A stretch of DNA of 64,000 bases from a virus. Taxonomy: Duplodnaviria; Caudoviricetes. Every line of letters begins with the position of its first letter. Positions within the stretch are counted from its first letter, which is position 1. The notes below the pieces were generated by a model. The model saw nothing but the letters and a program-made list of their open reading frames with translations, did no database searches and had not been told where the DNA came from. Both the position numbers and the translations under genes were made by a program. The stretch is taken from the IMG/VR virus record IMGVR_UViG_3300010429_001449. One strand, given 5' to 3'. This document shows, piece after piece, positions 1 to 64,000 of the stretch.

Positions 1-828
1 CCAGTCAGCAGCAGACCAGAAACTTGATTCGGCAGCGAGTTGTTCACAGCCCCGTCGTGGTAGTTCTGATCTATACCTTTGCAGTCCCGCGTCTGCGGTG
101 TCGCCCACCCCGCTAATGTCGCTACTTCCCGCAAATTTCCGCTCACCTTTCGTCCCGGGCGACTCGGGTGATTCAATCGCTTCTGGTAATCCATCGGGGG
201 CAGTACATCCATCGCTTGTGGCGTAGGCCACCCAGTACAGTCGTTGCCGGATTTGCGGTGCGCCGACGCCAGCAGCCGGTAGATCGTTCGCCCTGCAGGT
301 GTAGTGTGCGCCTTCCAAGTCAGCGAATACTCTATCGAGCCATCGAGCGTAATAGCTAAAGCCTTTGGAGTTAACGAGCTTTCGGGCGAGCTTGTTGGCT
401 CGCGCATAGTCGCCTTTCCGAACCGAGTCAACGAAATCAGCCTCTTGCTGAGTTCCGACAACATCTGAGGATGCAACTTGCTCTCCGAAGATGATTTGCG
501 GGCGGCACTCCTGGATGAGCCTGAACATTTCCGGCCAGAGATCACGCGAGTCTGCAACTCCTTTGCGTTTGCCTGCGACACTGAAAGGCTGGCAGGGGCA
601 ACTTCCGGTCCACACTGGGCGGTCTTCGGGCCATCCAGCGAGGCGGAGTGCGTAATCCCATCCGCCGATTCCGGCGAACAAGTGGACTCGGTTGTGCCCG
701 GCGAGGTCTTTTCCGGTGAGGTCTGTGATTGATCGTCCATCTATTGTCCCTTCCGTAATTTGCCCGGCCTTTTGGAGTTCGAGCAGCCAGGCGCAACAAT
801 CCTTATCGATGTCGTTGTAAAATGTCAT
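1..828 (-). CDS. C5-cytosine DNA methyltransferase (runs off left edge)
   Basis: Hand translation from ATG at 828: MTFYNDID...HLFAGIGGW...WTGSCPCQPFS...IFGEQV (motifs I, IV, VI); absent from the ORF track because it has no stop in the window. Confidence 0.85.
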   Translation of the reverse strand, partial: MTFYNDIDKDCCAWLLELQKAGQITEGTIDGRSITDLTGKDLAGHNRVHLFAGIGGWDYALRLAGWPEDRPVWTGSCPCQPFSVAGKRKGVADSRDLWPEMFRLIQECRPQIIFGEQVASSDVVGTQQEADFVDSVRKGDYARANKLARKLVNSKGFSYYARWLDRVFADLEGAHYTCRANDLPAAGVGAPQIRQRLYWVAYATSDGCTAPDGLPEAIESPESPGTKGERKFAGSSDISGVGDTADAGLQRYRSELPRRGCEQLAAESSFWSAADW

Positions 829-1316
829 GGCGTATCGTCCCGTCGGCAAGATTCACACGACTTATCCTCAGAGAGGAAGAATGACTTAACAATCCCTTGC
901 TCGCGCCCGAATATGACCAGAGCGAGCGGTTGAGGGAACCCATGAACACAACCCTTGAACTTTGGTCTGCCGCAAATGAGTCTAATCTCACCCTTCATAC
1001 ACCATTCATGCCACCAGCGCGTGTTTGTTCTGGCGGGAAGGAGGCAGACTGTAACCGCATTGCCTCTTTCATCGTAAGCCTTTTTGATGAACTTCTTCAT
1101 GCTGCTGTACGGCGGATTCATCCAGTTCACGCCGTCCCACGTCTTGTCCAGACAAGAGTTCTCCCTGCTCCAGTACTCGGCGCATTTGGTGTTGGCAGCA
1201 GAGGCGCAAACGTCTCGCGTGAAATGGAACTCCGCATCAACACAAGAGAATAGAGCGTCGGGGGTCTCCCACTCCTGATTAGCGCTCTTGAATCTATTCG
1301 AGTCAAAGTTACCCAT
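825..1316 (-). CDS. Phage Dam-type DNA N6-adenine methyltransferase
   Basis: EWETP...DVCA...WMNPPYS...LLPARTNTRWW motifs; start trimmed to MGNFDS. Confidence 0.85.
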   Translation of the reverse strand: MGNFDSNRFKSANQEWETPDALFSCVDAEFHFTRDVCASAANTKCAEYWSRENSCLDKTWDGVNWMNPPYSSMKKFIKKAYDERGNAVTVCLLPARTNTRWWHEWCMKGEIRLICGRPKFKGCVHGFPQPLALVIFGREQGIVKSFFLSEDKSCESCRRDDTP

Positions 1317-2274
1317 CTGCACGACCGTCCTTTTCGACAAGCAAGGCTGCGCTACAACGGAGTCTAGCCGTCTCGCAGTAATCAGGCGAGATTTCAACAG
1401 CCACGTAATTGCGACCCGTCTGCAAACACGCTACGGCGGTTGTCCCGCTTCCCGCGAAGCCGTCTAGGATCACGCCGCCGACAGGAGCGATGCACGTTAC
1501 CAGATGTTTCACGACTTCAAGCGGTTTTTGTGACGGATGCCACATATCCAGTCCGCGCTGATCGTCCACAATATACGTATCGTGTCGATACTCTAAGTCA
1601 TCCCGTCCAGCCGAAGCCTGCCGAGGCTCTCGATCCAGAAGAATGTCGTAATCGTTGCCGAGCTTCAACAGTTCTTTCAACGGGCGGTAGAATCTGGGCG
1701 TCGGCAGACACCACGCGGGATCACCTACACGGGTCCATTTCATTACGAGGCGGCTGTTACAACCGAGCGCCTTGGCGATCTCTCCGCGAGACAGACCAGA
1801 GCGTTCCACGGCATCGCGCAGGAATACCGCAAGATTGGTGTGAAACTCGGTAGGCTGCTGAGGCAGGTAACGTTGACCTACGACAATGGCCTGAGTGCGG
1901 GGCAGCCAGCCCATGTAAGGACGTGCCGCGCCTTTGGGGAGATACATCGCCAGCGTACGCCGGTACATCAACCCCGCCCCGCGCAGCGTGTCAATGCAGG
2001 CGTCGAGATTGCGCATCGTCCAGAAAATGACGATGTGCCCGTTACGTTTCAGTCTGCCGCTCGCCTTGGCTAGGAACGCTTCCAGCAGCGCGACGGCGGT
2101 AGGCGTAGTCTCGTCTCCGTCAAAGCCCATGCCCTCTCCGTAAGGAGGGTCGATGAGAATGCCGTCCAGACTGTCTGGCGGCAGTTCATCCATCACGGAC
2201 AGACAGTCTCCGCAGACAATCTTGTTGAGCAGCGCGGGCGGAATTACCGCCTTTTCAGCAGACTCAATTCCCAT
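1309..2274 (-). CDS. N4/N6 DNA methyltransferase with internal XRE-like HTH
   Basis: DPPY, HPSQKP, DGFAGSGTT; insert GLSRGEIAKALGCNSRLVMKW. Confidence 0.85.
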   Translation of the reverse strand: MGIESAEKAVIPPALLNKIVCGDCLSVMDELPPDSLDGILIDPPYGEGMGFDGDETTPTAVALLEAFLAKASGRLKRNGHIVIFWTMRNLDACIDTLRGAGLMYRRTLAMYLPKGAARPYMGWLPRTQAIVVGQRYLPQQPTEFHTNLAVFLRDAVERSGLSRGEIAKALGCNSRLVMKWTRVGDPAWCLPTPRFYRPLKELLKLGNDYDILLDREPRQASAGRDDLEYRHDTYIVDDQRGLDMWHPSQKPLEVVKHLVTCIAPVGGVILDGFAGSGTTAVACLQTGRNYVAVEISPDYCETARLRCSAALLVEKDGRADG

Positions 2275-3008
2275 TTGCCGTCCTTGTAGGCCGAACAAAC
2301 CTTGAGCAGATAGCCCAGTCTGTTGTACGCCGAGAGCATATGTCCCGGATACAAGAAGGCGCTGTGCGGCGTCTCTCCGTTTTGCGGAACAAACACGACA
2401 GACACGCCCATCCACTCGGTCTGTGACCGGTGCAGAATGTAGACCATGTCCGAACTCATGAAACTGTTGTCGTCAACGCCGTGAATGAACACGTCATTGG
2501 GGTGTTTGTCGGCCCACTTCGAGATGCGTTGCATCAGCGCGTATCCAGTCCACTTCCACTCGTGCCGTGTAAGCGGAAACTTTTTGCCGTCCATCTCGAA
2601 TTCGCCTTCTTTGATTTCATCGAAGAAGCGGCGATGGAATTCGTGCCAGACACGATGAACGTCCTCCGCCGGGGTCTCGCGCATGAGCGTGCGCCAATGA
2701 TCCTGCAACCAACGCCGTTCAATGTCGGAAAGGTCTTTCCACTTGCGCTCGCGTCCGAGTCCGCAAATCTTGCAGCGTTCCTGGACGCCCTTTCTGCAGT
2801 GCGAGAGTAGTTGCCACTTGTGCTTTTTACATGGTCGCTGCTTGGCGCACTTAGGGCAGAGGTATTGCGGGCCGCAGGCCGACCAGAACTTGTCCATCGG
2901 AGCCAACTTGTCCGGAGCGCAAAGCAACCGCCAGCCGTTCGCCTCCTTCGTGGCGTAATGCTGCTTGCTCCCGCCCACGACTTGAATCCTTATGGTTTTC
3001 TTGCCCAT
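2244..3008 (-). CDS. Hypothetical protein
   Basis: 254-aa ORF tiling with its neighbours. Confidence 0.6.
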   Translation of the reverse strand: MGKKTIRIQVVGGSKQHYATKEANGWRLLCAPDKLAPMDKFWSACGPQYLCPKCAKQRPCKKHKWQLLSHCRKGVQERCKICGLGRERKWKDLSDIERRWLQDHWRTLMRETPAEDVHRVWHEFHRRFFDEIKEGEFEMDGKKFPLTRHEWKWTGYALMQRISKWADKHPNDVFIHGVDDNSFMSSDMVYILHRSQTEWMGVSVVFVPQNGETPHSAFLYPGHMLSAYNRLGYLLKVCSAYKDGKWELSLLKRR

Positions 3009-3445
3009 CAGTAGCTCGTTTCCGTCTCTGAGACAACAGGGAGTTCGGCGTCGTCGAAAATTTCGTGATAGTAGGCTTCTAGCATAAGCCAGACGGCTTC
3101 TTCATTACCGGAAGCCACAGCCGCCTTGTAGAACTCGTCCGCGTTCAAGCCAGACCCGTCATAGTAACACGGGCCATCCAAAAGATGACATTTATCCGTC
3201 ATCGATGTTTGTCCGGCGTACCTTGGAACAGGGCTGTGATAGCCCAAATCAGCAGGCAACACAGTCTCTACGCCACTAAGCGTAAACCGCAGGATCACGA
3301 ACTGCACTGCGCCCTTCGGTCCCCGAACGTACATCGATAGCCGCTGAGATTTGCCGCCGTCAGCGGGGCGGTTCTCTACGCTACGGCGAAGTTCGCCGTG
3401 CGCGGGCAAATCTTGTTCGACATGGACGACAGGAAACTCAGGAAG
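3008..3445 (-). CDS. Hypothetical phage protein
   Basis: 3' part of ORF 3008-3580 (DLGYHS...CYYDGSGLNA); start uncertain. Confidence 0.55.
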   Translation of the reverse strand, partial: LPEFPVVHVEQDLPAHGELRRSVENRPADGGKSQRLSMYVRGPKGAVQFVILRFTLSGVETVLPADLGYHSPVPRYAGQTSMTDKCHLLDGPCYYDGSGLNADEFYKAAVASGNEEAVWLMLEAYYHEIFDDAELPVVSETETSY

Positions 3446-3932
3446 TGGTTGCAAGGTTTTCCATACGGACGTAGTTGGCGTCCGCATCCTCCAAACCGCA
3501 ATCGCCGCGCTCGCAGTGCTTGTCGCAGAATTGGATGTAGTACCCACCGTGTTCGTTAGCGTCGGCAGAGAAACCCTCACGAGAATACAACCGTTTCAAC
3601 CGGAAACGAACTGTCGCTGGCGCGGAGCAGCCCGGTTGATCGCACTTGCCCTTTTCCGCGTCTTTGACAGCGAGCGACAAGTCTTTCGGTTCGCCGTGCC
3701 CGCGCCCTTCGCGGGCATCGACATAACCAGCGTACAGAAGCTGCATCGCGGTTTCCATGTTGCTGAAACAGCACTCGCCGACTTTCACGCCCTTGAAGAA
3801 GAATGTGACGTGCGCCGAGACGCGCCACTCGTCGCCGGAAATCTCGGATTCTTTCCAGCGGTCAACAAGTTTGATCTCAATCCGGTCAACAAACTCGAAG
3901 TCGTGATGACGTTGATGATACGGATGTAACAT
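3438..3932 (-). CDS. Hypothetical protein, Cys-rich C-terminus
   Basis: 164-aa ORF in the operon. Confidence 0.6.
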   Translation of the reverse strand: MLHPYHQRHHDFEFVDRIEIKLVDRWKESEISGDEWRVSAHVTFFFKGVKVGECCFSNMETAMQLLYAGYVDAREGRGHGEPKDLSLAVKDAEKGKCDQPGCSAPATVRFRLKRLYSREGFSADANEHGGYYIQFCDKHCERGDCGLEDADANYVRMENLATTS

Positions 3933-3951
3933 TGGGGTGCCTCAAACAAAG

Positions 3952-4518
3952 TCAAAACTTGACTTGAACAGTCTTCTTCTCCGCGTCGGCTACTTCGTAG
4001 TACGTCGCTGGAGTCAATCCCGCGAAATTCGCGGCTATGCTTGTCGGAAAACGCCGGATGAACAGGCGTTGGGCGTTCACCGCATCGTTGTAACGCATCC
4101 TCTCGACCGCGATCCTGTTCTCCGTGCCCGCCAACTCGTCTTGCAGCTTCAAGAAGCCCTCATTCGCTTTCAATTCGGGGTATGTCTCCTTAAGCAGCAA
4201 GAGACGCGATAGCGGGCCTTCCAGGACGTTTGACGCCTGTATCTGCTCAGAGGGCGTCTTGGCCTGGAAGTAAGCCGTTCTGGCATCGGCGATGTGCCCG
4301 AAAAGCTCCGATTCATGCTTGGCGTAACCCTTCACCGTCTCCACGAGGTTCGGAATCAGGTCGTAACGCCGCTTGAGGACGTTATCCACCTGTGCCCACT
4401 GATTCTTGACGGCTTCGTCTCGTGTAAGAGCGGCATTGTAAAAGCCTACGGCGCAACCGCCGAGCATCAAAAGCACCACCAGAACGAAACCCAATACGAT
4501 CCCTGCTGTCTTCATCAA
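3952..4518 (-). CDS. lemA: LemA family protein
   Basis: N-terminal TM helix; WAQVDNVLKRRYDLIPNLVETVKGYA; YPELKAN; ENRIAVERMRYND. Confidence 0.95.
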   Translation of the reverse strand: MMKTAGIVLGFVLVVLLMLGGCAVGFYNAALTRDEAVKNQWAQVDNVLKRRYDLIPNLVETVKGYAKHESELFGHIADARTAYFQAKTPSEQIQASNVLEGPLSRLLLLKETYPELKANEGFLKLQDELAGTENRIAVERMRYNDAVNAQRLFIRRFPTSIAANFAGLTPATYYEVADAEKKTVQVKF

Positions 4519-4556
4519 AAGCTCCTTTCAAACTGAGAAGTGTTCTGCCTGCTCTT

Positions 4557-4584
4557 AGTATAACAGCGCGGAAAGATTTGTCAA
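4557..4584 (-). promoter_or_regulatory. Sigma70-type promoter TTGACA-N16-TATACT
   Basis: Member of a 16-copy motif family; upstream of lemA. Confidence 0.8.
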
Positions 4585-4589
4585 GACAT

Positions 4590-5141
4590 TTATTCTCGCC
4601 GAATCAGGCGGTTCCACCATGATATTGACGTTTGTTCCGGCGCGGCCTCCCAGCACGTACCTTGCTTATCACTAAAATGCCTGACAGCCATGCACAGCGG
4701 TTCTTCTGAGTGTGTCGCGGCTAGAGTATTCGCAGACGCAAGACGGGCTATTAGCGCATCCGGCTCGCGCATCTTTGTGCAGAACCAAGTACCGGGCAGT
4801 TCACAGGTCTTTCTTACCCATCGGCAATCTTCGCACAGATGAACAGCTACCGGGACAGAAGGGTCGCTGCCAAACGTGCTTTTTTGCTCACGAACAAGTC
4901 TAGCCACGCGGAGAGCCGCATAAGACGCGGGCGGCGGTTGTTCAAGCATCTTCAACCACTGCCTTGCTTCGGGAGTATCTAGTCGCGCAAGGATTTTCTT
5001 TGCGTCGGCAAGGAAAGTGACCGCCAGAGCAAGCTCTTGTTCTGTTAGTTGCAAAGCACCTTCTAGCGCCTGTGCGTCAGCGCCATCGAGGGGCTTGCGT
5101 CGTCTCGCGGCGTCCCTTGCTGTAAGTTGTTCTTCCTGCAT
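4590..5141 (-). CDS. Hypothetical protein
   Basis: 183-aa ORF with GGAG Shine-Dalgarno. Confidence 0.6.
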   Translation of the reverse strand: MQEEQLTARDAARRRKPLDGADAQALEGALQLTEQELALAVTFLADAKKILARLDTPEARQWLKMLEQPPPASYAALRVARLVREQKSTFGSDPSVPVAVHLCEDCRWVRKTCELPGTWFCTKMREPDALIARLASANTLAATHSEEPLCMAVRHFSDKQGTCWEAAPEQTSISWWNRLIRRE

Positions 5142-5151
5142 GGCAGTCTCC

Positions 5152-5700
5152 CTAATCGGCGGTTACGCTTTCTCCCTCGCGCCATTGCGCCTCGTGGTCT
5201 CCGAGGCGTCTGTCCATTGCCGTTGGTGTCTCGATGTTCAGGTGCGCATCGAAGACGATATCACAGTAGAACTTGAACCAGAACGCCCGCACCTGCGGAT
5301 CAGGATGTTTGTATCCCAGAATCTCAGCCGCGTGCATCAGGTGCAGGTGGAAGTGATGCGGTACTTCGTCCACGCACTTCAGGTAGGCCGCCGTGAGGTC
5401 GCGCATGTGATGGCATATATCCACGATACAATGCGTGTCTATGTCGCAAGCACGACCGTTATCGCCTTCCTCGCAGCCGGGACAGGACGGCCCTGTGAAG
5501 CTGCCCCCTTTTGGATAACCGGGGTTCTTAATAGCCGCCTTGTCGAAGGCGCTCAACAGGAAGCAGCGTCGCAGCCACCGCAGGAGTTTCTTTGAAACAT
5601 GATTCTTCGGAAGGCCGTCCGGCCCACGGCACGCCGTGATGAGGACGGACTGCTGCATGTACGTCAACTCCTGAACCCAATCCTGTAAAACCGATGGCAT
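5152..5700 (-). CDS. Hypothetical phage protein (His-rich)
   Basis: SVLQDWV...CRGPDG...PHHFHLHLMHAAEILGY. Confidence 0.65.
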   Translation of the reverse strand: MPSVLQDWVQELTYMQQSVLITACRGPDGLPKNHVSKKLLRWLRRCFLLSAFDKAAIKNPGYPKGGSFTGPSCPGCEEGDNGRACDIDTHCIVDICHHMRDLTAAYLKCVDEVPHHFHLHLMHAAEILGYKHPDPQVRAFWFKFYCDIVFDAHLNIETPTAMDRRLGDHEAQWREGESVTAD

Positions 5701-5715
5701 CTGTCCTGTTCCTGT

Positions 5716-6804
5716 CTACCACTTTCCAGAAGCCCCACCGCCGCCAAAGCCGCCGCCACGACCGCCGCCAAAGCCGCCGAAACCACCACTGCCCGACGAA
5801 CGCCTGCGGCGATCATCATCTTCCCGCCGTCTGCGGCGAGCACGTTCTTCTTCCTCCTCCTCACGGCGTCTACGTCTGGCACGTTCTTCCTCATCTTGCC
5901 GCTTACGAAGTTCTTCTGCGCGACGCGCAGCACTTGCTGCTTCATCGTCGTCTTTTTTAGGCTGCTCTTTCTGATTAGACTGCCCTATCAGAACATCAGA
6001 GTCACGACGCGCATGACGGGGTATAAAAAGCGCAGATGCGGCTGCGGCGGCTGGAGTGTATTTCCACGCAGCTTCGTCTATCTTCAACTCAGCGAGTCGT
6101 TTCTTTTCCTCGGCAAGACGTTCTTGTTCTCTCTTCTCCTCAGCAAGGCGTTCTCGCTTCCTCTTTCTTTTATCAAAATAGCTAAAGATACCGCTGCCGA
6201 TAAGGAACAAGACAAAAAGACCAGCAAAAATACCCAATGTAATAAGAATAACTTTCGCCTCCAATTCCTCTTGCTTTTTCCGTTCGGCCTTTATCTGCTC
6301 TAACCCGCCCAACGCAATCTTGTTGGCGTCCGCAATCCGCGAGGCGATATCGAGCGCGGCGTTGCGAATGCCGCCGCCGTAATCACCCGCCTTGAAGCGC
6401 GGAACCATCTTATCACGGCCTATCTGACCTACCAAACCATCAGGAAGTACGGATTCAAGACCATAACCAACTTCGATTCGATATTCTCTGTCATTGACAG
6501 CCACAAGAAGCAGAACACCGTTATCCTTGCCTTTCTGACCGAGCTTCCAGCCCTGCGCTACAGCGACGGAGTACGCTTCGATGTTCTGGCCGTTCAACGT
6601 ATCAACAGTCAGGACGATGAATTGCGCGGTCGTCTTCTGTTCGAGTTCTCTCAAGACGCCATTGATGTCGGCCTCGTCCTTTTCGTTGATGACGTTGGCC
6701 TTGTCCTCTACGTAGTTCTGCGGCTGCGGCAGTGCCTGCGCCAAGCAGAGAGAGGAACACACAAGGAATGCTGCTACCCACAAAACAAACTTCTTCATCG
6801 GCAA
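5716..6804 (-). CDS. TPM-domain (YgcG-like) membrane protein
   Basis: Signal peptide; WKLGQKGKDNGVLLLVA; RIEVGYGLE; Gly-rich GGGASGKW tail. Confidence 0.9.
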   Translation of the reverse strand: MPMKKFVLWVAAFLVCSSLCLAQALPQPQNYVEDKANVINEKDEADINGVLRELEQKTTAQFIVLTVDTLNGQNIEAYSVAVAQGWKLGQKGKDNGVLLLVAVNDREYRIEVGYGLESVLPDGLVGQIGRDKMVPRFKAGDYGGGIRNAALDIASRIADANKIALGGLEQIKAERKKQEELEAKVILITLGIFAGLFVLFLIGSGIFSYFDKRKRKRERLAEEKREQERLAEEKKRLAELKIDEAAWKYTPAAAAASALFIPRHARRDSDVLIGQSNQKEQPKKDDDEAASAARRAEELRKRQDEEERARRRRREEEEEERARRRRREDDDRRRRSSGSGGFGGFGGGRGGGFGGGGASGKW

Positions 6805-7074
6805 AGTCCTTTCGCTTTTTGCAAACGTGCCTTCTGCGATGATAGCACGGTCTTACTTGCCGCCTTAGTCTGCGGCGCAACTAGCTGAATCAATTTCCCG
6901 CCGCACTCAGCCTTATGCTTTTGCAGCCACTGACCAGAGATCGGTACTGTTCCCCAACTAAGACCTTCGCGCATCTCAAAAGATGGACATAAACATTTCC
7001 AACCTTTTTCGCAACACCAAACACCATCACCGTAACAGCGAGTATTCTTGGCGGCCCTTCTAACAGAAACGGAA

Positions 7075-7656
7075 TTAGACATTTGTTGTCCTTCTTAGTT
7101 GTTTTATCACACGCGCCAGCCATATCTTCAGCCAAGAGTGTGTCTCGACTGAGAGAGCGCGTTCAAGCGGTGGCAATGATCTTGGATCGTCCAAGTAACT
7201 TAAACCCGACGCCGCAGAGTCACGTACACCAGTATCTGGATGCGAAAGAAGTCCTTCTAGGAACGCACGACGTTCCTCACGCAAGGGGATGTTCTTATCG
7301 TCAAAACCGAGCGACTTGACACATTCACATGTCCAATCATGACCTTCATAACAGCCTCTGCACACGCTACTAACAATACGATACGTCGGGTCCAATCCAG
7401 CCACGCGCTCGTTGAGGGCGCGGAAGCTAAGAGGCTCCTGCATTGATTCTTCTGCCGCCTCCATTGCTGCCTCTGCCGGACGATGCAAGCCGGTAATCAC
7501 CTTGCCTTCCTCGTACTCCACTTTGCCGGGGAACCATTTTGCTTCCCAAGCTCTGGCAGCGGCAACGCAAGTTACTTCGTACACAACGACGTAGCTTCCG
7601 TCATCGCGCCGCCACTTCCAACCATCTCCTGTCAGTTCCCACTTTTCCAGCATCAA
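7075..7656 (-). CDS. Hypothetical protein with C-terminal HEAT-like repeat
   Basis: LSHPDTGVRDSAASGL...SLPPLERAL. Confidence 0.55.
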   Translation of the reverse strand: MMLEKWELTGDGWKWRRDDGSYVVVYEVTCVAAARAWEAKWFPGKVEYEEGKVITGLHRPAEAAMEAAEESMQEPLSFRALNERVAGLDPTYRIVSSVCRGCYEGHDWTCECVKSLGFDDKNIPLREERRAFLEGLLSHPDTGVRDSAASGLSYLDDPRSLPPLERALSVETHSWLKIWLARVIKQLRRTTNV

Positions 7657-7750
7657 AATTCTACCCCAAAGACCTCGTCACCAATCGCCATAGCGGACCA
7701 CCCAAGAGGTTCCTTGGTTTGCTTGTTTCTACTGCCGTAGAATTCCATGA

Positions 7751-8113
7751 TCATCTCCCTGAACGCACGGCAAAGACTCGAGTGTAGACCGAGTGTGTGC
7801 GAGGGATGTAGTCCTCGTTGCCATAGTAGAAATCGAAGGCCCAGGCCGACGAGTCGTCCCGATGCTCAGCCCACACCCACCAACCAGTTGTCTTGAACGA
7901 CGGGTTAATATGCCGGGTAACAATTCCGGGTTGGTACAAGGTCTTTAACTCCTCACGAGTAGGCATTCGCCAGTTACCGCCCCAAGGGGCGCGAGATTCA
8001 ACCCAGGCAACGGCCTCGTTATAAGTCGTGGTCCTGTTAGGACCTACGAGCCATTCGAGACCCGTCGTCGTATCAAGGATCACTCCGCCTTCTTGCTCTT
8101 GAAATCTACACAC
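7751..8113 (-). CDS. DUF1566 (Lcl C-terminal-like) domain protein
   Basis: DTTTGLEW...WRMPTREELKTL...RVFAVR; GTG start after AAGGGAGG. Confidence 0.8.
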   Translation of the reverse strand: MCRFQEQEGGVILDTTTGLEWLVGPNRTTTYNEAVAWVESRAPWGGNWRMPTREELKTLYQPGIVTRHINPSFKTTGWWVWAEHRDDSSAWAFDFYYGNEDYIPRTHSVYTRVFAVRSGR

Positions 8114-9071
8114 CGTCGCCTCCCTTACGGCGCACGGCGAACACTCGTAGGCAGTCCGAAATCGTGCGACTGCTGTAGTTCTCGCTGCCAAAGAGGAAGT
8201 GGAAAAGCCAGGCCGACGAGGCATCCTTCGGTTCCGTCCAGACCAACCAGCCCGTCGTCTTGAACACCGTGTCCGTGTTCCGGTCTCCCTTGCCCTTCTG
8301 GTACAACTCCTTCAACTGTTCTCGCGTCGGCATCTGCCATCCGCCGCCAGCAACAGTCAGATTCTTTACCCACGATTCGGCGGTAGCGTAGTCCGTTTCT
8401 TCATCCGGACCAACCAACCATTCGAGACCTGTCTGTGTATCAAGGATTACTCCGCATCCTTGCTCTTGAAATCTACCCTTACGGCGCACCGCGAAAACTC
8501 GATCATTTAACCCGTTATCGTGGTAGAGGTCGTACTCCTTGTCACGGTAAAAATCATAGACCCATGCTTTATCCGCACCGTCCGGCTCTGCCCATACGCT
8601 ACGCCCTTGTATGCCAAACAACGGATCAATATTCCACGCAGTTCCTTCCATGTGCAACTTCCTAAGCTGCATCCGCGTCGGCATACACCAGCCGCCACCA
8701 GCAGAAGTCAGACTCTTCACCCACGACACAGCCTTGGGGTAGTCCGTGTCTTCATCAGGCCCAACCAACCATTCAAGACCGGTTTTCTTGTCGGTGATAA
8801 TTCCATCAGCATTCTGTGAAAATCGAGGTTCTGGTTCGGAAGCCGAGACTGCTTTCGCCCGCTCGGCCTTTCTCTTTTTCATCGCCGCCCGAAGAACAGT
8901 CTCGGCCTCTATGCCTCCAATGGACATCTGCCAGAGATGCGAAATCTCCCTCGGATTCCAGCCGTCGGCGACAAGACGATCCCACACGGGCTTGATTGCA
9001 GCATTGAATTCGTCCAAGGCCGCGAGACCTTCATCGCCGTAGGCGTTGTAGTCGTTGTAAAAGGATTTCAT
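8106..9071 (-). CDS. Protein with two tandem DUF1566 domains
   Basis: Two copies of D..TGLEWLVGPD...GGGW.MPT...RVFAVR. Confidence 0.85.
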   Translation of the reverse strand: MKSFYNDYNAYGDEGLAALDEFNAAIKPVWDRLVADGWNPREISHLWQMSIGGIEAETVLRAAMKKRKAERAKAVSASEPEPRFSQNADGIITDKKTGLEWLVGPDEDTDYPKAVSWVKSLTSAGGGWCMPTRMQLRKLHMEGTAWNIDPLFGIQGRSVWAEPDGADKAWVYDFYRDKEYDLYHDNGLNDRVFAVRRKGRFQEQGCGVILDTQTGLEWLVGPDEETDYATAESWVKNLTVAGGGWQMPTREQLKELYQKGKGDRNTDTVFKTTGWLVWTEPKDASSAWLFHFLFGSENYSSRTISDCLRVFAVRRKGGDGV

Positions 9072-9089
9072 TTGCTTACCTCTACCCCT

Positions 9090-9117
9090 AGTATAACGGA
9101 GTCGGCGCGATTGTCAA
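9090..9117 (-). promoter_or_regulatory. Promoter TTGACA-N16-TATACT
   Basis: Motif family copy. Confidence 0.8.
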
Positions 9118-9155
9118 GGCGTTTTTTCGGAGATTCGTTTATTTTTCTGCGGGGG

Positions 9156-9231
9156 TGGAGCTGCAGGAGGGATTTGAACCCTCGGCCTCGTCCTTACCAA
9201 GGACGCGCTCTGCCGACTGAGCTACTGCAGC
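9156..9231 (-). tRNA. tRNA-Thr(GGT)
   Basis: Cloverleaf, anticodon arm CGTCC-TTGGTAA-GGACG, CCA end. Confidence 0.95.
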
Positions 9232-9232
9232 G

Positions 9233-9793
9233 TTATTCTTCGCGTAGAGGCGGAATATCGTGGGACGCGCTCATCTTGGGAATCAGTTTCTTTGTTCCCA
9301 AGCGGACCTCAAACTGCGCGGCGAAAGGCGGATAGTCATGGTGTTTGTGGAAGAACGCGAGAAGGGGAAGGACGTGATCGACCAAACAGGGGTGTTTCGT
9401 GACTTGGACGTGTCTCGTGACGTAAAGAATTTCGGGAAGAAGCTGTGTGCTAACTAGGGTGTGGCACATCGCCTCGTCTTGACCGTAGTACGTCGCGCCG
9501 AGCACACGAACGCTGCGGAGAACGTACTGCGCCAGGGACAGGCGCAGATTGATATGCGAGATTGATGCGTGTTGCGGCATCTCCGCCGTCAGTTGGGCGG
9601 CGGCCAACATTTGTTGACAAACCTCGTTGACCACCTCATCGAGTAGCGGTTCCTCATACAACCAATGGACGAGCACGTTTCTGGCCGCCCGAGCGTCTGC
9701 GGGCAACAAAGATAATGCTGCCGCCGCTGCCGCATTAACGCCGGTCATAACGTCGCTGAGAGGCAATAAAGGCGACTGTTCGCTCTTTTTCAT
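9233..9793 (-). CDS. Hypothetical protein, paralog of 9955-10521
   Basis: Shared C-terminal LL.(F/Y)F.KH....PF.A motif; start trimmed off the tRNA overlap. Confidence 0.6.
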   Translation of the reverse strand: MKKSEQSPLLPLSDVMTGVNAAAAAALSLLPADARAARNVLVHWLYEEPLLDEVVNEVCQQMLAAAQLTAEMPQHASISHINLRLSLAQYVLRSVRVLGATYYGQDEAMCHTLVSTQLLPEILYVTRHVQVTKHPCLVDHVLPLLAFFHKHHDYPPFAAQFEVRLGTKKLIPKMSASHDIPPLREE

Positions 9794-9850
9794 GTCCTCG
9801 TCCTTTCGCCCACTCAGCATAGCACAAACAACAACCACGTCCAACAAAGA

Positions 9851-9938
9851 TGGAGCCGCCGGAGGGAGTTGAACCCTCAATGTGTCGTTAAACACGCCGA
9901 CTTACAAGGCCGGTGCTCTGCCCTTGAGCGACGGCGGC
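9851..9938 (-). tRNA. tRNA-Thr(TGT) with long variable arm
   Basis: CCGGC-CTTGTAA-GTCGG, extra GTGT..ACAC hairpin, CCA. Confidence 0.9.
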
Positions 9939-9954
9939 TGAATCAAAAGACTTG

Positions 9955-10521
9955 TCAACCCTGTCCACCCCGCTTTTTATCCAATTCAGCAACAAACGGA
10001 GAGTGGTTGCGGTGTTTCCAGAAGTAGACCAGCAGAGCAGACAGCTTTTCCGCAGGATAACCGTAACGACTTGCTCTGGCCACGATCCAATCAACTTCCA
10101 ACATACGAGACAACAACCCAAGAGCGCAGCAAAGAAGGTGTTGTTGCATTGCTTGTTGCTCAATCGAAGACATTGAATCGCCGGACCACAAGAACTGTCT
10201 ATGATATTTCACGGCAAGGAGTGCTGTGTGAATGAAATTCTCAACGAGAACTGTGTACGTATCGTTGGCGTAATTCGCGGCAGCATCCTTCACGCATCTA
10301 CGCTGATACAAAGCCGCCTCCACTACAGCCAACGGCAGACTCTCGGTTGTGTGGCCGCCCCGCAAGACATAAACTGCAAGCACGTCTGGATTATCCGTGT
10401 CTTGCAGAGAAGACCTGTTCGCAGCGAAAAGGAACGAGAGCGCGGCGCACTCCAACAGGCGCACGCCGTCATCGATTTCCTTCTCTGACAACAACACCTG
10501 GTTTAGTACCGAGTCGGCCAT
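9955..10521 (-). CDS. Hypothetical protein, paralog of 9233-9793
   Basis: MADSVLN start after GAGG; shared C-terminal motif. Confidence 0.6.
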   Translation of the reverse strand: MADSVLNQVLLSEKEIDDGVRLLECAALSFLFAANRSSLQDTDNPDVLAVYVLRGGHTTESLPLAVVEAALYQRRCVKDAAANYANDTYTVLVENFIHTALLAVKYHRQFLWSGDSMSSIEQQAMQQHLLCCALGLLSRMLEVDWIVARASRYGYPAEKLSALLVYFWKHRNHSPFVAELDKKRGGQG

Positions 10522-10538
10522 AAAAACCTCATGCGAAG

Positions 10539-10614
10539 TGGAGCCGCCGGTGGGAATTGCACCCACAACCTCCGCTTTACGAAAGCGGCGCACAGCTATT
10601 CGTGCTTCGGCGGC
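10539..10614 (-). tRNA. tRNA-Thr(CGT)
   Basis: CCGCT-TTCGTAA-AGCGG; T-loop TGCAATT; CCA. Confidence 0.85.
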
Positions 10615-10624
10615 TTTGATGTTG

Positions 10625-10713
10625 TGGCGGAAGGGGAGGGAGTCGAACCCTCAAAACCTTATTCAGGTTCGCCGATTTTCAAGACCGGTCGCGTACCGTT
10701 GGCGCACCCTTCC
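10625..10713 (-). tRNA. tRNA-Ser(TGA)
   Basis: CCGGT-CTTGAAA-ATCGG, long variable arm, GCCA. Confidence 0.9.
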
Positions 10714-11029
10714 GTTTTTGGCTCTCAACCAAGACCCCGCGCCTGCGGGCTTCCTCGATCACCGACCGGGCGCACTTTTGATTGAACGCCTCGTTCGGAT
10801 GCTCTATGTGTCCGTAGTGGCGCAGGTAATCCTTTGCTCCGGCAATCGTCCACGTCGTGTACATCGTACTGAGAACGCGCACGCCGCGCAACCGCGCCTC
10901 GTCAACAGTACTGATTACGTCTCCGGCGTGCGGCTGGCCTCGCTCGAAAAGCAAGAATTCGAGATTGTCGGGATGCTGCTTTCGCAATTTCTTGTCCGAC
11001 CGACCTACTTTTCTTCCTGCCTTGGCCAT
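10679..11029 (-). CDS. Hypothetical protein (3' end overlaps tRNA-Ser)
   Basis: MAKAGRK ORF filling the gap between two tRNAs. Confidence 0.45.
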   Translation of the reverse strand: MAKAGRKVGRSDKKLRKQHPDNLEFLLFERGQPHAGDVISTVDEARLRGVRVLSTMYTTWTIAGAKDYLRHYGHIEHPNEAFNQKCARSVIEEARRRGVLVESQKRKGAPTVRDRS

Positions 11030-11048
11030 CAACCACGCCTTTCGTAGA

Positions 11049-11134
11049 TGGTGGGCACGGGGAGATTTGAACTCCCACCCGGTTTCCCGGACCAGACTCT
11101 CATCCTGGCGCGTATGCCATTTCGCCACGTGCCC
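11049..11134 (-). tRNA. tRNA-Leu(GAG)
   Basis: CCAGG-ATGAGAG-TCTGG, long variable arm, ACCA. Confidence 0.92.
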
Positions 11135-11138
11135 GTAT

Positions 11139-11223
11139 TGGTGGGCGAGGGGAGAGTTGAACTCCCACGGTCGTAGACCACTGCGTCCTAAGCGCAGCGC
11201 GGCTGCCTTTACGCCACTCGCCC
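11139..11223 (-). tRNA. tRNA-Leu(TAG)
   Basis: CTGCG-CTTAGGA-CGCAG, ACCA. Confidence 0.95.
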
Positions 11224-11233
11224 AAGAAAAGTC

Positions 11234-11375
11234 GAACGACTGGCCAACGTTTTTCCGCTCTCGCCGACACAGTCCCTTCCTTGCAAGTCAGGACTGCCGG
11301 AATCCTTGCGACCTTTAGGCCCTACGGTGCGTGTCGCTCGCCCGTCCGCTTGCCCAAGATTCACCGCAGCCGTTC
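11234..11375 (-). ncRNA. Candidate structured ncRNA (copy A), unassigned
   Basis: Starts just after a promoter; closing stem GAACGGCTG/CAGTCGTTC; inner stems CGACAC/GTGTCG and CAGTCC/GGACTG. Confidence 0.5.
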
Positions 11376-11382
11376 TAAACCT

Positions 11383-11410
11383 AGTATAACAGCGATACGT
11401 AAAATGTCAA
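11383..11410 (-). promoter_or_regulatory. Promoter TTGACA-N16-TATACT
   Basis: Motif family copy upstream of the ncRNA/tRNA run. Confidence 0.8.
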
Positions 11411-11423
11411 GACACTTTTTCAA

Positions 11424-11455
11424 GTTTCAACCCACGCGCCCGTACGGGACGTGAC
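11424..11455 (-). CRISPR. Solitary type I-C-like CRISPR repeat (no array)
   Basis: 32-nt GTCACGTCCCGTACGGGCGCGTGGGTTGAAAC with hairpin and GAAAC end, matching I-C repeat architecture. Confidence 0.7.
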
Positions 11456-11475
11456 ATCCCGCGCCGCCAAACGTG

Positions 11476-12252
11476 TCAAAAAACGCCGCGTACTTGGCAG
11501 TACGGATAGATTTTCTTGAGGTCAGGCAGCCACTCCAATAGAAGGGCGAGGGGCGTCGGCGGCTGCAAGTTCATTGATTCGGTGAGGCAGTCGCCCGGTC
11601 GAAACGGTTGCAAAACCCACGGGGCGGTTGCGCGTATGTCTGCGAGGTAATGAGCAATGTTCTTCAAAGTACGTTTGCTATGAATGCGGTACGGACCGTC
11701 GGGATGATAGATGACTGTGGTACGAAGCTCTACGTCCTTCGCGTGTTCGAGTATCCGCGTCAACGACTTGCGAACGCACTGACTCACTCTGATACTGGAC
11801 GGCGCACCGACAAGCTTGTCGTAGCCGTCCTCCGGCTCGAAGCTCGTTTTGATATCGAGCGCTACGGAGTCTACCAGCTTGTCAGCCACGAGAGCGCCGA
11901 GCAGCCCGGCGTTTACGCCGTTGGTGGCCACGCGGATTTCCTTGCCCAGTTCTCTGAGTTTACGGCAGAACTTGCCGATATCCTGCCGCAGAGTCGGCTC
12001 GCCGCCGGTAATAACGATGCCGTTCGTCCATGTGTTCTTGCTGAGTTCCTCAAAGAGAAGGTCATGCGGAATAGCCTCCTCATTGATTTCGGCGGCAGTC
12101 TTATTCACAAGCTCCGCCGAATGGCAGAACGAACAACGAAGATTGCAGCCTCCGACGAATACGACGCTCGACAACCGCCCTGGCCACTCGCTAAGGTCGG
12201 AAGGGATGCAACCTACCACCGGAAAATGACAGTCTTGTTGTTCGTTGTCCAT
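11476..12252 (-). CDS. nrdG: Anaerobic ribonucleotide reductase activating radical SAM protein
   Basis: EWPGRLSSVVFVGGCNLRCSFCH; ITGGEPT; ELRTTV; LQPFRPG. Confidence 0.8.
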   Translation of the reverse strand: MDNEQQDCHFPVVGCIPSDLSEWPGRLSSVVFVGGCNLRCSFCHSAELVNKTAAEINEEAIPHDLLFEELSKNTWTNGIVITGGEPTLRQDIGKFCRKLRELGKEIRVATNGVNAGLLGALVADKLVDSVALDIKTSFEPEDGYDKLVGAPSSIRVSQCVRKSLTRILEHAKDVELRTTVIYHPDGPYRIHSKRTLKNIAHYLADIRATAPWVLQPFRPGDCLTESMNLQPPTPLALLLEWLPDLKKIYPYCQVRGVF

Positions 12253-12275
12253 GAGAACTCCTGAGAAAACGACTG

Positions 12276-12851
12276 CTATCTAGTTTGCCGCAACAGAGAA
12301 CCACAATTAGGACAAAGCAAATCATCTCCCACCACGCGCCAACCCGCGTCATAAGCGTGTCGAGCGCAGCGCAGGATCGCCTGCTGCGAATCAGCCATAG
12401 GCAGATAGGGATACGTAGTCGGCCACTTACTACCTATGTGCTGTGTGCGGCGAGAACAAATCGCGTGAACAACGCCTAGTTTATCGTACTGCTCTGTCAT
12501 ACTAGGCTTTTTGACTAACTTCAGCTTGGCGGCAATCGCCTGCACCTGTAAGCTGTACGCTGTCCAAGCCTCATCCTGTCCACGCTGATCGGCTTCAGCA
12601 CACCCCCAATAGAATAACGCCGCAGACTTGGCGTCTTTCAGATCGGGCAGACAACTATGAGCGATTCTTCCACTAAGCGCGTCCCGAACGTACCACATCT
12701 TCACTGCATAATATTCGGGAGAACTTCTTCTCGTATAGGAATGTACTGTTGCCAAGACCGTCTTTACCCCGGATTCTTTTGTCCAAACGCACAACATCCA
12801 AATGCCGTCGCTGCCGCGAATCCACTTAACGGGAACTTTTACGTGGAACAT
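12276..12851 (-). CDS. Hypothetical protein
   Basis: 191-aa ORF with AGGAG SD. Confidence 0.55.
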   Translation of the reverse strand: MFHVKVPVKWIRGSDGIWMLCVWTKESGVKTVLATVHSYTRRSSPEYYAVKMWYVRDALSGRIAHSCLPDLKDAKSAALFYWGCAEADQRGQDEAWTAYSLQVQAIAAKLKLVKKPSMTEQYDKLGVVHAICSRRTQHIGSKWPTTYPYLPMADSQQAILRCARHAYDAGWRVVGDDLLCPNCGSLLRQTR

Positions 12852-12869
12852 ACCGTGTCTCCTAAAAAG

Positions 12870-12946
12870 TGGCTGGCCTCTCAGGGATCGAACCTGAAAC
12901 CTCCGCGTTCAAAGCGCGGCGCTCTTTCCTGTTGAGCTAGAGGCCA
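12870..12946 (-). tRNA. tRNA-Gln(TTG)
   Basis: CCGCG-CTTTGAA-CGCGG; U1-A72; GCCA. Confidence 0.93.
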
Positions 12947-12947
12947 G

Positions 12948-13021
12948 TGGCTGGCGCTGGAAGAGTTGAACTTCCACGGTCCGGGTCAGAGCCGGATGCC
13001 CTACCGTTAGGCGAAGCGCCA
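12948..13021 (-). tRNA. tRNA-Gln(CTG)
   Basis: TCCGG-CTCTGAC-CCGGA; GCCA. Confidence 0.93.
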
Positions 13022-13027
13022 GTAGCA

Positions 13028-13447
13028 TTACAAAACACGACCTGCGTCATCAGAAAATCCTGCCAGAGCGAAGATCGCGGCGACAGCAATGTCGGCTAAC
13101 TCGCCACGAAACGCATGAATGTCATTCTCGCGCAGGGCGTCTTCCAATTCCAACACTTCCTCTTTGAGGACGCCGTAAGCCTCGTGGGGGCTAACAAAAC
13201 GTCCGTAGCCCTTCCGACTTAGCTGCTCCGCCAATTTTACGCACACGAGCGCCTTGGCCCGTTCCAAGTCCTTTTCCGGCACGTCCCGTCGCGTTTCTCT
13301 GTACTGGACAGTCTCGCCGAAACACTCGATGCACAAGTAAGCCCCGCAGGGCGTCAAAGCACAACGCGCTTTCTGCGAAGGTTTGCCGCAGCGCGGACAA
13401 ACCAGCGGATTCAAGCTGCCGCCGCTACCACAATCAGGGTCTGGCAT
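13028..13447 (-). CDS. Zn-finger plus MazG-like domain protein
   Basis: SPHEAYGVLKEEVLELEDAL...GELADIAVAA resembles all-alpha NTP pyrophosphatases. Confidence 0.55.
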   Translation of the reverse strand: MPDPDCGSGGSLNPLVCPRCGKPSQKARCALTPCGAYLCIECFGETVQYRETRRDVPEKDLERAKALVCVKLAEQLSRKGYGRFVSPHEAYGVLKEEVLELEDALRENDIHAFRGELADIAVAAIFALAGFSDDAGRVL

Positions 13448-13699
13448 TGAGCTTCATCTCCATTGTGTAAACGTCCTTCGGCTCGGACAGAACACCAGGC
13501 CACGAACCGTCTATCTCGGCCTGAACAACGTTCGCGTCAAGCCCCACATTGGCAGCGGCGTCGTACAATTCGCTGTCGCCGCTTTTTGCAGCCCGCTCCG
13601 CTAGAAACGAACACAGCCCCGCCAAAGCGTCAGCGAGCGCCTTCTGGCGGCGCAAGAGTCGTTCAAACTGAGTGGGCGACATGCCTATTCCTCGGAAAG

Positions 13700-13774
13700 T
13701 GGTACCCCCGGTGGGAGTCGGACCCACACCCTACCGGTTAAGAGCCGGTTGCTCTGCCTTCGAGCTACGGGGGC
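13700..13774 (-). tRNA. tRNA-Lys(CTT)
   Basis: ACCGG-CTCTTAA-CCGGT; T-loop TCCGACT; ACCA. Confidence 0.92.
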
Positions 13775-13789
13775 ACATGACCTACTGTT

Positions 13790-13817
13790 ATTATAACAGA
13801 CACCCCGCCAATGTCAA
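13790..13817 (-). promoter_or_regulatory. Promoter TTGACA-N16-TATAAT
   Basis: Motif family copy. Confidence 0.8.
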
Positions 13818-13834
13818 GGGTTTTTCTTTGAAAG

Positions 13835-13910
13835 TGGTGGGCGCGGAGGGAGTCGGACCCTCAATTGTCTCGGTTAAAAGCCGAGTACCCTACCGTTGGG
13901 TGACGCGCCC
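13835..13910 (-). tRNA. tRNA-Lys(TTT)
   Basis: CTCGG-CTTTTAA-CCGAG; ACCA. Confidence 0.92.
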
Positions 13911-13917
13911 AAGAAAG

Positions 13918-13993
13918 TGGTGGCTGGTAACGGAGTCGAACCGTTCCCTCTCGGTTTTCAGCCGAGCGCTCGTACCGACTAAGCTAACCAGCC
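13918..13993 (-). tRNA. tRNA-Phe(GAA)
   Basis: CTCGG-CTGAAAA-CCGAG; ACCA. Confidence 0.93.
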
Positions 13994-14006
13994 GTTGCAA
14001 TCGAAG

Positions 14007-14083
14007 TGGTCGACTCGCCGAGATTTGAACTCGGAGCCTGCTGCTCCGGAGGCAGCCGCTCTATCCAGTTGAGCTACGAGTCG
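14007..14083 (-). tRNA. tRNA-Arg(CCG)
   Basis: GCTGC-CTCCGGA-GCAGC; ACCA. Confidence 0.93.
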
Positions 14084-14115
14084 GCAAAGCTATTCTGTGC
14101 CGGATTATCAAAAGG

Positions 14116-14193
14116 TGGCGATCCCGAGAGGATTTGAACCTCCACTTGTCCTGATCCGTAGTCAGGTGCCATTTCCAGTTAGGCGACGGGATC
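14116..14193 (-). tRNA. tRNA-Arg(ACG)
   Basis: CCTGA-CTACGGA-TCAGG; GCCA. Confidence 0.93.
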
Positions 14194-14474
14194 GTTGTTG
14201 TTCTGTGCGTCTTTCTTGACGCCGTTCGTAAAAACAGCCCGATGGCAGGCGTCGCAAAGCCGTTTGTTGAGCCAGGGAGCTATTGTCGCCTCATCATCTT
14301 CGCCGACGCGCATCGTGAGAACTTGAACGAAAGACGATGTCGTTTGGCCGCAGCGTTCACAACGCGGACTCGGAGCGGTCGTAGTTACGTCTTGAGTCAT
14401 GTGTCTGCTCCACAAAAAGAGCCGCCCAACGCGGCTGCTCTTTCATACAGCATACACAAATCGGGCGATGATGA

Positions 14475-15173
14475 CTACGCTTTTGGCTCAAGCTCTTTCG
14501 CGCAGATCAGGTTGCCGGAGGCGCTGAACAACGCCTCGAAGCGACGCCCCGACGGGGTGTGGCGCACTCGAATCGTGCGACATTCCGCTCGGTCTGTTGA
14601 ATCTTCCTCAACAACGCAGTCGAGATCGGCGACATTATCGACAAGATCGGCGTGTTTGGACACGAAACCTTCCATCTCCTTCGCCAGCGCGTACAATGCC
14701 GCGTCGATGTTCTTGGCTGCTTCCGCCTGTTCCTGCTCCTTCTTCGCCGTCTCAGCGATCTGAACTTCCGTCGCCTTTAGCATTCGCTGGAGAATTTCTA
14801 TGACTTTCTGCGGCGATCCTTCCCCGTCACTGTATGTTTCTCCGCACGAAGTCCCGGAATCATTCTCGCCGATCAGGACGTGCTGACTGTCAACGTCAAA
14901 GGATTGTTCGACGCCTCCGTCGGGGCCGACCACTAAGCCAACCAACAACAGCCGCCGCGATACGGTGTTTCTTGTTCTTTGCACGTCCAGCAAGTTGGCC
15001 ACTCGGAGCTTTAGCACCATCTGTGCCGTTCTCTCTCCCACGTGCGACCCCATACTGATCGCCTTTTCCTTGGACAAATCCACGTCCTTCCTAAGAGCGC
15101 CAATCGCCGCGAGACGACCAAAGACACTCTGCAACTCATCCGCGCCCTTCTCGTTTTCCGCATTCCCGGTCAT
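14475..15173 (-). CDS. Hypothetical coiled-coil protein
   Basis: MTGNAEN start after AAAGGAGG. Confidence 0.6.
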   Translation of the reverse strand: MTGNAENEKGADELQSVFGRLAAIGALRKDVDLSKEKAISMGSHVGERTAQMVLKLRVANLLDVQRTRNTVSRRLLLVGLVVGPDGGVEQSFDVDSQHVLIGENDSGTSCGETYSDGEGSPQKVIEILQRMLKATEVQIAETAKKEQEQAEAAKNIDAALYALAKEMEGFVSKHADLVDNVADLDCVVEEDSTDRAECRTIRVRHTPSGRRFEALFSASGNLICAKELEPKA

Positions 15174-15484
15174 AACAACCTCCTTTAGTGTTGAACCCGA
15201 CGGCCCTTTGGCCATCTCCTACAAAATGTAACGGCTGCCCGTAAACACACCAGTGTTGCAGGCAGCGACCCGAGCTATTCACTGGGTAGGCGCAACTGAC
15301 CACGCCTGCCTCTTTCTCCTTCTTCGTGGGTTTCTTGACGTACTGATCGCACATGTCAGCGCAAAGCGACCGGGCTTTCACAACCCAGAAACCGCGCTCG
15401 TTCAACTCTCTGATGGCCGCCCGCAACTTCGGCGTTAATGTGTACGGCCTGCGTGATTTCATGCCGGAACCTCACGAAGGAAAG

Positions 15485-15558
15485 TGGCAGGGCCGTGGAG
15501 ACTCGAACTCCAGACAACCTGTTTTGGAGACAGGTGCGCTATCCCGTAGCCCGGCCCT
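15485..15558 (-). tRNA. tRNA-Trp(CCA)
   Basis: CCTGT-CTCCAAA-ACAGG; atypical D arm; GCCA. Confidence 0.85.
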
Positions 15559-15575
15559 GCATCTTCCACACACTT

Positions 15576-15603
15576 AGTATAACAGCGTCGCCAAGATTGT
15601 CAA
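15576..15603 (-). promoter_or_regulatory. Promoter TTGACA-N16-TATACT
   Basis: Motif family copy. Confidence 0.8.
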
Positions 15604-15616
15604 GCGGTTTTTTGCC

Positions 15617-16165
15617 CTACGAGCAAAAGACAGCGGCGGCGACAACCGTTGTCCAGACTCCTCTTTTATCGCCTTCTGCCGTCTGGCAGATGTTGCGCGT
15701 GCGAACAATCTTGCCGCTCATACGATAGACTTCCTTGCGCTCGTCGTAGTTCTTGGTGGAGTCGAATTCGATACCTAGGGTCGTCGCCAACATCGTAGCA
15801 GCAAGGTCTTCGGCATAATCGCCCGCCTTATCCTCGTTCTCGCCGAAGGAGTGATGTTCGCTCAAGTAGCCGTACTGTTCGCCTTCTGCCGGAACGGCCA
15901 GTCCGATTGCCGAGGCGATCATACGGTGCGGTTCGTTCGTTGCAGTGTCGGCCATCACGCAGAATACAATCTGGCCGGGAGCCATGCCTTTCAAGCCTTC
16001 GGTCGGCGAGACTATCTTGCAGCCTGGCGGAAAGATGCTGGAAACGCGCACAAGATTGAATGCGGCGATGCCAGCCTTGCGCAGCGCCAACTCGAACGAT
16101 TGAAGCTTGTCCTTATGTCGTCCAACGCCCTTCGTAAAGAAGACGCGAGCGGGGATGTGCGTCAT
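15617..16165 (-). CDS. pdaD: Pyruvoyl-dependent arginine decarboxylase
   Basis: FFTKGVG...[23 protein letters not shown] (SS cleavage site); YGYLSEHH; [10 protein letters not shown]. Confidence 0.92.
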
Positions 16166-16177
16166 GCGCGTTCTCCT

Positions 16178-16372
16178 GTCATTTCGGTTTTACAGGGGCT
16201 ATGAGGTGCGCGAAGCGTTCGCGGTTAGCCAGAACGAATGCGGGCCACGTTGAATGCTGTGTGTCACAGGCGCTTCCACGAGCACGAACTTGTCCACAAC
16301 GGGATCGAGTTCGTTCAAACGTATCTCCAGAACGTCTAGTTCGTCGAAGAATGGGAAGCAGTCGTAGATCAT
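16178..16372 (-). pseudogene. Truncated, frameshifted glycosyltransferase family 17-like remnant
   Basis: MIYDCFPFFDELDVLEIRLNELDPVVDKFVLVEA.THS, then ANRERFAHL continues in another frame and stops. Confidence 0.6.
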
Positions 16373-16701
16373 CGCGCTGTTCCTTGAACGCGATGGTGAG
16401 GAACGTCCGCCAAACAACGCTCCATGAAGGAGTCGTCGCAAGCAGTGCAGAGGCCGAAACTACGTTCCTTTACGACAATTTTAGCGGTGCTTGGCTCCCC
16501 GCAACGAAAACAATGCTGCGCCAAATCCGCCTCAGATAAATCCGTCTGCGAGGGAAAACCCGCAGCCAAACCGCATCCGTCGATCCCACAAATGAATTCG
16601 CGCCGCGTTGCTGCCTCTTTGAGATGGGCGCATTCAGTACACACCCAGACAGCTACGTTCACAAACTTCCCGACCTTAAGTGTTGGCATTGGATTGGGCA
16701 T
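16369..16701 (-). CDS. Small Cys-rich hypothetical protein
   Basis: Several CxxC pairs. Confidence 0.5.
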   Translation of the reverse strand: MPNPMPTLKVGKFVNVAVWVCTECAHLKEAATRREFICGIDGCGLAAGFPSQTDLSEADLAQHCFRCGEPSTAKIVVKERSFGLCTACDDSFMERCLADVPHHRVQGTAR

Positions 16702-16906
16702 GTGCTACTCCTTCTCCTGCTCTTCCGGAGCCTTCGCGTCCTCGCAAGGGTACGGCGGCGTCTTCGCTTCTTCAAGCGATTTGTACGGACACATAAGGGC
16801 GCGGCCTATGTGCGCCGCGCACGTCCACGTTTCGGGCGTGTCTTCTTTCAGCTTTAGCTGCCAATCACAGAAACGCGCAAGACACACGACGAACGCTCCT
16901 CAAAAG

Positions 16907-16981
16907 TGGCTCCCCAGGGAGGACTCGAACCTCCAACCGTGCCCTTAACAGGGGCCTGTTCTTCCGTTGAACTACCGGGGA
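16907..16981 (-). tRNA. tRNA-Asn(GTT)
   Basis: GCCC-CTGTTAA-GGGC; U1-A72; GCCA. Confidence 0.92.
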
Positions 16982-17400
16982 GTAAAAACCGTTTGCCAAA
17001 CACGAACTACTTCTGTTGCGCCAATCGGAGAGCGACTCATACGCGCCTTACCCATACACTTGCGCGAGCAGAAATTCCTCGTCATGCCGCCGCGCAAGAG
17101 AGTGTTAGCCCACCGGCGGCTGAACTCATGCCCGCACACAGGGCACACCATCTCAACCATTTTGCGTCCGTGCTCCCTGTTGTGCTGCGCCGTATGTGCT
17201 CCGCGCTTCAACAGTTCCAGATTCTCTAGTCTGTTGTCGCGTCGATTGCCGTTCTTGTGGTGAATCGTCTCGTCATCTCCCGGCAGCACTCCGTGGGCAC
17301 GCCAGAAGACTAGATGATGCTCATAGCAGTAACGCCCGCGATATCTTTTGCCGGGATAATCGTCGGGGGCTAGGACGAGTTCGTAGGGACCGTTTCGCAT
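16972..17400 (-). CDS. HNH homing endonuclease
   Basis: YEHHLV...IHHKNGNRRDNRLENLEL; C-terminal CPVC...FCSRKC. Confidence 0.85.
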   Translation of the reverse strand: MRNGPYELVLAPDDYPGKRYRGRYCYEHHLVFWRAHGVLPGDDETIHHKNGNRRDNRLENLELLKRGAHTAQHNREHGRKMVEMVCPVCGHEFSRRWANTLLRGGMTRNFCSRKCMGKARMSRSPIGATEVVRVWQTVFTPR

Positions 17401-17533
17401 GACGGACTCCGAAAAAACAGGCGCAGACGGTTCAATGCCCCAACAGAAGTTGAAGTTACCGGACCTCGCGGCGTCGGTCGTCTGCGCTTGTTGATCGAAG
17501 GTCAAGATTCTGCTAAGACATTGAACAGGAGTC

Positions 17534-17561
17534 ATTGTAGCACAGTTTCACAGAGAGTCAA
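17534..17561 (-). promoter_or_regulatory. Variant promoter TTGACT-N16-TACAAT
   Basis: Same spacing as the motif family; intergenic. Confidence 0.55.
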
Positions 17562-17910
17562 GCGCCCTACTATTAGGCGACTGGGGAGTAGTAGCTGGCC
17601 GGACATTAAACTGATCGAACGACACCGAAAGGAAAGAACAGAACCTCGCCGCGCCAATTCATCTTGTCGCCCAAGCGACGCCAACGAAAAGACAGCAGGC
17701 TGTTGCTGGCGCTTTTCGTAGTGCCGTTCTTGCGGCGCAGCGTGTTTATCGTCAGAAAGTCGAAGCCGTCCATTCCGGAGGAATCACCGCCAAGCCGGAA
17801 CGAGAACAAGCTGAGTGTTACCGCAACCATCGGCGACCTTCCTTTTCGCTAATGAAGCTTGACTTCCCACAGCGCTTTCGACAACGTTCTCGACAAACGA
17901 GAGAGAATCA

Positions 17911-18264
17911 CTATGACTCTGCGTCCTGGTCTGTCTCCTCCCACGCGGGCGGACCTTCGGACAAACCGCAGTAGGAATTCAGACCTATGACGGAGATGAG
18001 TTGATTCGCCAAACGCAAATCGGCGTCTTCCAAGTTCTTCTTTTCGCGCACGTAATTCGTCAGTGCCCATACGGTGTTCATTTGTCGCCATGTCAATGTG
18101 TGGCGGTAGTACCGAACCACGCATTGCAATACGCAGATCAAATCTCCAAAATTGTCCTCGCGGGAACGCCTTTGCTCCCACAAAACGGTCAGTTCTTCGT
18201 CCAGTTTGCGCCAATTCTCTGGATTGTTCGGCGCGTCTTGTAGCTCGTCCGGTAGCTCAGACAT
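17911..18264 (-). CDS. Hypothetical protein
   Basis: MSELPDE ORF in a run of short overlapping genes (17911-18938). Confidence 0.5.
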   Translation of the reverse strand: MSELPDELQDAPNNPENWRKLDEELTVLWEQRRSREDNFGDLICVLQCVVRYYRHTLTWRQMNTVWALTNYVREKKNLEDADLRLANQLISVIGLNSYCGLSEGPPAWEETDQDAES

Positions 18265-18977
18265 ACCTACGCAACCCCGATACGTAAGCCAGTTTGCGCA
18301 CAAAGCCTATCGGCTGCGTTTCCAGAATCCTGCCGTCTATCGATACGCCTCCGCTTTTCAGCAGCGTGACAGAATCAATGCGCATTTCGGTGATTTCATT
18401 CTGCCGCGTCCAGAGGAAACGCCATTTCTCGCGCAGCGTCATGGACTCGACAGAGCGATTCATCTCAGCCAAGACGGTTGACCTCATCGTTGGGTATCGG
18501 TCCGTAAATTCCGCAGGTCTTGAATGCTGTCTCTTTCGAGATGAGCGTGATCGAGAATGGTTGTCCGAAAGATTCAATGTCTGCGTGCCAGCGCATTACG
18601 TGCCCCGTCACAAGGCCGCCGAGATGTTGCTTGTCCAGAACAAGATAATCACTATGATCTATCAAAGGAGACTCGACTGTGAGGCGCGGGAGTTGCATAT
18701 TAATCTACTCGAAGTCGCGCTGATGCGCCTTCAGCGCACGAATAAGGGCGGACAGGAACCGCCGAGCCGTGTTCTTCTGGTACATCAGATGTACCATCTC
18801 GATCAGCGCCTCGGCGGTTGCCTGTCCCGCCCGTTCTGCGCGTCCTTCTTTATTCCGCCTCGTTGTCAAAGAACCCAAGGCGCAGGTGGGAGAAGGCTTG
18901 TGGCCTGTGTCTGCGCTGGCTTCGTCTTGTAGACTCACCTACCACAGTCTCCCATTCGTCTGCGCCTGTTTTCAACT

Positions 18978-19053
18978 TGGTACCCTAGAGGGGATTCAAA
19001 CCCCTGCGCTCCAGCGTGAAAGGCTGGCGACCTAATCGCTAGTCCACTAGGGC
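18978..19053 (-). tRNA. tRNA-Glu(TTC)
   Basis: CCAGC-CTTTCAC-GCTGG; T-loop TTTGAAT; ACCA. Confidence 0.88.
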
Positions 19054-19065
19054 GTCACTGTTCCT

Positions 19066-19093
19066 AGTATAACGGAATCCCTCAGAATGTCAA
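19066..19093 (-). promoter_or_regulatory. Promoter TTGACA-N16-TATACT
   Basis: Motif family copy. Confidence 0.8.
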
Positions 19094-19109
19094 GAGGGAT
19101 TTTCCGAAA

Positions 19110-19904
19110 TTACAGCCAAGTCGGCTTGGCAGAAGATGGCTTGGCCGTCTTCTTTTCGGGCTTCTTGGCTTTGCCGGTCAGCGCATCAACGACGGCCTGA
19201 GCATCATCCGGCAGAAGTGCCTCGCCCTGAGCAACAAATGTCTTGCTTTGCTGTGGCGCGGACGGGTCGTTGGAAACAACCGTGTTGCTCAAGCCACGGC
19301 TTGCCGAAGAGCGGTCGCCGCCCATACGGAAGCAGCACGCCGCCACGCTCGCGCCAGCGAAAGCGCTGCTTACACCCTTGCTAGTCGCGGCGAATGTCGC
19401 GGCCAGATCGCGCTTCGCGCCAAGCTTTTCGGCTTCCTCGAAGGCGTTCTGGTTCGCGCCGAGATAGATGAATTTCCAGTTGTACGTCCCTTCCTGAGTC
19501 TGGATCATCTGCTTCACGCGATCCCGCGTGTATTCGCTGCTGGAGTTCTCCTGGCCGTCCGTCAAGATGAAAAAGATCACCTGACTGGGCCGCTGTTCTT
19601 CCGGTGTCTTGTCCAGACGCTGCCCGACCTCATCGATGGTTTTGCCGACAGCATCCAGCAAAGCCGTCATGCCGCTCGGCACGTAGTCATCATCCTTTAT
19701 GACTACGTTCTGAATGTCCGCGCCGTCCAGCCTCTTGTCGAACTGCGTGTCGAAGAATGTAAGCGTGAGCTTCGCTTGACCCACGCACTTCTTCTGATCT
19801 TCGACGAACTGACGAAGGCCGCTCCGGGCCTCGACGATAACGTCATTCATCGAACCGCTCTTGTCCACGACACCTACGATTTCAGTGAGATTCGGGTTGG
19901 TCAT
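19110..19904 (-). CDS. vWA domain protein
   Basis: MIDAS motif VVDKSGSM; GMTALLDAVG; ILTDGQENSS; FIYLGANQ. Confidence 0.9.
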   Translation of the reverse strand: MTNPNLTEIVGVVDKSGSMNDVIVEARSGLRQFVEDQKKCVGQAKLTLTFFDTQFDKRLDGADIQNVVIKDDDYVPSGMTALLDAVGKTIDEVGQRLDKTPEEQRPSQVIFFILTDGQENSSSEYTRDRVKQMIQTQEGTYNWKFIYLGANQNAFEEAEKLGAKRDLAATFAATSKGVSSAFAGASVAACCFRMGGDRSSASRGLSNTVVSNDPSAPQQSKTFVAQGEALLPDDAQAVVDALTGKAKKPEKKTAKPSSAKPTWL

Positions 19905-20151
19905 CTTTTTTCCCTTTCTGGTAAGACCAATTTGCGAAACGACTGTTTGGCGCAGACTTAACGTCTTGCGCTTCAGTTTGCCGGGAAGCTGAACCGTCAC
20001 CGGACATTGTTACCTGAAACGACGTTCGGGCATCGATGTGCTCATCCAACAACCTCCGAACTACCTCAGACTTAGGGACGCCAAGCCTGTCGCACTCGCC
20101 TTTGATGAACTCAGTCTGTCGTCCCGTGAGCGTAATCAACCACTTCTCCAT
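19882..20151 (-). CDS. Ribbon-helix-helix (CopG-like) protein
   Basis: ITLT...CDRLGVPKSEVVRRLLD. Confidence 0.65.
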   Translation of the reverse strand: MEKWLITLTGRQTEFIKGECDRLGVPKSEVVRRLLDEHIDARTSFQVTMSGDGSASRQTEAQDVKSAPNSRFANWSYQKGKKDDQPESH

Positions 20152-20193
20152 CGCTGATCTCCTTCCTACCTGTAGATATCTACTGATATCTAT

Positions 20194-20221
20194 AGTATAA
20201 CACTGGATATCCATTTGTCAA
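20194..20221 (-). promoter_or_regulatory. Promoter TTGACA-N16-TATACT
   Basis: Motif family copy. Confidence 0.8.
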
Positions 20222-20253
20222 GTGATTTCCGGGAATTTTCATGAAAATCTACC

Positions 20254-21530
20254 TGACTTCTCCCACGACTGAAGTCGTGGGGTTCTCAGGAAAACGTTGC
20301 TGTTGCATCGCTTAACTCCTGAAGGCCCTGTCCGGGCCGCAAAGACAGTCCCGCCGCTAAAATGTTCTTGGCGGCATTAATGTCTCGACAATCTGTGTAC
20401 CCGCAAAAAGGACATCGATGCGTTCTCGTTGATAACGACTTCTGAACCATCTCTCCGCACGAGCTACATCTCTGACTCGTGTACGCGGGATTAACTCGTA
20501 TCAACTCGCGCCCAGCACCTTCCGCCTTGTACGCGAGCATTCCTACAAGCATCCCCCACGAAGCGTCAGTTATCGCCTGCGCGAAGCAATGATTCCGCAC
20601 CAGTCCCTTAATATTCAAGTCCTCTACAACAATCACGCCGTTTTCGTTGACGTAATGACGTGAGACTTTGTGAAGATGATCTTTCCGTCTGTTTGAAAGG
20701 CGTTCGTGGTGTCGAGCAAGAGTACGGACAGCCTTTCGTCTTCGGTTGCTCCCTTTGGTTCTTCTTGCAACTCTCCGTTGAAGCCTCCGCAACTTCTTCA
20801 AACCGCTCTTGAGATTGTGAGGATTCTCAGTATGGTTCCCATCCGAGTCCGTGACGAGGTATAGTAATCCTACGTCCAATCCCACGGCTTTATCCGTTGC
20901 GGGAAGAACGTCGTCTGGAAGCTCCGTTATGCACTGAACGTACCAGCCGCTCGGACGTTTGACGATCCTTGCTCTTTGAAACTTACCAGGAACAGGACGA
21001 TCTGGTTGCACCAACTTGATGTTACCAAGCTGTCTTCCACCCTTGAACACGTCGTCTTCTACCCGCTGTGTTCCGTCTCGAAACTCGAAGGAACTCCAAG
21101 AACGGTACGACTTGAATCGAGGTCTTCCAACCTTCTTCCCCGCTTTATGCCCTTCAAAGAAGAACTTGTAGGAGCGGTGAAGCCGCTGGAGGGTCGTATC
21201 TACAACCACGGCGGGAAGATCAGGCCATCTAGCCTTTCCGTGAGTCTTATCTTGCGTGAAATACGGAAGGTACTTTCCCGTCTGTTGGAAATGATCAATA
21301 AGCTCCTGAAGCGCAGCGTTGTACACCTGTCTTGATCCGTCCAGGAAGGACTGGAGCAGTGTTTCCTGCCTCTTGTTTGGCCTCAGTTTGTATTCTACTG
21401 TCCTTATCATCTCACTTCATTCTAGCAGGCATTTGACTATAAGGCAAGAGAAATTCCCAGATTTTCAGAGAATTTTTCTCACGTCGCCCTAACCCACGGC
21501 TAAAGCCCGTGGGCTTGCGGGCGACTTCGG
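20254..21530 (-). mobile_element. IS200/IS605-family element, tnpB only
   Basis: Subterminal hairpins CCCACGACTTCAGTCGTGGG (right end) and CCCACGG-GCTTTAG-CCGTGGG (left end); ends approximate. Confidence 0.8.
20286..21410 (-). CDS. tnpB: RNA-guided endonuclease TnpB
   Basis: RuvC GLDVG / VVEDL / RDINAAKNI; CSSC...CPFC zinc finger. Confidence 0.95.
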   Translation of the reverse strand: MIRTVEYKLRPNKRQETLLQSFLDGSRQVYNAALQELIDHFQQTGKYLPYFTQDKTHGKARWPDLPAVVVDTTLQRLHRSYKFFFEGHKAGKKVGRPRFKSYRSWSSFEFRDGTQRVEDDVFKGGRQLGNIKLVQPDRPVPGKFQRARIVKRPSGWYVQCITELPDDVLPATDKAVGLDVGLLYLVTDSDGNHTENPHNLKSGLKKLRRLQRRVARRTKGSNRRRKAVRTLARHHERLSNRRKDHLHKVSRHYVNENGVIVVEDLNIKGLVRNHCFAQAITDASWGMLVGMLAYKAEGAGRELIRVNPAYTSQRCSSCGEMVQKSLSTRTHRCPFCGYTDCRDINAAKNILAAGLSLRPGQGLQELSDATATFS

Positions 21531-21740
21531 ATCGTCACCGGGATGGTTAGGCCGTTGTAGATGTCCGTTATGAGTTTCCACGGGATCGTCTTGATAGGGC
21601 CTTCGCCGCACTGCATTGTAAGACCTTCTTGCGAAGCAACGAGCTTGTACTTCATTGAGCCAACGAAAAGCATTCCGATTGGCGTTACGTTATTGTCGGG
21701 CGGATCGGCAGGCGCGGTCTTTTTCTCGCATAAAGCCACG

Positions 21741-22316
21741 TTAAGTCTCCTTTAGCCACGGGCCTCCGAAAGCCAAATCGATGATGGCTCCGTGCTCCAC
21801 GAATACGCGGCGGAAACCAAAGATGTTGCTGCCCCAGTAGATTAGTGCGCAGGCCATTGGAGCGCCCTTTTTCATCTCCGCGCCGCCAGACCAGAACTTC
21901 ACGCGGGTGTCCGACAAGAAACAAACGGCGCGGGCGCAAGGAAACACGAAGTTTTTCCAATGCGCTGTGTTCGTTGCGACAGGAACAAGCGCGATGATTT
22001 CGGAACGATGTTCGTCGTTTGCTACTGCGCAGCGGCGCAACCAATCCCGCACGTGCGTCCCGCGTTCCCGGTCGTAGCCGTAGGGCGGATTGACGTAGAT
22101 CGTTTTGAAGTTCCACGAGAGCGACAGCCCGTCTTGTTCTGGAAGACGGTATTCCGTTTCCGCGCCCACGGTAGAAAAGACGCAGGAGCAGGGATCGAGC
22201 AGTATCCTGCCGCCGAAGAATTGCCGCACGGACGCAACGTACTTTGGCGGAGTACACCAATGCTTGTTCAGGGACGTGGTTTGTCTACCGGCGGTCATAT
22301 TATACTCCATCGCCAA
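21741..22316 (-). CDS. DNA N6-adenine methyltransferase (phage Dam-like)
   Basis: HWCTP...LDPC...YVNPPYG...LVPVATNT. Confidence 0.8.
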   Translation of the reverse strand: MAMEYNMTAGRQTTSLNKHWCTPPKYVASVRQFFGGRILLDPCSCVFSTVGAETEYRLPEQDGLSLSWNFKTIYVNPPYGYDRERGTHVRDWLRRCAVANDEHRSEIIALVPVATNTAHWKNFVFPCARAVCFLSDTRVKFWSGGAEMKKGAPMACALIYWGSNIFGFRRVFVEHGAIIDLAFGGPWLKET

Positions 22317-23250
22317 AGAGCACGATTGCGGCGACGCCTGTTTCGCGCAGGATGCGCTCGCGGGCCTCTTCTGCAGTCGCTCGATTCAACTCTACGCCCA
22401 AGAATCGCCTGTTTAATCGAAGGGCGGCGATGGCTGTCGTTGCCGCGCCGCAAAACGGATCAAAGACCAGATCGCCCTCTCTGGTGGCCGCTTTGATGCA
22501 CTTGGTAGGCAAATCAACGGGGAAGGGCGCGACATGCGCCCCCCTATAAGGCTTCGTGGCCATCGTCCACACGTTTCTGCTGTTCTTTCGCCCGCCGGGC
22601 AACGTCGTATGATTCTCCCCGACGAAGGCGTAGTTGGCAACATTCGCTTTGTTTGGATGCTTCCGATGCGTCCCCCACGAAGTCGCTTTGCGAGCGTGCT
22701 GCTCTGCGTAGATGGCTTTCTCCGAAATAGCCATGTAGTCGTAATAGTACTGGGCGGCTTTCGACAGAAGAAAGACGTGCTCGTAGGCTTGAGTAGGACG
22801 GTTCTTAACACTTTCTGGGGTCGGATTCGGTTTGTGCCACACTACCGAGGACCGCAGGAACCAACCGTCCGCCCGCAACGCCTGTGCAACCAGCCAGGGA
22901 ATACCTACTAGGTCTTTCGCTTTGATTCCGCCCGGAAGCCGTTTCTTAGCGTACGTGTCTCCGACATTCAACCAGAACGTTCCGTCGTCTTTCAGCGAGC
23001 AACGAAACGCGGCGGCGCACTCCGCGATGCTTGTCGCATACTCTTGCGGGGACGCTTCTTGCCCTAATTGAGACGCGCTACCGTAGTCGCGGTGCGTCCA
23101 GTACGGAGGCGACGTAACAACGCATTGAGCAATGCCCGCAGGTAGCGTCGGTCCTACAACGCGAATGTCTCCGACTACAACGCAGCAGGGCGTCGCGGAC
23201 AGGTCGGTTATAGCAAACAAATCCTTGATCGTACTACCTTGGATCAGCAT
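22300..23250 (-). CDS. N4/N6 DNA methyltransferase
   Basis: VTSPPY; WHKPNP.PESV; HVAPFP; DPFCGAATT. Confidence 0.9.
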   Translation of the reverse strand: MLIQGSTIKDLFAITDLSATPCCVVVGDIRVVGPTLPAGIAQCVVTSPPYWTHRDYGSASQLGQEASPQEYATSIAECAAAFRCSLKDDGTFWLNVGDTYAKKRLPGGIKAKDLVGIPWLVAQALRADGWFLRSSVVWHKPNPTPESVKNRPTQAYEHVFLLSKAAQYYYDYMAISEKAIYAEQHARKATSWGTHRKHPNKANVANYAFVGENHTTLPGGRKNSRNVWTMATKPYRGAHVAPFPVDLPTKCIKAATREGDLVFDPFCGAATTAIAALRLNRRFLGVELNRATAEEARERILRETGVAAIVLFGDGV

Positions 23251-24100
23251 CTGTTTCTTCTCCCAACCCTTCTGCCGCAAGACGCGCACGAGCAACGTCT
23301 ACGTAAAACTGTTCTTTATCAATACCAACCGCACGTCGGCCAAGTTTCCGCGCCGCCAGCAACGTTGTACCGCTGCCCGCAAAGGGATCGAGCACAACGT
23401 CTCCTGACCGCGTAAACAAGCGAATGAACCAAGCGGGGAGCGACTCCGGAAACGCAGCGCTGTGACCTACATTCTTCGTCTCAGCGGCTAGATGAAGCAC
23501 GTTCGTGGGGTAAACCAATGATCTTCCGCACCAGTTATCCACTTTCTTGCCAAAACCACTGCCTACACGAGACTCGTCTCGGCGTTTATCAACTTCGCTG
23601 AGCGATTTCAGGCGGGCGTCGGCCCACTCCCCGACAGGCTCCATCACAGCGTCTTGGTACATGGCAAATTCGCGCTGTTTGTTGAACTGCAAACATCGCT
23701 CCCACGCATCGCGGAAACGATTGGGCCACTTGCCGGGATAACAGCTACGCTTGTGCCAGACGAATTCTTCCGTCCACAACCAACCCTGTTTCCTCAGCGC
23801 GAGGATCAGTTCCAGCACATAAGGATGCCGCTCGCCATTAATGGCTTTCTCTTTGATGTTCAAGATGAATGTGCCTGTCGGAGACAGAACGCGCAAGAAT
23901 TGTTCGCTCTTGGGCAAGAACCAAGCTACGTAGTCGTCAGGACGGACGCCCCCGTACGTGCGTTTTCTTGCGTCGGCGTAGGGCGGCGAAGTCATTATCA
24001 ACGAATAGACGCCGTCAGAGTGCGCTCTCAACACCGACTCACAATCGCCGCAATAGAGTTTAGCTGCTGCCACGCGATTCTCCTGCCTCCAAACAAACAA
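23234..24100 (-). CDS. N4/N6 DNA methyltransferase
   Basis: TSPPY; HSAAFP; DPFAGSGTT. Confidence 0.92.
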   Translation of the reverse strand: MFVWRQENRVAAAKLYCGDCESVLRAHSDGVYSLIMTSPPYADARKRTYGGVRPDDYVAWFLPKSEQFLRVLSPTGTFILNIKEKAINGERHPYVLELILALRKQGWLWTEEFVWHKRSCYPGKWPNRFRDAWERCLQFNKQREFAMYQDAVMEPVGEWADARLKSLSEVDKRRDESRVGSGFGKKVDNWCGRSLVYPTNVLHLAAETKNVGHSAAFPESLPAWFIRLFTRSGDVVLDPFAGSGTTLLAARKLGRRAVGIDKEQFYVDVARARLAAEGLGEETDADPR

Positions 24101-24391
24101 TACTATTCCAACGAATCAAAGCATTCCGGTTCCGACGGCGGCGTTAAGACAAGAGCGCGACTCAGGAGAGCGTCTTTAACACACTTAGGACAGAGAAGCC
24201 GCCCGTCGGAGGTTTCCGCCCATCCCTCCCGAGCCATGTGTTCCGCCATAGCCCATGCAGTGCCGCCCACCCAATGCTCACGATCACCGGAATGGGAAGG
24301 CTTATTGCTGCAAGACGCGAGGTAGTGACCGTCCTTATCACGGACGTGCTTGTGCAAGTGTTTGCCGAGAAGAGTCTGGTTGTTCACCGCG

Positions 24392-24970
24392 TTACCCGTT
24401 CATACACATCGCTATGCCGACACCGTTGTCAAAGCGGAACCAAAGAACTTCGTTTTGCACTATGCGCCACTGCACGACGCCGAGGGCGTTCAAGAACGAA
24501 ACAATGCGCCCGGCGAACTTGATGCCTTTAATGCGTCTCGACGGCCCCATCGAATCCTTACCGCTGCCGCCACAACCAGAGCAAGACGCCTCGCCTGAAC
24601 CGACGTAACCGTCGCCGTTGCAACGCTTACATTCAATCTCTTGTCCGCATTCGGGGCATTCGTCGTCGCCTGTACCATCGCAGTCCGGACACCCCACACG
24701 ACCTTCGCCTGTACCATCGCAGACCCCGCAATCATCGGCGGTATCGGTGTCGGAGATTTCCCAGGGGATATTGCCGGGCGTCGCGTCGTTACCATCGTCG
24801 TGCTTGGCAAGCATCCTCTTCATGTCTTGCTTCGTGAGACGGGACGACTGCAACAGCGCAACGGGCGTATCTAGGCGGACAAGCCACGTTCCGTCTGTTA
24901 TGAACGTTCCGTCACTGTACAGCAAGACTCCATCACGAGCGTACTTGATCCAATCGAAAGACATGAGCAT
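24392..24970 (-). CDS. Protein with DnaJ-type CxxCxGxG zinc repeats
   Basis: CGVCDGTG, CPDCDGTG, CKRCNGDG, CSGCGGSG. Confidence 0.7.
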   Translation of the reverse strand: MLMSFDWIKYARDGVLLYSDGTFITDGTWLVRLDTPVALLQSSRLTKQDMKRMLAKHDDGNDATPGNIPWEISDTDTADDCGVCDGTGEGRVGCPDCDGTGDDECPECGQEIECKRCNGDGYVGSGEASCSGCGGSGKDSMGPSRRIKGIKFAGRIVSFLNALGVVQWRIVQNEVLWFRFDNGVGIAMCMNG

Positions 24971-25383
24971 CTCCTATCCCGAACAACCACAATCGAAACA
25001 ACAAGGTTTCTTCCCGCCGCCAGCGCGGATTGCCCGTCCGCCGGTCAACCGACCGCAGCCGTAACACGGGCGCAAGTGCGCTATCCAACGAAAGAACGCG
25101 ACAACCTTGCGCCAACCTACAGGCTTTTGGGCGTAAAACGACATTACTTCTGAGAAGGTCTCCGCCATTATGCGCACGGACGCCCGTCCTTCCCCGATTG
25201 CTGTTGAAGCGAAGCAACAAATCTTTGACACTGCCGAAGCGCCGAATCAACGGCGCAATACTCGCATGGTACCATTCCCACCGAAGCATCACATCGGCAG
25301 TATTCCTTACGGAACTCAAGCCCGCCGCCATTGTTGGCGCGGATCGCCAAATCAATCGCGTCCAGTAAGCGGTCTAGCATGAC

Positions 25384-25860
25384 TCAAAACTCCTTCTCGA
25401 ACCAGACGTGTGCGCCGCCACTCTTGCAGCCGAACTTTCTTACCCAACCGACCAATCGCTCCTTGTCTGCGGCAACGACAGCGGAAAAGTACCATGCACC
25501 TCTATCTCTGAGAATATTCTCGAACGTCGTCAACAAGCTGTGGCCAAGGTTTCTGCCCCGATACTCAGGACGAACAAACAGCCCGTCCAGATAGGCCCAC
25601 GCGCAAGAGATTCTCTTGGCAAACAGAAATCCCACACGCTCAACCTTGTCGCTGCCTTCTTCGTAATTGTAAACAATCAGGACGATGTTGTTTGCTCTGT
25701 CCCGAACCCATTCCTCAACTTCCTCTCGAAGGTACCAACGGACCTTTTCATCTCCTCCGAAGTCAGGATGCCTGTTCATCTCCAGAATCGCGTCCACGTC
25801 AGCACCGTCACCTGCACAAGTTATGAGGAAGCGCGGCTCAGACATACGTAACCTCGTCAT
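25384..25860 (-). CDS. GNAT family acetyltransferase
   Basis: LFVRPEYRGRNLGHSLL (motif A). Confidence 0.85.
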   Translation of the reverse strand: MTRLRMSEPRFLITCAGDGADVDAILEMNRHPDFGGDEKVRWYLREEVEEWVRDRANNIVLIVYNYEEGSDKVERVGFLFAKRISCAWAYLDGLFVRPEYRGRNLGHSLLTTFENILRDRGAWYFSAVVAADKERLVGWVRKFGCKSGGAHVWFEKEF

Positions 25861-26131
25861 CCTGACCTGCCTCTTTTACGGCGCGGTCGAGCAGTTCGCG
25901 TATGGTGGCGGTCGTCATTGTTTTGCTCCTGCGTGTACGGATGCCAGATCAATTGAGAGCTTTAGCATCTCTCCGAGACCCGCCGTGACCAGCGACGTGA
26001 AATGTTGTCGGAGCAACGCGGCGTGTTTCGGACAAAACCAGATTCGGCGAGGCGAATCAACAACGGTCATCCATCCGGCAGCCAGTCCGGCATCGTCTGA
26101 GAACGACTCGGAGCATCCATCGACACAGCAT

Positions 26132-26665
26132 TTAACTTGCATCGTCGTCTCCCTTGTAATCATCTCCCACAGGGTAGATCACCGCACGATCAGAACAAAC
26201 CAGAGGTTGCACAACTGTATCAGGAACATCGCGCTGAACGCAGTATATGAAAACAGATTGGCGTTCACTCGCCACAGTCATAAAAACAGACCTCACAAGA
26301 CCGACATTTTTATCCGGCCACATCACTGTAACCGAGTAATGCTGTCCACATATGTGATATTCTGTACACGGACAGAACTTTACGTGCCACGGAACTCCCT
26401 TTGCCGTAAGCTTATTGTGGCGGTAATCGACAGGTTCCAGCGATCTTTCCCTGAACGCCATTACCAGAGCGCTCTTGATACTGTCTGCATAAGCCTCCGT
26501 AGGCGCAATGACTAAAACAGATTGGCCCCGACGCTGTATGATATCAATAAGCAAAGACGGAAGAAGCGAGTCGTCCCGAAGGAGAACAGTACAATCTGAC
26601 GCCAGAATGAATTCCCTGAGAGCGGTATTCAAAGCAGCCGTACTGCCTATCGAAAAAGTCGGCAT
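26132..26665 (-). CDS. Hypothetical protein
   Basis: 177-aa ORF. Confidence 0.5.
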   Translation of the reverse strand: MPTFSIGSTAALNTALREFILASDCTVLLRDDSLLPSLLIDIIQRRGQSVLVIAPTEAYADSIKSALVMAFRERSLEPVDYRHNKLTAKGVPWHVKFCPCTEYHICGQHYSVTVMWPDKNVGLVRSVFMTVASERQSVFIYCVQRDVPDTVVQPLVCSDRAVIYPVGDDYKGDDDAS

Positions 26666-27647
26666 TATTTTTGCCTTCAGAAAAGGTTTCCCTGTGAGTC
26701 AACCAGCCCTTCGTAGCCGCAATCCTCACACTTCGCGTGGACACTGCAACCATCGAAGCCGATCTCTCTTATCCGCATATGCCAACCGATCCGGCAACGC
26801 AGCTTCTTCGGGAGCAGCCACGGAAGAATTACGACGCCAACAGCGACAAGCACGAACAAAATCAAAAACAGGATCGGATTAATCATCAGTTACTCCTGCT
26901 ACTCCGCCGAACGCGAGAGAATCCACGGGATGTACCACTTATCCCAGTAGTACCTGAGAAGAAAAGCCAGCGTACCGACCAGCAACATCAGCAGCAAAAC
27001 CACAAGCTGTTCCTTCCATGAAGGTTTCTTCGTCGGCATAAGTGTCTCCTGAAAAAGGCGGCTGGACGGGACTTACGTTTCCCATCTTGGGCAGTAGCGA
27101 GCATCTTGTACCCTGGCCGTCGTTCGCTCATTACCGGAGCGTGCCCGTAGCCATCCCGGTCCGCCGGGCCGCAGCCGCCAGAATTGCTCAAGAGTTCGCA
27201 ATCTTCACTGCGAGCTTGACAATGGTATCCTCTAGCTGCCGGACGCGGCGATCCGCGTCTTCCGCAGCAGCGCACAGCTTGTCCGTGTCCTCCTTCTGAC
27301 GGGCGTAGCATTGCGCAAGTTGCGCGGCGGCGCTTTCGGCATCGTGCAGCTTGCCTTCCAGCAACGTCACTTCGTGCGCCAGCTTGTTAAGCTCAATTAG
27401 GCCGATCCATCCTTGCTTCTTCTTGTTGGCGTCAACACGAGCCATCAACGCCTTGATAGCTTCTGTTGCAGAAGAAGGGGCAGCGAAGGATTGCTCCTTG
27501 CACCAACCCTTCTCCTCTAAAAAACGCGGATCGATTGAGGCCAAGATTTCTTCGTAGTTCATCATTTGTGCTGTTCCTGAAGATACGCCACTGCTGAAAA
27601 CATCGTTTTGATCTTCGCGGTTCATCGGCTCTCCCGCTCCGATCCCG

Positions 27648-27699
27648 TTAATTGTCAAACCAGAACACAATGCGGACGTTCTTAGACCCGCCACACTCG
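27648..27699. repeat. About 50-bp imperfect direct repeat of the 3' end of gene 28194-28742
   Basis: Both copies encode GG.KNVRIVFWFDN-stop; second copy at 28194-28245. Confidence 0.8.
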
Positions 27700-27740
27700 T
27701 ACGCACGGTCAGTCCGTTTTTCGATCTTTCGCCCGTCATC

Positions 27741-28178
27741 TCAGTGAATCCAAAACCCTCTCGACTTGACCAGCCATTCGGAGAACGCCCCGAACTTGTC
27801 CAGAAAATCCGTGCGCGTGACAACAAGCGGCCACTTTCGGACAGCGGTATCGTCCTGTGTTATCGGGCCGTCCGCCTGTTTTGAGGCTTGGGTTTGCTCT
27901 TTCAGAGCGCACTTTTGAATCCGAACAAAGTTCTTGATGAGCCGCGCCATGATACGCGCTTCTTCGGCACTGACGTAGAATCCGTCGTTCGTCATGATAG
28001 GAGGACACGAAGACGGGTCTTTTGTGCCCCAGCACGGATCGTTGAGCGCGTAAAACTCAACAGCCCCGAAGACGGCGGGCCACAGATAATTGCACGCTTG
28101 CAGTGCTACGGGAAAGGAAAACGCGCCCAAGTAGAAGCCGCCAGCGGCCTTGTTTCTCGGAACGAAATCATATCCCAC
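27741..28178 (-). CDS. Hypothetical protein
   Basis: 145-aa ORF between the direct repeats. Confidence 0.6.
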   Translation of the reverse strand: MGYDFVPRNKAAGGFYLGAFSFPVALQACNYLWPAVFGAVEFYALNDPCWGTKDPSSCPPIMTNDGFYVSAEEARIMARLIKNFVRIQKCALKEQTQASKQADGPITQDDTAVRKWPLVVTRTDFLDKFGAFSEWLVKSRGFWIH

Positions 28179-28193
28179 GGCAGAAGGCTCCTG

Positions 28194-28742
28194 TTAGTTG
28201 TCGAACCAGAACACAATGCGGACGTTCTTCGGCCCGCCGTGCTCATCGGCCAGTTTCTGGAGTTCGGGAAGCGTTTTCGTATAGAAAGCACCTGCCGCGT
28301 CCTTGTAGGTGATGGGCCAACGAATCGTTTCGTAGCCGGGCGCGTTTGTCCAACCACACCAACTATTTGGAAGCTCGCCTGTTTCTCGAAATCGCTGCGC
28401 AGCTTCCTTGTCGACCATGCCCTGCTTGGTCGTGGTCTGAGTCCAGTCGTAGGCCAACAATTCTTCGAGCGTCAACCACGAAAAGGAGTGCCCGTAGCCG
28501 CGCCAATGCTCAGCGGAGCTACGAACCTCATTCGACATGTCCGTAGGCACTCCTTTCTGATCGCTGATAGGAACAAAACCATCGCCGGTTTTGCACCCCG
28601 CAAAACCACTGCCGTTGCGAACGTCCGCTAAGATGGCGAACGCATCATAATTGCGCCAGTCGTACTCAACGTCAGGGCAGAACACCCAACAACCCTTAAT
28701 GGGGTCGAAGGTCTCTACGTACAGGTGAATGTCGCAACCCAT
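28194..28742 (-). CDS. Phage hypothetical protein
   Basis: MGCDIH...RNYDAFAILADVRN...SWLTLEEL...VRIVFWFDN. Confidence 0.75.
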   Translation of the reverse strand: MGCDIHLYVETFDPIKGCWVFCPDVEYDWRNYDAFAILADVRNGSGFAGCKTGDGFVPISDQKGVPTDMSNEVRSSAEHWRGYGHSFSWLTLEELLAYDWTQTTTKQGMVDKEAAQRFRETGELPNSWCGWTNAPGYETIRWPITYKDAAGAFYTKTLPELQKLADEHGGPKNVRIVFWFDN

Positions 28743-28744
28743 CG

Positions 28745-29524
28745 TTATTCCGGCCTCCCTACCGTGACTTTACTTCCCAGCGACGCCAATCGTCGCTCCA
28801 TCACATTGATGGCGTCGGGATTGTCGTCTATCAAAATGACATCCCGCCCGTTTCTCGCAGCGGCTTCTCCAAACGTGCCGCTTCCCGCGAAAAAATCAAG
28901 CAGCAGGTCGCCCGGCCTGCTGTGAATCTTTACAATCCGCTCGACGATTCCTAAAGGCTTCTGTGTGGGGTAGCCGGTGCGCTCTGCGCCCTGCGTGGGC
29001 ACGATTGTATGCCACCACACGTCTGTCGGCGTTTTGCCTCTGGCGGCCTTCTCCGGGCCTACCAGACCAGGAGCCATGTAAGGGATTCGATCCATTTCAT
29101 CGTAGTTGAACGTGTAATTGTTCGGGTCTTTCGCGTACCAGAGGATGTTGTCGTGCTTGGCGGGCCATCGGTTCTTTGGCCGACCACCGTAGTCATACGC
29201 CCATATGATTTCATTGATGAAACACTCGCGCCCGAAAATGGCGTCGAGGGCTACTTTGGCGTAGTGGACCTCGCGGTAGTCAAGATGAAGGAAGAATGAG
29301 CCGTCCGGAGCAAGCAACCGCCACGCTTCCAACAGTCGGGGGCGAAGGAATGCCGTGAGATCGTCAAAGGTATCTGCAAAGCCGCCCGCATGAAGTTCCC
29401 GCTGCTTGCCGGTGTTGAACGGCGGATCAATGTAGATGAGATTGAACTCGCCGTCGTGGAACGTCCTCAACAACGGAAGGTTGTCGCCCTGGTAAATCTC
29501 GATGGTACTCACGTTCTGGGGCAT
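28745..29524 (-). CDS. N6-adenine DNA methyltransferase
   Basis: YIDPPF; GYPTQKP; DFFAGSGT. Confidence 0.92.
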   Translation of the reverse strand: MPQNVSTIEIYQGDNLPLLRTFHDGEFNLIYIDPPFNTGKQRELHAGGFADTFDDLTAFLRPRLLEAWRLLAPDGSFFLHLDYREVHYAKVALDAIFGRECFINEIIWAYDYGGRPKNRWPAKHDNILWYAKDPNNYTFNYDEMDRIPYMAPGLVGPEKAARGKTPTDVWWHTIVPTQGAERTGYPTQKPLGIVERIVKIHSRPGDLLLDFFAGSGTFGEAAARNGRDVILIDDNPDAINVMERRLASLGSKVTVGRPE

Positions 29525-29776
29525 CCTTGCTTGCAAACAATCCGAATTCGGTCGTCGTCCGGCGCACGAAACGGCACACGAACGGGTACGTAGCGGAATG
29601 AGTAACGCCATAACAACACCCGAAGGTATTTCACGAACAGCCAGACGTGTATTCGGTCGGGGAAGAGCAGCCACCAAATATAGGACGTGTGCTCTGCTTT
29701 CCGCCCGCACACGTCGCAGACGAAAGACCAGCGCAGATGGGGCAAGTCAACCGTCGTATTTACCAAGATGTTCTCC

Positions 29777-30445
29777 TCAGATGTGGCAATCCACGATAGT
29801 TAAAAGCGTGTCGTCAGGAAGCGACGCGAACAACTTGTCGAACTCGGCATTCCATACGGCGGGGTCTTTTTCGTTTTTCACGATAGTCCACCATCCCATC
29901 TCGCCGCGCTCAAACCATTCACCGTCTTTGACTACGGCAAAGGGCGTCCAGTTACAACAACGCGCTACGAAAGCTTCCTTCGTGGTAGTCTCATCGATAC
30001 CATAAACGAACGCACGCTCATCGGCAGAAAGCTGCAGCGCGTCTGCCCACCACTTTTCCGCCTTCTCTATTCGATCCTTTTTGAGCAAAGCCAGATCAAG
30101 ATCGCCCTTGCGGAGCGAGGAAATCTTCTCGCCGCGCTTGTTGACGAAATGATCCGCCCATCTACCGCCGACTGTCCACCAATCCCACTTGGACTCCGGA
30201 TTGTAAGTGCGCCACACGAACAACCCCTGATCGTCTATGCCGCCGCCGTTAGGCTCATTCCAATCGCGTATCTTTTCGTGAAGCGCATTCACGTCGGAGG
30301 GCGAAAGGCCGTAGTAAGACGCCATACACGCAATTTCAGCCGAATCAAGATGCTCCTTGTAAGGCTCTATTTGGATGCCTTCATCGTACGGCTCAAGCTG
30401 ACCCGCAACGTCGTCCCCAATCACCAATACTGCGAAATGACTCAT
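29777..30445 (-). CDS. Phage hypothetical protein
   Basis: MSHFAVLVIG...NPESKWDWWTVGGRW...GEMGWW...IVDCHI. Confidence 0.75.
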   Translation of the reverse strand: MSHFAVLVIGDDVAGQLEPYDEGIQIEPYKEHLDSAEIACMASYYGLSPSDVNALHEKIRDWNEPNGGGIDDQGLFVWRTYNPESKWDWWTVGGRWADHFVNKRGEKISSLRKGDLDLALLKKDRIEKAEKWWADALQLSADERAFVYGIDETTTKEAFVARCCNWTPFAVVKDGEWFERGEMGWWTIVKNEKDPAVWNAEFDKLFASLPDDTLLTIVDCHI

Positions 30446-30482
30446 CTATCTGTCTCCTGAAAAGAGGTTTATCGTCACCTTT

Positions 30483-30510
30483 AGTATAACGGAATTACGG
30501 CATTTGTCAA
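30483..30510 (-). promoter_or_regulatory. Promoter TTGACA-N16-TATACT
   Basis: Motif family copy. Confidence 0.8.
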
Positions 30511-31235
30511 GGGAGATTTCCCGAAATTTCAGCGAGGCGACTATTGGCGTAGGCGCACTGCTCGTCATTCAAATCCCATCCGATACCATTCCTGCCGTGT
30601 TTAACAGCGGCGGCGACGGTCGTTCCGCTGCCGACGAATGGATCAAACACAAGTTCCCCGACGGCGCTGCTTTGTTGAATAAGCAGTTCCATAAGTTCGA
30701 TGGGCTTTTCGGCGGGGCGGCGTCCTTTCTTGCCGTGCGGGACATTCCGTACCGGCAAAACGTCCCGGATTCCCAAGTCGTGGAGCCGCCGCTTTCCTTT
30801 TTCCAGAAGCACCACGAATTCATACGAGGCGCGGTAGTGATAGCCCATTCCTATCAGTATCTTGTCCCACACCAATGGCTTGTGATAATCCCACGCCGCA
30901 AATGCTTCTACGCGGCAGAGGTACTCGAAAGTCTCCCAGTCGCACATTAGGTAGCAATGGCGGTCTGGCCGCAGGATGCGGTGAAATTCGCCTAAAAGAG
31001 ACGGAAGAGCCTCATTCGGAACTTCGGCGAACCACTTGGAATCATCCCGCGACTCAACGTCACGATGCCCCCCAAGCCGCGTTGTTGTCCCGATTGACCG
31101 CCACTTATTGAGACTCGCGTAGGGCGGGTCCGTAACGATGAGGTCCACGCTTTCCGCAGCCACATGAGGGAGCGCCAATAGCGCGTCTTTTTGTTCAATC
31201 TGCCACAAATCTATTGCGGCGAGGGTATTCCCCAA
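30507..31235 (-). CDS. N4/N6 DNA methyltransferase
   Basis: TDPPY; PAEKP; DPFVGSGTT. Confidence 0.9.
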   Translation of the reverse strand: MGNTLAAIDLWQIEQKDALLALPHVAAESVDLIVTDPPYASLNKWRSIGTTTRLGGHRDVESRDDSKWFAEVPNEALPSLLGEFHRILRPDRHCYLMCDWETFEYLCRVEAFAAWDYHKPLVWDKILIGMGYHYRASYEFVVLLEKGKRRLHDLGIRDVLPVRNVPHGKKGRRPAEKPIELMELLIQQSSAVGELVFDPFVGSGTTVAAAVKHGRNGIGWDLNDEQCAYANSRLAEISGNLP

Positions 31236-31333
31236 CCTTATTCGTGGGGAGAAGTCGCCGCCCTCAAAAAAAAAGAAGAAAAATCACCACCAACCGCTCG
31301 ACAACACTGTAGAGTGGTGGTAAAATCCAGTAC

Positions 31334-32503
31334 ATGGAAGTTCAGAGGACAGTCCAGATCGTTATAGAGCCGAGCAAGGAACTTGAAGATACTCTTATGG
31401 CTTTTACGCAAGTATGCAACAAGCTCTCCCCAACGGCTTACAACAATGGAAAGTTTCTTGGGCGTGTTGCTCTTCACTACGCGGCGTACACTATTGCCAG
31501 AGGCGTTTTGTCCAGCCAGATGACTTGCACGGCTATCCGCCTTACGGCGGGAGCATACGCTGCTATCAGAAGGAATAGGCGTAAAACAATCAAACCGATT
31601 TGTTTCAGGAAGCCGAGAGCTATGTTCTTGGTGGGCACACGAGGTAGAGACGCCTCGTTCCGAAGAGACGGGCGGCTCTCGATCTGGACAGTACGCGGAC
31701 GGAGAAAGTTGTCTTATTCCGTCCCCGAATACTTCAAGCCGATGTTGGCTTGCGCCAAAACGGTCGATAGCATCAACGTCATCGAAAAGAACAGAAAGCT
31801 GATCGGCTTTGTGTCGATCACCATTGATGTGCCGGACGCCGTCGGCGTCCATCCCGTAGGGGTTGATCTCAACGAAACTAATCCTGTCGTTGCTGTCGAC
31901 GACAGAGACAGGGAGTTGTTTGTTGCCGGTGCTGTTCAGAAAGAACGGAAAAGACGAATCCGCAAGACCAGAAAACGACTCCAGAAACGGCTTGCTTCTC
32001 GAAAGGCAGAGGGAAAGTCCACGAAGTCTGTTGGACGAGTCCTCAAACGGCTGCGGGAACGGCAAAGCCGATCCACCAAAGACTTCTGTCACGTCGTATC
32101 GAAAAAGCTGGTGAACTGGAGTCCTAAAAACTCGGTTCTGGTCTTCGAGGATTTGTCCTTTGCGCAGGAAGATCAGGAGCACGGAAAGGCGTGGAATCGA
32201 AGGTTTCACGAATGGCCAAGAGGCCAGATAGTAGAGATGACGACGTACAAAGCGGAAGGAAAGCACGAGGTGGCTTTCATTAATCCTGCTTATACGTCGC
32301 AACGCTGTTCGCGCTGCGGCTTGCTTGGTAATCGAAACCGTCATTCCTTTATCTGTCCTCATTGCCAGTTCCGTTGTCATGCCGATCTCAATGCTGCTAG
32401 GAACATCCGTAATCATTTTGCCGTGCTACGGCGCGGTGGGCCGTCGTCGACCGGCCCCGAAGCATCTTCGAGATGCAAACCTCCGGCTTTAGCGGCGGGT
32501 TAG
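31334..32503 (+). CDS. tnpB: TnpB-family RNA-guided endonuclease (IS200/IS605)
   Basis: VGVDLN / VFEDL / HADLNAARNI; CSRC...CPHC; right-end hairpin-like CCTCCGGCTTTAGCGGCGGG then TAGTTGAC. Confidence 0.9.
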   Translation: MEVQRTVQIVIEPSKELEDTLMAFTQVCNKLSPTAYNNGKFLGRVALHYAAYTIARGVLSSQMTCTAIRLTAGAYAAIRRNRRKTIKPICFRKPRAMFLVGTRGRDASFRRDGRLSIWTVRGRRKLSYSVPEYFKPMLACAKTVDSINVIEKNRKLIGFVSITIDVPDAVGVHPVGVDLNETNPVVAVDDRDRELFVAGAVQKERKRRIRKTRKRLQKRLASRKAEGKSTKSVGRVLKRLRERQSRSTKDFCHVVSKKLVNWSPKNSVLVFEDLSFAQEDQEHGKAWNRRFHEWPRGQIVEMTTYKAEGKHEVAFINPAYTSQRCSRCGLLGNRNRHSFICPHCQFRCHADLNAARNIRNHFAVLRRGGPSSTGPEASSRCKPPALAAG

Positions 32504-33465
32504 TTGACACGGCCCCGCTCCACGAAGTAACGCGAGGCGACTTGCTCTCCGGCTTCGGGGCCTCGCTGGTGTCTAGGTATCCAAACAAGGGCGGCTTGAT
32601 CTGCTTTTATCTTGCCGTCGGCAACGGCGCACTCGTAGATTCGCCCGCGCCTGAATTTGTTGTAGTGACCACGCACCCAATGGCGCACACCTACGGTACG
32701 TCCGGTGTGTTCATCGGAACCTAGCGAGACAGAGTAGTTCTTGATGAAACGGATAACGTGAACCTTGGGGAGGGAGATTCGCTCCGTAACACGGCCTTTC
32801 TTGTGCTTGATAGAAGGTCTGTCCACCACGTCATAGGTAACATTCGTGCTGGAGAGAAACGCGCAGAATTTGGTGGCAAGTTTGAATACGGCTTTTTCGT
32901 CGTCTCCAAACCAGGAGTAAGGCTTGTCCGTAACCGGCTCTGAGTGATAAGACATAACCCACCGATCAAAAGGAATAGGGCTGTGTAAGTTTCCGGAATA
33001 ATGGCTCCACAAGCACATGACCAGCGTGTGTGCCGTGAGAGACACGTCCTCACGAGGCAGGCGATAGTCAACAACAACGTTCGGCAACCAGCGTTTCGCT
33101 ATTTTGGCAAAACGGTCGAAATCGCGCAGGCAAATGTGCAGACCGACACTCTTTTCTGTCGTGCCCATAACGGGGCAATCGACGACGCCGCCGAAGTCAA
33201 TGTAAAAGTTGTTGAAGGGAAGACGGAGATCACTCGCTGTTACCTCGGCGATGTCTGCATCCATGACTTCTTCTACAAGAGACCGATCAAAGGCGAAGAC
33301 CTTCGTTGTAGGAAGGGCATCTCGCAGAAACAGATTGGCCGTAAGCTCCGCCTGCTCCATCCTCATAAGGACAGCCTCGCGGAACTCGCGCCGCGTTTCC
33401 AACATAAACGGCGCATAGTTGTCGCGCAGCACAGTGTCATACGTCAATGCTTTGATCTGTTTCAT
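32500..33465 (-). CDS. Phage hypothetical protein
   Basis: C-terminal HWVRGH...VWIPRH.RGP motif. Confidence 0.65.
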   Translation of the reverse strand: MKQIKALTYDTVLRDNYAPFMLETRREFREAVLMRMEQAELTANLFLRDALPTTKVFAFDRSLVEEVMDADIAEVTASDLRLPFNNFYIDFGGVVDCPVMGTTEKSVGLHICLRDFDRFAKIAKRWLPNVVVDYRLPREDVSLTAHTLVMCLWSHYSGNLHSPIPFDRWVMSYHSEPVTDKPYSWFGDDEKAVFKLATKFCAFLSSTNVTYDVVDRPSIKHKKGRVTERISLPKVHVIRFIKNYSVSLGSDEHTGRTVGVRHWVRGHYNKFRRGRIYECAVADGKIKADQAALVWIPRHQRGPEAGEQVASRYFVERGRVN

Positions 33466-33468
33466 GGC

Positions 33469-33771
33469 TTAGCGGTACAGCCGGAAAAACTTGAAACCCT
33501 TCGGCCACTCCTGCCGAGGTTTGAACGCGAGCGCGACTTCCTTTCCGCCGAGCGAAGATTCGGTGATAACGACGTGATCAGGACAGGCTTTTGCCTGCTC
33601 GAACTCACCGTCGTTGACGACGCAAACAGCCTTGAAAAAAGGACCAGAAAGCCATTCGGCGACTTCGGGGGAGTCTTTGAACTTGAGATAGCAGGCGAGA
33701 GAAGCGTGAGCGGCGGCAACTACAGCAATGCCGGGCGGCACGAATTCGTTTATCAGAATGTACATCTTCAT
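33469..33771 (-). CDS. Peptidyl-tRNA hydrolase type II (PTH2)-like protein
   Basis: KMYILI...G..AAAHASL...W...F.KAVC pattern and size. Confidence 0.7.
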   Translation of the reverse strand: MKMYILINEFVPPGIAVVAAAHASLACYLKFKDSPEVAEWLSGPFFKAVCVVNDGEFEQAKACPDHVVITESSLGGKEVALAFKPRQEWPKGFKFFRLYR

Positions 33772-34052
33772 CCGGTCGATCCCTCTCGCGGCGTTATTAA
33801 TTCGATCCCGATTCGTTCTTCAGAGTCGCGTGCGTAATCACGCAATCTTTCATCTTTACTGGCGTGCCTTTCTTTTCGAGCACGTAGAAGACAAGGTCAT
33901 CAAGCAGATCGGCAACAGTGGCGTCGTCAGGTGCGTCAACGGTCAGCCGAGCCATGATAGTGAACGTCTTGATGGTGGTTTTTGGCATCGCATTCCTCGA
34001 AACTTTTTCGCGTGAGGCAGACGCTTTGGCCCGCCAGACTATGCCCTTACAG

Positions 34053-34128
34053 TGGTGAGCGAGCCGGGACTTGAACCCGGAATCTCATCGATGTCGACGA
34101 TGCGATCTGCCAATTGATCTACTCGCTC
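34053..34128 (-). tRNA. tRNA-Val(GAC)
   Basis: CATCG-TCGACAT-CGATG (C33); ACCA. Confidence 0.88.
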
Positions 34129-34561
34129 AATTCACGGTTTTGTCCGCTTCTGCGTCATGGCCTGAGAACCACTCCATGACGTACGGAGGAAGCCACGCCT
34201 GCATCTCGGCAGGAATGTTGATGTGCAACATGACTAGGCCGTCATCGTCCTGGCGCGGCACGGTTGTAATCTCAAGATTCTTCATGCTGTCGATGAAATC
34301 ATGGATGAGCCTCTGCCGAAACGACTGCTTTACAGCATCAACAAGCACCTCCGGCGAAGCCTGAAGGCTTTCCGCGAGAGGCTTCGACACGCCCTTGCGC
34401 ACAGACTTGGCGACAAACTTGGCCAGCGCGTCCGGGCCTTTCAAACAAGCTTTGATCAACTCCTCGCTTGTAGTCCAGCCGCATACCGGACACTGAAACA
34501 CCCTGCCTTTTTTTGCCTCAGCTACAACTCGCCGCTTCCTTTTGCTATCCCGCGTAGCCAT
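34127..34561 (-). CDS. Hypothetical protein
   Basis: ATG sits immediately after the promoter, possibly leaderless. Confidence 0.55.
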   Translation of the reverse strand: MATRDSKRKRRVVAEAKKGRVFQCPVCGWTTSEELIKACLKGPDALAKFVAKSVRKGVSKPLAESLQASPEVLVDAVKQSFRQRLIHDFIDSMKNLEITTVPRQDDDGLVMLHINIPAEMQAWLPPYVMEWFSGHDAEADKTVN

Positions 34562-34567
34562 ACTCTT

Positions 34568-34595
34568 AGTATAACAGCGTAGGGCAAAATGTCAA
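34568..34595 (-). promoter_or_regulatory. Promoter TTGACA-N16-TATACT
   Basis: Motif family copy. Confidence 0.8.
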
Positions 34596-35060
34596 GACTT
34601 ATTAGGGTCTTTCGTATCAACTTTTTGGCCGCAGCGAGGGCAATAAGCGCGAGAGCCGATGGGGAGATCGCAAAGGGCGCAGCGTAGAAGGACGCCGTAA
34701 ATGTCTCGTCGGTCGGTAGCGCCGCGCATTAATTCTTCCAGCGCGTTACGTTTGGGAGAGTCAATGTCACGAATCAGATCGCGGAAGGCGCGGCGTCCCG
34801 CCTCAGCCAGGTCTTGACTTGATGCGTCAATCTTGTCCCGCAGCGTGATGCTGGCGCTTCCTTTGCCATCGCACACGCCACAAACGGCCACGAACCAGAG
34901 ACGGTAATCCGCTTCGGCATAAATATGCAGGCGCAGCGTTCCCTGCGCCAAGCATACCGGGCACGCAAAACCGCGACGGTACAACATCATGCGGATTGAG
35001 CGTTGCAGCAGATTGATTGGCGTTTGTTCTTCGAGAGAGTATCCCGTCTGGTCGATGATG

Positions 35061-37250
35061 TTAGGATTCGTCGTTTCCGTCATCGTCGCCATCTTCGTCT
35101 TCGTCCGACTCGCCTGCCTTGATATCATCAACCGGCGGCGATGACACTATCTTAGCCGTTACCTCTTTCACGCCGCCAGAGGTACGCGACCGCAATGCGC
35201 CTTCCAGATAATCACTCATCTGCAAGTCGCTTTTCTCGCAAGCGTCGGCCATCTCCTTAATACAACTGGTCAAGCCGGATTCCATCTGAAGAACCAGATG
35301 CACTTGATCCTTGTAGCAGAAGAAGATATGGCCTTTCGGCGCGGTACTACCGTACTCCGACAAGATGTTGCGGACAGCATAATCGAGGTTGTCACGAACA
35401 TGCTTGCTGGTCTCGTCGTCTTCTTCCGAACGATTCTTGGCCGCTTCCTGCTTCGCGGACTCGCGTTCTTCGAGAATCTCTTTGAATTTATCCTCGCGGG
35501 AGAAACCAAACCGGCGGGCCTCCTCGCTGAGTTTGAGACGCCTCTCGGTGCGCAAATCCAGAATGATGCGGCGCAGCTTAGTCGGGTTGCGCGTCCCGCG
35601 ATTCTCATTGCGGCGAACAAGGTTTTCGAGACGCACGACCTCGTCCATCCAGCCTTCCTTGACCACAATAGGAATCGTGGTCATGCCAACTTTTTTGCAA
35701 TTATGCACCAGACAACCGCCAACATTAAATATGTTCGTGGTTTCTACAGACATATTCCACACGTAATTACAGTCCTCGAATGCAACCACGTCGGACACGC
35801 GCAAGAGCAAACCATCAGCATCAAGAATTTTTCCGTAGCGCCTGTCTTGCTTTCTAGCAGGCGTGTAAGCCACTATATAAGAATCCCTGCGTTGTTCGGT
35901 GGTATCTTTTGAGCAATAAATGCTCGGCGCAAACTCCGCCGAGACGCAGAGAAGGAAAAGCTGATAAGCCAAGTCTTTAGACACAGTAGTAATACGAATC
36001 ATACCGTCAGGAGACGCATAACCATCACCAGATGCTACGCCATCGAGCAACGCTCGCGCCTTATCCTTTGGCAGCCCAATCCACATCGAAGGTAACGTCT
36101 TGCCGTAGGAGAAACGACCGAAAAGCGACTCGAACCAACTACCCAACGTAGGCGAAAACACCTTCACATCGTATCCGTCCCTGCTAGAAGTCTTCTTGTA
36201 AACAGAACATCTCAACCCAAACTTCGCCCTTACAATATCGCGCAGGCGAGCCAGAAAACCTCTTTCTATGTCTTTCTTTCCTATCGTGAAGCATATTCCT
36301 CGCACCCGTCCCCCGCTGTTCCGCTCGCGCACAGCCGAGCCTTCGGCTACGTAGAAACCGAACAACCAGAGTAAATCGGTATCTAATAGTTGCTTCGTCG
36401 AGAAAGGAGTCAGACACACTCTATTCGGCGCGACTTTGGCGGAGCGGTTGTAATGATAAGTACACAAATTTTTCGTCTTGACCGTAGAGGAACAACCCTC
36501 TACGCTGCATCGAGGCTGTTGTTTTACAGAACGGAAAGAACCGCTAAACGCTTTTTTGTAGCCCTGCTTCTGCTTATAGTGTCCGAAACACAAACCTCCC
36601 GCATGGACGCTATTTCTACAGGATGCGACGGAACACGTGTCGTCTTTAGGCGAGAAGCTGACCATGTGCGATGGAATAGTAATGGCGGTTGGAGAATATA
36701 AACACGGTCTTGGAACACGAATCCAACTCTTTCCCGGCAACAATTTGCACGCCTTAACTTCCTGTCCGTCCACCATATAAGGATGATCTTCCGTTGAAAC
36801 GAGCGGAATTTTCATGCCACACAATCTTACGGCGCAAAAACGACCCCGGTAAGGGCGCATCGACACATCTGTTACAGCGGCCCAAACACCGTGCGTTGAC
36901 ATTACAGCATCACCCACCACGACTTGACTGATAGCAAGTATACCCCTCTTCGTAACTACAGGGGTATCTCCGCAAAAACACGCCAACCAGCGGTGTTCCC
37001 CGCCAACAATACGGAACTTGCCCTCCGCTTCGGGGATTGGAACGACTTGGATTGGTTCGTCGAACTTCCAAGCATTTATGTCTTCCCGCAGCATATCCAA
37101 CTGTACGTCATCCATTTCGTTCGGATTGAGAGGGTCTGGCTCCAAGGAGTCGATAGGGACTTCGACGGCTCCGTCCCATGTCTTGGCCTTTTGGAGATAC
37201 GCAACCCACCACTTGTTAGCTTCCGGCGTTTCCTTCTTTTTTGCTGCCAT
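35061..37250 (-). CDS. ParB/Srx-like N-terminal domain protein containing an intein
   Basis: NPNEM...FDEPIQV...RIVGGEHRWLA|intein|CKKVGMTTIPIVV. Confidence 0.88.
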   Translation of the reverse strand: MAAKKKETPEANKWWVAYLQKAKTWDGAVEVPIDSLEPDPLNPNEMDDVQLDMLREDINAWKFDEPIQVVPIPEAEGKFRIVGGEHRWLACFCGDTPVVTKRGILAISQVVVGDAVMSTHGVWAAVTDVSMRPYRGRFCAVRLCGMKIPLVSTEDHPYMVDGQEVKACKLLPGKSWIRVPRPCLYSPTAITIPSHMVSFSPKDDTCSVASCRNSVHAGGLCFGHYKQKQGYKKAFSGSFRSVKQQPRCSVEGCSSTVKTKNLCTYHYNRSAKVAPNRVCLTPFSTKQLLDTDLLWLFGFYVAEGSAVRERNSGGRVRGICFTIGKKDIERGFLARLRDIVRAKFGLRCSVYKKTSSRDGYDVKVFSPTLGSWFESLFGRFSYGKTLPSMWIGLPKDKARALLDGVASGDGYASPDGMIRITTVSKDLAYQLFLLCVSAEFAPSIYCSKDTTEQRRDSYIVAYTPARKQDRRYGKILDADGLLLRVSDVVAFEDCNYVWNMSVETTNIFNVGGCLVHNCKKVGMTTIPIVVKEGWMDEVVRLENLVRRNENRGTRNPTKLRRIILDLRTERRLKLSEEARRFGFSREDKFKEILEERESAKQEAAKNRSEEDDETSKHVRDNLDYAVRNILSEYGSTAPKGHIFFCYKDQVHLVLQMESGLTSCIKEMADACEKSDLQMSDYLEGALRSRTSGGVKEVTAKIVSSPPVDDIKAGESDEDEDGDDDGNDES
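35700..36980 (-). mobile_element. Intein (427 aa) with LAGLIDADG homing endonuclease
   Basis: Starts CFCGDTPV; block B TEDHP; LFGFYVAEGS and LLDGVASGDG; ends LVHN followed by Cys+1. Confidence 0.92.
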
Positions 37251-37704
37251 GTTCGTATCGCACTTTCTGGACGATCTTTGTTCTGATCTCCGGCGTAAGG
37301 CGTCGTTCCGTTCCTCGCGCCGCCAAGTAACCGCGAATGCCGCATTTGGAACAAACGTATGTAATGTGCAGTACGTCTTGCAACCACGTATCTTCGATGC
37401 GCCAAGTCATCTGCTCATTGCAGAGCGGACAGAAAATTAGATTAATCTCCGCCTCACGGCCTTGAAGTGTCCTGATGTTTTGGTATCGCCCCTCTCGCTC
37501 AATCGCCTCTTGGACAGTACGCACGAAATCGGGGTCACTCACTTTTCCCAACGGCATCGTAATCGTGATCTGGCACTGATTACATCGGTAGCGAGCATCG
37601 GCGTGTTTGTTTCGCTGACTCCAGCGAGAACGACGCCGCGTGATACCCAAACAGTAGATTGGGGACGAGCAACGCGGGCAACTTATGCCGGTCGGAGTTT
37701 CCAT
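37216..37704 (-). CDS. Hypothetical zinc-ribbon protein
   Basis: Four CxxC pairs. Confidence 0.6.
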   Translation of the reverse strand: METPTGISCPRCSSPIYCLGITRRRSRWSQRNKHADARYRCNQCQITITMPLGKVSDPDFVRTVQEAIEREGRYQNIRTLQGREAEINLIFCPLCNEQMTWRIEDTWLQDVLHITYVCSKCGIRGYLAARGTERRLTPEIRTKIVQKVRYEHGSKKEGNAGS

Positions 37705-37753
37705 GTTAAAGAGAGCGGCGAGGCCGGGTGGCCTCTGGGAAGAGACACCCCGT

Positions 37754-38245
37754 TTACTCTTGGGGGGGAGCAGCCTCGCCGCAAATGTTGCTCAGTGCCT
37801 GCGCTTGAAGAATACGGCACTGATGTTCAATCTCATTAAGCTGAGCCAGAATGGGCTTGAGGTTCACTTCCGGAATTATTGCTCGGAAGCCCGGTTGCCG
37901 CGTCTGGCTACGAAGCATCTTCGTCTGTTTCTTCGCTTGGCGATATGCCTTGCGCAGATCGCCTTTCTTAACTTCAATGACTTTCAGAATCTGGTTCACC
38001 AACGAGAGCGACGCTTTCCGGCGGCACTCCATCGACAGCGACGCCAAATCAACCGCCTGGCCGTGTTCGGGGCAGGCGCGACCCTCCGTTGCGCCTAAGA
38101 AGAACCCACAGACAGGACATGCCCGGAACATGATGTCTTTAGGGCGATCACTGCCTAGAATCGTCATCGCAGACGCAAGCAGGTCGTCTTCCTTACGCGC
38201 TTCCTCATCAACGGGCGTCTCTGGCTTGGGGGTTTCATCCGGCAT
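37754..38245 (-). CDS. Hypothetical protein
   Basis: 163-aa ORF with AAGGAG SD. Confidence 0.6.
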   Translation of the reverse strand: MPDETPKPETPVDEEARKEDDLLASAMTILGSDRPKDIMFRACPVCGFFLGATEGRACPEHGQAVDLASLSMECRRKASLSLVNQILKVIEVKKGDLRKAYRQAKKQTKMLRSQTRQPGFRAIIPEVNLKPILAQLNEIEHQCRILQAQALSNICGEAAPPQE

Positions 38246-38587
38246 TTCTCAATCTCCTTTGGGCGCAATTGTACACGCGGGGAGGCAAGGATACCATAGT
38301 TGGTATCCCTGCCTTACCCCTCCCGACCGATGCTTACGCGGACGGCGCGGCTCTCTTTGTGCGCTTGACCTTCTGTTCGAGGGTGACTCTCTGCTTGATG
38401 ATCTTCGTCACCTGCTCAAGACAGGTGGCGCAGACTTCCATCTTCGCCGAGAGAATTGCGTCGCCTTTAAGGTCAGTGATGTCGACGTTGACGGTGCACA
38501 TTCCGGCGTCTCCTGAAACCTCTTTCTTACAACGATCACACAGAACCTTCGTTATCTTCGCCATGCTTGTTTCTCCTCATAGCGTTG

Positions 38588-40099
38588 TTAAAAAGGACAA
38601 TCGGCCTCGTCGAACTCCGTGTCCGCGTCGGCTATTGTCGCTGCTGGTTCCACAGAAAAGTCCGCTGACTGATCTCCGTCGTAAGAGACAAGAGTACCGA
38701 ACGGCGGACGATACGAACCAAACTTCAGCGCGGCATTACGATCCGTACGCTTCACAATCCACAGGAGGGGAAGCGGCGGCTCTTTCTTAGGGAACGTCCC
38801 CATCAAGTCTGTGAAGTAACAAATTCCCGCATACTGTCCGTAACCTTCCTTCGCCAATCGAGCAAAGGGCGGGCGGAAGTCCGTGCCGCCGCGCCCGCCC
38901 CACCTGTACGGAACTTCGTCGTGGGGGCTGAGAACTTGGTCATAGACTATGGCGGCATCACAGCCTATCAACCGAATCTTCGTGATGCCTTTGGACGTAA
39001 GAATACCTCTGGCCTCCGAGACGAACTCGCGTAGATGTTCGTCGGAAATGGAGCCGGACGTATCAATCATCACAATCAACTGCTTGCCTTCGTCGAAAAG
39101 ATCGGGCAGATAAACGCCGCGACTCCAAACGCCGTCGTGCAAAACAGGCATCAAACGACGGTCGGGAATGCCGAAGTCGTAGTCATCCCGGACGATTTCA
39201 GATACGAATGTTGTAAAGAATTGCTGCCACGGGATGACAGGATTCAACAAGTCCTTAATCAAAGACTCCATAGAGCCGGGACACCTTCCGTGTGCGGCGG
39301 CCAACTGAGCGGCGCGAACCAGTTTCTTTTGCCACGCCCTCTCCAACGACTCTTCAGTTTCCGGCGATCCATTCTTGTAGTCCGCGCCGGACGCCGCAGC
39401 GTCCGACTGGTCGTTCCCGCCTTCGCCAGGGGTCTGACTCTGCTCCCCGGCTTGATCATCACCGTCCTGCGAAGACCCGTCTGGAGCCTTTTGAGCCGCG
39501 TCTTGATCTTCGTCTTGATCCTCGTCACCGCTGTCCTTGCCAGCAGACGAATCGTCGGTATCGTCATCGTCAGGGCGATTGTCCTTCTCCGACGGCGTGC
39601 GGCCATGTTCTCTATCATTCTTCTTGAAATCGCCAGTACCGTCGCCGGGCGTTAAGTCTTGAAGCGGGCATCGTGGGTTATCCGGAAGGAGACTGAATAC
39701 GCGCTCGACGGTCATTCCGGCATACTGAGGATCACAAGGCCACGCGGCAGGAACAGAAAAACCAGCGCGGTCTTCCGACACCTTGTCCTCGGCCAACATC
39801 AGATTGACTACGTGATCACAAGCGACGTTCCACTTCTTGAGATCGCGCCCCATTCTACGGCGTCCGAAAACGTGCCTTAGCGCTACGTGCAGTACTTCGT
39901 GGGCCAAAAGGGTTTGACGCTCGGAATCGTTCAATTGCATCGCGTAGGCGGGGTTTACGGCCATTTCCTTAGCCGTTACGCCCGCCGTGGGAACCCGGTG
40001 GGTCAGACGGATGGGTAGGTCGGCCAAGAGATAGCCGTAAAAAGGCCGCGAGAGCAACAGACGTGTCCGCGCCCGCTTTATGGCCTCAGACAACCGCAT
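38588..40099 (-). CDS. DUF2201-type metallopeptidase plus vWA protein
   Basis: LAHEVLH; WNVACD; acidic linker; IDTSGSI; GRGGTDF; YFTD. Confidence 0.88.
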   Translation of the reverse strand: MRLSEAIKRARTRLLLSRPFYGYLLADLPIRLTHRVPTAGVTAKEMAVNPAYAMQLNDSERQTLLAHEVLHVALRHVFGRRRMGRDLKKWNVACDHVVNLMLAEDKVSEDRAGFSVPAAWPCDPQYAGMTVERVFSLLPDNPRCPLQDLTPGDGTGDFKKNDREHGRTPSEKDNRPDDDDTDDSSAGKDSGDEDQDEDQDAAQKAPDGSSQDGDDQAGEQSQTPGEGGNDQSDAAASGADYKNGSPETEESLERAWQKKLVRAAQLAAAHGRCPGSMESLIKDLLNPVIPWQQFFTTFVSEIVRDDYDFGIPDRRLMPVLHDGVWSRGVYLPDLFDEGKQLIVMIDTSGSISDEHLREFVSEARGILTSKGITKIRLIGCDAAIVYDQVLSPHDEVPYRWGGRGGTDFRPPFARLAKEGYGQYAGICYFTDLMGTFPKKEPPLPLLWIVKRTDRNAALKFGSYRPPFGTLVSYDGDQSADFSVEPAATIADADTEFDEADCPF

Positions 40100-41402
40100 C
40101 CTCGTCCTCCTCAGCGTCAGTCAGGACTTTGTCGGTCGGCGAGAGGTACTGCTCGGAACGAACGAGAGCGCCGTACTTCTTCTCGAAGGCCAGATAATCG
40201 TCGTTGTCGTAAGCCAGCATCGCGCCCTGCGCACGAAAGAAGGGCATTACGAATATGTCGCAGATACCGCAGGCCGCTATCTCAGGGGAGCGATCCATAC
40301 GCTGCACAGCATACTTGCAGTAGTTGGCGAACGCGGAAATGATTTTTTCCCGCGCTGTCTGCCGACGTACCACGCTCGCCAACGCGCCTGCAAAAGCATA
40401 CGACACGTCGGCGCGTTTTGGCATTGGGATAGACATAAGGCCGTCCAAGATGACCGCTTCGGGATTGGGCATTTCGCTCATAACGTCGCAAAAGGCGGAA
40501 AACTGCGTTCCCGCGCCCGATCCGACAGAACCGTTTATGAGACTCAAAGCGGCATTAACGTCTCCATTCGTCAAGGAGAGCCAGTCTGACACCGTTTCCC
40601 AACTGCGCGGAGTACAAAAAGCTTTCTTGTGCTTCGCGGGATCAAACTGAAAAAGCAGTTCCGGTTTGAAGGTCAGGAACGATGCGATGCGAAAATCAAC
40701 ACCGATGCGAAGCGCCCACAGCTTCCAGTCTCTCAAAGACGGCATAAGTTCCAAGTGCGTGAAGCGGTTCGCCAAAGCACTGGACATAGGATTGACGATT
40801 GCGCGATCCGTCTCTCGGTTGCCGCTGGCGACGATATAACAGTCGTCGGGAAGATTGTATTCGCCGACATGACCATCCAATACCAATGAGTAAGCCGACG
40901 CCTGTACTGCATTCGGCGCGGCATTCAACTCGTCGAGATGAATGAGATATCCAGGCTTCGTCGGCAGAAAGGACGGATGCCACCATTCGGTCATCCGCGT
41001 AATCTCGTATAACGGCTCTCCAGCGGCATTCAACACAGGTTCGCCGCCTTTATACACAGCAAAGTTGCCCGTGTCATCCTTAACGTTCTTCCCGTCCGCG
41101 TCCAGAACGAACTCGCCGGGCAGCCGTACCAAGGGGGTCTTGCGTTCTTGCGCGACAGGAACGCCGCGAAGGTCAACAGGATTCAACAAGGACATGCGCA
41201 AGTCGATGAAGTTCAGCCGCTCCTCTTTTGCGATCTCGCGCATCAAAGCTGACTTCCCAATACCCGGCGGACCCCACAGATGTGTGGCCCGTCCGCCGCG
41301 CCGCAACTTGCGCGAACGAACGGCAATCTGCATAGAATACTTGACTTCTGCAAACGAAAGCGGCGCTAACTGCACGTCACCGGTACTTGCTGCGGCGGGC
41401 AT
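40086..41402 (-). CDS. MoxR-like AAA+ ATPase
   Basis: Walker A GPPGIGKS; LDELN; ASGN; ALANRF; TPRSW. Confidence 0.9.
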   Translation of the reverse strand: MPAAASTGDVQLAPLSFAEVKYSMQIAVRSRKLRRGGRATHLWGPPGIGKSALMREIAKEERLNFIDLRMSLLNPVDLRGVPVAQERKTPLVRLPGEFVLDADGKNVKDDTGNFAVYKGGEPVLNAAGEPLYEITRMTEWWHPSFLPTKPGYLIHLDELNAAPNAVQASAYSLVLDGHVGEYNLPDDCYIVASGNRETDRAIVNPMSSALANRFTHLELMPSLRDWKLWALRIGVDFRIASFLTFKPELLFQFDPAKHKKAFCTPRSWETVSDWLSLTNGDVNAALSLINGSVGSGAGTQFSAFCDVMSEMPNPEAVILDGLMSIPMPKRADVSYAFAGALASVVRRQTAREKIISAFANYCKYAVQRMDRSPEIAACGICDIFVMPFFRAQGAMLAYDNDDYLAFEKKYGALVRSEQYLSPTDKVLTDAEEDEDAVV

Positions 41403-41447
41403 AGCTGATTCCTCTAAGGTCGGGTTAGCTCGTTTACACCTAATCCT

Positions 41448-41475
41448 AGTATAACAGCGTCGGCCAAAATGTCAA
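41448..41475 (-). promoter_or_regulatory. Promoter TTGACA-N16-TATACT
   Basis: Motif family copy. Confidence 0.8.
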
Positions 41476-42206
41476 GGAAGTTTTATGATGAGTTTCGGGT
41501 TGAACCGGTCGTTGACGGTATGTCCATAGTAACCAAAAGGATTGCACACAACGCGGGTGTTTCCCATTGTGTAATCGCAACTGGAATGAGTGTGTCCGTG
41601 AATCCAGAACATCGGCTGTCTGTCTGCGATAAGTTTCTCCATGTCGCAGAGAAAGAAACAGTTGGTCATACTGTTCTTGAAATATGGAGCAATGCTCTGC
41701 CGCGCCGGAAGATGATGCGTGACAACAATGGTTTTGTCGTCAACAACGTCGTCCAAAAAGGCGATGGCACGCCTATTGTCATCCTCAACCTCGTGCGTGA
41801 AATTGCTGATTTCCGAGAAATCGGCGATATGGTCGCGGAGCGTGGCGCACTGATATGTCCAACGGAACCAGAGAGGCGTTCCGGCGAACTTGTAACCGCC
41901 TATGTCTATGTCAACCGTCGTGTTGTCCAGCACGGTCAATCTTGGACACGCAGCCGCAGTATCACGCAGCGTAGCGCGAACACGAGAAAAGCTGGAAGAA
42001 TAAAAGTCGTGGTTGCCAGGCACATACAAAACGCGAGGGTACCGCGTACAAAGCAGTTCCAAAGAAATGCCTATGCCGCCGGAAACGTGATTGTCCCCCG
42101 CCACGACCAGAAGGTCTACGCCATCTGGATCAAGGCTCTTAACGAACTCAAGTCCCATATCGGGATAGAACTCGAAGTGAAGATCGGACAAGACTTGAAT
42201 GTTCAC
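41472..42206 (-). CDS. Calcineurin-like metallophosphoesterase
   Basis: SDLH, AGD, GNHD, THH, HGHTH. Confidence 0.92.
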   Translation of the reverse strand: MNIQVLSDLHFEFYPDMGLEFVKSLDPDGVDLLVVAGDNHVSGGIGISLELLCTRYPRVLYVPGNHDFYSSSFSRVRATLRDTAAACPRLTVLDNTTVDIDIGGYKFAGTPLWFRWTYQCATLRDHIADFSEISNFTHEVEDDNRRAIAFLDDVVDDKTIVVTHHLPARQSIAPYFKNSMTNCFFLCDMEKLIADRQPMFWIHGHTHSSCDYTMGNTRVVCNPFGYYGHTVNDRFNPKLIIKLP

Positions 42207-43015
42207 GGCGACGCTTTCTCCGAGACAGATTCCTACCAGCTACGACCCCTTCTTCACGCCAAAGTCTGCGTTGGCGATCCGCCGCGCATCCAGTACGAGC
42301 GCCATTCCGTCCTTCTCAAGCACGAAAGCATCTGGCTGATGTTCGGAGCAAAAATGATGGTCTTTCGACGTTCTCCAAGGAAGGCGCAAATGCTCCGGCC
42401 TCTCGCCCCGCGTGTCAAGCACCTTCCCGCACACGCTGCAGAGAATTTCGTGGTAGAGTGTGCCACGGTAACTGCGAATACTCACATCGACTCCTTGTCC
42501 GCGATGGGCGGAAGTGTATGCTTGTTCTTGATGGTGATATTCACTACGTTCCCAGCAGAATCTCTGTCCACTACGCCCACAACAGGTGTTTTGGTTCCGT
42601 CTGGAAGCACTAGGATCAACTGAACCGTCTCACCGAGATTCTTGAAAGCGTCCGGCGGAAAGCAATCGCCGTTCCTGTTTACAACGCCTGTTCTCAGAAC
42701 AACGGCCTTCTGCTCGCAGTCCATCTTAAAACTCCTAACCAACGAAGACGTGCCACGCATCGCCAAGCATAACAGTCCCTACAAACTCACCACGATTCGC
42801 CACCAATACGCCGTCGTTCCTTACAATCGACACAATGCGCGTTACTTTGTGCAACGTCTCCGCGTCCGCCTCAAGCCACAACCAGATTGAGCCGTTGATG
42901 CCGATGACGGAAAGCGCCTTCGCGCCGTTCGGCACGTCGATGGGGCCTTGAATCCCTCTCAGGTGCGTAATGTCAACCTTCACGATACGGCGGGCCATAA
43001 CGACCTCCTAAAAGA

Positions 43016-43090
43016 TGGTGTTCCGGCTTGGATTCGCACCAAGAACCTGCCCCTTATAAGGAGGCTGCTCTACTCTTGAGCTACCGGAAC
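43016..43090 (-). tRNA. tRNA-Ile(TAT)
   Basis: GCCTC-CTTATAA-GGGGC; T-loop TGCGAAT; ACCA. Confidence 0.85.
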
Positions 43091-43094
43091 ATTG

Positions 43095-43168
43095 TGGTGG
43101 CCCCGCCCGGAATCGCGCCGGGACATCCGCCTTATCGGGACGGCGCTCTACTATTGAGCTACAGGGCC
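43095..43168 (-). tRNA. tRNA-Ile(GAT)
   Basis: CCGTC-CCGATAA-GGCGG (C33); T-loop CGCGATT; ACCA. Confidence 0.8.
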
Positions 43169-43174
43169 ACGGTA

Positions 43175-43534
43175 TCAGTCAACGACCACGACCTTCTTGC
43201 CGCGAAACAGAGCTTTCTTAACCGTGTCTTCCGTACCGCCTTCGCGGCTCGGGTGAACACAGGCTATCAGAACGTCGGCGTCGTCGGCAATATCTGTGTT
43301 CCTGACAAACGCCGCGCCTTTGCCGAAACCTTCCCAGTCGGGGTAATGAATCGTTATGGTCGCGCCGAACTTCTTGGCGAGCCGCTGTGCAAAACGGTCG
43401 CCGCCCAGAGCGCATCCGCCAGACACGATTCTGTCGCCAGGCTGAAACTCCACCAAAAACGCCGCCTTGACCGCGAGATAATCTTTCTCACTGTCGCGGC
43501 TTCTGGCTCCTACAATGCCGATGACTTTACCCAC
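43175..43534 (-). CDS. SLOG-family (DUF2493/YspA-like) protein
   Basis: IGIVGAR; IVSGGC..GGD; AAFVRN; GGT. Confidence 0.75.
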   Translation of the reverse strand: MGKVIGIVGARSRDSEKDYLAVKAAFLVEFQPGDRIVSGGCALGGDRFAQRLAKKFGATITIHYPDWEGFGKGAAFVRNTDIADDADVLIACVHPSREGGTEDTVKKALFRGKKVVVVD

Positions 43535-43778
43535 CGTTTTTTTCTCCGCATCCGATCCTCTGCAGAACACCTTTGAGAAACGGGGGCGTCAACAAGCTCT
43601 CGCACTCAAGATCGCGCACCGCGCTCGACAGGATATGCGAAATCTCCCGAGGGCTGTAACCCTTCTTGAGATAATCCGCGAAGATCGGCGCGAGGGCGCG
43701 GAACGCCGCCACTTCGAGCGAATCGGCGTCGCTCGTGTAACGATGGTCTTTGTCGAACAAACTTTTCCGCATCTTCAT
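43527..43778 (-). CDS. Small hypothetical protein
   Basis: GYSPREISHI resembles the N-terminus of 8106-9071. Confidence 0.6.
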   Translation of the reverse strand: MKMRKSLFDKDHRYTSDADSLEVAAFRALAPIFADYLKKGYSPREISHILSSAVRDLECESLLTPPFLKGVLQRIGCGEKNGG

Positions 43779-43795
43779 CTCAACCTCGCAAAGAG

Positions 43796-43872
43796 TGGCA
43801 CCCCCGGAAGGACTTGCACCCTCAGTATCTCGGGTAGAAACCGAGTGCCTTATCTGGTTGGGCTACGGGGGC
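43796..43872 (-). tRNA. tRNA-Arg(TCT)
   Basis: CTCGG-TTTCTAC-CCGAG; T-loop TGCAAGT; GCCA. Confidence 0.87.
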
Positions 43873-43885
43873 TACTGCTGCACCT

Positions 43886-43913
43886 AGTATAACAGCGTTG
43901 GGGGAAATGTCAA
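43886..43913 (-). promoter_or_regulatory. Promoter TTGACA-N16-TATACT
   Basis: Motif family copy. Confidence 0.8.
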
Positions 43914-43918
43914 GGCTT

Positions 43919-43956
43919 AAAAAGAATAGGGCCGAAAGATTCTTCCGGCCCTATCT
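43919..43956 (-). terminator. Intrinsic terminator ending the Y RNA array
   Basis: ATAGGGCCGGAAGA-A-TCTTTCGGCCCTAT then TCTTTTT. Confidence 0.8.
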
Positions 43957-43968
43957 TGAGTAAGTGTC

Positions 43969-44037
43969 GGGTTGACGAGGGACGGTCAAGAGTGGTTCAT
44001 GGTTATCATTCATGTACTCCTGACCAGCATTCAACCC
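43969..44037 (-). ncRNA. Y RNA-like unit 1 (minimal, no tRNA module)
   Basis: GGGTTGAATGC...TACAT...CTCGTCAACCC. Confidence 0.8.
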
Positions 44038-44046
44038 AAAGAGATT

Positions 44047-44167
44047 GGTTGACGAGGGGCGCACGAGAGATTAGCAGGATTCGCACCTGCAATTCCCCGA
44101 AGGGAAACTTGCTTGTTAGGCAAGCGCGTTTGCTTTTTCGCCATGTACTCCCGTACTGCATTCAACC
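44047..44167 (-). ncRNA. Y RNA-like unit 2 (Leu-type D, anticodon, long variable and T arms; no acceptor)
   Basis: GGTTGAATGC...TACATGGCGAAA; CTTGC-CTAACAA-GCAAG; GCAGG-TGCGAAT-CCTGC; CTCGTCAACC. Confidence 0.8.
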
Positions 44168-44179
44168 AAAAAGAGGCGA

Positions 44180-44382
44180 GAGGCCGACGAGGGATGCGGA
44201 GTCTAGTTTTCGCGCTCTGCCGCTGAGCTACCCGCCCGAAGAACCCCGCCAGAGGCCCCTACCAGTCGCACACTTGCGGCTGATGTTCGGCGTCCGTTGG
44301 GGAGGAATTGGTGGGCGGGGCAGGAGTCGAACCTGCGACCTCGGCTTCCAATTAGCATGTAAACCCCACTGCATTCGACCTC
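44180..44382 (-). ncRNA. Y RNA-like unit 3 (YrlA-like permutation with internal CCA and long linker)
   Basis: T arm, CCCGCCC-ACCA, about 70-nt linker, GGGCGGG, D arm, all inside GAGGTCG/CGGCCTC. Confidence 0.8.
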
Positions 44383-44404
44383 AAAAATTCGCGGAAAGAA
44401 AGCA

Positions 44405-44557
44405 CAGTCGACGAGGAAATGAGAGACTTGGTTTTTGCTACGCTCCCATAGTGGCGACCGCCGGATTTCCCCGACAGGTCGCCGTTGGTGGGAGCGGCTC
44501 TTTCGAGCATCTACAGATTTACGGTCTGTTGCATGTAATCCCTCTGGCATTCGACTG
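44405..44557 (-). ncRNA. Y RNA-like unit 4 (opened at D arm; internal CCA)
   Basis: ACAGA-CCGTAAA-TCTGT, GAAA hairpin, CGCTCCC-ACCA, linker hairpin, GGGAGCG-TAGC. Confidence 0.75.
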
Positions 44558-44597
44558 AGTTCTCTCTTGCGGAGCCGTAGCCCCGCGAAAAGGATTT

Positions 44598-44719
44598 GGC
44601 TGACGAAGGTGAAGAAACTTTACCGCTTTCGCGGATGGCGGGAATCGCACCCGCAACGTTCTGTTTACGAGACAGATGCTCTGCTATTGAGCTACATGTA
44701 GTTCCTTCGGCATTCAGCC
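44598..44719 (-). ncRNA. Y RNA-like unit 5 (D, anticodon CGT and T arms; no acceptor)
   Basis: TAGCTCAATAGCAGAGC; TCTGT-CTCGTAA-ACAGA; GCGGG-TGCGATT-CCCGC inside GGCTG/CAGCC. Confidence 0.8.
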
Positions 44720-44731
44720 AAAAAGAGGAAA

Positions 44732-44873
44732 GAGACCGACGAGGGTTTTGCAAGTCGTATGTGTTTGACCGCCGCTCTACTACCTGAGCTACTCCCGGCT
44801 TGCGCCAGAGGGCAGGACTTGCACCTGCGACCAGCGGTTGCGATAACATGTAGACCTACAAGCATTCGGTCCC
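44732..44873 (-). ncRNA. Y RNA-like unit 6 (classical YrlA topology)
   Basis: T arm, acceptor closed by a GCAA loop, D arm, anticodon stem ACCGC/GCGGT leading into the Ro stem. Confidence 0.85.
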
Positions 44874-44888
44874 CTTTGTTACAGAAGA

Positions 44889-45008
44889 AGGCTGACGAGG
44901 TATTTGAAGAGACAACTTCAAGCGCCGAAGCGCTTGTTGTAGGGGTCGAACCTACTATCGAGGCTTGCGCCTTGATGGTATCCATGTAGTCCCTTCGGCA
45001 TTCAGCCT
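44889..45008 (-). ncRNA. Y RNA-like unit 7 (T arm between two tetraloop hairpins)
   Basis: GCAA hairpin, GTAGG-TTCGACC-CCTAC, TTCG hairpin, inside AGGCTG/CAGCCT. Confidence 0.78.
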
Positions 45009-45017
45009 AAAGAGATC

Positions 45018-45142
45018 GGGCTGACGAGAAATGACCGCGACGTTCAGAGTATTAGTCTGTTGCCTAGCTATTAGGCTACGTTTCCTTTGGTGGAAATGAT
45101 GGGAGTTGCACCCATAATGTAGTCGCAATCGGCATTCAGCCC
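45018..45142 (-). ncRNA. Y RNA-like unit 8 (opened at variable loop; whole permuted cloverleaf)
   Basis: T arm, CATTTCC-ACCA-AA-GGAAACG, D arm, CAGA-CTAATAC-TCTG, inside GGGCTG/CAGCCC. Confidence 0.8.
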
Positions 45143-45152
45143 AAAGTTGTTA

Positions 45153-45292
45153 GCGGCTGGCCGGGATTCAGGGGACGAGCAATTCAGTTCTCGCCACGGG
45201 GTTTTGTACGTTCATTCATTAAACCCGCTGCTCCCTGTCCCAACGCGCTTCTAAGCTTTCGCTCGCCGCTACTTGCTCCACGCTGCAGCCGC
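45153..45292 (-). ncRNA. Candidate structured ncRNA (copy B), leading the Y array
   Basis: Closing stem GCGGCTG/CAGCCGC; inner GGGAC..GAGCA/TGCTCGTCCC; motifs shared with 11234-11375. Confidence 0.5.
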
Positions 45293-45348
45293 ATTCAATC
45301 TAGCGATGTCAAAGAACAGCACGGCGTCGCTTGCTAGGCGATACCCTT

Positions 45349-45376
45349 AGTATAACAGAACCAAGGGGAATGTCAA
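45349..45376 (-). promoter_or_regulatory. Promoter of the Y RNA array, TTGACA-N16-TATACT
   Basis: Motif family copy. Confidence 0.82.
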
Positions 45377-45408
45377 GGCTTTTTCACAAAAAAATCCCGA
45401 AGTTCGTC

Positions 45409-45484
45409 GACTCTGAGCAAAATATTATGCTTAAAAGTGCGCGAAACTTCACACAGATTTAAGCATAATTTTTTGCCCGGAGTC
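45409..45484. repeat. AT-rich imperfect palindrome
   Basis: Perfect 12-bp arms ATTATGCTTAAA (45424-45435) and TTTAAGCATAAT (45458-45469), extending outward. Confidence 0.7.
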
Positions 45485-45521
45485 AAAAGCGGAAGGGGCG
45501 GGGGCTGCCTGCCCCTTCCGC
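45485..45521 (-). terminator. Intrinsic terminator after the Ro60 gene
   Basis: GCGGAAGGGGC...GCCCCTTCCGC-TTTT. Confidence 0.8.
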
Positions 45522-45531
45522 GAGCGTCCGA

Positions 45532-47304
45532 TTACTCGGACGCTTCTTCTGCTTCATCGGGCGCTGCGTCGCTTGCGCTCTTGCAAGCGGCGGCCAGATC
45601 GATGGCTTCGATCTCGCGCACCCACACGGATACGTCCTTCTCCGGCTTTGCCGTCGCCGTCTTCGTCTCCGTGCCCGGCTTTACGCCGTTGTTCAAGAAG
45701 TCGATGATGACCGACCATACAGCGTTGGACCATCCGCCGATGTTCAGAATATCGGCGTCGCCTTCCGGAGCCTGCGTACTGTCGTTGGCCGCAAGGTCCA
45801 AACAGACCATCCGTGCGCCTGGACAACGCGACCGCAGCGCATTGAACTGCGCCATGAGTTCCGTGCCGCCATTACGCACGGTACGTCCCCTAGAATCAAC
45901 CCACGACTCGTTGTCAGAAATGATGACAACGCGATTGATCTTCTGTTGCGCACGGTTGACCCGCGCCAGCGGAGCCGAAATGCACGTTCCGCCCCCACCG
46001 GCGTGTCGGATCGCATTAGTAAGCGTCAGAATCGAGTCCCTACGCTCCAACTTGACAGGAAGCACGTCGTTGGCGAACGGCATTACGGTCGATCCCATGT
46101 TCCTCTTGTAGAGGATGGCTGCCAGCAGCGAGGAAATGTCCGCGCACGTAGCCTTCGTCGTGGCCGAGCCACGGTAGCCGGTTACTGGCGCGTCCATCGA
46201 TCCCGACAGGTCTGGCGCAATCAGCAGAGCGCCGTCGATGCCGATCATGTTGCTCGTTGCGAGGTCCATCGCGTCGTGCAGTGCGTCCCGAATAGCTTCC
46301 GGAACTTCGGTGTGGACGAAATCGTAAGCCGTCTTGATCTCGTACGGGAAGGGCTTGACCCTTTCCTGAATCTCCTCCTTGTCCCGGAGCTTCTCCGCGA
46401 TGGCCTTGACAGCCTTCTCATTGCTGAACACGCCTTGACGCTTGTACGTATTCAGATTCTTGAGGGTCTGTCTCCAGCCGCCGCGCAGCGCAAGCTGCCG
46501 CCAATGCTCTTCCTTCAGAGGAAGCGACGACAGGAACTCCCAACGCACTCCCTTCGGAAGCGGGGCCGACTCACCCGCCAGCAATGCGGCCTTGAACGTC
46601 TCGTAGTCGCGGATGCACTTCGGCAGCTTGTCCCAGTCGGGAGCAAGCTCCGGGCGATTCGCGCAGAGCGCCTTGGCCTCACCGAGGGTGCGTGGGCACT
46701 TGCCGATCAAGTAGGCGAAGATAGCCCGTTCCTCTGCCGTGCGCGGCGTCGGGTGAACCATCTTGATTACGTCCGACAGGCTCACCGTGCCTTTGGCCGA
46801 TCCACCGACAGAGTCGCCGAAAAGCTGATCACCCGTGCGGCTCCGCAGCCAGTCACGAATGGCCTTCTTCGGAACCGCGCCAAGCGACTTCCGACCGACC
46901 GCACCGCTACGCATAATTTGCGTGAAGCCGAGCAGCATCTTGCCGTTCGTCACGACGCGACCGAAAGCGCGATTGAACCACGAACGACCGTCTGCGTCCC
47001 GCGAAGTCAGATGGGCAAGCAGGAGCGCCGGAGCGTCCTTCATTCCACCGTTTTCACGAGCGTACACAGCCGTCTTGGCAACGTATTCGGGCGTGTTGAC
47101 CGCAGCCAGGGCCAGCATCTTGGCCAGTTCGTTTTCTCCGCTCTGATAGAACGTTCCGCCCTCCGGAAGCGTTCCAGTCATGGCGAACTGGGCGAGCGCG
47201 TGCTTGTCCGTGAACTTGTAAGCCACTCCCCCTGCTTCGTTGACCGTGTTGGTCGGAGGAGCCGTACGACCTCTCTGCGTCTTAAAAAGCTTCTTCGCTG
47301 GCAT
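45532..47304 (-). CDS. rsr: Ro60/TROVE-domain RNA-binding protein with C-terminal vWA
   Basis: NEAGGVAY; LAQFAMTG; YARENGGMKDAPALL; DVIKMVHP; LKNLNT; DLSGSM; GGGT; SDNESW; IGGWS. Confidence 0.93.
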   Translation of the reverse strand: MPAKKLFKTQRGRTAPPTNTVNEAGGVAYKFTDKHALAQFAMTGTLPEGGTFYQSGENELAKMLALAAVNTPEYVAKTAVYARENGGMKDAPALLLAHLTSRDADGRSWFNRAFGRVVTNGKMLLGFTQIMRSGAVGRKSLGAVPKKAIRDWLRSRTGDQLFGDSVGGSAKGTVSLSDVIKMVHPTPRTAEERAIFAYLIGKCPRTLGEAKALCANRPELAPDWDKLPKCIRDYETFKAALLAGESAPLPKGVRWEFLSSLPLKEEHWRQLALRGGWRQTLKNLNTYKRQGVFSNEKAVKAIAEKLRDKEEIQERVKPFPYEIKTAYDFVHTEVPEAIRDALHDAMDLATSNMIGIDGALLIAPDLSGSMDAPVTGYRGSATTKATCADISSLLAAILYKRNMGSTVMPFANDVLPVKLERRDSILTLTNAIRHAGGGGTCISAPLARVNRAQQKINRVVIISDNESWVDSRGRTVRNGGTELMAQFNALRSRCPGARMVCLDLAANDSTQAPEGDADILNIGGWSNAVWSVIIDFLNNGVKPGTETKTATAKPEKDVSVWVREIEAIDLAAACKSASDAAPDEAEEASE

Positions 47305-47382
47305 TTCATGCTCCTTTCTAAGGGAAAGCCTTAGCGAATTAGGAGCCGCCGCGTTGTGCGGCGTTCCATAAGCAACACCCTT

Positions 47383-47410
47383 AGTATAACGGAGCGTATA
47401 GAAATGTCAA
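47383..47410 (-). promoter_or_regulatory. Promoter of the Ro60 gene, TTGACA-N16-TATACT
   Basis: Motif family copy. Confidence 0.82.
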
Positions 47411-47977
47411 GCGAATTATTGAGAATTTCTCGGATAGAGGGCGTCTAGGAGCCGGGCGGGACGACGTGGATTTCGGCTTCAATCGCGGCTTCGACTTCGA
47501 CCCACAGCAACCGTCCGACGACAGCGGCGGAGTACCCTTCCAGAATGTTGTTGACGATCAGTTCATCCACCAGAAAGGAGAGAACTGTTCTGTTTGCACC
47601 GCCGCCACGCGCAAAGGCTCCGCTGCCTACGCCTACGTTTCTCGTTGCAGATGTGAATGCCATTTCTCGACCCGTCCTTCGTTTCGTTTCAACACACGCG
47701 CCCGCAGGGGGCGCGAAAACAAACGATTAAAAGGCAATTGACCGCCTTTGCAACCTTCATAGCATCTGGTTTAACACACGGGGCGGCGGTTGTCAAGCAC
47801 TATAATTCAGCGTCTTGCCCGTTCAGAAGTTCCGCGATTACTTTTCGGCAAAGAACGCAGGTTATAGGCTTCTTGGCAGTGACACACTCAATACCCAGCG
47901 GCCACGACTGTCCGCAAGCAGTAGCAGCATAGACAGGTGTGATACCGTCGTGTACTTCCAGCCAAGCTACGTGTGTC

Positions 47978-48703
47978 TTAGACTTCGTCGGATTTCCCGG
48001 CGTTCCCTTCCTGACTATTAACAACGGCATCGGTTGCTTCCTTTCTCTTTCTGTCTCGGTAGTCGTAGTACCTACTCAGTGCGCCGAGTTGGGCTATCCC
48101 ATCCATTTTGTAGGGCCACGTATGCCTTTCCCTGATGCGCTGCTCCAGAACATTGAAACCGGGCAGCCACGGCAAGGCCGCCTCGATTGTCGTGTGTGCA
48201 AAACGCCGCTTGTGCCACGCATCAGGCTCACTTAAGCAAACAGCGTCCCATGTATCTCCGCGCCTGCGCCACTGACGCTCCGTTAGATGCTCCGGCATAT
48301 CGGTGTTATCCCAGTAGCCGTACTCTTCAACGTAAGGAGCCAAGCCCACAATGTCAGGAGGTTCGCACACACTGGCGAAGATAGGCTGGATGTACCAGTG
48401 CCGTTTGTAAGGCCAAGCGTTGAAACAGGTATCAACATTGCCGGGATGGTGACACTGTTCGTGCGCGACAACGGCAAGGAAAAAGAAGTCGCAGAGCGCC
48501 AGGAATGGCGCTGCGTTTTCCTTCGATATACCTTCGGGAACGCGCTTCTCCCATCCCTCTGCCAACGAATCCGGCACCATTGCAGTAACGGCTTTGTCCA
48601 AGAAGGCTGTAACCGTATCGAACGCAGCGGCGTCGAACAAATCAGTGAACTCGCCGAGCTTGCTGTACGGGATACGATAGCCGTGATACATCTTCGTGCT
48701 CAC
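47978..48703 (-). CDS. Phage hypothetical protein
   Basis: STKMYHGY...EEYGYWDNTD.PE...W..RG..W. Confidence 0.6.
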   Translation of the reverse strand: MSTKMYHGYRIPYSKLGEFTDLFDAAAFDTVTAFLDKAVTAMVPDSLAEGWEKRVPEGISKENAAPFLALCDFFFLAVVAHEQCHHPGNVDTCFNAWPYKRHWYIQPIFASVCEPPDIVGLAPYVEEYGYWDNTDMPEHLTERQWRRRGDTWDAVCLSEPDAWHKRRFAHTTIEAALPWLPGFNVLEQRIRERHTWPYKMDGIAQLGALSRYYDYRDRKRKEATDAVVNSQEGNAGKSDEV

Positions 48704-48922
48704 TCTTTCTCTCCGCACGCCAACGCCGTCTGCAGTTTTTCTATCTTTTCCCGCATCGCCTCGCGGCACCGTAAGCACGTAACATTCCCAGGCGTAATTA
48801 GTTGCGATTCGTCCGAATACCAGCAACGTCCGCAGAAAGTCATCCTAGAGCGAACACCTGTCGTGGTGTCCAAGCCAAATTGCTCGACGAAATGCGTTTT
48901 GCTTCCCGGCACGCGCTTACCA

Positions 48923-50344
48923 TTACGAAGAGGTACTATCCGCATCTTCCGTCTCCTTTCGCCAATAGGCCAAACGCGCCTCTGCCATCTGAATGTACTC
49001 GGGGCATTCGTCTATGCCAATGCCGCGCAGACCTTCCAGCGCGGCGGCGCACAAAATGGAACCAGAACCGCAGAACGGGTCCAGAACGAGACCGCCTACG
49101 GGAGTAATGAGCCGCAAGAGGTATTTGCAAAGTTGCAACGGCTTTACGGTCGGGTGAACGTTTCCTTCGCCCCGGAGTCGTGGCCGTTGCTTAGTCTCCG
49201 TATAGATTCGTTCTTCCTCTGCTAGGAGAGTTTCCCACGTTGCTTTGTCTATGCGGACAATGCCGCTTGGACGACTGCTGTCGAGCCGCCAGTAGAAGTC
49301 TTCAAGACCTTTGTTTCTCTCACTTGGCGCAGCCTTAGAGCAGTAAAAATAGCGCGAAGCGCCGCCTTCGTCGGTATGTCCTCGCGCCCCGCGATTCGTC
49401 TGAAACGTACCGCCCCACGTGTTGCCCAAAGGCGCTTCGCTAGGAGCTTCGATCCGTTTGGTTTTCGAGTAACCGCTCTGTTCGTCTAGCTCTTTGGCCG
49501 GGCAGCCATCAACACAATCCTCCGAGCCGGGAAAGCACTTGAAAAAACGCGAAGCGCCTCCTTCATCCGCGTAGGAATCCCGCAAAATTGCCTTGTCCGG
49601 CATATCCCCGCCGTACCCGCCTTGTCCTTTGGACTTCTTGCGTTCCTGACCAGCAGCCATACGTCCGCTTTTCAAGTGGCCGCTCTGTTCATCCAACTCA
49701 TGCGCGGGACATTCCTCGGAACATGCCTCTCCGCACTCCGGAGAGTGCGTAAACACTACGTCGGCGGGAAAACGGCCTACGTCGGTCGTTCCCACGGCGC
49801 GGCAGCCCTTCAAACCCGTGCCGTAAGCGTGTCGTTCCTCGTTGTCGTTGTTTCCTGTCGTTCTGAGGGGTCTCCCGGCGGCTGGGATGCGACAATCATC
49901 TATGCGGAGGGTTCCAGTGCCCCAGGTCTCGATATTTCGCTCTACAGACCCGTCGCAGGGCTTCTGGCCGAAAATCCATTCCTCGGTTGCGGGCTTCAGT
50001 TGGTGTTTGCTTTTGGGCCATCCTTGTCCGAAATGATGATAGACCTTACCTTTGATGTAAAATCCGCCGTCTTCCACGGCGGTAGCCGTCCAATGAGCCG
50101 TGCGCGGGAGAGACCAGACAAGGATGTGGCCGCCCGGTTTCAGGACGCGGTAGCATTCCGTCATCACGGACGCCAACCACGCCACCCATTTATCGCGGCC
50201 CCCTCTATCCGAATCCCATCCTACACGGGAATCCATGAAGTTAATAGCTGCAGGGGGGTCCGTAACTATCGAATCAACACAGTTGTCGCCCATTTCCGTG
50301 AGCAGAGCGAGGCAATCACCAGTCAAGAGCTTAAACGGTTCCAC
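48923..50344 (-). CDS. Large N4/N6 DNA methyltransferase with internal duplication
   Basis: TDPPA; LKPA.E; HPTVKP; DPFCGSGS; ELDEQSG...DEGGASR occurs twice. Confidence 0.88.
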   Translation of the reverse strand: MEPFKLLTGDCLALLTEMGDNCVDSIVTDPPAAINFMDSRVGWDSDRGGRDKWVAWLASVMTECYRVLKPGGHILVWSLPRTAHWTATAVEDGGFYIKGKVYHHFGQGWPKSKHQLKPATEEWIFGQKPCDGSVERNIETWGTGTLRIDDCRIPAAGRPLRTTGNNDNEERHAYGTGLKGCRAVGTTDVGRFPADVVFTHSPECGEACSEECPAHELDEQSGHLKSGRMAAGQERKKSKGQGGYGGDMPDKAILRDSYADEGGASRFFKCFPGSEDCVDGCPAKELDEQSGYSKTKRIEAPSEAPLGNTWGGTFQTNRGARGHTDEGGASRYFYCSKAAPSERNKGLEDFYWRLDSSRPSGIVRIDKATWETLLAEEERIYTETKQRPRLRGEGNVHPTVKPLQLCKYLLRLITPVGGLVLDPFCGSGSILCAAALEGLRGIGIDECPEYIQMAEARLAYWRKETEDADSTSS

Positions 50345-51677
50345 GTTTTTTTCTCCACACATAGACGCACTTGCGAAGTTCCTGTCTGCCATTCTTGGCC
50401 ATCTGCTGGCTGCTGTTGCCTTTTCCGTGCGGGACTACCCAGATAGCCTCTACGTCAAAGCCGACATGCTGAGCGAAATCGGAGAGAATGAGGTCTACCG
50501 GAATAGGTATCCATTGATACTGCACGTTGTCATTGACCATCACGAAAGGAGCGCCTTCTTTAAGCAGGACGGCGGCCTGCGCGATAACCAAGCTCATCTC
50601 AAAGAAGTAATTATAGACCAGTACCGTTATTTTGGGGTTATTCAGCATCCCCGTAGCGCGGCAAAAGATCAGTTTCGCCACAATCTCGGCGAGGTCTTTC
50701 TGCGCCTCGAACGCCGTCTTAGCCGCTGCGTAAACGTCGGCGGAGAAATAGCCGGTCAAATCCGTCTTGCTAAGATTCTCCACGGTACAACTCAGCATAG
50801 CCTGGCGAAGCGATTTCACCGCATCAGCACTTTCGCCGAGCAGAGCCAATTCCAGAGCGTACGTTCGCGTGTAGTCGTAGCGGTTGCAGTAGGGAGGGGA
50901 AGTGATTATGCCGTCAAAACTGGCTGGTGCGAGCAAGCCCATGATCTGTAGGCACGATCCTTTAATCAACGAGACACGCCCTTTGTGCCCGTCTGGAACA
51001 GCGCCCGCCAACAAGTCGGCCTCTATGCGAGCTAGTTTACTCTGGATTGCCTGCGTGAAAGATGCGATGTGGCGCTTGTGAAATGTCTTTCCCGCCGAAT
51101 GGCCGGAGCGACTATCCCACCGCAAGTACTGACCGTCTTTCCGAGTGTAACTGATTTCCTCCAGAACGCTCAGCGCGGCGAGACCCAACACACGCCCTAG
51201 CACGATGTTATGCACCCGACATGCGTCATAACGGTAACGGCACAACTGCCGTTCGGTTTCTGGAGGAAACGCGCCGCGTGTAATCGGCAGATGATAGAAT
51301 GGAATCGTCTCTCCTGCGCGTTCCCACGAACGCGCCTCACTAAACCGTTTGATTCCGTCCGCCAAGTCTTTCTTATCGCTCACACCTACATCTCTGAGCG
51401 CACTGATTACTACCTGCCCGTAGGGCAGAAGTTCAATGCCCGTCGCTGAGAGTCCTGCATTACTCGCGGCGAAGAGCGTCGTCCCTGTGCCAGCAAACGG
51501 GTCCAACACACAGCCGGATTTGAGGCCAGTCTTAGCCAAGACATACGTCACAAAGTCCGCCGAGAAGCCTTCTCTGAACGGACACCAACCGTAGCTACCG
51601 TTGTCCTTGTTGCCCTGAGAGCTAACAAGTTGTCGGGTCAAATCGGGATTAATCTGTAGCTTGTCTGTAACAGACAT
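50331..51677 (-). CDS. Alpha-class (probable N4-cytosine) DNA methyltransferase
   Basis: DPFAGTGTT precedes ITSPPY. Confidence 0.85.
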   Translation of the reverse strand: MSVTDKLQINPDLTRQLVSSQGNKDNGSYGWCPFREGFSADFVTYVLAKTGLKSGCVLDPFAGTGTTLFAASNAGLSATGIELLPYGQVVISALRDVGVSDKKDLADGIKRFSEARSWERAGETIPFYHLPITRGAFPPETERQLCRYRYDACRVHNIVLGRVLGLAALSVLEEISYTRKDGQYLRWDSRSGHSAGKTFHKRHIASFTQAIQSKLARIEADLLAGAVPDGHKGRVSLIKGSCLQIMGLLAPASFDGIITSPPYCNRYDYTRTYALELALLGESADAVKSLRQAMLSCTVENLSKTDLTGYFSADVYAAAKTAFEAQKDLAEIVAKLIFCRATGMLNNPKITVLVYNYFFEMSLVIAQAAVLLKEGAPFVMVNDNVQYQWIPIPVDLILSDFAQHVGFDVEAIWVVPHGKGNSSQQMAKNGRQELRKCVYVWRKKRGTV

Positions 51678-52312
51678 TATTCGTCCCTCTCGCAGGAACC
51701 GTTCCGAAGAACGATCCAAAAGCAGTGCTGCTTACGGAGATGCTTTACAGTCTTCCACATGCTGGACTTCAAGTGTCCCGCGCACGGGTCCACCTTTACG
51801 AGCATATCGCACGGAGTTAGCCCCTGAACCACCGCTTCGTTAATCAGGGCGACGTGCTGCCACTGGTACTTGTGGTTGCGAACAAGGTCCGCAATCTTCA
51901 CAAGCACAATAGCGTTGGGTTTCAAAAGTCGCTTAAACTCAGCCAGCGCGGACGGAAACAGCCCTACCACCGTATCTTTCTCGCGCCCGTCCGTGAACTT
52001 CGGCGTGTTGTATCGCTGGTTGTAGATGCTCGATTCACTGATGTTCCCCGGCCAATGAGGCGGGTCGAACACGATTACGTCGAAGGAAGCGTCCGGAAAA
52101 GGAAGTTGGCGAAAGTCGGCGGCAACATCTACGGACAGAGTCGGGTCTTTGTCTGTCTTTATTGTCGGAGCGAGCGCAGCCTTCTTCCACATGCGCCCGC
52201 CGCCGTAGGTGCAATCAAGGATTGCCGGTTCCGGCGGCGCGTGTACGGAAAGAAGGACGTTGAGCGCTTCAGAATCCGTCCCGAACAGCAACGACATTGG
52301 GCGATCTGCCAC
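51677..52312 (-). CDS. Small phage-type amino DNA methyltransferase
   Basis: ILDCTYGGG; DFRQLPF; VFDPPH. Confidence 0.8.
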   Translation of the reverse strand: MADRPMSLLFGTDSEALNVLLSVHAPPEPAILDCTYGGGRMWKKAALAPTIKTDKDPTLSVDVAADFRQLPFPDASFDVIVFDPPHWPGNISESSIYNQRYNTPKFTDGREKDTVVGLFPSALAEFKRLLKPNAIVLVKIADLVRNHKYQWQHVALINEAVVQGLTPCDMLVKVDPCAGHLKSSMWKTVKHLRKQHCFWIVLRNGSCERDE

Positions 52313-53190
52313 CGTCGACTCCTACGGGTTAGGGACAGCGTCGAGAATCGCCATAACCTCGCGGAGAAAATCAAGCTGCGTAAGCACCAGTTTGACCTCC
52401 GGTCCCTCCAGCGGGTTGCTGTCGCTCTTTCGCGCAACAGCCGTCACCGCCTTTCCAACTTCCGCGTAGCAGCGCTCGCGCTCTGCCGAGACCAAGAGGA
52501 AAATGTCTTTCAACATAGACCTCAACACCCGCGCATCTCGGTCGCTACCGTCCGCCTTTTTGACGTTTTCTTCTCCGACGTAGTCAGACGACTTACACAT
52601 GCTTGTTCTTCTCCATCAAAATCCAGTGTTTGTTTGTATTGGGATGCGGCGGCAAGAAGTCCTTGAGCATTTCCGGTTCTGTTACGAACTGCAAGGGACC
52701 GAGCCATGAATTGACGACACTGACCAGATTCCCTCGTTCCGCATCCACAACCGGCCAAGCACACACGGCGTGCAGATTGAACAGGGGGTGCATTATCGTG
52801 AGAATGCCGCCACGCCTGCAGACCTCACGCCAATCAGCAGTCTGTTCCATCCTCAACCCAAAGTATTCGACGGTCTCTTTCGCGCAGATCGTGCTTCCGA
52901 AGCGACACTTGGCAACATCCTGCGCGGCGTCTATGTCCGCCACGTCGCCGCCCAAGCACAACACTAAGTTGGCGCAAGCGTAGACGAAACAACACGTACC
53001 GCCGCGTTGCTCAAACCACGACGAGCACACCGTAGAACCTACGGCAATATTCCCAAGTCCCAAAGGTCATTCTCCTTTTCTTCGATGGAGTGATCGGGAC
53101 AGAAGGCTTCACCGTCGTCTCCTATCCCCCGCAACGATGCCCGCTACCACGAAGACACCGACTACTACTGCTATGATTGTTCGAGCACGC

Positions 53191-53616
53191 TTACGACTCC
53201 TTTCTCGCACGGCGGACGAATCCGTAAGGGAGACACCCGAAACGAATGTCATCGTCGGTCTCGCCGCGCTTGAACGGCTCTTCTTTGCCGAAGATAGTCG
53301 TGATCGTGTAACCATCGGGAAGATGCTCGTACCATTCGCCGGGGAATAACCAGAGGACGTTTCCTTCCTCGTCGGGATCACGCCACCTACCCAGGCAAAG
53401 TTCTACCAACTCATCGTCGGTAGCGTTCTCGCGCAGCCTGTCGAGATCATCAGCGCTTCGCGGAACCCACTTGACGCGCCGCTGGTCGGGACGCTCGAAC
53501 TGGGGCGTGATGATTTCGATCTTCTCACCGGAGCCTGCGCCCAGAATGCGTTGAAGGGCGCTTGCAAGGTCTGCGCCGTCCAGCTTTTTCGGTTCAAACG
53601 ACTTCTTCGCGGACAT
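53191..53616 (-). CDS. Hypothetical protein
   Basis: WLFPGEWY...DDDIRFGCLPYG. Confidence 0.6.
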   Translation of the reverse strand: MSAKKSFEPKKLDGADLASALQRILGAGSGEKIEIITPQFERPDQRRVKWVPRSADDLDRLRENATDDELVELCLGRWRDPDEEGNVLWLFPGEWYEHLPDGYTITTIFGKEEPFKRGETDDDIRFGCLPYGFVRRARKES

Positions 53617-53618
53617 GA

Positions 53619-54086
53619 TTATCGTCCTCCAAAGGGTAAGAGGGGTACCTCTCCTGAGCTTAGCATACGCGCTACGTGAGGCATAGCGGCGTCGCCTATG
53701 GTTTGACCCGTCGGAAGCATTATCCACGGCAGGAACGCCTTCTCGGGCGGCAGCACATCGTTTTCTACGGCTTCGAGGGCTGCCTTGAGAATCAGGAGCA
53801 GAACGCGCCACTGCTGACGACAAGAGGCTTCCCAAGCCTGTTGCACAGCGCTTTCCGAACGATCAAGACCCGTAGGCGTCTTTGTGAACTCCGGCGCGGC
53901 GGGATCAGGAAGCGGCACACGAATCGCCAGCGGGAGACTGCGGTAGGTGAACTGCACAAGCGCCTGCCGCTGCCGCTGACTGCTCCCAGTAATCACATCG
54001 TCCGCGCCGTATTTGCGAAGCGTGCGTTCGATATCGGCTTGGGTCCGATTCACAGGAACGTCGGTATTAACGGCGTACTTACTCAC
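53619..54086 (-). CDS. Phage hypothetical protein
   Basis: YAVNTDVP...RQQWRVLLLILKA.LEA...AFLP. Confidence 0.65.
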   Translation of the reverse strand: MSKYAVNTDVPVNRTQADIERTLRKYGADDVITGSSQRQRQALVQFTYRSLPLAIRVPLPDPAAPEFTKTPTGLDRSESAVQQAWEASCRQQWRVLLLILKAALEAVENDVLPPEKAFLPWIMLPTGQTIGDAAMPHVARMLSSGEVPLLPFGGR

Positions 54087-55030
54087 AGGGCTTCCTTCGG
54101 ACGACCCGCCGCAAACGCCTCAAACGCTCGCGTCGCGCTCATCACTTCGTCGTGAATGGCGGTAAGTTGAGCGCGGTCAGTAGGCATCACCTTTCGGAGC
54201 GCCCACAGACGATCCTTCATCTCCAGCAGCAGACGGTAGTCCTCGGCGAGTTGTTTCTCCGTTTCTATAGGCGCGGTTTCCGGCTGTGGGACATCCTCTG
54301 GCGATCCCGCCTTGTGTTCCTTTGCCCACTGCTCCGCGAACGCAGCATCGTACAAACAACGAACGGGGCGCGAAAGCGGCACGAGTTCCGTTGCGATAAT
54401 ATTGCGTAGGATGCTGTCGAACGTCTCTTTATTGAACGGGCCGTCCAACAAGTCGTGCCCCCGCTCCCAATCCTCGCCCGGTTCGAGCTTGCGACACAGG
54501 CACTGACCGCCGAGATAACCGGCGTAGCCTTTGTCGTCTGGCGGACGGAATACGAGGACGTACTTCCGCTCAGGCGTGAACAACACCAATCTGCCGTGCC
54601 GCTCCTTCTCGTCGACGAAAACGTAGTCGTCGATATTGCCACCCCGCGACTCTACGAGATACCGCGCCCAGCTCTTGATCATCGCCGCCGCTTCCTCAAG
54701 CAGATTGCGCGAGCTTTTTTCACAAGGGGGCCGAGGACACGCTTGATGAAACTCGTTGCAGTAAGCATCCCATACTCTTGGCAACAGATAATTACGGATG
54801 CGATCTATCTCGTCGCTTACGTCAGCAAGCATGAAGAAGCTACTGTCTCCTGCCGAGTGCCAGATCAACTTGTCCAATCTGTTAACGGCCTGGACAACAG
54901 ACATCATCAACTCTTCGCTCTTCGACATCTCTCTATTCGACACGCTTATTTCCTTTCGTTTTCTCACAACAAGATTCCACCGTAGCGTATCCGAGCTTTC
55001 CGTACTATCCGACGCGGGCGTGTAATTCAC
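54083..55030 (-). CDS. Hypothetical protein
   Basis: 315-aa ORF; start uncertain. Confidence 0.55.
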   Translation of the reverse strand: MNYTPASDSTESSDTLRWNLVVRKRKEISVSNREMSKSEELMMSVVQAVNRLDKLIWHSAGDSSFFMLADVSDEIDRIRNYLLPRVWDAYCNEFHQACPRPPCEKSSRNLLEEAAAMIKSWARYLVESRGGNIDDYVFVDEKERHGRLVLFTPERKYVLVFRPPDDKGYAGYLGGQCLCRKLEPGEDWERGHDLLDGPFNKETFDSILRNIIATELVPLSRPVRCLYDAAFAEQWAKEHKAGSPEDVPQPETAPIETEKQLAEDYRLLLEMKDRLWALRKVMPTDRAQLTAIHDEVMSATRAFEAFAAGRPKEAL

Positions 55031-55475
55031 GAAGTAACGCTTCAGTCGTAGCGCAGCCCAAGGGGGGATCGCACAGATGCGCGGCCAGAATTTCCGCGAA
55101 CGCTTCCGCGAGATCAGGGTCCATCACTTTTGATGACGTTTTCGCCGTACACCAGGCGCGGGCAGCTTCTTGGCGAGCAAACTCCATTCGACGTTCCTGT
55201 TCTGTTTTCGTAATCTCAGACATTTCCTTTTCTCCTTATCTCAACAATCGCAGCGTCTATCGAAGACGACAACTTGCCTTTGTCGCCACGAACCGCCGCG
55301 CTGATTAGCGAGCGAATAGCCTCTCTCTTTTCCGGCGACCACGACGCCACGGCGCAGCTACAACACAAAACCTCAGCGTCGCCCGGCAACACATTCTCAA
55401 GACTTTTGCGCCCGCACTTGGAGCAAACAATCCACTTCTTAGACATGAAAATCACCTTTCGGGCGCAATCCTTTA

Positions 55476-56327
55476 TCAAGCACCGGCAGCCCCTCCGACT
55501 TTTCGGTAACACGTCTTGCCGTCCGGCTGCTCCTGTTCTTCGAGATAGCCCATCACCACCGCCATCATAAACAGGCTTCGCGCTAAGTCGTCTGGAATAT
55601 CCACATGCACTCGAATTCGAGCGAGGACGACCGCGCTGGGCATCCATTCGTAAGGCAACGACCTTACAGCGGCGGCAAAAGCCCGCTTCGTAGCGTCGCT
55701 GAATTGAATGGGGCGATCATCCTTGTGCTGCTTGAACCAGTCGTCCGTGGGATAGTACGCGCAGAACGCCTTGTAACCACAAGTGCACGTAACGTCCCAC
55801 GCAACACCTAACTCATGGAGTTCAGGCTCTCTGCCATCTATGATGACGAAGCCGCTGGTCTTGATTTCGACCTCCCGCGTCATCAGCATTTCGTAGATGT
55901 GGACGAGGTGGGCATCCCCGTAAGCAAGCCGCTCGCCACAGACCGGGCAGAAAGAGCCTATATGCGCGGTTGGCTTGATTGCAGAAACGTCAACGTCCGG
56001 GCGAAGCCTCGGAGCCTTGCGAGAATCCCACGCCTTTTGTGGAACGTCACCAAAGAAACCGCCGTGCGCATCGAGCCAGTCGTGCCATTCCTTCGGGGCT
56101 GGATAGGCAGTCGTTGCTTCGTAGCCGCAATCACACCAAACGTCCCAAACAGGGCCGCGCTTACCTATCTCCGGCAGAACGCTAAAATCAGGCAGACCGA
56201 AGTACGCAAGTATTTCGCACCCTCCGACCATTAGCATGTCTACGATGTAGGCAGAGTCACTAGCATCTAAGTAGACCAACGGCTTGCCGCAGCGGGGGCA
56301 GTATGCGCCTTTTCGTTCTGTATTCAT
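55476..56327 (-). CDS. Hypothetical protein with two internal Zn-binding repeats
   Basis: CP.CG..L.Y.DA...WDV.C.CGY.A occurs twice. Confidence 0.6.
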   Translation of the reverse strand: MNTERKGAYCPRCGKPLVYLDASDSAYIVDMLMVGGCEILAYFGLPDFSVLPEIGKRGPVWDVWCDCGYEATTAYPAPKEWHDWLDAHGGFFGDVPQKAWDSRKAPRLRPDVDVSAIKPTAHIGSFCPVCGERLAYGDAHLVHIYEMLMTREVEIKTSGFVIIDGREPELHELGVAWDVTCTCGYKAFCAYYPTDDWFKQHKDDRPIQFSDATKRAFAAAVRSLPYEWMPSAVVLARIRVHVDIPDDLARSLFMMAVVMGYLEEQEQPDGKTCYRKVGGAAGA

Positions 56328-56527
56328 TGTTTATCCCAAACGAGCACGTCCGCCTTGCCAGAGAAGACTAACCACGCCGCTTTGAGTCTTTTGATTAAGA
56401 AGAGACCGAGAAGACCGATGGGTCTTGCAGGTTTCCATACGCCGGGAGTCACTTCGCAAGCACAATCCCAGCTACGAATGCTTGACGCCGAAAACACAGA
56501 GGGAACCGGATTCATCATTGCATCTCC

Positions 56528-57208
56528 TCAAACACGATCCGGGTGTTGTTCCCGAAACGTCTTGTCCCACGCTGCGGGATCGGAGAAGTAGTCAGAAACC
56601 TCGGCAGGCACGAGGCCGCTGTTATGGAGGCTGTCAATGTTCGCTAAGGAAAGAAGCTCGACGCCGTGCTCTTTGAGCGCCTTCTCGCCGCCCTGTTGAC
56701 GATCAAAGACGACCATACAAAGCTTCACCTCAGCGCCAGCTTCGCGGAGAGCTTCAATGAACTCCAGCTTGCTGCCCGCGTCTGTTATCAGGTCTTCGAC
56801 CAGAACCACACGGCGGTCTTCGACCGACGCGCCTTCGACCTTGCCCTTCGTACCGTATTCTTTCTGCGCCTTGCGGACGTAGGCCGAGGAGAGACCCATC
56901 GAAGCTGCGAGACGTGTGGCGAACGGTATTCCTGCGCTCTCGCCGCCCGCGATGACGGGGAAAGGAGGCTTCTCCAGCAGGATGTATCCGCGCCTCGGCT
57001 CGTAGTCAAACTCAGCAAGGGCATAATGAAAGAGACCCGTGACCAGACTCATAACAGCGGGATCGCTGATGAGTTTCCGGCAATCGAAGTAGACCGGACT
57101 CAGCAAGCCGCTCTTGAGCGTGAACGGTTTGATAGTGCTGATACGCAGGGCGTCGCAGCGTACCAATGCGTCTACAACAACATGTCCGACGGGAGAGTTC
57201 TTGTTCAT
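56528..57208 (-). CDS. pyrE: Orotate phosphoribosyltransferase
   Basis: FTLKSG..SPVYFDCR; YVRK..K.YG; VLVEDLITDAGS. Confidence 0.93.
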   Translation of the reverse strand: MNKNSPVGHVVVDALVRCDALRISTIKPFTLKSGLLSPVYFDCRKLISDPAVMSLVTGLFHYALAEFDYEPRRGYILLEKPPFPVIAGGESAGIPFATRLAASMGLSSAYVRKAQKEYGTKGKVEGASVEDRRVVLVEDLITDAGSKLEFIEALREAGAEVKLCMVVFDRQQGGEKALKEHGVELLSLANIDSLHNSGLVPAEVSDYFSDPAAWDKTFREQHPDRV

Positions 57209-57280
57209 CCTACGGCTTCCTTTCATTTCACAACTTAGGTTCTGTCTACTGCCGAGCACTCCACAACTTAGGTGTGATAC

Positions 57281-58012
57281 TCATGGCTTTAGTTTCTCAA
57301 TCCATTCCTTCGCCGCCGCCGTAGGGTCTTCTGCGCCGTAAATCGCGGAGCCGATGATGGGATACCAGTCGAACGGAGGAACCTTGCCGATGTAGATTTT
57401 GGCTTCGTCGACCTCGGCCTGCTGCCTTCCGAGTCCGGGCGTATAAACGTTGATCGGCTCTCCCTCAAATCCCGGACACTCGGTAGAGTTGTAGGCGTCC
57501 CACAAAACAGTCGCATAATGCAGTTTAGTCGCGGGCAAAACGAAGCTGCGGACGCCGCACTTAAGCGCCTCTGTGAACACACGCTTCGGCATGTCATCGG
57601 AGAGGAAACCGCCCTCGGACACTAAGAATTCCGGGTGCGTCATCACTGCGCCTACGATGAGATCGTGCACACAGTTCTGTGTCAGCCTCCGCCACGCACG
57701 ACACCAATGCCGGAGAGTATCGGGGCCTGCGAAAGGAAAAATGATCGTTCCTCTTGCGCCCGACCGGGCGCACATACTCAGCAAAGGTTCAGCCATCTGC
57801 GGAATATCAGTGCCCGCCTTTTGATGGTCGTAGATCACAGGCTTATCGGAAAGTGTGTTAATCTCCGCGACCGTTTTGCGCAAGGACGCTTCGAGGGCTA
57901 GGAGAGACCCGATCTTAAACCCGGCCACGCCGTCTAGCTGTCCCGTAGAACGAGCGAGAACTGGGAGTTTCTCGAACGGCACATCACACGCGATCACGAT
58001 TCCTTTGAACAT
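57281..58012 (-). CDS. pyrF: Orotidine-5'-phosphate decarboxylase
   Basis: IACD; GFKIG; IYDHQKAGTDIP; TPG.G.Q; IIGSAIY; adjacent to pyrE. Confidence 0.85.
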   Translation of the reverse strand: MFKGIVIACDVPFEKLPVLARSTGQLDGVAGFKIGSLLALEASLRKTVAEINTLSDKPVIYDHQKAGTDIPQMAEPLLSMCARSGARGTIIFPFAGPDTLRHWCRAWRRLTQNCVHDLIVGAVMTHPEFLVSEGGFLSDDMPKRVFTEALKCGVRSFVLPATKLHYATVLWDAYNSTECPGFEGEPINVYTPGLGRQQAEVDEAKIYIGKVPPFDWYPIIGSAIYGAEDPTAAAKEWIEKLKP

Positions 58013-58156
58013 ACACCTGTCTCCTTTGTCGCTGCGGGCAACAGTACGTAGTTTCCGCGCACCAGAAAGTTCTATCAAATTGGGCGGGAGAAAATGGGCG
58101 GTTGGTGGGTAGTTGAAACACGCCTCAGCATCAGCATAACGCTGATCTCCAAGAAG

Positions 58157-58242
58157 TGGTGGGCGAGGGGAGATTTGAACTCCCACGCGGTTTCCCGCAC
58201 CAGTGCCTGAGACTGGCTCGTCTGCCTTTCCGACACTCGCCC
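58157..58242 (-). tRNA. tRNA-Leu(CAG)
   Basis: CCAGT-CTCAGGC-ACTGG, long variable arm, ACCA. Confidence 0.93.
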
Positions 58243-58247
58243 AAAAG

Positions 58248-58324
58248 TGGGGTAGGTAACGGGAATCGAACCCGTGCTTGATGGGCCACGGCCATCCGTG
58301 CGAATCCTCTACACTATACCTACC
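58248..58324 (-). tRNA. tRNA-His(GTG)
   Basis: G-1/C73; GATGG-CCGTGGC-CCATC (C33); CCA. Confidence 0.9.
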
Positions 58325-58336
58325 ATCGTCATTCCT

Positions 58337-58364
58337 AGTATAACAGCGTCCCGCGAAATGTCAA
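58337..58364 (-). promoter_or_regulatory. Promoter TTGACA-N16-TATACT
   Basis: Motif family copy. Confidence 0.8.
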
Positions 58365-58370
58365 GCGGAA

Positions 58371-59513
58371 TTAATCATCATTCGGCGTTCTTGACCCGCA
58401 TTTCGGACACGTTATGAAGGAAGAAAAGACGTTCGTGGTGTAAACGGTGCGCCCACAACCCTGACAGTGGAGTGCGCGACGCCCCTCGGCAGGAGACGCA
58501 AGATGTTGCTGTTGTGGAGACAACGGCGTGCCGTCCAGCGACACAGGGCCGACGTAAGGCGCTGTTGGAGCCACCGGGGGCGGGGCGAAACGAGAGTCGC
58601 CTGGAAGAATGAGGTTTCCCTGTGGACGCGCCTGCGGGCGGGTTACGACCTCATCCGCCTGCGTCAACGGAAACGTGTCGTCGTAGGAAACTTGCTGACT
58701 GCGGCCTTCTCGCACGGGAGCCGGAGGCTGCGGCACGAAAGGACGCGGCGCGGTCGAGAGACGATTTGGTGCGGGAGGAATAGGAGCTTGCTGTCTCCAG
58801 ATAGGAGGCACAGGTTCCCCGCCGTAGTCCAACGACGGGTCGAAAAACGCCACGTCTGCCGATGGCGGCGCGGCCCCCGGCTGTCCAAACAGAGGCGATT
58901 GCTGACCCGGCTTCATAAGCGTCTGTTCGGCAATTCGGTGCGTTTGCTCTTGAAGATCGACAGCGGCCTTCTGTAACTGCGCGGGGTTGACGGTCACGAC
59001 GCCCGGCGGGGCCTGCAACTCCCACACGTGAACATTAGACGGAAACTGCTGCAACAGACCCAAAATCTCCTGTTTGCGCTGTACCAAACCGCCGTGCCCT
59101 ATGCCGGGGAAGTTCAGGTGAAACGTGACGTTGGCGTACTCATTAGCCTTTGCGAAAAGAGCTTGCGCAGACGCAAAGATCATATCCGCATCAGCCCGCT
59201 GGCGCGGGTTGATTCGCGTCTGGAACAAGCCAAACGTGCCAAGAAATTCCCGCCCCATAAAGATATCGGTAACGATAACGCCGTACTGCGCATTCGCGAC
59301 CCCCATCTCTACAATTATCTGACCGAACCGAGCATCGATACCGGGAAGAAGCGAGCGCAGTTGCTGCGCCGCGCCGGTTTCCATCAACAAAACGCCGTTC
59401 TGTACGACAGACCCCGCCGTGACCAAGAGGACTTCGTTGATGGGGCACGTGACATTGCCTTTGGGCGTCCGTTGGAAGAACGCCTCGAACATATTGCCGT
59501 AACGCTGTATCAC
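58371..59513 (-). CDS. Macrodomain-like N-terminus, Pro-rich linker, C-terminal zinc ribbon
   Basis: GNMF...M.TGAA...LFQT...NFPGIGHGGL resembles phage macro-like domains. Confidence 0.55.
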   Translation of the reverse strand: MIQRYGNMFEAFFQRTPKGNVTCPINEVLLVTAGSVVQNGVLLMETGAAQQLRSLLPGIDARFGQIIVEMGVANAQYGVIVTDIFMGREFLGTFGLFQTRINPRQRADADMIFASAQALFAKANEYANVTFHLNFPGIGHGGLVQRKQEILGLLQQFPSNVHVWELQAPPGVVTVNPAQLQKAAVDLQEQTHRIAEQTLMKPGQQSPLFGQPGAAPPSADVAFFDPSLDYGGEPVPPIWRQQAPIPPAPNRLSTAPRPFVPQPPAPVREGRSQQVSYDDTFPLTQADEVVTRPQARPQGNLILPGDSRFAPPPVAPTAPYVGPVSLDGTPLSPQQQHLASPAEGRRALHCQGCGRTVYTTNVFSSFITCPKCGSRTPNDD

Positions 59514-59515
59514 GA

Positions 59516-60364
59516 CTAAGCTCCTTTCTCGGAACGATAATCATTCCGCAACACAAGGGTATCATCTTCTTCAGCCTTGTCAAGGTGAGGCGAGGGTACG
59601 TCGTTCCTGTTGTAATAGCACCACGCCCTTTGTTCGTCCGTTAGCACGGGCCAAATAATCTTGAGACGCCGTTGAGAAAGCTGCAATAACTGATCTCTGT
59701 GTTCCTCCGTATCGACGGTGACTGTCCAATCCGAATAGACAAGACGGTAATCAAAAGGAAGTGCGGCAAAGAGATAAGCAAGCTGCCTCGGTGTAAGTGC
59801 GCCGTGCTCCGCAAAATAAGCGGAGAATGATTCGGCGTATTGAGGATGACCTGCTCGGCGAAGGGCGCTAAACGCGATGAAAATACGCGCCTGACGCTCT
59901 TCTTCTAAACGCAGCGCCCTATCTCTTTCCGCCCGCTTAAGAAGTTCGTACTCCTTTTTCCGCGCTCTTTCTGCTTGTGCCTGCCGTTCGCGCTCCAATC
60001 TGTCAGCCTCATCTCGTTTCCGCTGTTCTTCTGTCTTCTTGGCGGACAGCAGTTTTCTGAACAAGGCTGCTGCTTCTGTTTCGGTCAACTCGTTTCCGTC
60101 AGCGTCTGGGAGCAAGACGCCCAGCTCCTCTAAGAAATGGAGAATGCAATCCGAACCTATGGAGAGCTTGGCCCCGTTATAACTGTTCCTCATCTCGTAG
60201 TGATACCGAAGACGCTTGTTGCCGCAGATATCGCAGACCTTGACAGAGTCCTTCCAATCGAAGACTTTGAAGGTGAAAAACCACTCGCGGAATGCCTTTT
60301 TAAGGTCTTCCTTCTCTTGGCTAACCGCAAAGAGATTCGGGGCTACTCTGTTGATCCAATCCAT
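59516..60364 (-). CDS. Hypothetical protein
   Basis: CDICG..LRY...IGSDCI, then a coiled coil. Confidence 0.6.
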   Translation of the reverse strand: MDWINRVAPNLFAVSQEKEDLKKAFREWFFTFKVFDWKDSVKVCDICGNKRLRYHYEMRNSYNGAKLSIGSDCILHFLEELGVLLPDADGNELTETEAAALFRKLLSAKKTEEQRKRDEADRLERERQAQAERARKKEYELLKRAERDRALRLEEERQARIFIAFSALRRAGHPQYAESFSAYFAEHGALTPRQLAYLFAALPFDYRLVYSDWTVTVDTEEHRDQLLQLSQRRLKIIWPVLTDEQRAWCYYNRNDVPSPHLDKAEEDDTLVLRNDYRSEKGA

Positions 60365-60370
60365 TAGCGA

Positions 60371-60805
60371 TTATCCCCGCGCACACAACAGGAGCTTGGG
60401 TTCCTCAAAGGGAACACCGTACTTCTCGCAGAACACCCGGAGGTCTTCGCGCCACTTGCGTCGTTTGTTGCGCGAGAACGCCTCCGCTTTGATTTCCTTG
60501 GGAGACTCGCCCAAAGCATAAACGAAACTGTCCACAGCCGCCAAGACACACAGGCGCTTCTTCTCGGTCCCATGAAATATCAAGCGTACCGGGCAAGCAG
60601 AAAACACCGTTCTCGCCATGACCCAGAAGTCGCGCTTGTCTCGATAGGCAGAACACGCAATCCCTTCGGTCTTGGCGAACCACTCCTCAAAAACGAGGCT
60701 GCCCCAAGGATACTGAACCGTATCCGAGAGTGCTATGCCGTACACGATAATGCCTTCTGCCGCGTTCACTACGTTAATCCTTTCTGTTTGGAGAGTGCCG
60801 CCCAT
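60371..60805 (-). CDS. Hypothetical protein
   Basis: 144-aa ORF in the operon. Confidence 0.5.
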   Translation of the reverse strand: MGGTLQTERINVVNAAEGIIVYGIALSDTVQYPWGSLVFEEWFAKTEGIACSAYRDKRDFWVMARTVFSACPVRLIFHGTEKKRLCVLAAVDSFVYALGESPKEIKAEAFSRNKRRKWREDLRVFCEKYGVPFEEPKLLLCARG

Positions 60806-61701
60806 CCGTCACGTACGACTTTCGCAAGGTTTCGGGCCGCACGGCTATCATCCAATTCCGCAATATCATCCAACATCAAGGCAACAAGTTCTATGACCTC
60901 GCCGTCGGATGGAATGCACAAAGCACCATGAGGATGACGGTCAGTAGTACACTCATCGAGACACGGCACGTAGGAAGGCGTCTTAGACAACCCGTTCTCG
61001 CGCCGGAAGTCTTCGACGTTGCAGTACTCACCACACTTCTCACTGACGCGCTTCGCAACACACACCTGCGCGGCAGTCACGCGCACTGTGAACCCGCCAC
61101 TCCAATTGAGCGAGCACGGAGGCTCCTTGACCGCAGGAGCCGCCGCCTGCTTGTCGAACACGCGCTCGTAATAGCGCACTTTCTGCCGCCATTTGCTGAT
61201 CAGCTTCCGCTTGCTCTTGAGGATGCCTTCCAACCGCAGCAACTCGGTCGTGTGCTTGATCAGCGTGTCTTTGGCTTTCCAGTAACGCTCCTCCCGAAGT
61301 TGCCCTCCGGTACGCGGCGGCTTAGGCTTGGCGGAATCTTTCAGGCGAATCCGCATGTCCGCAGTCCACGGAACCTCGAATTCCCACCAGGGGGACATGT
61401 CGCTATGATGCAAGCCGCGATTGTGTCCGAATTCGTGAATGGCGATTCGAGCGACCATCGCCACGTCCAGCGTAGGATCGTCCTGCCCCTTGAAGTACGT
61501 TGCTCGCGGGACTATCAGCTTGATCCACTTGGACGTGTAACTGCCGCGCCCGTGATATCGCTTGCCGCGAGCATACTCGACCTTGACAGTATATCCCTGC
61601 GGATCAACACCGTCCTGCTCCATCGCTTTGACTACGACTTTGCGAATGTCATCCGAACGCCAGCACGTGGCGTTGATGATTCTGAATTGTCTCCCGCGCA
61701 T
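60769..61701 (-). CDS. HExxH-motif (metallopeptidase-like) protein
   Basis: IHEFGHNRGLHH. Confidence 0.6.
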   Translation of the reverse strand: MRGRQFRIINATCWRSDDIRKVVVKAMEQDGVDPQGYTVKVEYARGKRYHGRGSYTSKWIKLIVPRATYFKGQDDPTLDVAMVARIAIHEFGHNRGLHHSDMSPWWEFEVPWTADMRIRLKDSAKPKPPRTGGQLREERYWKAKDTLIKHTTELLRLEGILKSKRKLISKWRQKVRYYERVFDKQAAAPAVKEPPCSLNWSGGFTVRVTAAQVCVAKRVSEKCGEYCNVEDFRRENGLSKTPSYVPCLDECTTDRHPHGALCIPSDGEVIELVALMLDDIAELDDSRAARNLAKVVRDGWAALSKQKGLT

Positions 61702-61741
61702 CCGAGTGTCCTCCAAAAAGGTTTGTCTGTCCGATACTATT

Positions 61742-61769
61742 ATTATAACAGAAATACAGAGAATGTCAA
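61742..61769 (-). promoter_or_regulatory. Promoter TTGACA-N16-TATAAT
   Basis: Motif family copy. Confidence 0.8.
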
Positions 61770-62134
61770 GGGGAATTTTCGGATAATCGCCGTTGATCTC
61801 AGCGGGCGTTACGCATCGATGACAAGATCGCGGACTTTCCGCACCGTCTCTTTGAGATGATCCATCTCTGCGCGTTCCTCATCCTTATCGTCGTCGATGT
61901 CATCAAGCTCTTTTTCCAGAGCGGCGATATCAAGTTTAAGCTGGCTGCATTTTTCCTCGGCGTTCTTGAAATGTTTGCAAGCGACAATCAAAAGAGCGAC
62001 GGGGTCTTTCGTATCATCCGGTAGCGGACACCCGTTCCGTATCATCACGTCAACGCAATCGGCCAAGACAACATCTAACGGCGTGTTCTGATAGGTCCGT
62101 TTCAGCAAAACCGGCGGTTCGTTTGACGAGGACA

Positions 62135-62716
62135 TTATGACTTCCTTTCTTGAGCAAGAGATTCCATGTGCTCCAAGAGAGCTTCCTCGCACTCGTCAAA
62201 CGAGGCACAGAACTCGCCCCACGAAGCGACAATGCGGCGTTCTGCCGCGTCAAGGATCATTACGCGCCAGGCCCGTTCGACATCCACCGGCTTGTAGCGG
62301 TAGCCCGTCTTCGTGACGGTGAAACCTTCCGGCGCACCTTCGGGCGTTTGTTCCAGTTCGCCTTCTTCTCTGACGATGAAAGCCCGCGCAATGAGAACAA
62401 TCAGCGCGTCATCCAGAGGCGTCTCGGCGGCAGTTCCGGCGTTCAGGACTACAAACGGTTCTCGATTCAACATGGCCTTGGCGATGTTTTCTTCCGTCAG
62501 AATAGGCGCTGCCACATCAGCCAAAAGCACACAAGAGTCTGCCAGGGGCTTCAGCAGCGGACTATCGGCTTTCGTCCACGACATGATCAAGCCGTGATCC
62601 TCCGCCATCGAGAAGGCTACCCATGACGTTGTGCCAAGAGAAGCCATCTCTTCCTCTAACTCCTCCGTGGCGGCGACTGCCACCGGTTTCCCAGCCAAAA
62701 CAATTACTTTGTCCAT
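62135..62716 (-). CDS. Hypothetical protein
   Basis: 193-aa acidic ORF. Confidence 0.55.
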   Translation of the reverse strand: MDKVIVLAGKPVAVAATEELEEEMASLGTTSWVAFSMAEDHGLIMSWTKADSPLLKPLADSCVLLADVAAPILTEENIAKAMLNREPFVVLNAGTAAETPLDDALIVLIARAFIVREEGELEQTPEGAPEGFTVTKTGYRYKPVDVERAWRVMILDAAERRIVASWGEFCASFDECEEALLEHMESLAQERKS

Positions 62717-63159
62717 TTGGAAACTCCCAAAGCGTGTATGATGCCGCTGTTTCGGAGCGCAAGAAGGCGTTTGACCATGCGGTTATAGCACTTCCGCTGC
62801 GCGTCGGTAAGGTTTATCAGAAAATCGCCCACATACGGATCATCAATCGGATAGAGGAGAATCGGAACGTCGTGCAAATATGCGTAACAATCTGACATAA
62901 GAGCGGCCATAACTCTCGCGTCGAGAACAATTATTGCGTCTGGCTTGAACGTCAAATCGCGCAGATGCTTCGAGATCAAGGTGTCCGTCCGCCGCCCTTC
63001 TCGTTCCAACAGTTGGATGACGTTAGGATCAACCCGCCACGGCGACAGACCCGCAGAGAAAACCTGAACGTCCGGAATCTCATCTCGAAACAGTCCTTCC
63101 GCCATCTGACTGCGGCAGCAGTTCGCCACACACATGAATAGCAACCGTTTCTGAGACAT
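62704..63159 (-). CDS. ArsC / low-molecular-weight phosphatase family protein
   Basis: P-loop CVANCCRSQMAEG; FSAG; DDP. Confidence 0.88.
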   Translation of the reverse strand: MSQKRLLFMCVANCCRSQMAEGLFRDEIPDVQVFSAGLSPWRVDPNVIQLLEREGRRTDTLISKHLRDLTFKPDAIIVLDARVMAALMSDCYAYLHDVPILLYPIDDPYVGDFLINLTDAQRKCYNRMVKRLLALRNSGIIHALGVSKWTK

Positions 63160-63183
63160 TATTGCTCCTTTACCGTCTCCCTT

Positions 63184-63211
63184 AGTATAACAGCGGAAAA
63201 GAGTTTGTCAA
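63184..63211 (-). promoter_or_regulatory. Promoter TTGACA-N16-TATACT
   Basis: Motif family copy. Confidence 0.8.
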
Positions 63212-63663
63212 GAGGACGTTTGCTCGTCTTCGGTTTCGTCCAGACACGCCTCTGGCGTCTCGGCGGGTTCGACTCTACGCGCCGCTTCAATCTCGGCCAG
63301 ACGCTGCGTGACCGGACACTCGGCGTCGCATTCTTCTTCCGGATGCAACGCGGCCTCAGACAGATGCGTAAGTTCCTTGAGCGCGGAGACGGCCTTGAGC
63401 AGTGATGAGCGCAACTCGATCACGTCCTTTTCAGGAACCTTCTTGGCTAGGCGATCCATAACTTCCATTGCGCCCGCAAGAGCGGCCAGGGCCGTCACTG
63501 ACTTGCTGGAGACGACTTCCGCCCACGGCGGACGATTTGTTGTCGTCAAAGTAGTCAGGTAGTTCCTTACCCGGTTGTTCAAGCAGTCTTGGCACAACCT
63601 CCCGTTGGAAGTAATCAGCGTCGTTTTGCCGCATCTCTTGCAAACACCTTCCTCGAAGCTCAT
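63208..63663 (-). CDS. Hypothetical protein
   Basis: 151-aa ORF with an N-terminal CxxC pair. Confidence 0.55.
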   Translation of the reverse strand: MSFEEGVCKRCGKTTLITSNGRLCQDCLNNRVRNYLTTLTTTNRPPWAEVVSSKSVTALAALAGAMEVMDRLAKKVPEKDVIELRSSLLKAVSALKELTHLSEAALHPEEECDAECPVTQRLAEIEAARRVEPAETPEACLDETEDEQTSS

Positions 63664-64000
63664 ACAGCTTTTCCTTTCTTGGCTTTGCCCGCCGGAGCCT
63701 TTGCCACAGGCTCGGCTTCAACAGCTTCGCGGCCAGTAGCAGGGTCAAACTTCACTATATCCAACGAGCGTCCCTGTGCTCCCTTTGCAGCTTTGGGCAA
63801 CCGGAGTCCTCGTCTCGCCGAAACGAGCCGAACGCGACCCCGAACATCGTGTACAAGAGCCTCGCCGGGCACACGCCCTCGAGGATACGTACGTTCCTCG
63901 AACTCTCTGTCGGACAGTTTGTTGGCGAGGGCTGCAATCTTCTTCGGAGAAACAGTCGTGTCTGCGGGAGCGGAACACTCAACGGTCTGAGATACTACAT

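Follow-up and report, generated by a model that had tools for sequence, protein, structure and literature searches.

The repeats of type I-C CRISPR arrays are cut by Cas5c/Cas5d. Cas5c cleaves on the 3' side of G21, at the base of a 7-bp stem, and recognises mainly the trinucleotide U22-G23-G24 (PMC8524198, PMC5965381). The enzyme of S. mutans tolerates the substitutions C20G, G21U and G23U, the first of which breaks the pair between positions 4 and 20 (PMC8524198). Single type I-C repeats are also found in viral genomes. For instance RacrIC1, carried by a Bifidobacterium pseudocatenulatum prophage, is located 11 nt after acrIC5 at the tail of a bicistronic RNA and is active at 29/34 identity; candidates were selected in that study on the presence of a promoter within 250 bp upstream (PMC10651486). 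In the literature we found no worked-out account of the mechanism of I-C Racrs. Solitary repeat units are defined in SRUFinder as near-full-length matches to a known repeat, located in intergenic regions of a virus or plasmid and outside any CRISPR-cas locus, with no full or partial (>70%) second repeat within 100 bp. Host-type repeats in viruses without cas genes of their own are likewise known from viral CRISPR mini-arrays (PMC11656645), and the match of Cracrs to host cas or creT promoters spans 9 or more PAM-proximal bases (bioRxiv 10.1101/2024.10.29.618823).

The stretch analysed here (64,000 nt, referred to as the window) belongs to a virus record of 268,817 bases with major capsid, portal, tail sheath, DNA polymerase and NrdD-like genes, in which 45 tRNAs were called. 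The record is rated 77% complete and another assembly of the same phage has 269,027 bases, 210 more, so that little may be missing. The same DNA is present in JGI sample 3300009776, run SRR5007146, and in several ENA and JGI assemblies. A 32-nt repeat of type I-C had been proposed at positions 11424 to 11455, downstream of an nrdG-like gene and in the orientation of its transcript (the original prediction). We confirmed both its presence and its placement: the 32-mer, called SRU1 below, lies on the minus strand, starts 20 nt past the stop codon of the NrdG2-like reading frame in the same sense, and is matched once in the window and in none of 100 shuffles (Table 1).

Table 1. Features of the two repeat loci, with positions in the window and strand.
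Feature	Position	Strand	Remarks
SRU1, solitary type I-C repeat, 32 nt	11424..11455	-	A4 at 11452 mismatches C20 at 11436; U7 at 11449 forms a wobble
Pseudo-spacer, 35 nt after SRU1	11389..11423	-	A-tract, -35 box and spacer of the downstream phage promoter; ends exactly at the -10 box
Sigma70-type promoter TTGACA-16-TATACT	11383..11410	-	One of 79 of its family in the genome
tRNA-Leu(TAG) and tRNA-Leu(GAG)	11049..11223	-	Downstream of promoter 11410-11383
NrdG2-like radical SAM activase gene	11476..12252	-	Best NCBIfam match TIGR02495, 122.6 bits, just under the cut-off of 131
Nearest consensus promoter upstream of SRU1	13790..13817	-	12/12, 2.3 kb off; inferred source of the SRU1 transcript
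SRU2, second solitary type I-C repeat	47686..47717	-	Canonical 7-bp stem intact (P about 0.9); G1U and G24U
Possible weak SRU2 promoter, TTGACA-17-TAAACC	47768..47796	-	Ranked second by the phage promoter profile among 118 orphan TTGACA sites
72-aa orphan ORF	47445..47663	-	Starts 22 nt past SRU2; no homologue or family found

The assignment to type I-C also held. Comparison with known CRISPR repeats, one of the checks that had been proposed, gave an identity of 30/32 to the repeats of real arrays (L014/L017, L283), and cas8c was detected (PF09709 over its cut-off) in all five genomes tested that hold SRU1-like arrays. Degenerate searches returned many arrays, from the commonest repeat of which SRU1 differs by G4A, C7U and one loop change; the exact SRU1 sequence has no match in 185,579 genomes. 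With the array repeats SRU1 shares the length of 32 nt, the 2-nt 5' overhang, the 7-bp stem region, the pentaloop and the 11-nt handle ending in TTGAAAC. It scored 44.5 bits against a profile made from 32 consensus repeats of arrays, the chance level, taken from 60 genomes simulated with an order-3 Markov model, being at most 15.0 bits. GC-rich hairpins are common past stop codons, but this score and the 30/32 identity reduce a chance look-alike, or an ordinary 3' hairpin or terminator, to a next to negligible probability. Moreover, the stem is not followed by a U tract, the site is absent from our list of terminator-like structures and its folding z-score is just -0.89. We discarded the ordinary 3' hairpin on the identity to array repeats. 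The best local repeat identity in the flanks is 59% upstream and 47% downstream, both below the 70% of SRUFinder. By its sequence, SRU1 truly derives from a type I-C repeat and is, in the SRUFinder sense, a solitary repeat unit, i.e. a near-full repeat match in an intergenic region of a virus, sense to the transcript of the upstream gene and with no second repeat nearby.

The window had been described as containing neither a cas gene nor a second repeat. The first statement extends to the whole 268,817-base record, in which searches for cas1, cas4, cas5, cas7 and cas8c gave no match and no CRISPR-type array was found. The second was wrong: the proposed search of the genome for further copies recovered another I-C-like repeat, SRU2, scoring 39.4 bits, and the next-best (third) site in the genome reached 0.6 bits. 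SRU2 has 6 mismatches to SRU1 and unrelated flanks, and each copy is solitary locally, with best flank similarities of 59% and 62% for the two copies, below the 70% limit. Both are intergenic, both are sense and both have G at position 25. Across the two repeats 11 assemblies of the phage are identical, hence no empty site exists among them. SRU2 corresponds to a row of the SRUFinder table, typed I-C, on contig Ga0116154_10000229 (our L105) (Camara-Wilpert et al. 2023, PMC10651486), and SRU1 has no row in the part of that table covered here. The novelty thus consists of one further solitary repeat of a described class, the class itself and the sister copy SRU2 having already been catalogued.

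The two copies differ in what they have kept, each carrying one change at a position important to Cas5c. SRU1 retains the whole 11-nt handle including U22-G23-G24, and its G4A change is uncompensated, creating an A4-C20 mismatch. The 4-20 pair is kept in 35/35 array consensus repeats; in arrays A4-C20 is confined to scattered single copies, which make up 9 of about 1700 repeats in an A4-enriched set. The predicted probability of the canonical stem is accordingly 0.00 for SRU1 alone and at most 0.03 in its context, against 0.20 to 0.96 for array consensus repeats, and rises to 0.71 when G4 is restored. Instead, a shifted hairpin is predicted at -11.2 kcal/mol versus -8.7 kcal/mol for the canonical one. 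In context, U22 and G23 are predicted to be mostly paired (unpaired at only 0.01-0.16), so that G4A is modelled as moving the hairpin over the Cas5c cut site, which would fall between 11435 and 11434 if cleavage were canonical (cut position per PMC8524198). The gap of 2.5 kcal/mol between the two modelled folds could be bridged by protein binding. In SRU2 the handle is altered by G24U, a change seen in 185,579 genomes solely in single deviant repeat copies. The fold of a cognate repeat, with a stem from pair 3-21 to pair 9-15 and a free 3' handle, is predicted for SRU2 (about 0.9) and not for SRU1. Two further explanations of the SRU1 fold were discarded. U7 does not count as damage, being the consensus of the 16-copy array L283, and the stem is recovered when only G4 is put back. 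A selected silencing role for the pairing between SRU1 and its 5' flank was rejected, since 26-30% of shuffled flanks pair as well.

Concerning transcription, no promoter was found within 250 bp upstream of SRU1, which consequently falls outside the selection rule of the Racr study (PMC10651486). A terminator-like hairpin at 11504-11489 lies inside the nrdG reading frame and, because of this position, read-through was deduced; a read-through transcript of the nrdG-like gene would carry SRU1. RacrIC1 itself being bicistronic, such read-through remains compatible with a Racr. Overlooked by the original prediction, the near-consensus promoter downstream of SRU1, whose -35 box begins 13 nt past the SRU1 end, heads a structured RNA and the two tRNA-Leu genes. 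Members of the phage's promoter family often carry TTC 11-13 nt ahead of the -35 box; it stands in the exact SRU1 register in 7/79 promoters and is equally common one or two bases off, which identifies it as the upstream consensus of the family. No acr or aca gene was recognised near SRU1, where the neighbours of unknown function have no Pfam, NCBIfam or PHROGs match; one of them may still be an undescribed Acr. Racrs often have an acr gene close by, though this is no requirement. The 72-aa and 76-aa ORFs were considered as known Acrs and rejected, with no homologues and Atlas matches under 0.9. SRU2 lies about 80 nt downstream of its possible TTGACA promoter box.

The RNA between the downstream promoter and the tRNA-Leu genes (11234-11376, minus strand, about 143 nt) has paired ends and a predicted energy of -53 kcal/mol with a z-score of just -1.2. 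It has no Rfam match and no close paralogue by BLAST or nhmmer, its alignment to 45148-45345 being weak.

We tentatively favour, at a little less than an even chance, the reading of SRU1 as a captured host I-C repeat acting as a weak decoy of the Racr type and as the attenuated copy of a pair. The SRU1 RNA would be made by read-through from the nrdG-like operon, and Cas5c of the host would bind its intact 11-nt handle and cut after G21. The cut RNA, bearing no invader spacer, would seed Cas8c/Cas7 assembly and thereby divert Cascade from true crRNAs. SRU1 would be the attenuated member because G4A favours the shifted hairpin hiding the cut site, and for the same reason its cleavage would require refolding by Cas5c. 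The decoy reading draws on the occurrence in one genome of two I-C repeats with unrelated flanks, both intergenic and sense, against none in the capsid relatives (mostly fragments) and Ro60 phages compared below, on the 30/32 identity to array repeats from genomes with cas8c, on the I-C typing of SRU2 by SRUFinder, on the position 20 nt past a stop, which resembles that of RacrIC1, and on the full handle of SRU1, together with the tolerance of S. mutans Cas5c for a break in the 4-20 pair (PMC8524198). The intact 3' ends of both copies weigh little, having a chance of about one in five and being biased by detection. Against it stand the predicted stem probability of 0.00, the lack of a promoter within 250 bp and of a recognised acr or aca neighbour, and the fact that our searches found no sibling conservation.

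Like RacrIC1, SRU1 is one viral intergenic I-C repeat a few bases past a stop, in sense orientation and with no array or cas gene. It differs in following an NrdG2-like metabolic activase instead of an acr, in having no promoter within 250 bp and in the predicted absence of the repeat stem. Compared to the array repeats (PMC8524198, PMC5965381), SRU1 and SRU2 both lie outside arrays, with the 4-20 pair broken in the former and G24 changed in the latter. The original prediction of an RNA anti-CRISPR (Racr) candidate therefore stands for the class of the element and is weakened for its function by the stem mismatch, the absence of a near promoter and the lack of an acr neighbour. Because the cognate fold is not predicted for it, SRU1 cannot be filed as a functional Racr and is a candidate only at the sequence level. 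SRU2 is the better decoy candidate, with its intact stem and possible own promoter, though its G24U falls in the trinucleotide read by Cas5c. As a plain Racr candidate SRU1 adds little, viral I-C solitary repeats being common and the sister copy catalogued. The value of the two copies is rather that of a natural test pair, an intact handle with a shifted stem versus an intact stem with a changed handle. A host with a type I-C CRISPR system is a fair inference from them.

Another explanation, which we consider somewhat unlikely, is that SRU1 is an inert scar. A repeat would have recombined from a host array, for example via a spacer matching the promoter region, and would now decay harmlessly between stop codon and promoter with no RNA function; replacement of the TTC PAM would have given a one-time escape at the DNA level. 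In its favour are the uncompensated G4A that destroys the predicted stem, the fact that each copy has one change which no array shows as its consensus (A4-C20 in SRU1, U24 in SRU2), and the frequency and register of TTC before the -35 box of this promoter family. Among the 15 viral I-C solitary repeats with clear context, 5 are antisense to both neighbours as judged by eye, so that not all such repeats are transcribed decoys. The scar has more difficulty with two independent captures in one genome, both sense. Furthermore, no empty-site sibling showing a replaced PAM was found, and no TTC lies 33-37 nt upstream of SRU1 that would mark a second spacer. A split-promoter version, in which the inserted repeat separates the -10 box from an orphan -35 box at 11479, was rejected, the orphan box ranking 64 of 118.

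It is improbable that the repeats are cis-acting sites for host Cas5c, by which a polycistronic phage RNA would be cut, or at which handle-loaded Cascade would cover a downstream ribosome site and so sense the CRISPR state of the host. The nrdG mRNA would be ended at SRU1, and a new 5' end formed before the 72-aa ORF at SRU2. Both copies do lie within putative polycistronic transcripts, and of 26 distinct solitary I-C repeats in viruses, 7 have a ribosome binding site with an ATG within the next 48 nt, the kind of gene-leader position that SRU2 occupies. However, with the short intergenic gaps of phages a nearby start codon is to be expected, and no homologue of the 72-aa ORF was found. The predicted stem is poorest in SRU1, and a strong promoter already serves the RNA downstream of this copy, which makes a cut unnecessary.

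The sequence following SRU1 raises the case of a guide made from a single repeat. Since type I-C cleavage leaves the handle on the downstream fragment, the guide would consist of the 35 nt that follow SRU1. Cleavage of SRU1 would then yield a crRNA carrying the promoter consensus of the phage, with which host Cascade would repress promoters of the phage itself or of a sibling (or, as with Cracrs, a host promoter), an idea that we regard as quite improbable. Still less credible is its specific form, in which host Cas5c would cut the SRU1 read-through RNA and Cascade would be guided to TTC-flanked promoters of the phage early region or of co-infecting siblings, the native copy being protected as the repeat end replaces the PAM. 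What speaks for a guide is that the 35 nt end at the -10 box and match other phage promoters at up to 27/35 positions, and that the native locus carries AAC instead of a PAM. The best site, the promoter at 9937 of G000, has TTC and 26/35 matches, but is mismatched at seed position 2; the sole TTY site with a full 8-nt seed, whose match ends at position 8, is not a promoter. These matches are what any two promoters of the family have in common. The pseudo-spacer has no match in other metagenome contigs and was found in no sibling or host array, the guide has no bounding 3' repeat, and SRU1 is predicted to be poorly cut. As in the Cracr/crlRNA regulators (bioRxiv 10.1101/2024.10.29.618823), a repeat with promoter-like sequence could guide Cascade by partial pairing; in contrast to them, SRU1 is followed by a promoter belonging to the phage itself, and no TTY site of the phage genome matches past position 8. 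The viral mini-arrays also differ, SRU1 having neither a second repeat at spacer distance nor a target found in another virus. A self-targeting guide from SRU1 is possible but unsupported. If it were true, the phage would turn host Cascade into its own transcription repressor, of which we found no description in the literature.

We looked for relatives and for the host. None of 29 capsid relatives (mostly fragments, the full-length matches having 64-75% identity) and none of 18 other Ro60 phages has an I-C repeat, so that the repeat is not a shown feature of the phage's group. Searching viral contigs for siblings gave none by NrdG and 36% identity by the next protein. Ten marker proteins had no other strain in their 90% clusters, and the promoter motif retrieved one 30-kb contig, without the repeat. 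Among 1628 spacers from the fetched arrays, no full-length match to the phage was obtained; partial matches of 18-21 nt from unrelated arrays were treated as chance. Long I-C arrays (L282, L287, L288, L289) occur in samples whose accessions neighbour those of the samples holding the phage. Their repeat is 4 changes from each of SRU1 and SRU2, and the spacers fetched from them do not match the phage. Host assignment by tRNA or gene identity was rejected, identities being at most 86-90% over short stretches. A pyruvoyl-dependent arginine decarboxylase (15617-16165, minus strand) is 70-75% identical to Planctomycetota (Brocadiales) proteins, too distant to assign a host, and its sequence gives a weak lead towards a host in the Planctomycetota.

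Several details were noted around SRU2. A short GAAAC duplication follows it, and in L179 a solitary repeat is likewise succeeded by a tandem of its end. Inside the possible promoter of SRU2, at 47769-47790 on the minus strand, CGCCCCGTGTGTTAAAC resembles an I-C repeat with the middle deleted; it lies 51 nt before SRU2 with 20/32 ungapped identity, beyond the normal spacer distance, and could represent either a coincidence or a second repeat that has collapsed. A low-coverage assembly contig (L124:1) starts one base before SRU2 (window 47718), which fits k-mers shared with host arrays and could be chance. Further downstream, a Ro60 gene (PF25045; 45532-47304, minus strand), which has its own promoter, is followed by a series of GNYGAATGC...TACAT motifs (44035-45140, minus strand).

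The placements of the two repeats recur in other viruses. One scan of viral contigs gave the 26 distinct solitary I-C repeats mentioned above, one of which has a promoter 45 nt further on, an arrangement like that of SRU1. Such similar placements make the contexts of SRU1 and SRU2 both ordinary. A 50-kb phage (IMGVR_UViG_3300031673_000079; L155, L159) has three intergenic solitary repeats that are perfect I-C copies, one of them lying 45 nt before a TTGACA promoter. Finally, the members of one family of viral contigs (L165, L170, L171, L181 and L188) have a perfect I-C solitary repeat 9 nt past an ORF of 96-100 aa, a layout like that of RacrIC1.

What the first reader, a model, noticed from the sequence alone, without database searches (positions are those of the whole stretch)
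43919..47410. Ro60 gene with a dedicated operon of eight Y-RNA-like units
Seen: downstream of the TROVE/vWA gene lies a 1.4-kb non-coding unit with its own promoter (45349-45376) and terminator (43919-43956). It holds eight tandem units of 69-203 nt. Each begins NNYGAAUGC, has UACAU about 10 nt later and ends YUCGUCRNN. The terminal helices covary: GGGUUG/CAACCC, GGUUG/CAACC, GAGGUCG/CGGCCUC, CAGUCG/CGACUG, GGCUG/CAGCC, GGGACCG/CGGUCUC, AGGCUG/CAGCCU, GGGCUG/CAGCCC. Known: bacterial and some phage Ro60 (Rsr) genes sit next to Y RNAs, typically one or a few, with a GNCGAA-type Ro-binding helix. Inference: one Ro protein serves a library of eight interchangeable RNA adaptors with a constant handle and variable payload. 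These could be decoys for host tRNA nucleases or tethers to different partners.
Basis: partly seen in the sequence, partly recalled or inferred. Interest (0 to 1): 0.95.

Follow-up and report, generated by a model that had tools for sequence, protein, structure and literature searches.

The report
Eight-unit Y RNA array beside phage Ro60
A large uncultured phage carries, just after its Ro60 gene, a separately transcribed row of eight small RNAs that share the Ro60-binding stem of bacterial YrlA Y RNAs but carry different, mostly tRNA-like bodies. The same multi-RNA layout is common beside Ro60 genes of bacteria and phages, and standard RNA databases miss most of it.

Summary
Window 43969-45142 (minus strand) holds eight tandem RNAs of 69-203 nt. 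Each is closed by the same two-helix handle: P1, GAAUGC loop, P2, UACAU ... CUCGUC, P1'. They lie between a recurrent phage promoter and an intrinsic terminator, downstream of an intact Ro60 gene.

The handle is that of YrlA (Rfam RF02553). A covariance model built here scores all eight at 38.6-62.6 bits; the next best match is 11.8 bits. In bacteria its hits coincide with YrlAs that pass Rfam's threshold. Covariation is strong: 93% of cells pair against 59% when shuffled, and all 17 pairs show compensatory changes.

Two units are canonical YrlA types. The others carry a circularly permuted whole tRNA, tRNA bodies with the handle in place of the acceptor stem, other hairpins, or almost nothing.

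The array is not unique. Of 80 bacterial rsr loci, 78 carry 1-8 units (median 4; Mesorhizobium has rtcR, rsr, six units, rtcB). Related phages carry up to 13. Rfam recognises one unit per bacterial locus and none here. This scan found similar arrays before on other DNA.

Ro60 binding and the adaptor or decoy function remain inferred. Verdict: a new variant of a known system, at the upper end of a largely uncatalogued range.

The parts
47383..47410 (-). Promoter of the Ro60 gene (TTGACA-16-TATACT)
   Evidence: Consensus scan, 11 of 12. One of 14 copies of the same phage promoter word in the window, 0 expected.
45532..47304 (-). Ro60 (Rsr, TROVE + vWA) gene, 590 aa, intact
   Evidence: Pfam vWA_Ro60, 52.8 bits against a cut-off of 27.7. 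Matches phage phiLo Ro60 9KOP/9L5Y (residues 18-227) and, along its whole length, D. radiodurans Rsr 2NVO and RO60 9NEN. 38.8% identical to the Ro60 of Myxococcus phage Mx1.
45484..45519 (-). Probable terminator of the Ro60 gene (9-bp G+C stem, then GCUUUUG)
   Evidence: Read from the sequence. Not listed by the scan, because the T run has only 4 T. Inference.
45410..45476 (-). AT-rich palindromic element between the two transcription units, repeated in the genome
   Evidence: Five copies in the 268.8-kb record at 84-91% identity. DNA contigs break here. Role unknown.
45349..45376 (-). Promoter of the RNA array
   Evidence: An RNA-library contig of run X3 ends at 45340, where DNA contigs run on (weak hint of the transcript start).
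45150..45342 (-). Leader of about 190 nt, probably holding a decayed ninth unit (GAAUGC at 45296, CUCGUC at 45179, helices lost)
   Evidence: Not matched by model R2 with filters off. Folding is no better than shuffles, z = 0.29.
45018..45142 (-). U1: handle plus a whole tRNA-like body circularly permuted at the variable loop (T arm, acceptor stem closed by an ACCAA loop, D arm, anticodon arm with AAU)
   Evidence: R2 58.1 bits. ARAGORN, at a relaxed threshold, reads the re-joined body as a 72-nt tRNA-Ile(aat) ending in CCA. Partial Rfam tRNA match, 23.7 bits.
44889..45008 (-). U2: handle plus two small hairpins (the second capped GCAA), T arm and a 7-bp UUCG-capped stem
   Evidence: R2 46.1 bits. 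Fold. T-arm motif.
44732..44873 (-). U3: canonical YrlA layout (T arm, stem-loop, D arm)
   Evidence: Rfam YrlA 35 bits, full model, below the cut-off of 69. R2 45.8 bits. T then D order.
44595..44722 (-). U4: handle in place of the acceptor stem of a tRNA body (D arm, anticodon arm with CGU loop, T arm), plus an extra GAAA hairpin
   Evidence: Rfam tRNA 50 bits over model positions 5-66 only. R2 48.2 bits. D then T order.
44405..44557 (-). U5: handle plus an anticodon-arm-like hairpin, a GAAA hairpin and a long hairpin; no T or D arm
   Evidence: R2 42.2 bits. Fold. 27 of 33 bases match the anticodon and variable arm of the phage's tRNA-Tyr(GUA) (lead only).
44180..44382 (-). U6: canonical YrlA layout with a 76-nt insertion
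   Evidence: Rfam YrlA 52.4 bits, E = 1.8e-10, below the cut-off of 69. R2 38.6 bits.
44045..44169 (-). U7: handle in place of the acceptor stem of a class-II-like tRNA body (anticodon loop AAC, long variable arm, T arm)
   Evidence: R2 56.1 bits. ARAGORN calls 44065-44150 tRNA-Val(aac). Rfam tRNA 39.5 bits, with three mispairs in the 'acceptor' and no CCA.
43969..44037 (-). U8: minimal unit, handle plus a small apical hairpin
   Evidence: R2 62.6 bits, the best match. Fold.
43919..43955 (-). Intrinsic terminator of the array
   Evidence: 14-bp stem with 7 G-C pairs, then CTTTTT. RNA-library contigs begin at 43946 (X2) and 43965 (X3).

Best explanation
The stretch is a phage operon of eight Y RNAs of the YrlA family. 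It is transcribed from its own sigma-70-type phage promoter as one precursor of about 1.4 kb that ends at an intrinsic terminator. Each unit is closed by the same Ro60-binding module: helix P1 ending in YGA, internal loop AUGC(N) opposite N3-5CUYG, helix P2, then UACAU. This module would dock the RNA on the phage's own Ro60 ring. The upper part differs in every unit. Two are canonical YrlA tRNA elbows. One is a whole permuted tRNA. Two are tRNA bodies in which the handle takes the place of the acceptor stem. One has an anticodon-arm-like hairpin, one has a T arm with extra hairpins, and one is bare. By analogy with characterised Y RNAs, the bodies would decide what the Ro60 particle touches: exoribonucleases such as PNPase, tRNA-handling enzymes, or damaged RNAs. 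They may also gate Ro60's cavity. The phage would thus make a set of Ro60 particles during infection. Shown here: the anatomy, the homology of the handle to YrlA, the covariation, the co-occurrence with Ro60, and the presence of the array in RNA libraries. Inferred: Ro60 binding, cutting into single RNAs, and the partners.
For: 1. Handle identity. The Rfam YrlA consensus (CGAAUGC...CUAC...CUUGUCG) aligns to U6, U3 and U4 over the full model. Model R2, built only from phage units, hits exactly the RNAs that pass Rfam's YrlA threshold in 7 of 8 bacterial rsr loci tested, for example L222 7613-7742 against RF02553 7614-7744.
2. Structure. On 79 units from 15 loci, 93.1% of cells pair against 58.6% when shuffled. 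All 17 pairs show double changes. The covariation score is 0.824 against 0.206 (0 of 500 shuffles), and slid registers reach at most 0.152.
3. Specificity. The eight units score 38.6-62.6 bits and the next match 11.8 bits. All 79 phage hits and all 280 bacterial hits lie on the Ro60 strand.
4. Link to Ro60. A motif scan of IMG/VR that used no protein information gave 36 stretches that the model confirmed. Ro60 is encoded in 10 of these stretches and elsewhere on the contig of 12 more. None of the 44 stretches the model rejected holds Ro60.
5. Transcription unit. Promoter and terminator were found. Contigs of two metatranscriptome studies cover the array without a mismatch and cross unit borders. 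Their outer ends lie at 45340 and at 43946/43965.
6. Ro60 is intact and matches solved Ro60 and Rsr structures.
7. Published background. Rsr binds YrlA and YrlB, and the binding motif is GNCGAAN0-1G (PMC4201824). Phage phiLo Ro60 binds two Y-like RNAs and forms a complex with host PNPase (PMC12135203).
Against: No binding, end-mapping or partner data exist for this phage. No unit reaches Rfam's YrlA gathering score (best 52.4 against 69). In five units the C of the published GNCGAA motif is U, with a compensating A opposite, and its effect on Ro60 binding is unknown. Units also lie far from Ro60 inside tRNA clusters: 24 kb away in this genome and 11 kb away in Mx1. Three phage records rated complete carry units but no detectable Ro60, so the handle may not always need a phage Ro60. 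The RNA evidence comes from assembled contigs, which cannot show strand, ends, level or processing, and RNA libraries can contain DNA.
Confidence: 0.72

Rival explanations
1. Decoy or sponge array. The tRNA-like bodies serve mainly as baits that soak up host tRNA-targeting defence nucleases or other tRNA-binding proteins. Ro60 only caps and stabilises them, or hands the bound enzyme or damaged bait to an exonuclease.
For: Five of the eight bodies display tRNA parts that such enzymes read. U1, U4 and U7 have full anticodon arms (AAU, CGU, AAC). U5 has an arm that matches the anticodon and variable arm of the phage tRNA-Tyr(GUA) at 27 of 33 bases, with C in place of U33. The phage invests heavily in tRNA supply and repair: 44 tRNAs, two RNA-ligase-family genes and a CCA-adding enzyme. 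In bacteria the same rsr-plus-units module sits in the RtcR/RtcB RNA repair operon, which responds to damaged tRNAs (PMC7790460).
Against: Three units (U2, U3, U6) show only the tRNA elbow and one (U8) shows nothing, so anticodon baiting cannot explain the whole set. The bodies are not close copies of the phage's or any identified host tRNA. The same arrays occur in bacterial chromosomes, where a decoy against the cell's own defences is less obvious. No nuclease target is identified.
Confidence: 0.15
2. The shared stem is a general processing and stability cassette for small phage and bacterial RNAs, for example a clamp that stops exonucleases and defines cleavage sites. It works without Ro60, and its nearness to Ro60 reflects shared regulation only.
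For: Units occur inside tRNA clusters far from Ro60. Three phage records rated 100% complete have units but no Ro60 at E <= 1e-5. Spacers are short pyrimidine-rich single strands, as expected for processing sites.
Against: The invariant letters sit in the internal loop and the helix ends (GAAUGC, UACAU, CUYGUC), not merely in a stable stem. They equal the motif shown to be needed for Rsr binding (PMC4201824). Co-occurrence with Ro60 is strong (22 of 36 contigs, many of them fragments). In 78 of 80 bacterial rsr loci the units are present, mostly starting within about 100 nt after the rsr stop. Hosts may supply Ro60 to the Ro60-less phages.
Confidence: 0.08
3. Some units are unusual tRNA genes, permuted or split, that mature into chargeable tRNAs. 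The handle would be a removable processing helix.
For: The re-joined body of U1 is a 72-nt cloverleaf with a 7-bp acceptor stem (one C-A mismatch) whose closing loop reads ACCA. M. smegmatis YrlA is cut by RNase P and receives CCA in vivo (PMC4201824). The phage encodes a CCA-adding enzyme.
Against: ARAGORN accepts U1 only at a relaxed threshold. The anticodons AAU and AAC begin with A34. Only one unit has this layout. U4 and U7 have no acceptor stem or CCA at all. The phage already has 44 ordinary tRNAs that all encode CCA.
Confidence: 0.04
4. The repeats are not RNA genes. They would be protein-coding sequence or DNA-level repeats such as protein binding sites.
For: Mechanical ORFs of 97-200 aa cross the array.
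Against: These ORFs match no Pfam family. The conservation pattern is compensatory base pairing around unit-specific sequence, strictly on one strand. The units match RNA models. RNA libraries hold the stretch.
Confidence: 0.01

Closest known systems
YrlA and YrlB of the Salmonella Typhimurium rsr-yrlBA-rtcBA operon, and the YrlA family (Rfam RF02553; Chen et al. 2014, PMC4201824)
   Same: Same Ro60-binding stem (CGAAUGC ... YUAY ... CUUGUCG). Same strand as rsr and next to it. Modular build: handle plus effector domain. U3 and U6 have the same T arm, stem-loop, D arm order. Bacterial relatives of this phage's Ro60 keep the rtcR / rsr / units / rtcB layout.
   Different: Eight units instead of two. 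An own sigma-70-type promoter and terminator instead of sigma-54/RtcR control. No RtcB in the phage record. Six units have bodies outside the YrlA definition. No unit passes Rfam's threshold.
Thermus phage phiLo Ro60 with Yrl1 and Yrl2 (PMC12135203; PDB 9KOP, 9L5Y)
   Same: A phage-encoded Ro60 with phage-encoded Y-like RNAs next to the gene. Binding was shown there, together with a ternary complex with host PNPase. The proteins are homologous (E = 4.5e-20).
   Different: Two RNAs there, upstream and without tRNA-like bodies. Here there are eight downstream (ten in the genome), mostly tRNA-like, with the YrlA-type handle.
Deinococcus radiodurans Rsr-Yrn1-PNPase machine (RYPER)
   Same: It provides the mechanistic model used here: the Y RNA stem binds Ro60, the other module tethers an exoribonuclease, and the Y RNA can also gate Ro60.
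   Different: Chen et al. consider the Yrn1 handle and tRNA-like part a separate lineage from YrlA. Only two to four RNAs. No evidence here for PNPase as partner.
[quoted passage not shown]
   Same: A Y RNA whose closed acceptor-like stem can be opened by RNase P and receive CCA. U1 here has a 7-bp acceptor-like stem closed by a loop reading ACCA.
   Different: U1 also keeps an anticodon arm, so the handle sits at the variable-loop position rather than replacing the anticodon stem. Model R2 found nothing beside the Ro60 genes of Mycobacterium phage Myrna or Streptomyces phage Bmoc, so their handles differ.
Myxococcus phage Mx1 (OR576727), the closest cultured phage
   Same: Ro60 38.8% identical. 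Similar neighbourhood of tRNAs, calcineurin-like phosphoesterase, vWA and SLOG proteins. Two R2 units.
   Different: Only two units, 11 kb upstream of Ro60 inside the tRNA cluster and not annotated; one lies under a 'hypothetical protein' CDS.

Membership tests
YrlA Y RNA (Rfam RF02553; Chen et al. 2014) | 5' strand motif GNCGAAN0-1G in the terminal bulged helix (Ro60 binding site) | tested here: met
   All eight units have YGAAUG. U5 and U6 match exactly. U1, U2, U4, U7 and U8 have U for C, with A opposite. U3 has A for the first G, with U opposite. Across the family that pair is C-G in 38 units and U-A in 26.
YrlA Y RNA (Rfam RF02553; Chen et al. 2014) | Conserved YUAY after the second helix | tested here: met
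   UACAU follows P2 in all eight units, as CUACAU, UUACAU or GUACAU. The Rfam consensus CUAc aligns to it.
YrlA Y RNA (Rfam RF02553; Chen et al. 2014) | tRNA-like effector domain in the order T arm, acceptor-like stem-loop, D arm | tested here: not met
   Met by U3 and U6 only. U4 has D before T. U1, U2 and U7 have a T arm without the canonical D motif in that order. U5 and U8 have neither. As a set, the array is not eight YrlAs.
YrlA Y RNA (Rfam RF02553; Chen et al. 2014) | Rfam gathering score (69 bits) | tested here: not met
   Best scores are 52.4 (U6), 35.0 (U3) and 21.7 (U4). There is no YrlA match at gathering level in the window.
YrlA Y RNA (Rfam RF02553; Chen et al. 2014) | Encoded within about 4 kb of the Ro60 gene, on the same strand | tested here: met
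   The array begins about 160 nt after the Ro60 stop codon, on the same strand.
YrlA Y RNA (Rfam RF02553; Chen et al. 2014) | Handle homologous to that of certified YrlAs | tested here: met
   R2 hits coincide with RF02553 matches above threshold in 7 of 8 bacterial rsr loci tested: L161, L176, L188, L190, L195, L215 and L222.
YrlA Y RNA (Rfam RF02553; Chen et al. 2014) | Bound and stabilised by Ro60 in vivo | not testable with these tools
   Needs co-immunoprecipitation or gel shift.
Ro60 / Rsr (TROVE + vWA ring protein) | Ro60-type vWA domain | tested here: met
   PF25045, 52.8 bits against a cut-off of 27.7, residues 361-536.
Ro60 / Rsr (TROVE + vWA ring protein) | Full-length similarity to solved Ro60 proteins, including the HEAT-repeat (TROVE) part | tested here: met
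   2NVO Rsr: residues 20-536 align to 27-529, E = 7.5e-16. 9NEN RO60: 21-536 to 17-533. 9KOP phiLo: 18-227. The Pfam TROVE model itself was not among the matches at E <= 0.001.
Ro60 / Rsr (TROVE + vWA ring protein) | Ring fold with an RNA-binding outer surface | not tested
   No structure prediction was run.
tRNA gene (for the ARAGORN call at 44065-44150 and the Rfam tRNA matches in U4 and U7) | 7-bp acceptor stem with free 5' and 3' ends and a CCA end, as in all 22 tRNAs of the window | tested here: not met
   U7 has three mispairs in the 'acceptor' and no CCA. U4 matches model positions 5-66 only. In both, the ends continue into P2 of the handle.
RtcR-regulated RNA repair operon (rsr-Y RNAs-rtcB) | rtcB next to rsr and RtcR/sigma-54 control | tested here: not met
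   No RtcB in the 268.8-kb record, which is 77% complete. The promoters are of sigma-70 type. The feature is met in a bacterial relative, Mesorhizobium sp. WSM4311: rtcR, rsr, six units, rtcB.

The most novel reading that the evidence does not exclude
Ro60 works in both bacteria and phages with a combinatorial library of Y RNAs. Each Y RNA displays a different piece of the tRNA shape (elbow only, anticodon arm only, whole L with closed or missing acceptor end). Each Ro60 particle is thereby aimed at a different tRNA-handling or tRNA-cleaving enzyme, or at a different class of damaged tRNA. The phage has uncoupled this library from the RtcR stress switch and expresses it constitutively from its own promoter, as a counter-measure in the tRNA-centred conflict with its host.
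Probability: 0.15. Interest if true: 0.85.

Novelty: new variant of a known kind. Interest (0 to 1): 0.6.

Why it matters
What the tRNA-like domain of bacterial Y RNAs binds is still unknown (bioRxiv 10.1101/312249 calls it an 'unknown effector'). Work so far has dealt with one or two Y RNAs per organism. The data here show that one Ro60 subfamily is usually accompanied by about four handle-sharing RNAs, and in phages by up to thirteen. Only the canonical unit is visible to Rfam.

The bodies form a natural dissection series of the tRNA fold: elbow, anticodon arm, permuted whole tRNA, and bare handle. This makes partner hunting directly testable through pull-downs with individual units. It can be done in tractable organisms that carry the same arrays (Mesorhizobium, Labrys, Methylocystis, Lysobacter, Myxococcus phage Mx1).

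The finding also matters for annotation. These RNAs are currently missed, called as false tRNAs (tRNA-Val(aac) here), or covered by 'hypothetical protein' CDSs (Mx1).

Tried and rejected
- blastn of the locus against 50,697 phage records gave no match.
- Rfam at gathering level found only tRNAs in the window.
- MAFFT alignments of whole or short units (A1-A3) misaligned the 3' strand of P2 and were not used for statistics. A 4-sequence seed (A4) with a hand-written structure gave model R1, which was iterated to R2.
- My first regex and helix scanners were too loose: 91 hits in the genome, mostly noise. They were replaced by the covariance model.
- R2 found nothing beside the Ro60 genes of Streptomyces phage Bmoc, Mycobacterium phage Myrna and a 635-kb uncultured phage. 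Rfam YrlA was also below threshold there. The handle model is specific to this Ro60 subfamily, and I make no claim about those phages.
- The 190-nt leader is not a unit and is not unusually structured.
- The bodies are not recent copies of the phage's own tRNAs. The best tRNA for U4 by local score is Lys(CUU), not Thr, so I dropped the idea that U4 derives from tRNA-Thr(CGU). The U5 to tRNA-Tyr and U7 to tRNA-Val resemblances are weak leads only.
- The RNA-library contigs cannot show processing into single units. Their internal breaks do not follow unit borders. Parts of the 9-kb stretch without RNA cover are not evidence of silence.
- The supplementary tables of Chen et al. 2014 and the two Wolin-lab reviews are not held. 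I could therefore not read the largest number of YrlAs per locus reported there.
- No protein-RNA docking tool is available, and no complex prediction was attempted.

Full report
**Where it lies.** The window is bases 161158-225157 of a 268.8-kb IMG/VR phage record, 55.5% G+C and rated 77% complete. The record carries 44 tRNA genes. The finding lies on the minus strand.

- The reverse strand of 43800-47500 shows a 590-aa ORF (45532-47304), a G+C hairpin with a short T run, an AT-rich palindrome, a promoter, about 190 nt of leader, eight tandem units and a strong terminator.
- GAAUGC followed 8-10 nt later by UACAU occurs eight times on this strand and nowhere else in the window on either strand. 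Each is paired with a YUCGUC further on.
- Each unit folded alone gives the same frame: terminal helix P1, an asymmetric internal loop, a second helix P2, then a variable top.
- In the ten units of this genome, 159 of 163 pair cells are standard pairs.
- The promoter (45376-45349) and terminator (43955-43925) are found by the scans, and nothing comparable lies inside the array on that strand.
- The promoter word TTGACA-N16-TATACTA occurs 14 times in the window, always on the minus strand, with none expected. It also precedes the Ro60 gene and the tRNA-Arg gene that follows the array. The Ro60 gene and the array are therefore separate transcription units of the same promoter class.

**What the units are.**
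- The ORF is a Ro60. It matches Pfam vWA_Ro60 above the cut-off, the N-terminal half of Thermus phage phiLo Ro60, and D. radiodurans Rsr and eukaryotic RO60 along its whole length.
- With permissive thresholds, Rfam's YrlA model aligns over its whole length to U6 (52.4 bits), U3 (35.0) and U4 (21.7). All are below the gathering score of 69.
- That alignment shows the constant part of the units to be YrlA's Ro60-binding stem: CGAAUGC, a 7-9-bp helix, CUAC, and on the way back CUUGUCG.
- Chen et al. (PMC4201824) define the binding site as GNCGAAN0-1G and note a conserved YUAY after the second helix. Both are present here. In five units the C is replaced by U, with a compensating A opposite.

**A model of the handle.**
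- Seventeen IMG/VR loci encode Ro60 proteins 34-45% identical to this one.
- MAFFT could not align the two strands of P2 consistently, so I seeded a covariance model with four short units and a hand-written structure (R1). I searched the loci and rebuilt the model from the 41 matches (R2).
- R2 finds all eight window units (E from 3.5e-11 to 1e-5) and two more units outside the window, in the tRNA-Pro cluster at genome 230592-231203.
- It finds 67 units in 14 of the 17 related loci. All 79 matches lie on the Ro60 strand.
- With filters off, the eight units score 38.6-62.6 bits and the next best match in 4.5 kb scores 11.8 bits. The leader is not a unit.
- On the 79-unit alignment, 93.1% of cells pair against 58.6% after shuffling. 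All 17 pairs show changes on both sides. The covariation score is 0.824 against 0.206 (0 of 500 shuffles), and sliding the register drops it to 0.15 or less. The alignment was fitted to the model, which favours pairing, but the slid-register control and the unit-by-unit folds agree.

**The array is typical of its family.** Counts within 10 kb of Ro60 in the related phages run from 0 to 11:

| Locus | Units |
|---|---|
| L022 | 11, in 2.1 kb directly after Ro60 |
| L020 | 8 |
| L015 | 7 |
| L019, L016 | 6 each |

- A motif scan of IMG/VR that used no protein information found further arrays of 13, 8 and 7 units.
- The closest bacterial Ro60 genes are as similar to this one (40-45%) as the phage ones.
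- In those 80 bacterial loci R2 finds 280 units, all on the rsr strand and mostly starting right after the rsr stop. Of the 80 loci, 78 have at least one unit. The median is 4 and the maximum 8.
- In eight of these loci tested with Rfam, seven have exactly one unit above the YrlA threshold, and that unit coincides with an R2 hit. This anchors the handle to bona fide YrlA. It also shows that the remaining units are invisible to Rfam.
- In Mesorhizobium sp. WSM4311 the layout is rtcR (divergent), rsr, six units, rtcB. This is the Salmonella rsr-yrlBA-rtcBA RNA repair operon with six RNAs instead of two.
Eight (ten in the genome) is the top of the bacterial range and the upper part of the phage range.
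- Earlier follow-ups of this scan report similar arrays on other DNA.
- I found no paper describing such arrays in the held library. Chen et al. report 355 YrlAs in 276 genomes. Their supplementary tables and the later reviews are not held.

**Link to Ro60.**
- Of the 36 IMG/VR stretches confirmed by R2 after the protein-blind scan, 10 contain a Ro60 gene. None of the 44 rejected stretches of similar length does.
- A search of the whole contigs adds 12 more, giving 22 of 36. Most of the rest are small fragments.
- Three records rated complete carry one or two units but no Ro60. The association is therefore strong but not absolute. A host Ro60 or a very divergent protein may serve there.

**The variable bodies**:

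| Unit | Body |
|---|---|
| U3, U6 | Canonical YrlA order: T arm, stem-loop, D arm. U6 has a 76-nt insertion. |
| U1 | The same three elements followed by an anticodon arm. The acceptor-like stem is closed by a loop reading ACCAA. |
| U4, U7 | tRNA bodies in the normal order, with P2 of the handle where the acceptor stem should be. U7 has a long variable arm. |
| U2 | Two small hairpins (the second capped GCAA), a T arm and a 7-bp UUCG hairpin. |
| U5 | No T or D arm. An anticodon-arm-like hairpin and two other hairpins. |
| U8 | Little more than the handle. |

- When the two halves of the U1 body are re-joined, ARAGORN reads a 72-nt tRNA-Ile(aat) ending in CCA, though only at a relaxed threshold. 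U1 is thus a whole tRNA shape opened at the variable loop, where the handle emerges.
- U7 is what ARAGORN mis-calls tRNA-Val(aac).
- The first part of U5 matches the anticodon and variable arm of the phage tRNA-Tyr(GUA) at 27 of 33 bases. This is a lead, not a finding.
- The units share only the handle of about 25 nt with one another. They are old and distinct, not a recent amplification.
- Related phages show the same mix of short, T-arm-only and canonical units, usually with one canonical unit each. Some unit types are recognisably orthologous between phages.

**Expression.**
- Two activated-sludge metatranscriptome runs from different studies hold 88% and 79% of the array's sampled words.
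- Their contigs lie on the array without a single differing letter and cross unit borders. In run X3 they cover almost nothing else in 9 kb.
- The outermost ends are at 45340 (about where the promoter predicts the start) and at 43946/43965 (at the terminator), while DNA contigs run on.
- These are assembled contigs. They cannot show strand, ends, amounts or processing, and RNA libraries may hold DNA. I count this as a weak hint of one transcript from promoter to terminator.

**How it most likely works.**
- Shown: the anatomy, the homology of the handle, the covariation, the genomic coupling to Ro60, and the presence in RNA libraries.
- Inferred from Salmonella, M. smegmatis, D. radiodurans and phage phiLo (PMC4201824, PMC12135203, bioRxiv 10.1101/312249): the precursor is cut in the short pyrimidine-rich spacers. 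Each RNA binds the outer face of the Ro60 ring through P1, the loop and P2. The body either tethers Ro60 to a partner or gates its cavity.
- The phage has no RtcB. It does have two RNA-ligase-family genes and a CCA-adding enzyme, consistent with the RNA-repair tool kits described for jumbo phages (PMC7824862).
It explains the anticodon-bearing units but not the elbow-only or bare ones, nor the arrays in bacterial chromosomes.

**Verdict.** This is a real and well-defined RNA operon. Its units are members (U3, U6) or handle-sharing variants (the other six) of the YrlA Y RNA family. It is a new variant of a known system rather than a new kind. The size of the array is at the upper end of a widespread but largely uncatalogued pattern.

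Noticed in passing
outside the window: genome G000:C1:230592-230675 and 231128-231202, minus strand (L002:1624-1707 and 2160-2234): Two further short units (82 and 77 nt) with the same handle lie inside the tRNA-Pro cluster, 24 kb from Ro60 and about 4 kb from a CCA-adding enzyme gene (235195-235557). R2 scores are 56.3 and 57.3 bits.
   Followed up: partly
window 45150-45342 (-): The leader of the array keeps GAUUGAAUGC (45296) and GCUCGUC (45179) 117 nt apart, but neither helix can form. It is probably a decayed ninth unit. Its folding energy is no better than that of shuffles.
   Followed up: partly
window 45410-45476: An AT-rich palindromic element of about 65 bp lies between the Ro60 terminator and the array promoter. 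It occurs five times in the genome (also near 8040, 31760, 66840 and 153050) at 84-91% identity, and metagenome contigs break at it. It may be a bidirectional terminator or a protein binding site.
   Followed up: partly
window, 14 sites from 4556 to 63211, all minus strand: One extended promoter word, TTGACA-N16-TATACTA (mostly preceded by TGT or CGT), recurs 14 times against 0 expected, in front of tRNA clusters and genes. It is a phage promoter class that a host sigma-70-type polymerase could read.
   Followed up: no
window 10539-10614, 43016-43090, 43796-43872, and units U1, U3, U4, U7: Three of the 22 window tRNAs and four Y units have T loops reading UGCRA (G where the universal U55 sits). 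Their D loops lack the usual GG. This is a co-varying variant of the tRNA elbow.
   Followed up: no
window 44065-44150 (-) and 43098-43168 (-): ARAGORN's tRNA-Val(aac) is the body of Y unit U7, not a tRNA gene. Conversely, Rfam finds a tRNA at 43098-43168 (57 bits) that ARAGORN does not list.
   Followed up: partly
L026 (Myxococcus phage Mx1, OR576727): 254-381, 606-711, 1732-2109: Mx1 has two unannotated Y-like units in its tRNA cluster; one lies under the CDS WNM70101.1 'hypothetical protein'. Rfam also finds a tmRNA (117.7 bits) that overlaps the short CDS annotated 'Hef-like endonuclease'.
   Followed up: partly
L222 (Mesorhizobium sp. WSM4311) 4194-10038, and 79 other bacterial loci L146-L225: Bacterial rsr genes of this subfamily are followed by 1-8 handle-bearing units (median 4). 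In L222 six units fill the gap between rsr and rtcB, with rtcR divergent upstream. Rfam sees only one unit per locus.
   Followed up: partly
IMG/VR records behind L068, L082 and L097 (G007, G011, G012): Three phage records rated 100% complete carry one or two R2 units but no Ro60 homologue at E <= 1e-5.
   Followed up: no
window 38588-42206 (-): Downstream of the array and its tRNAs lie a calcineurin-like phosphoesterase, an AAA ATPase and a DUF2201 metallopeptidase/vWA protein. Mx1 has a phosphoesterase and a vWA protein near its Ro60 too.
   Followed up: no
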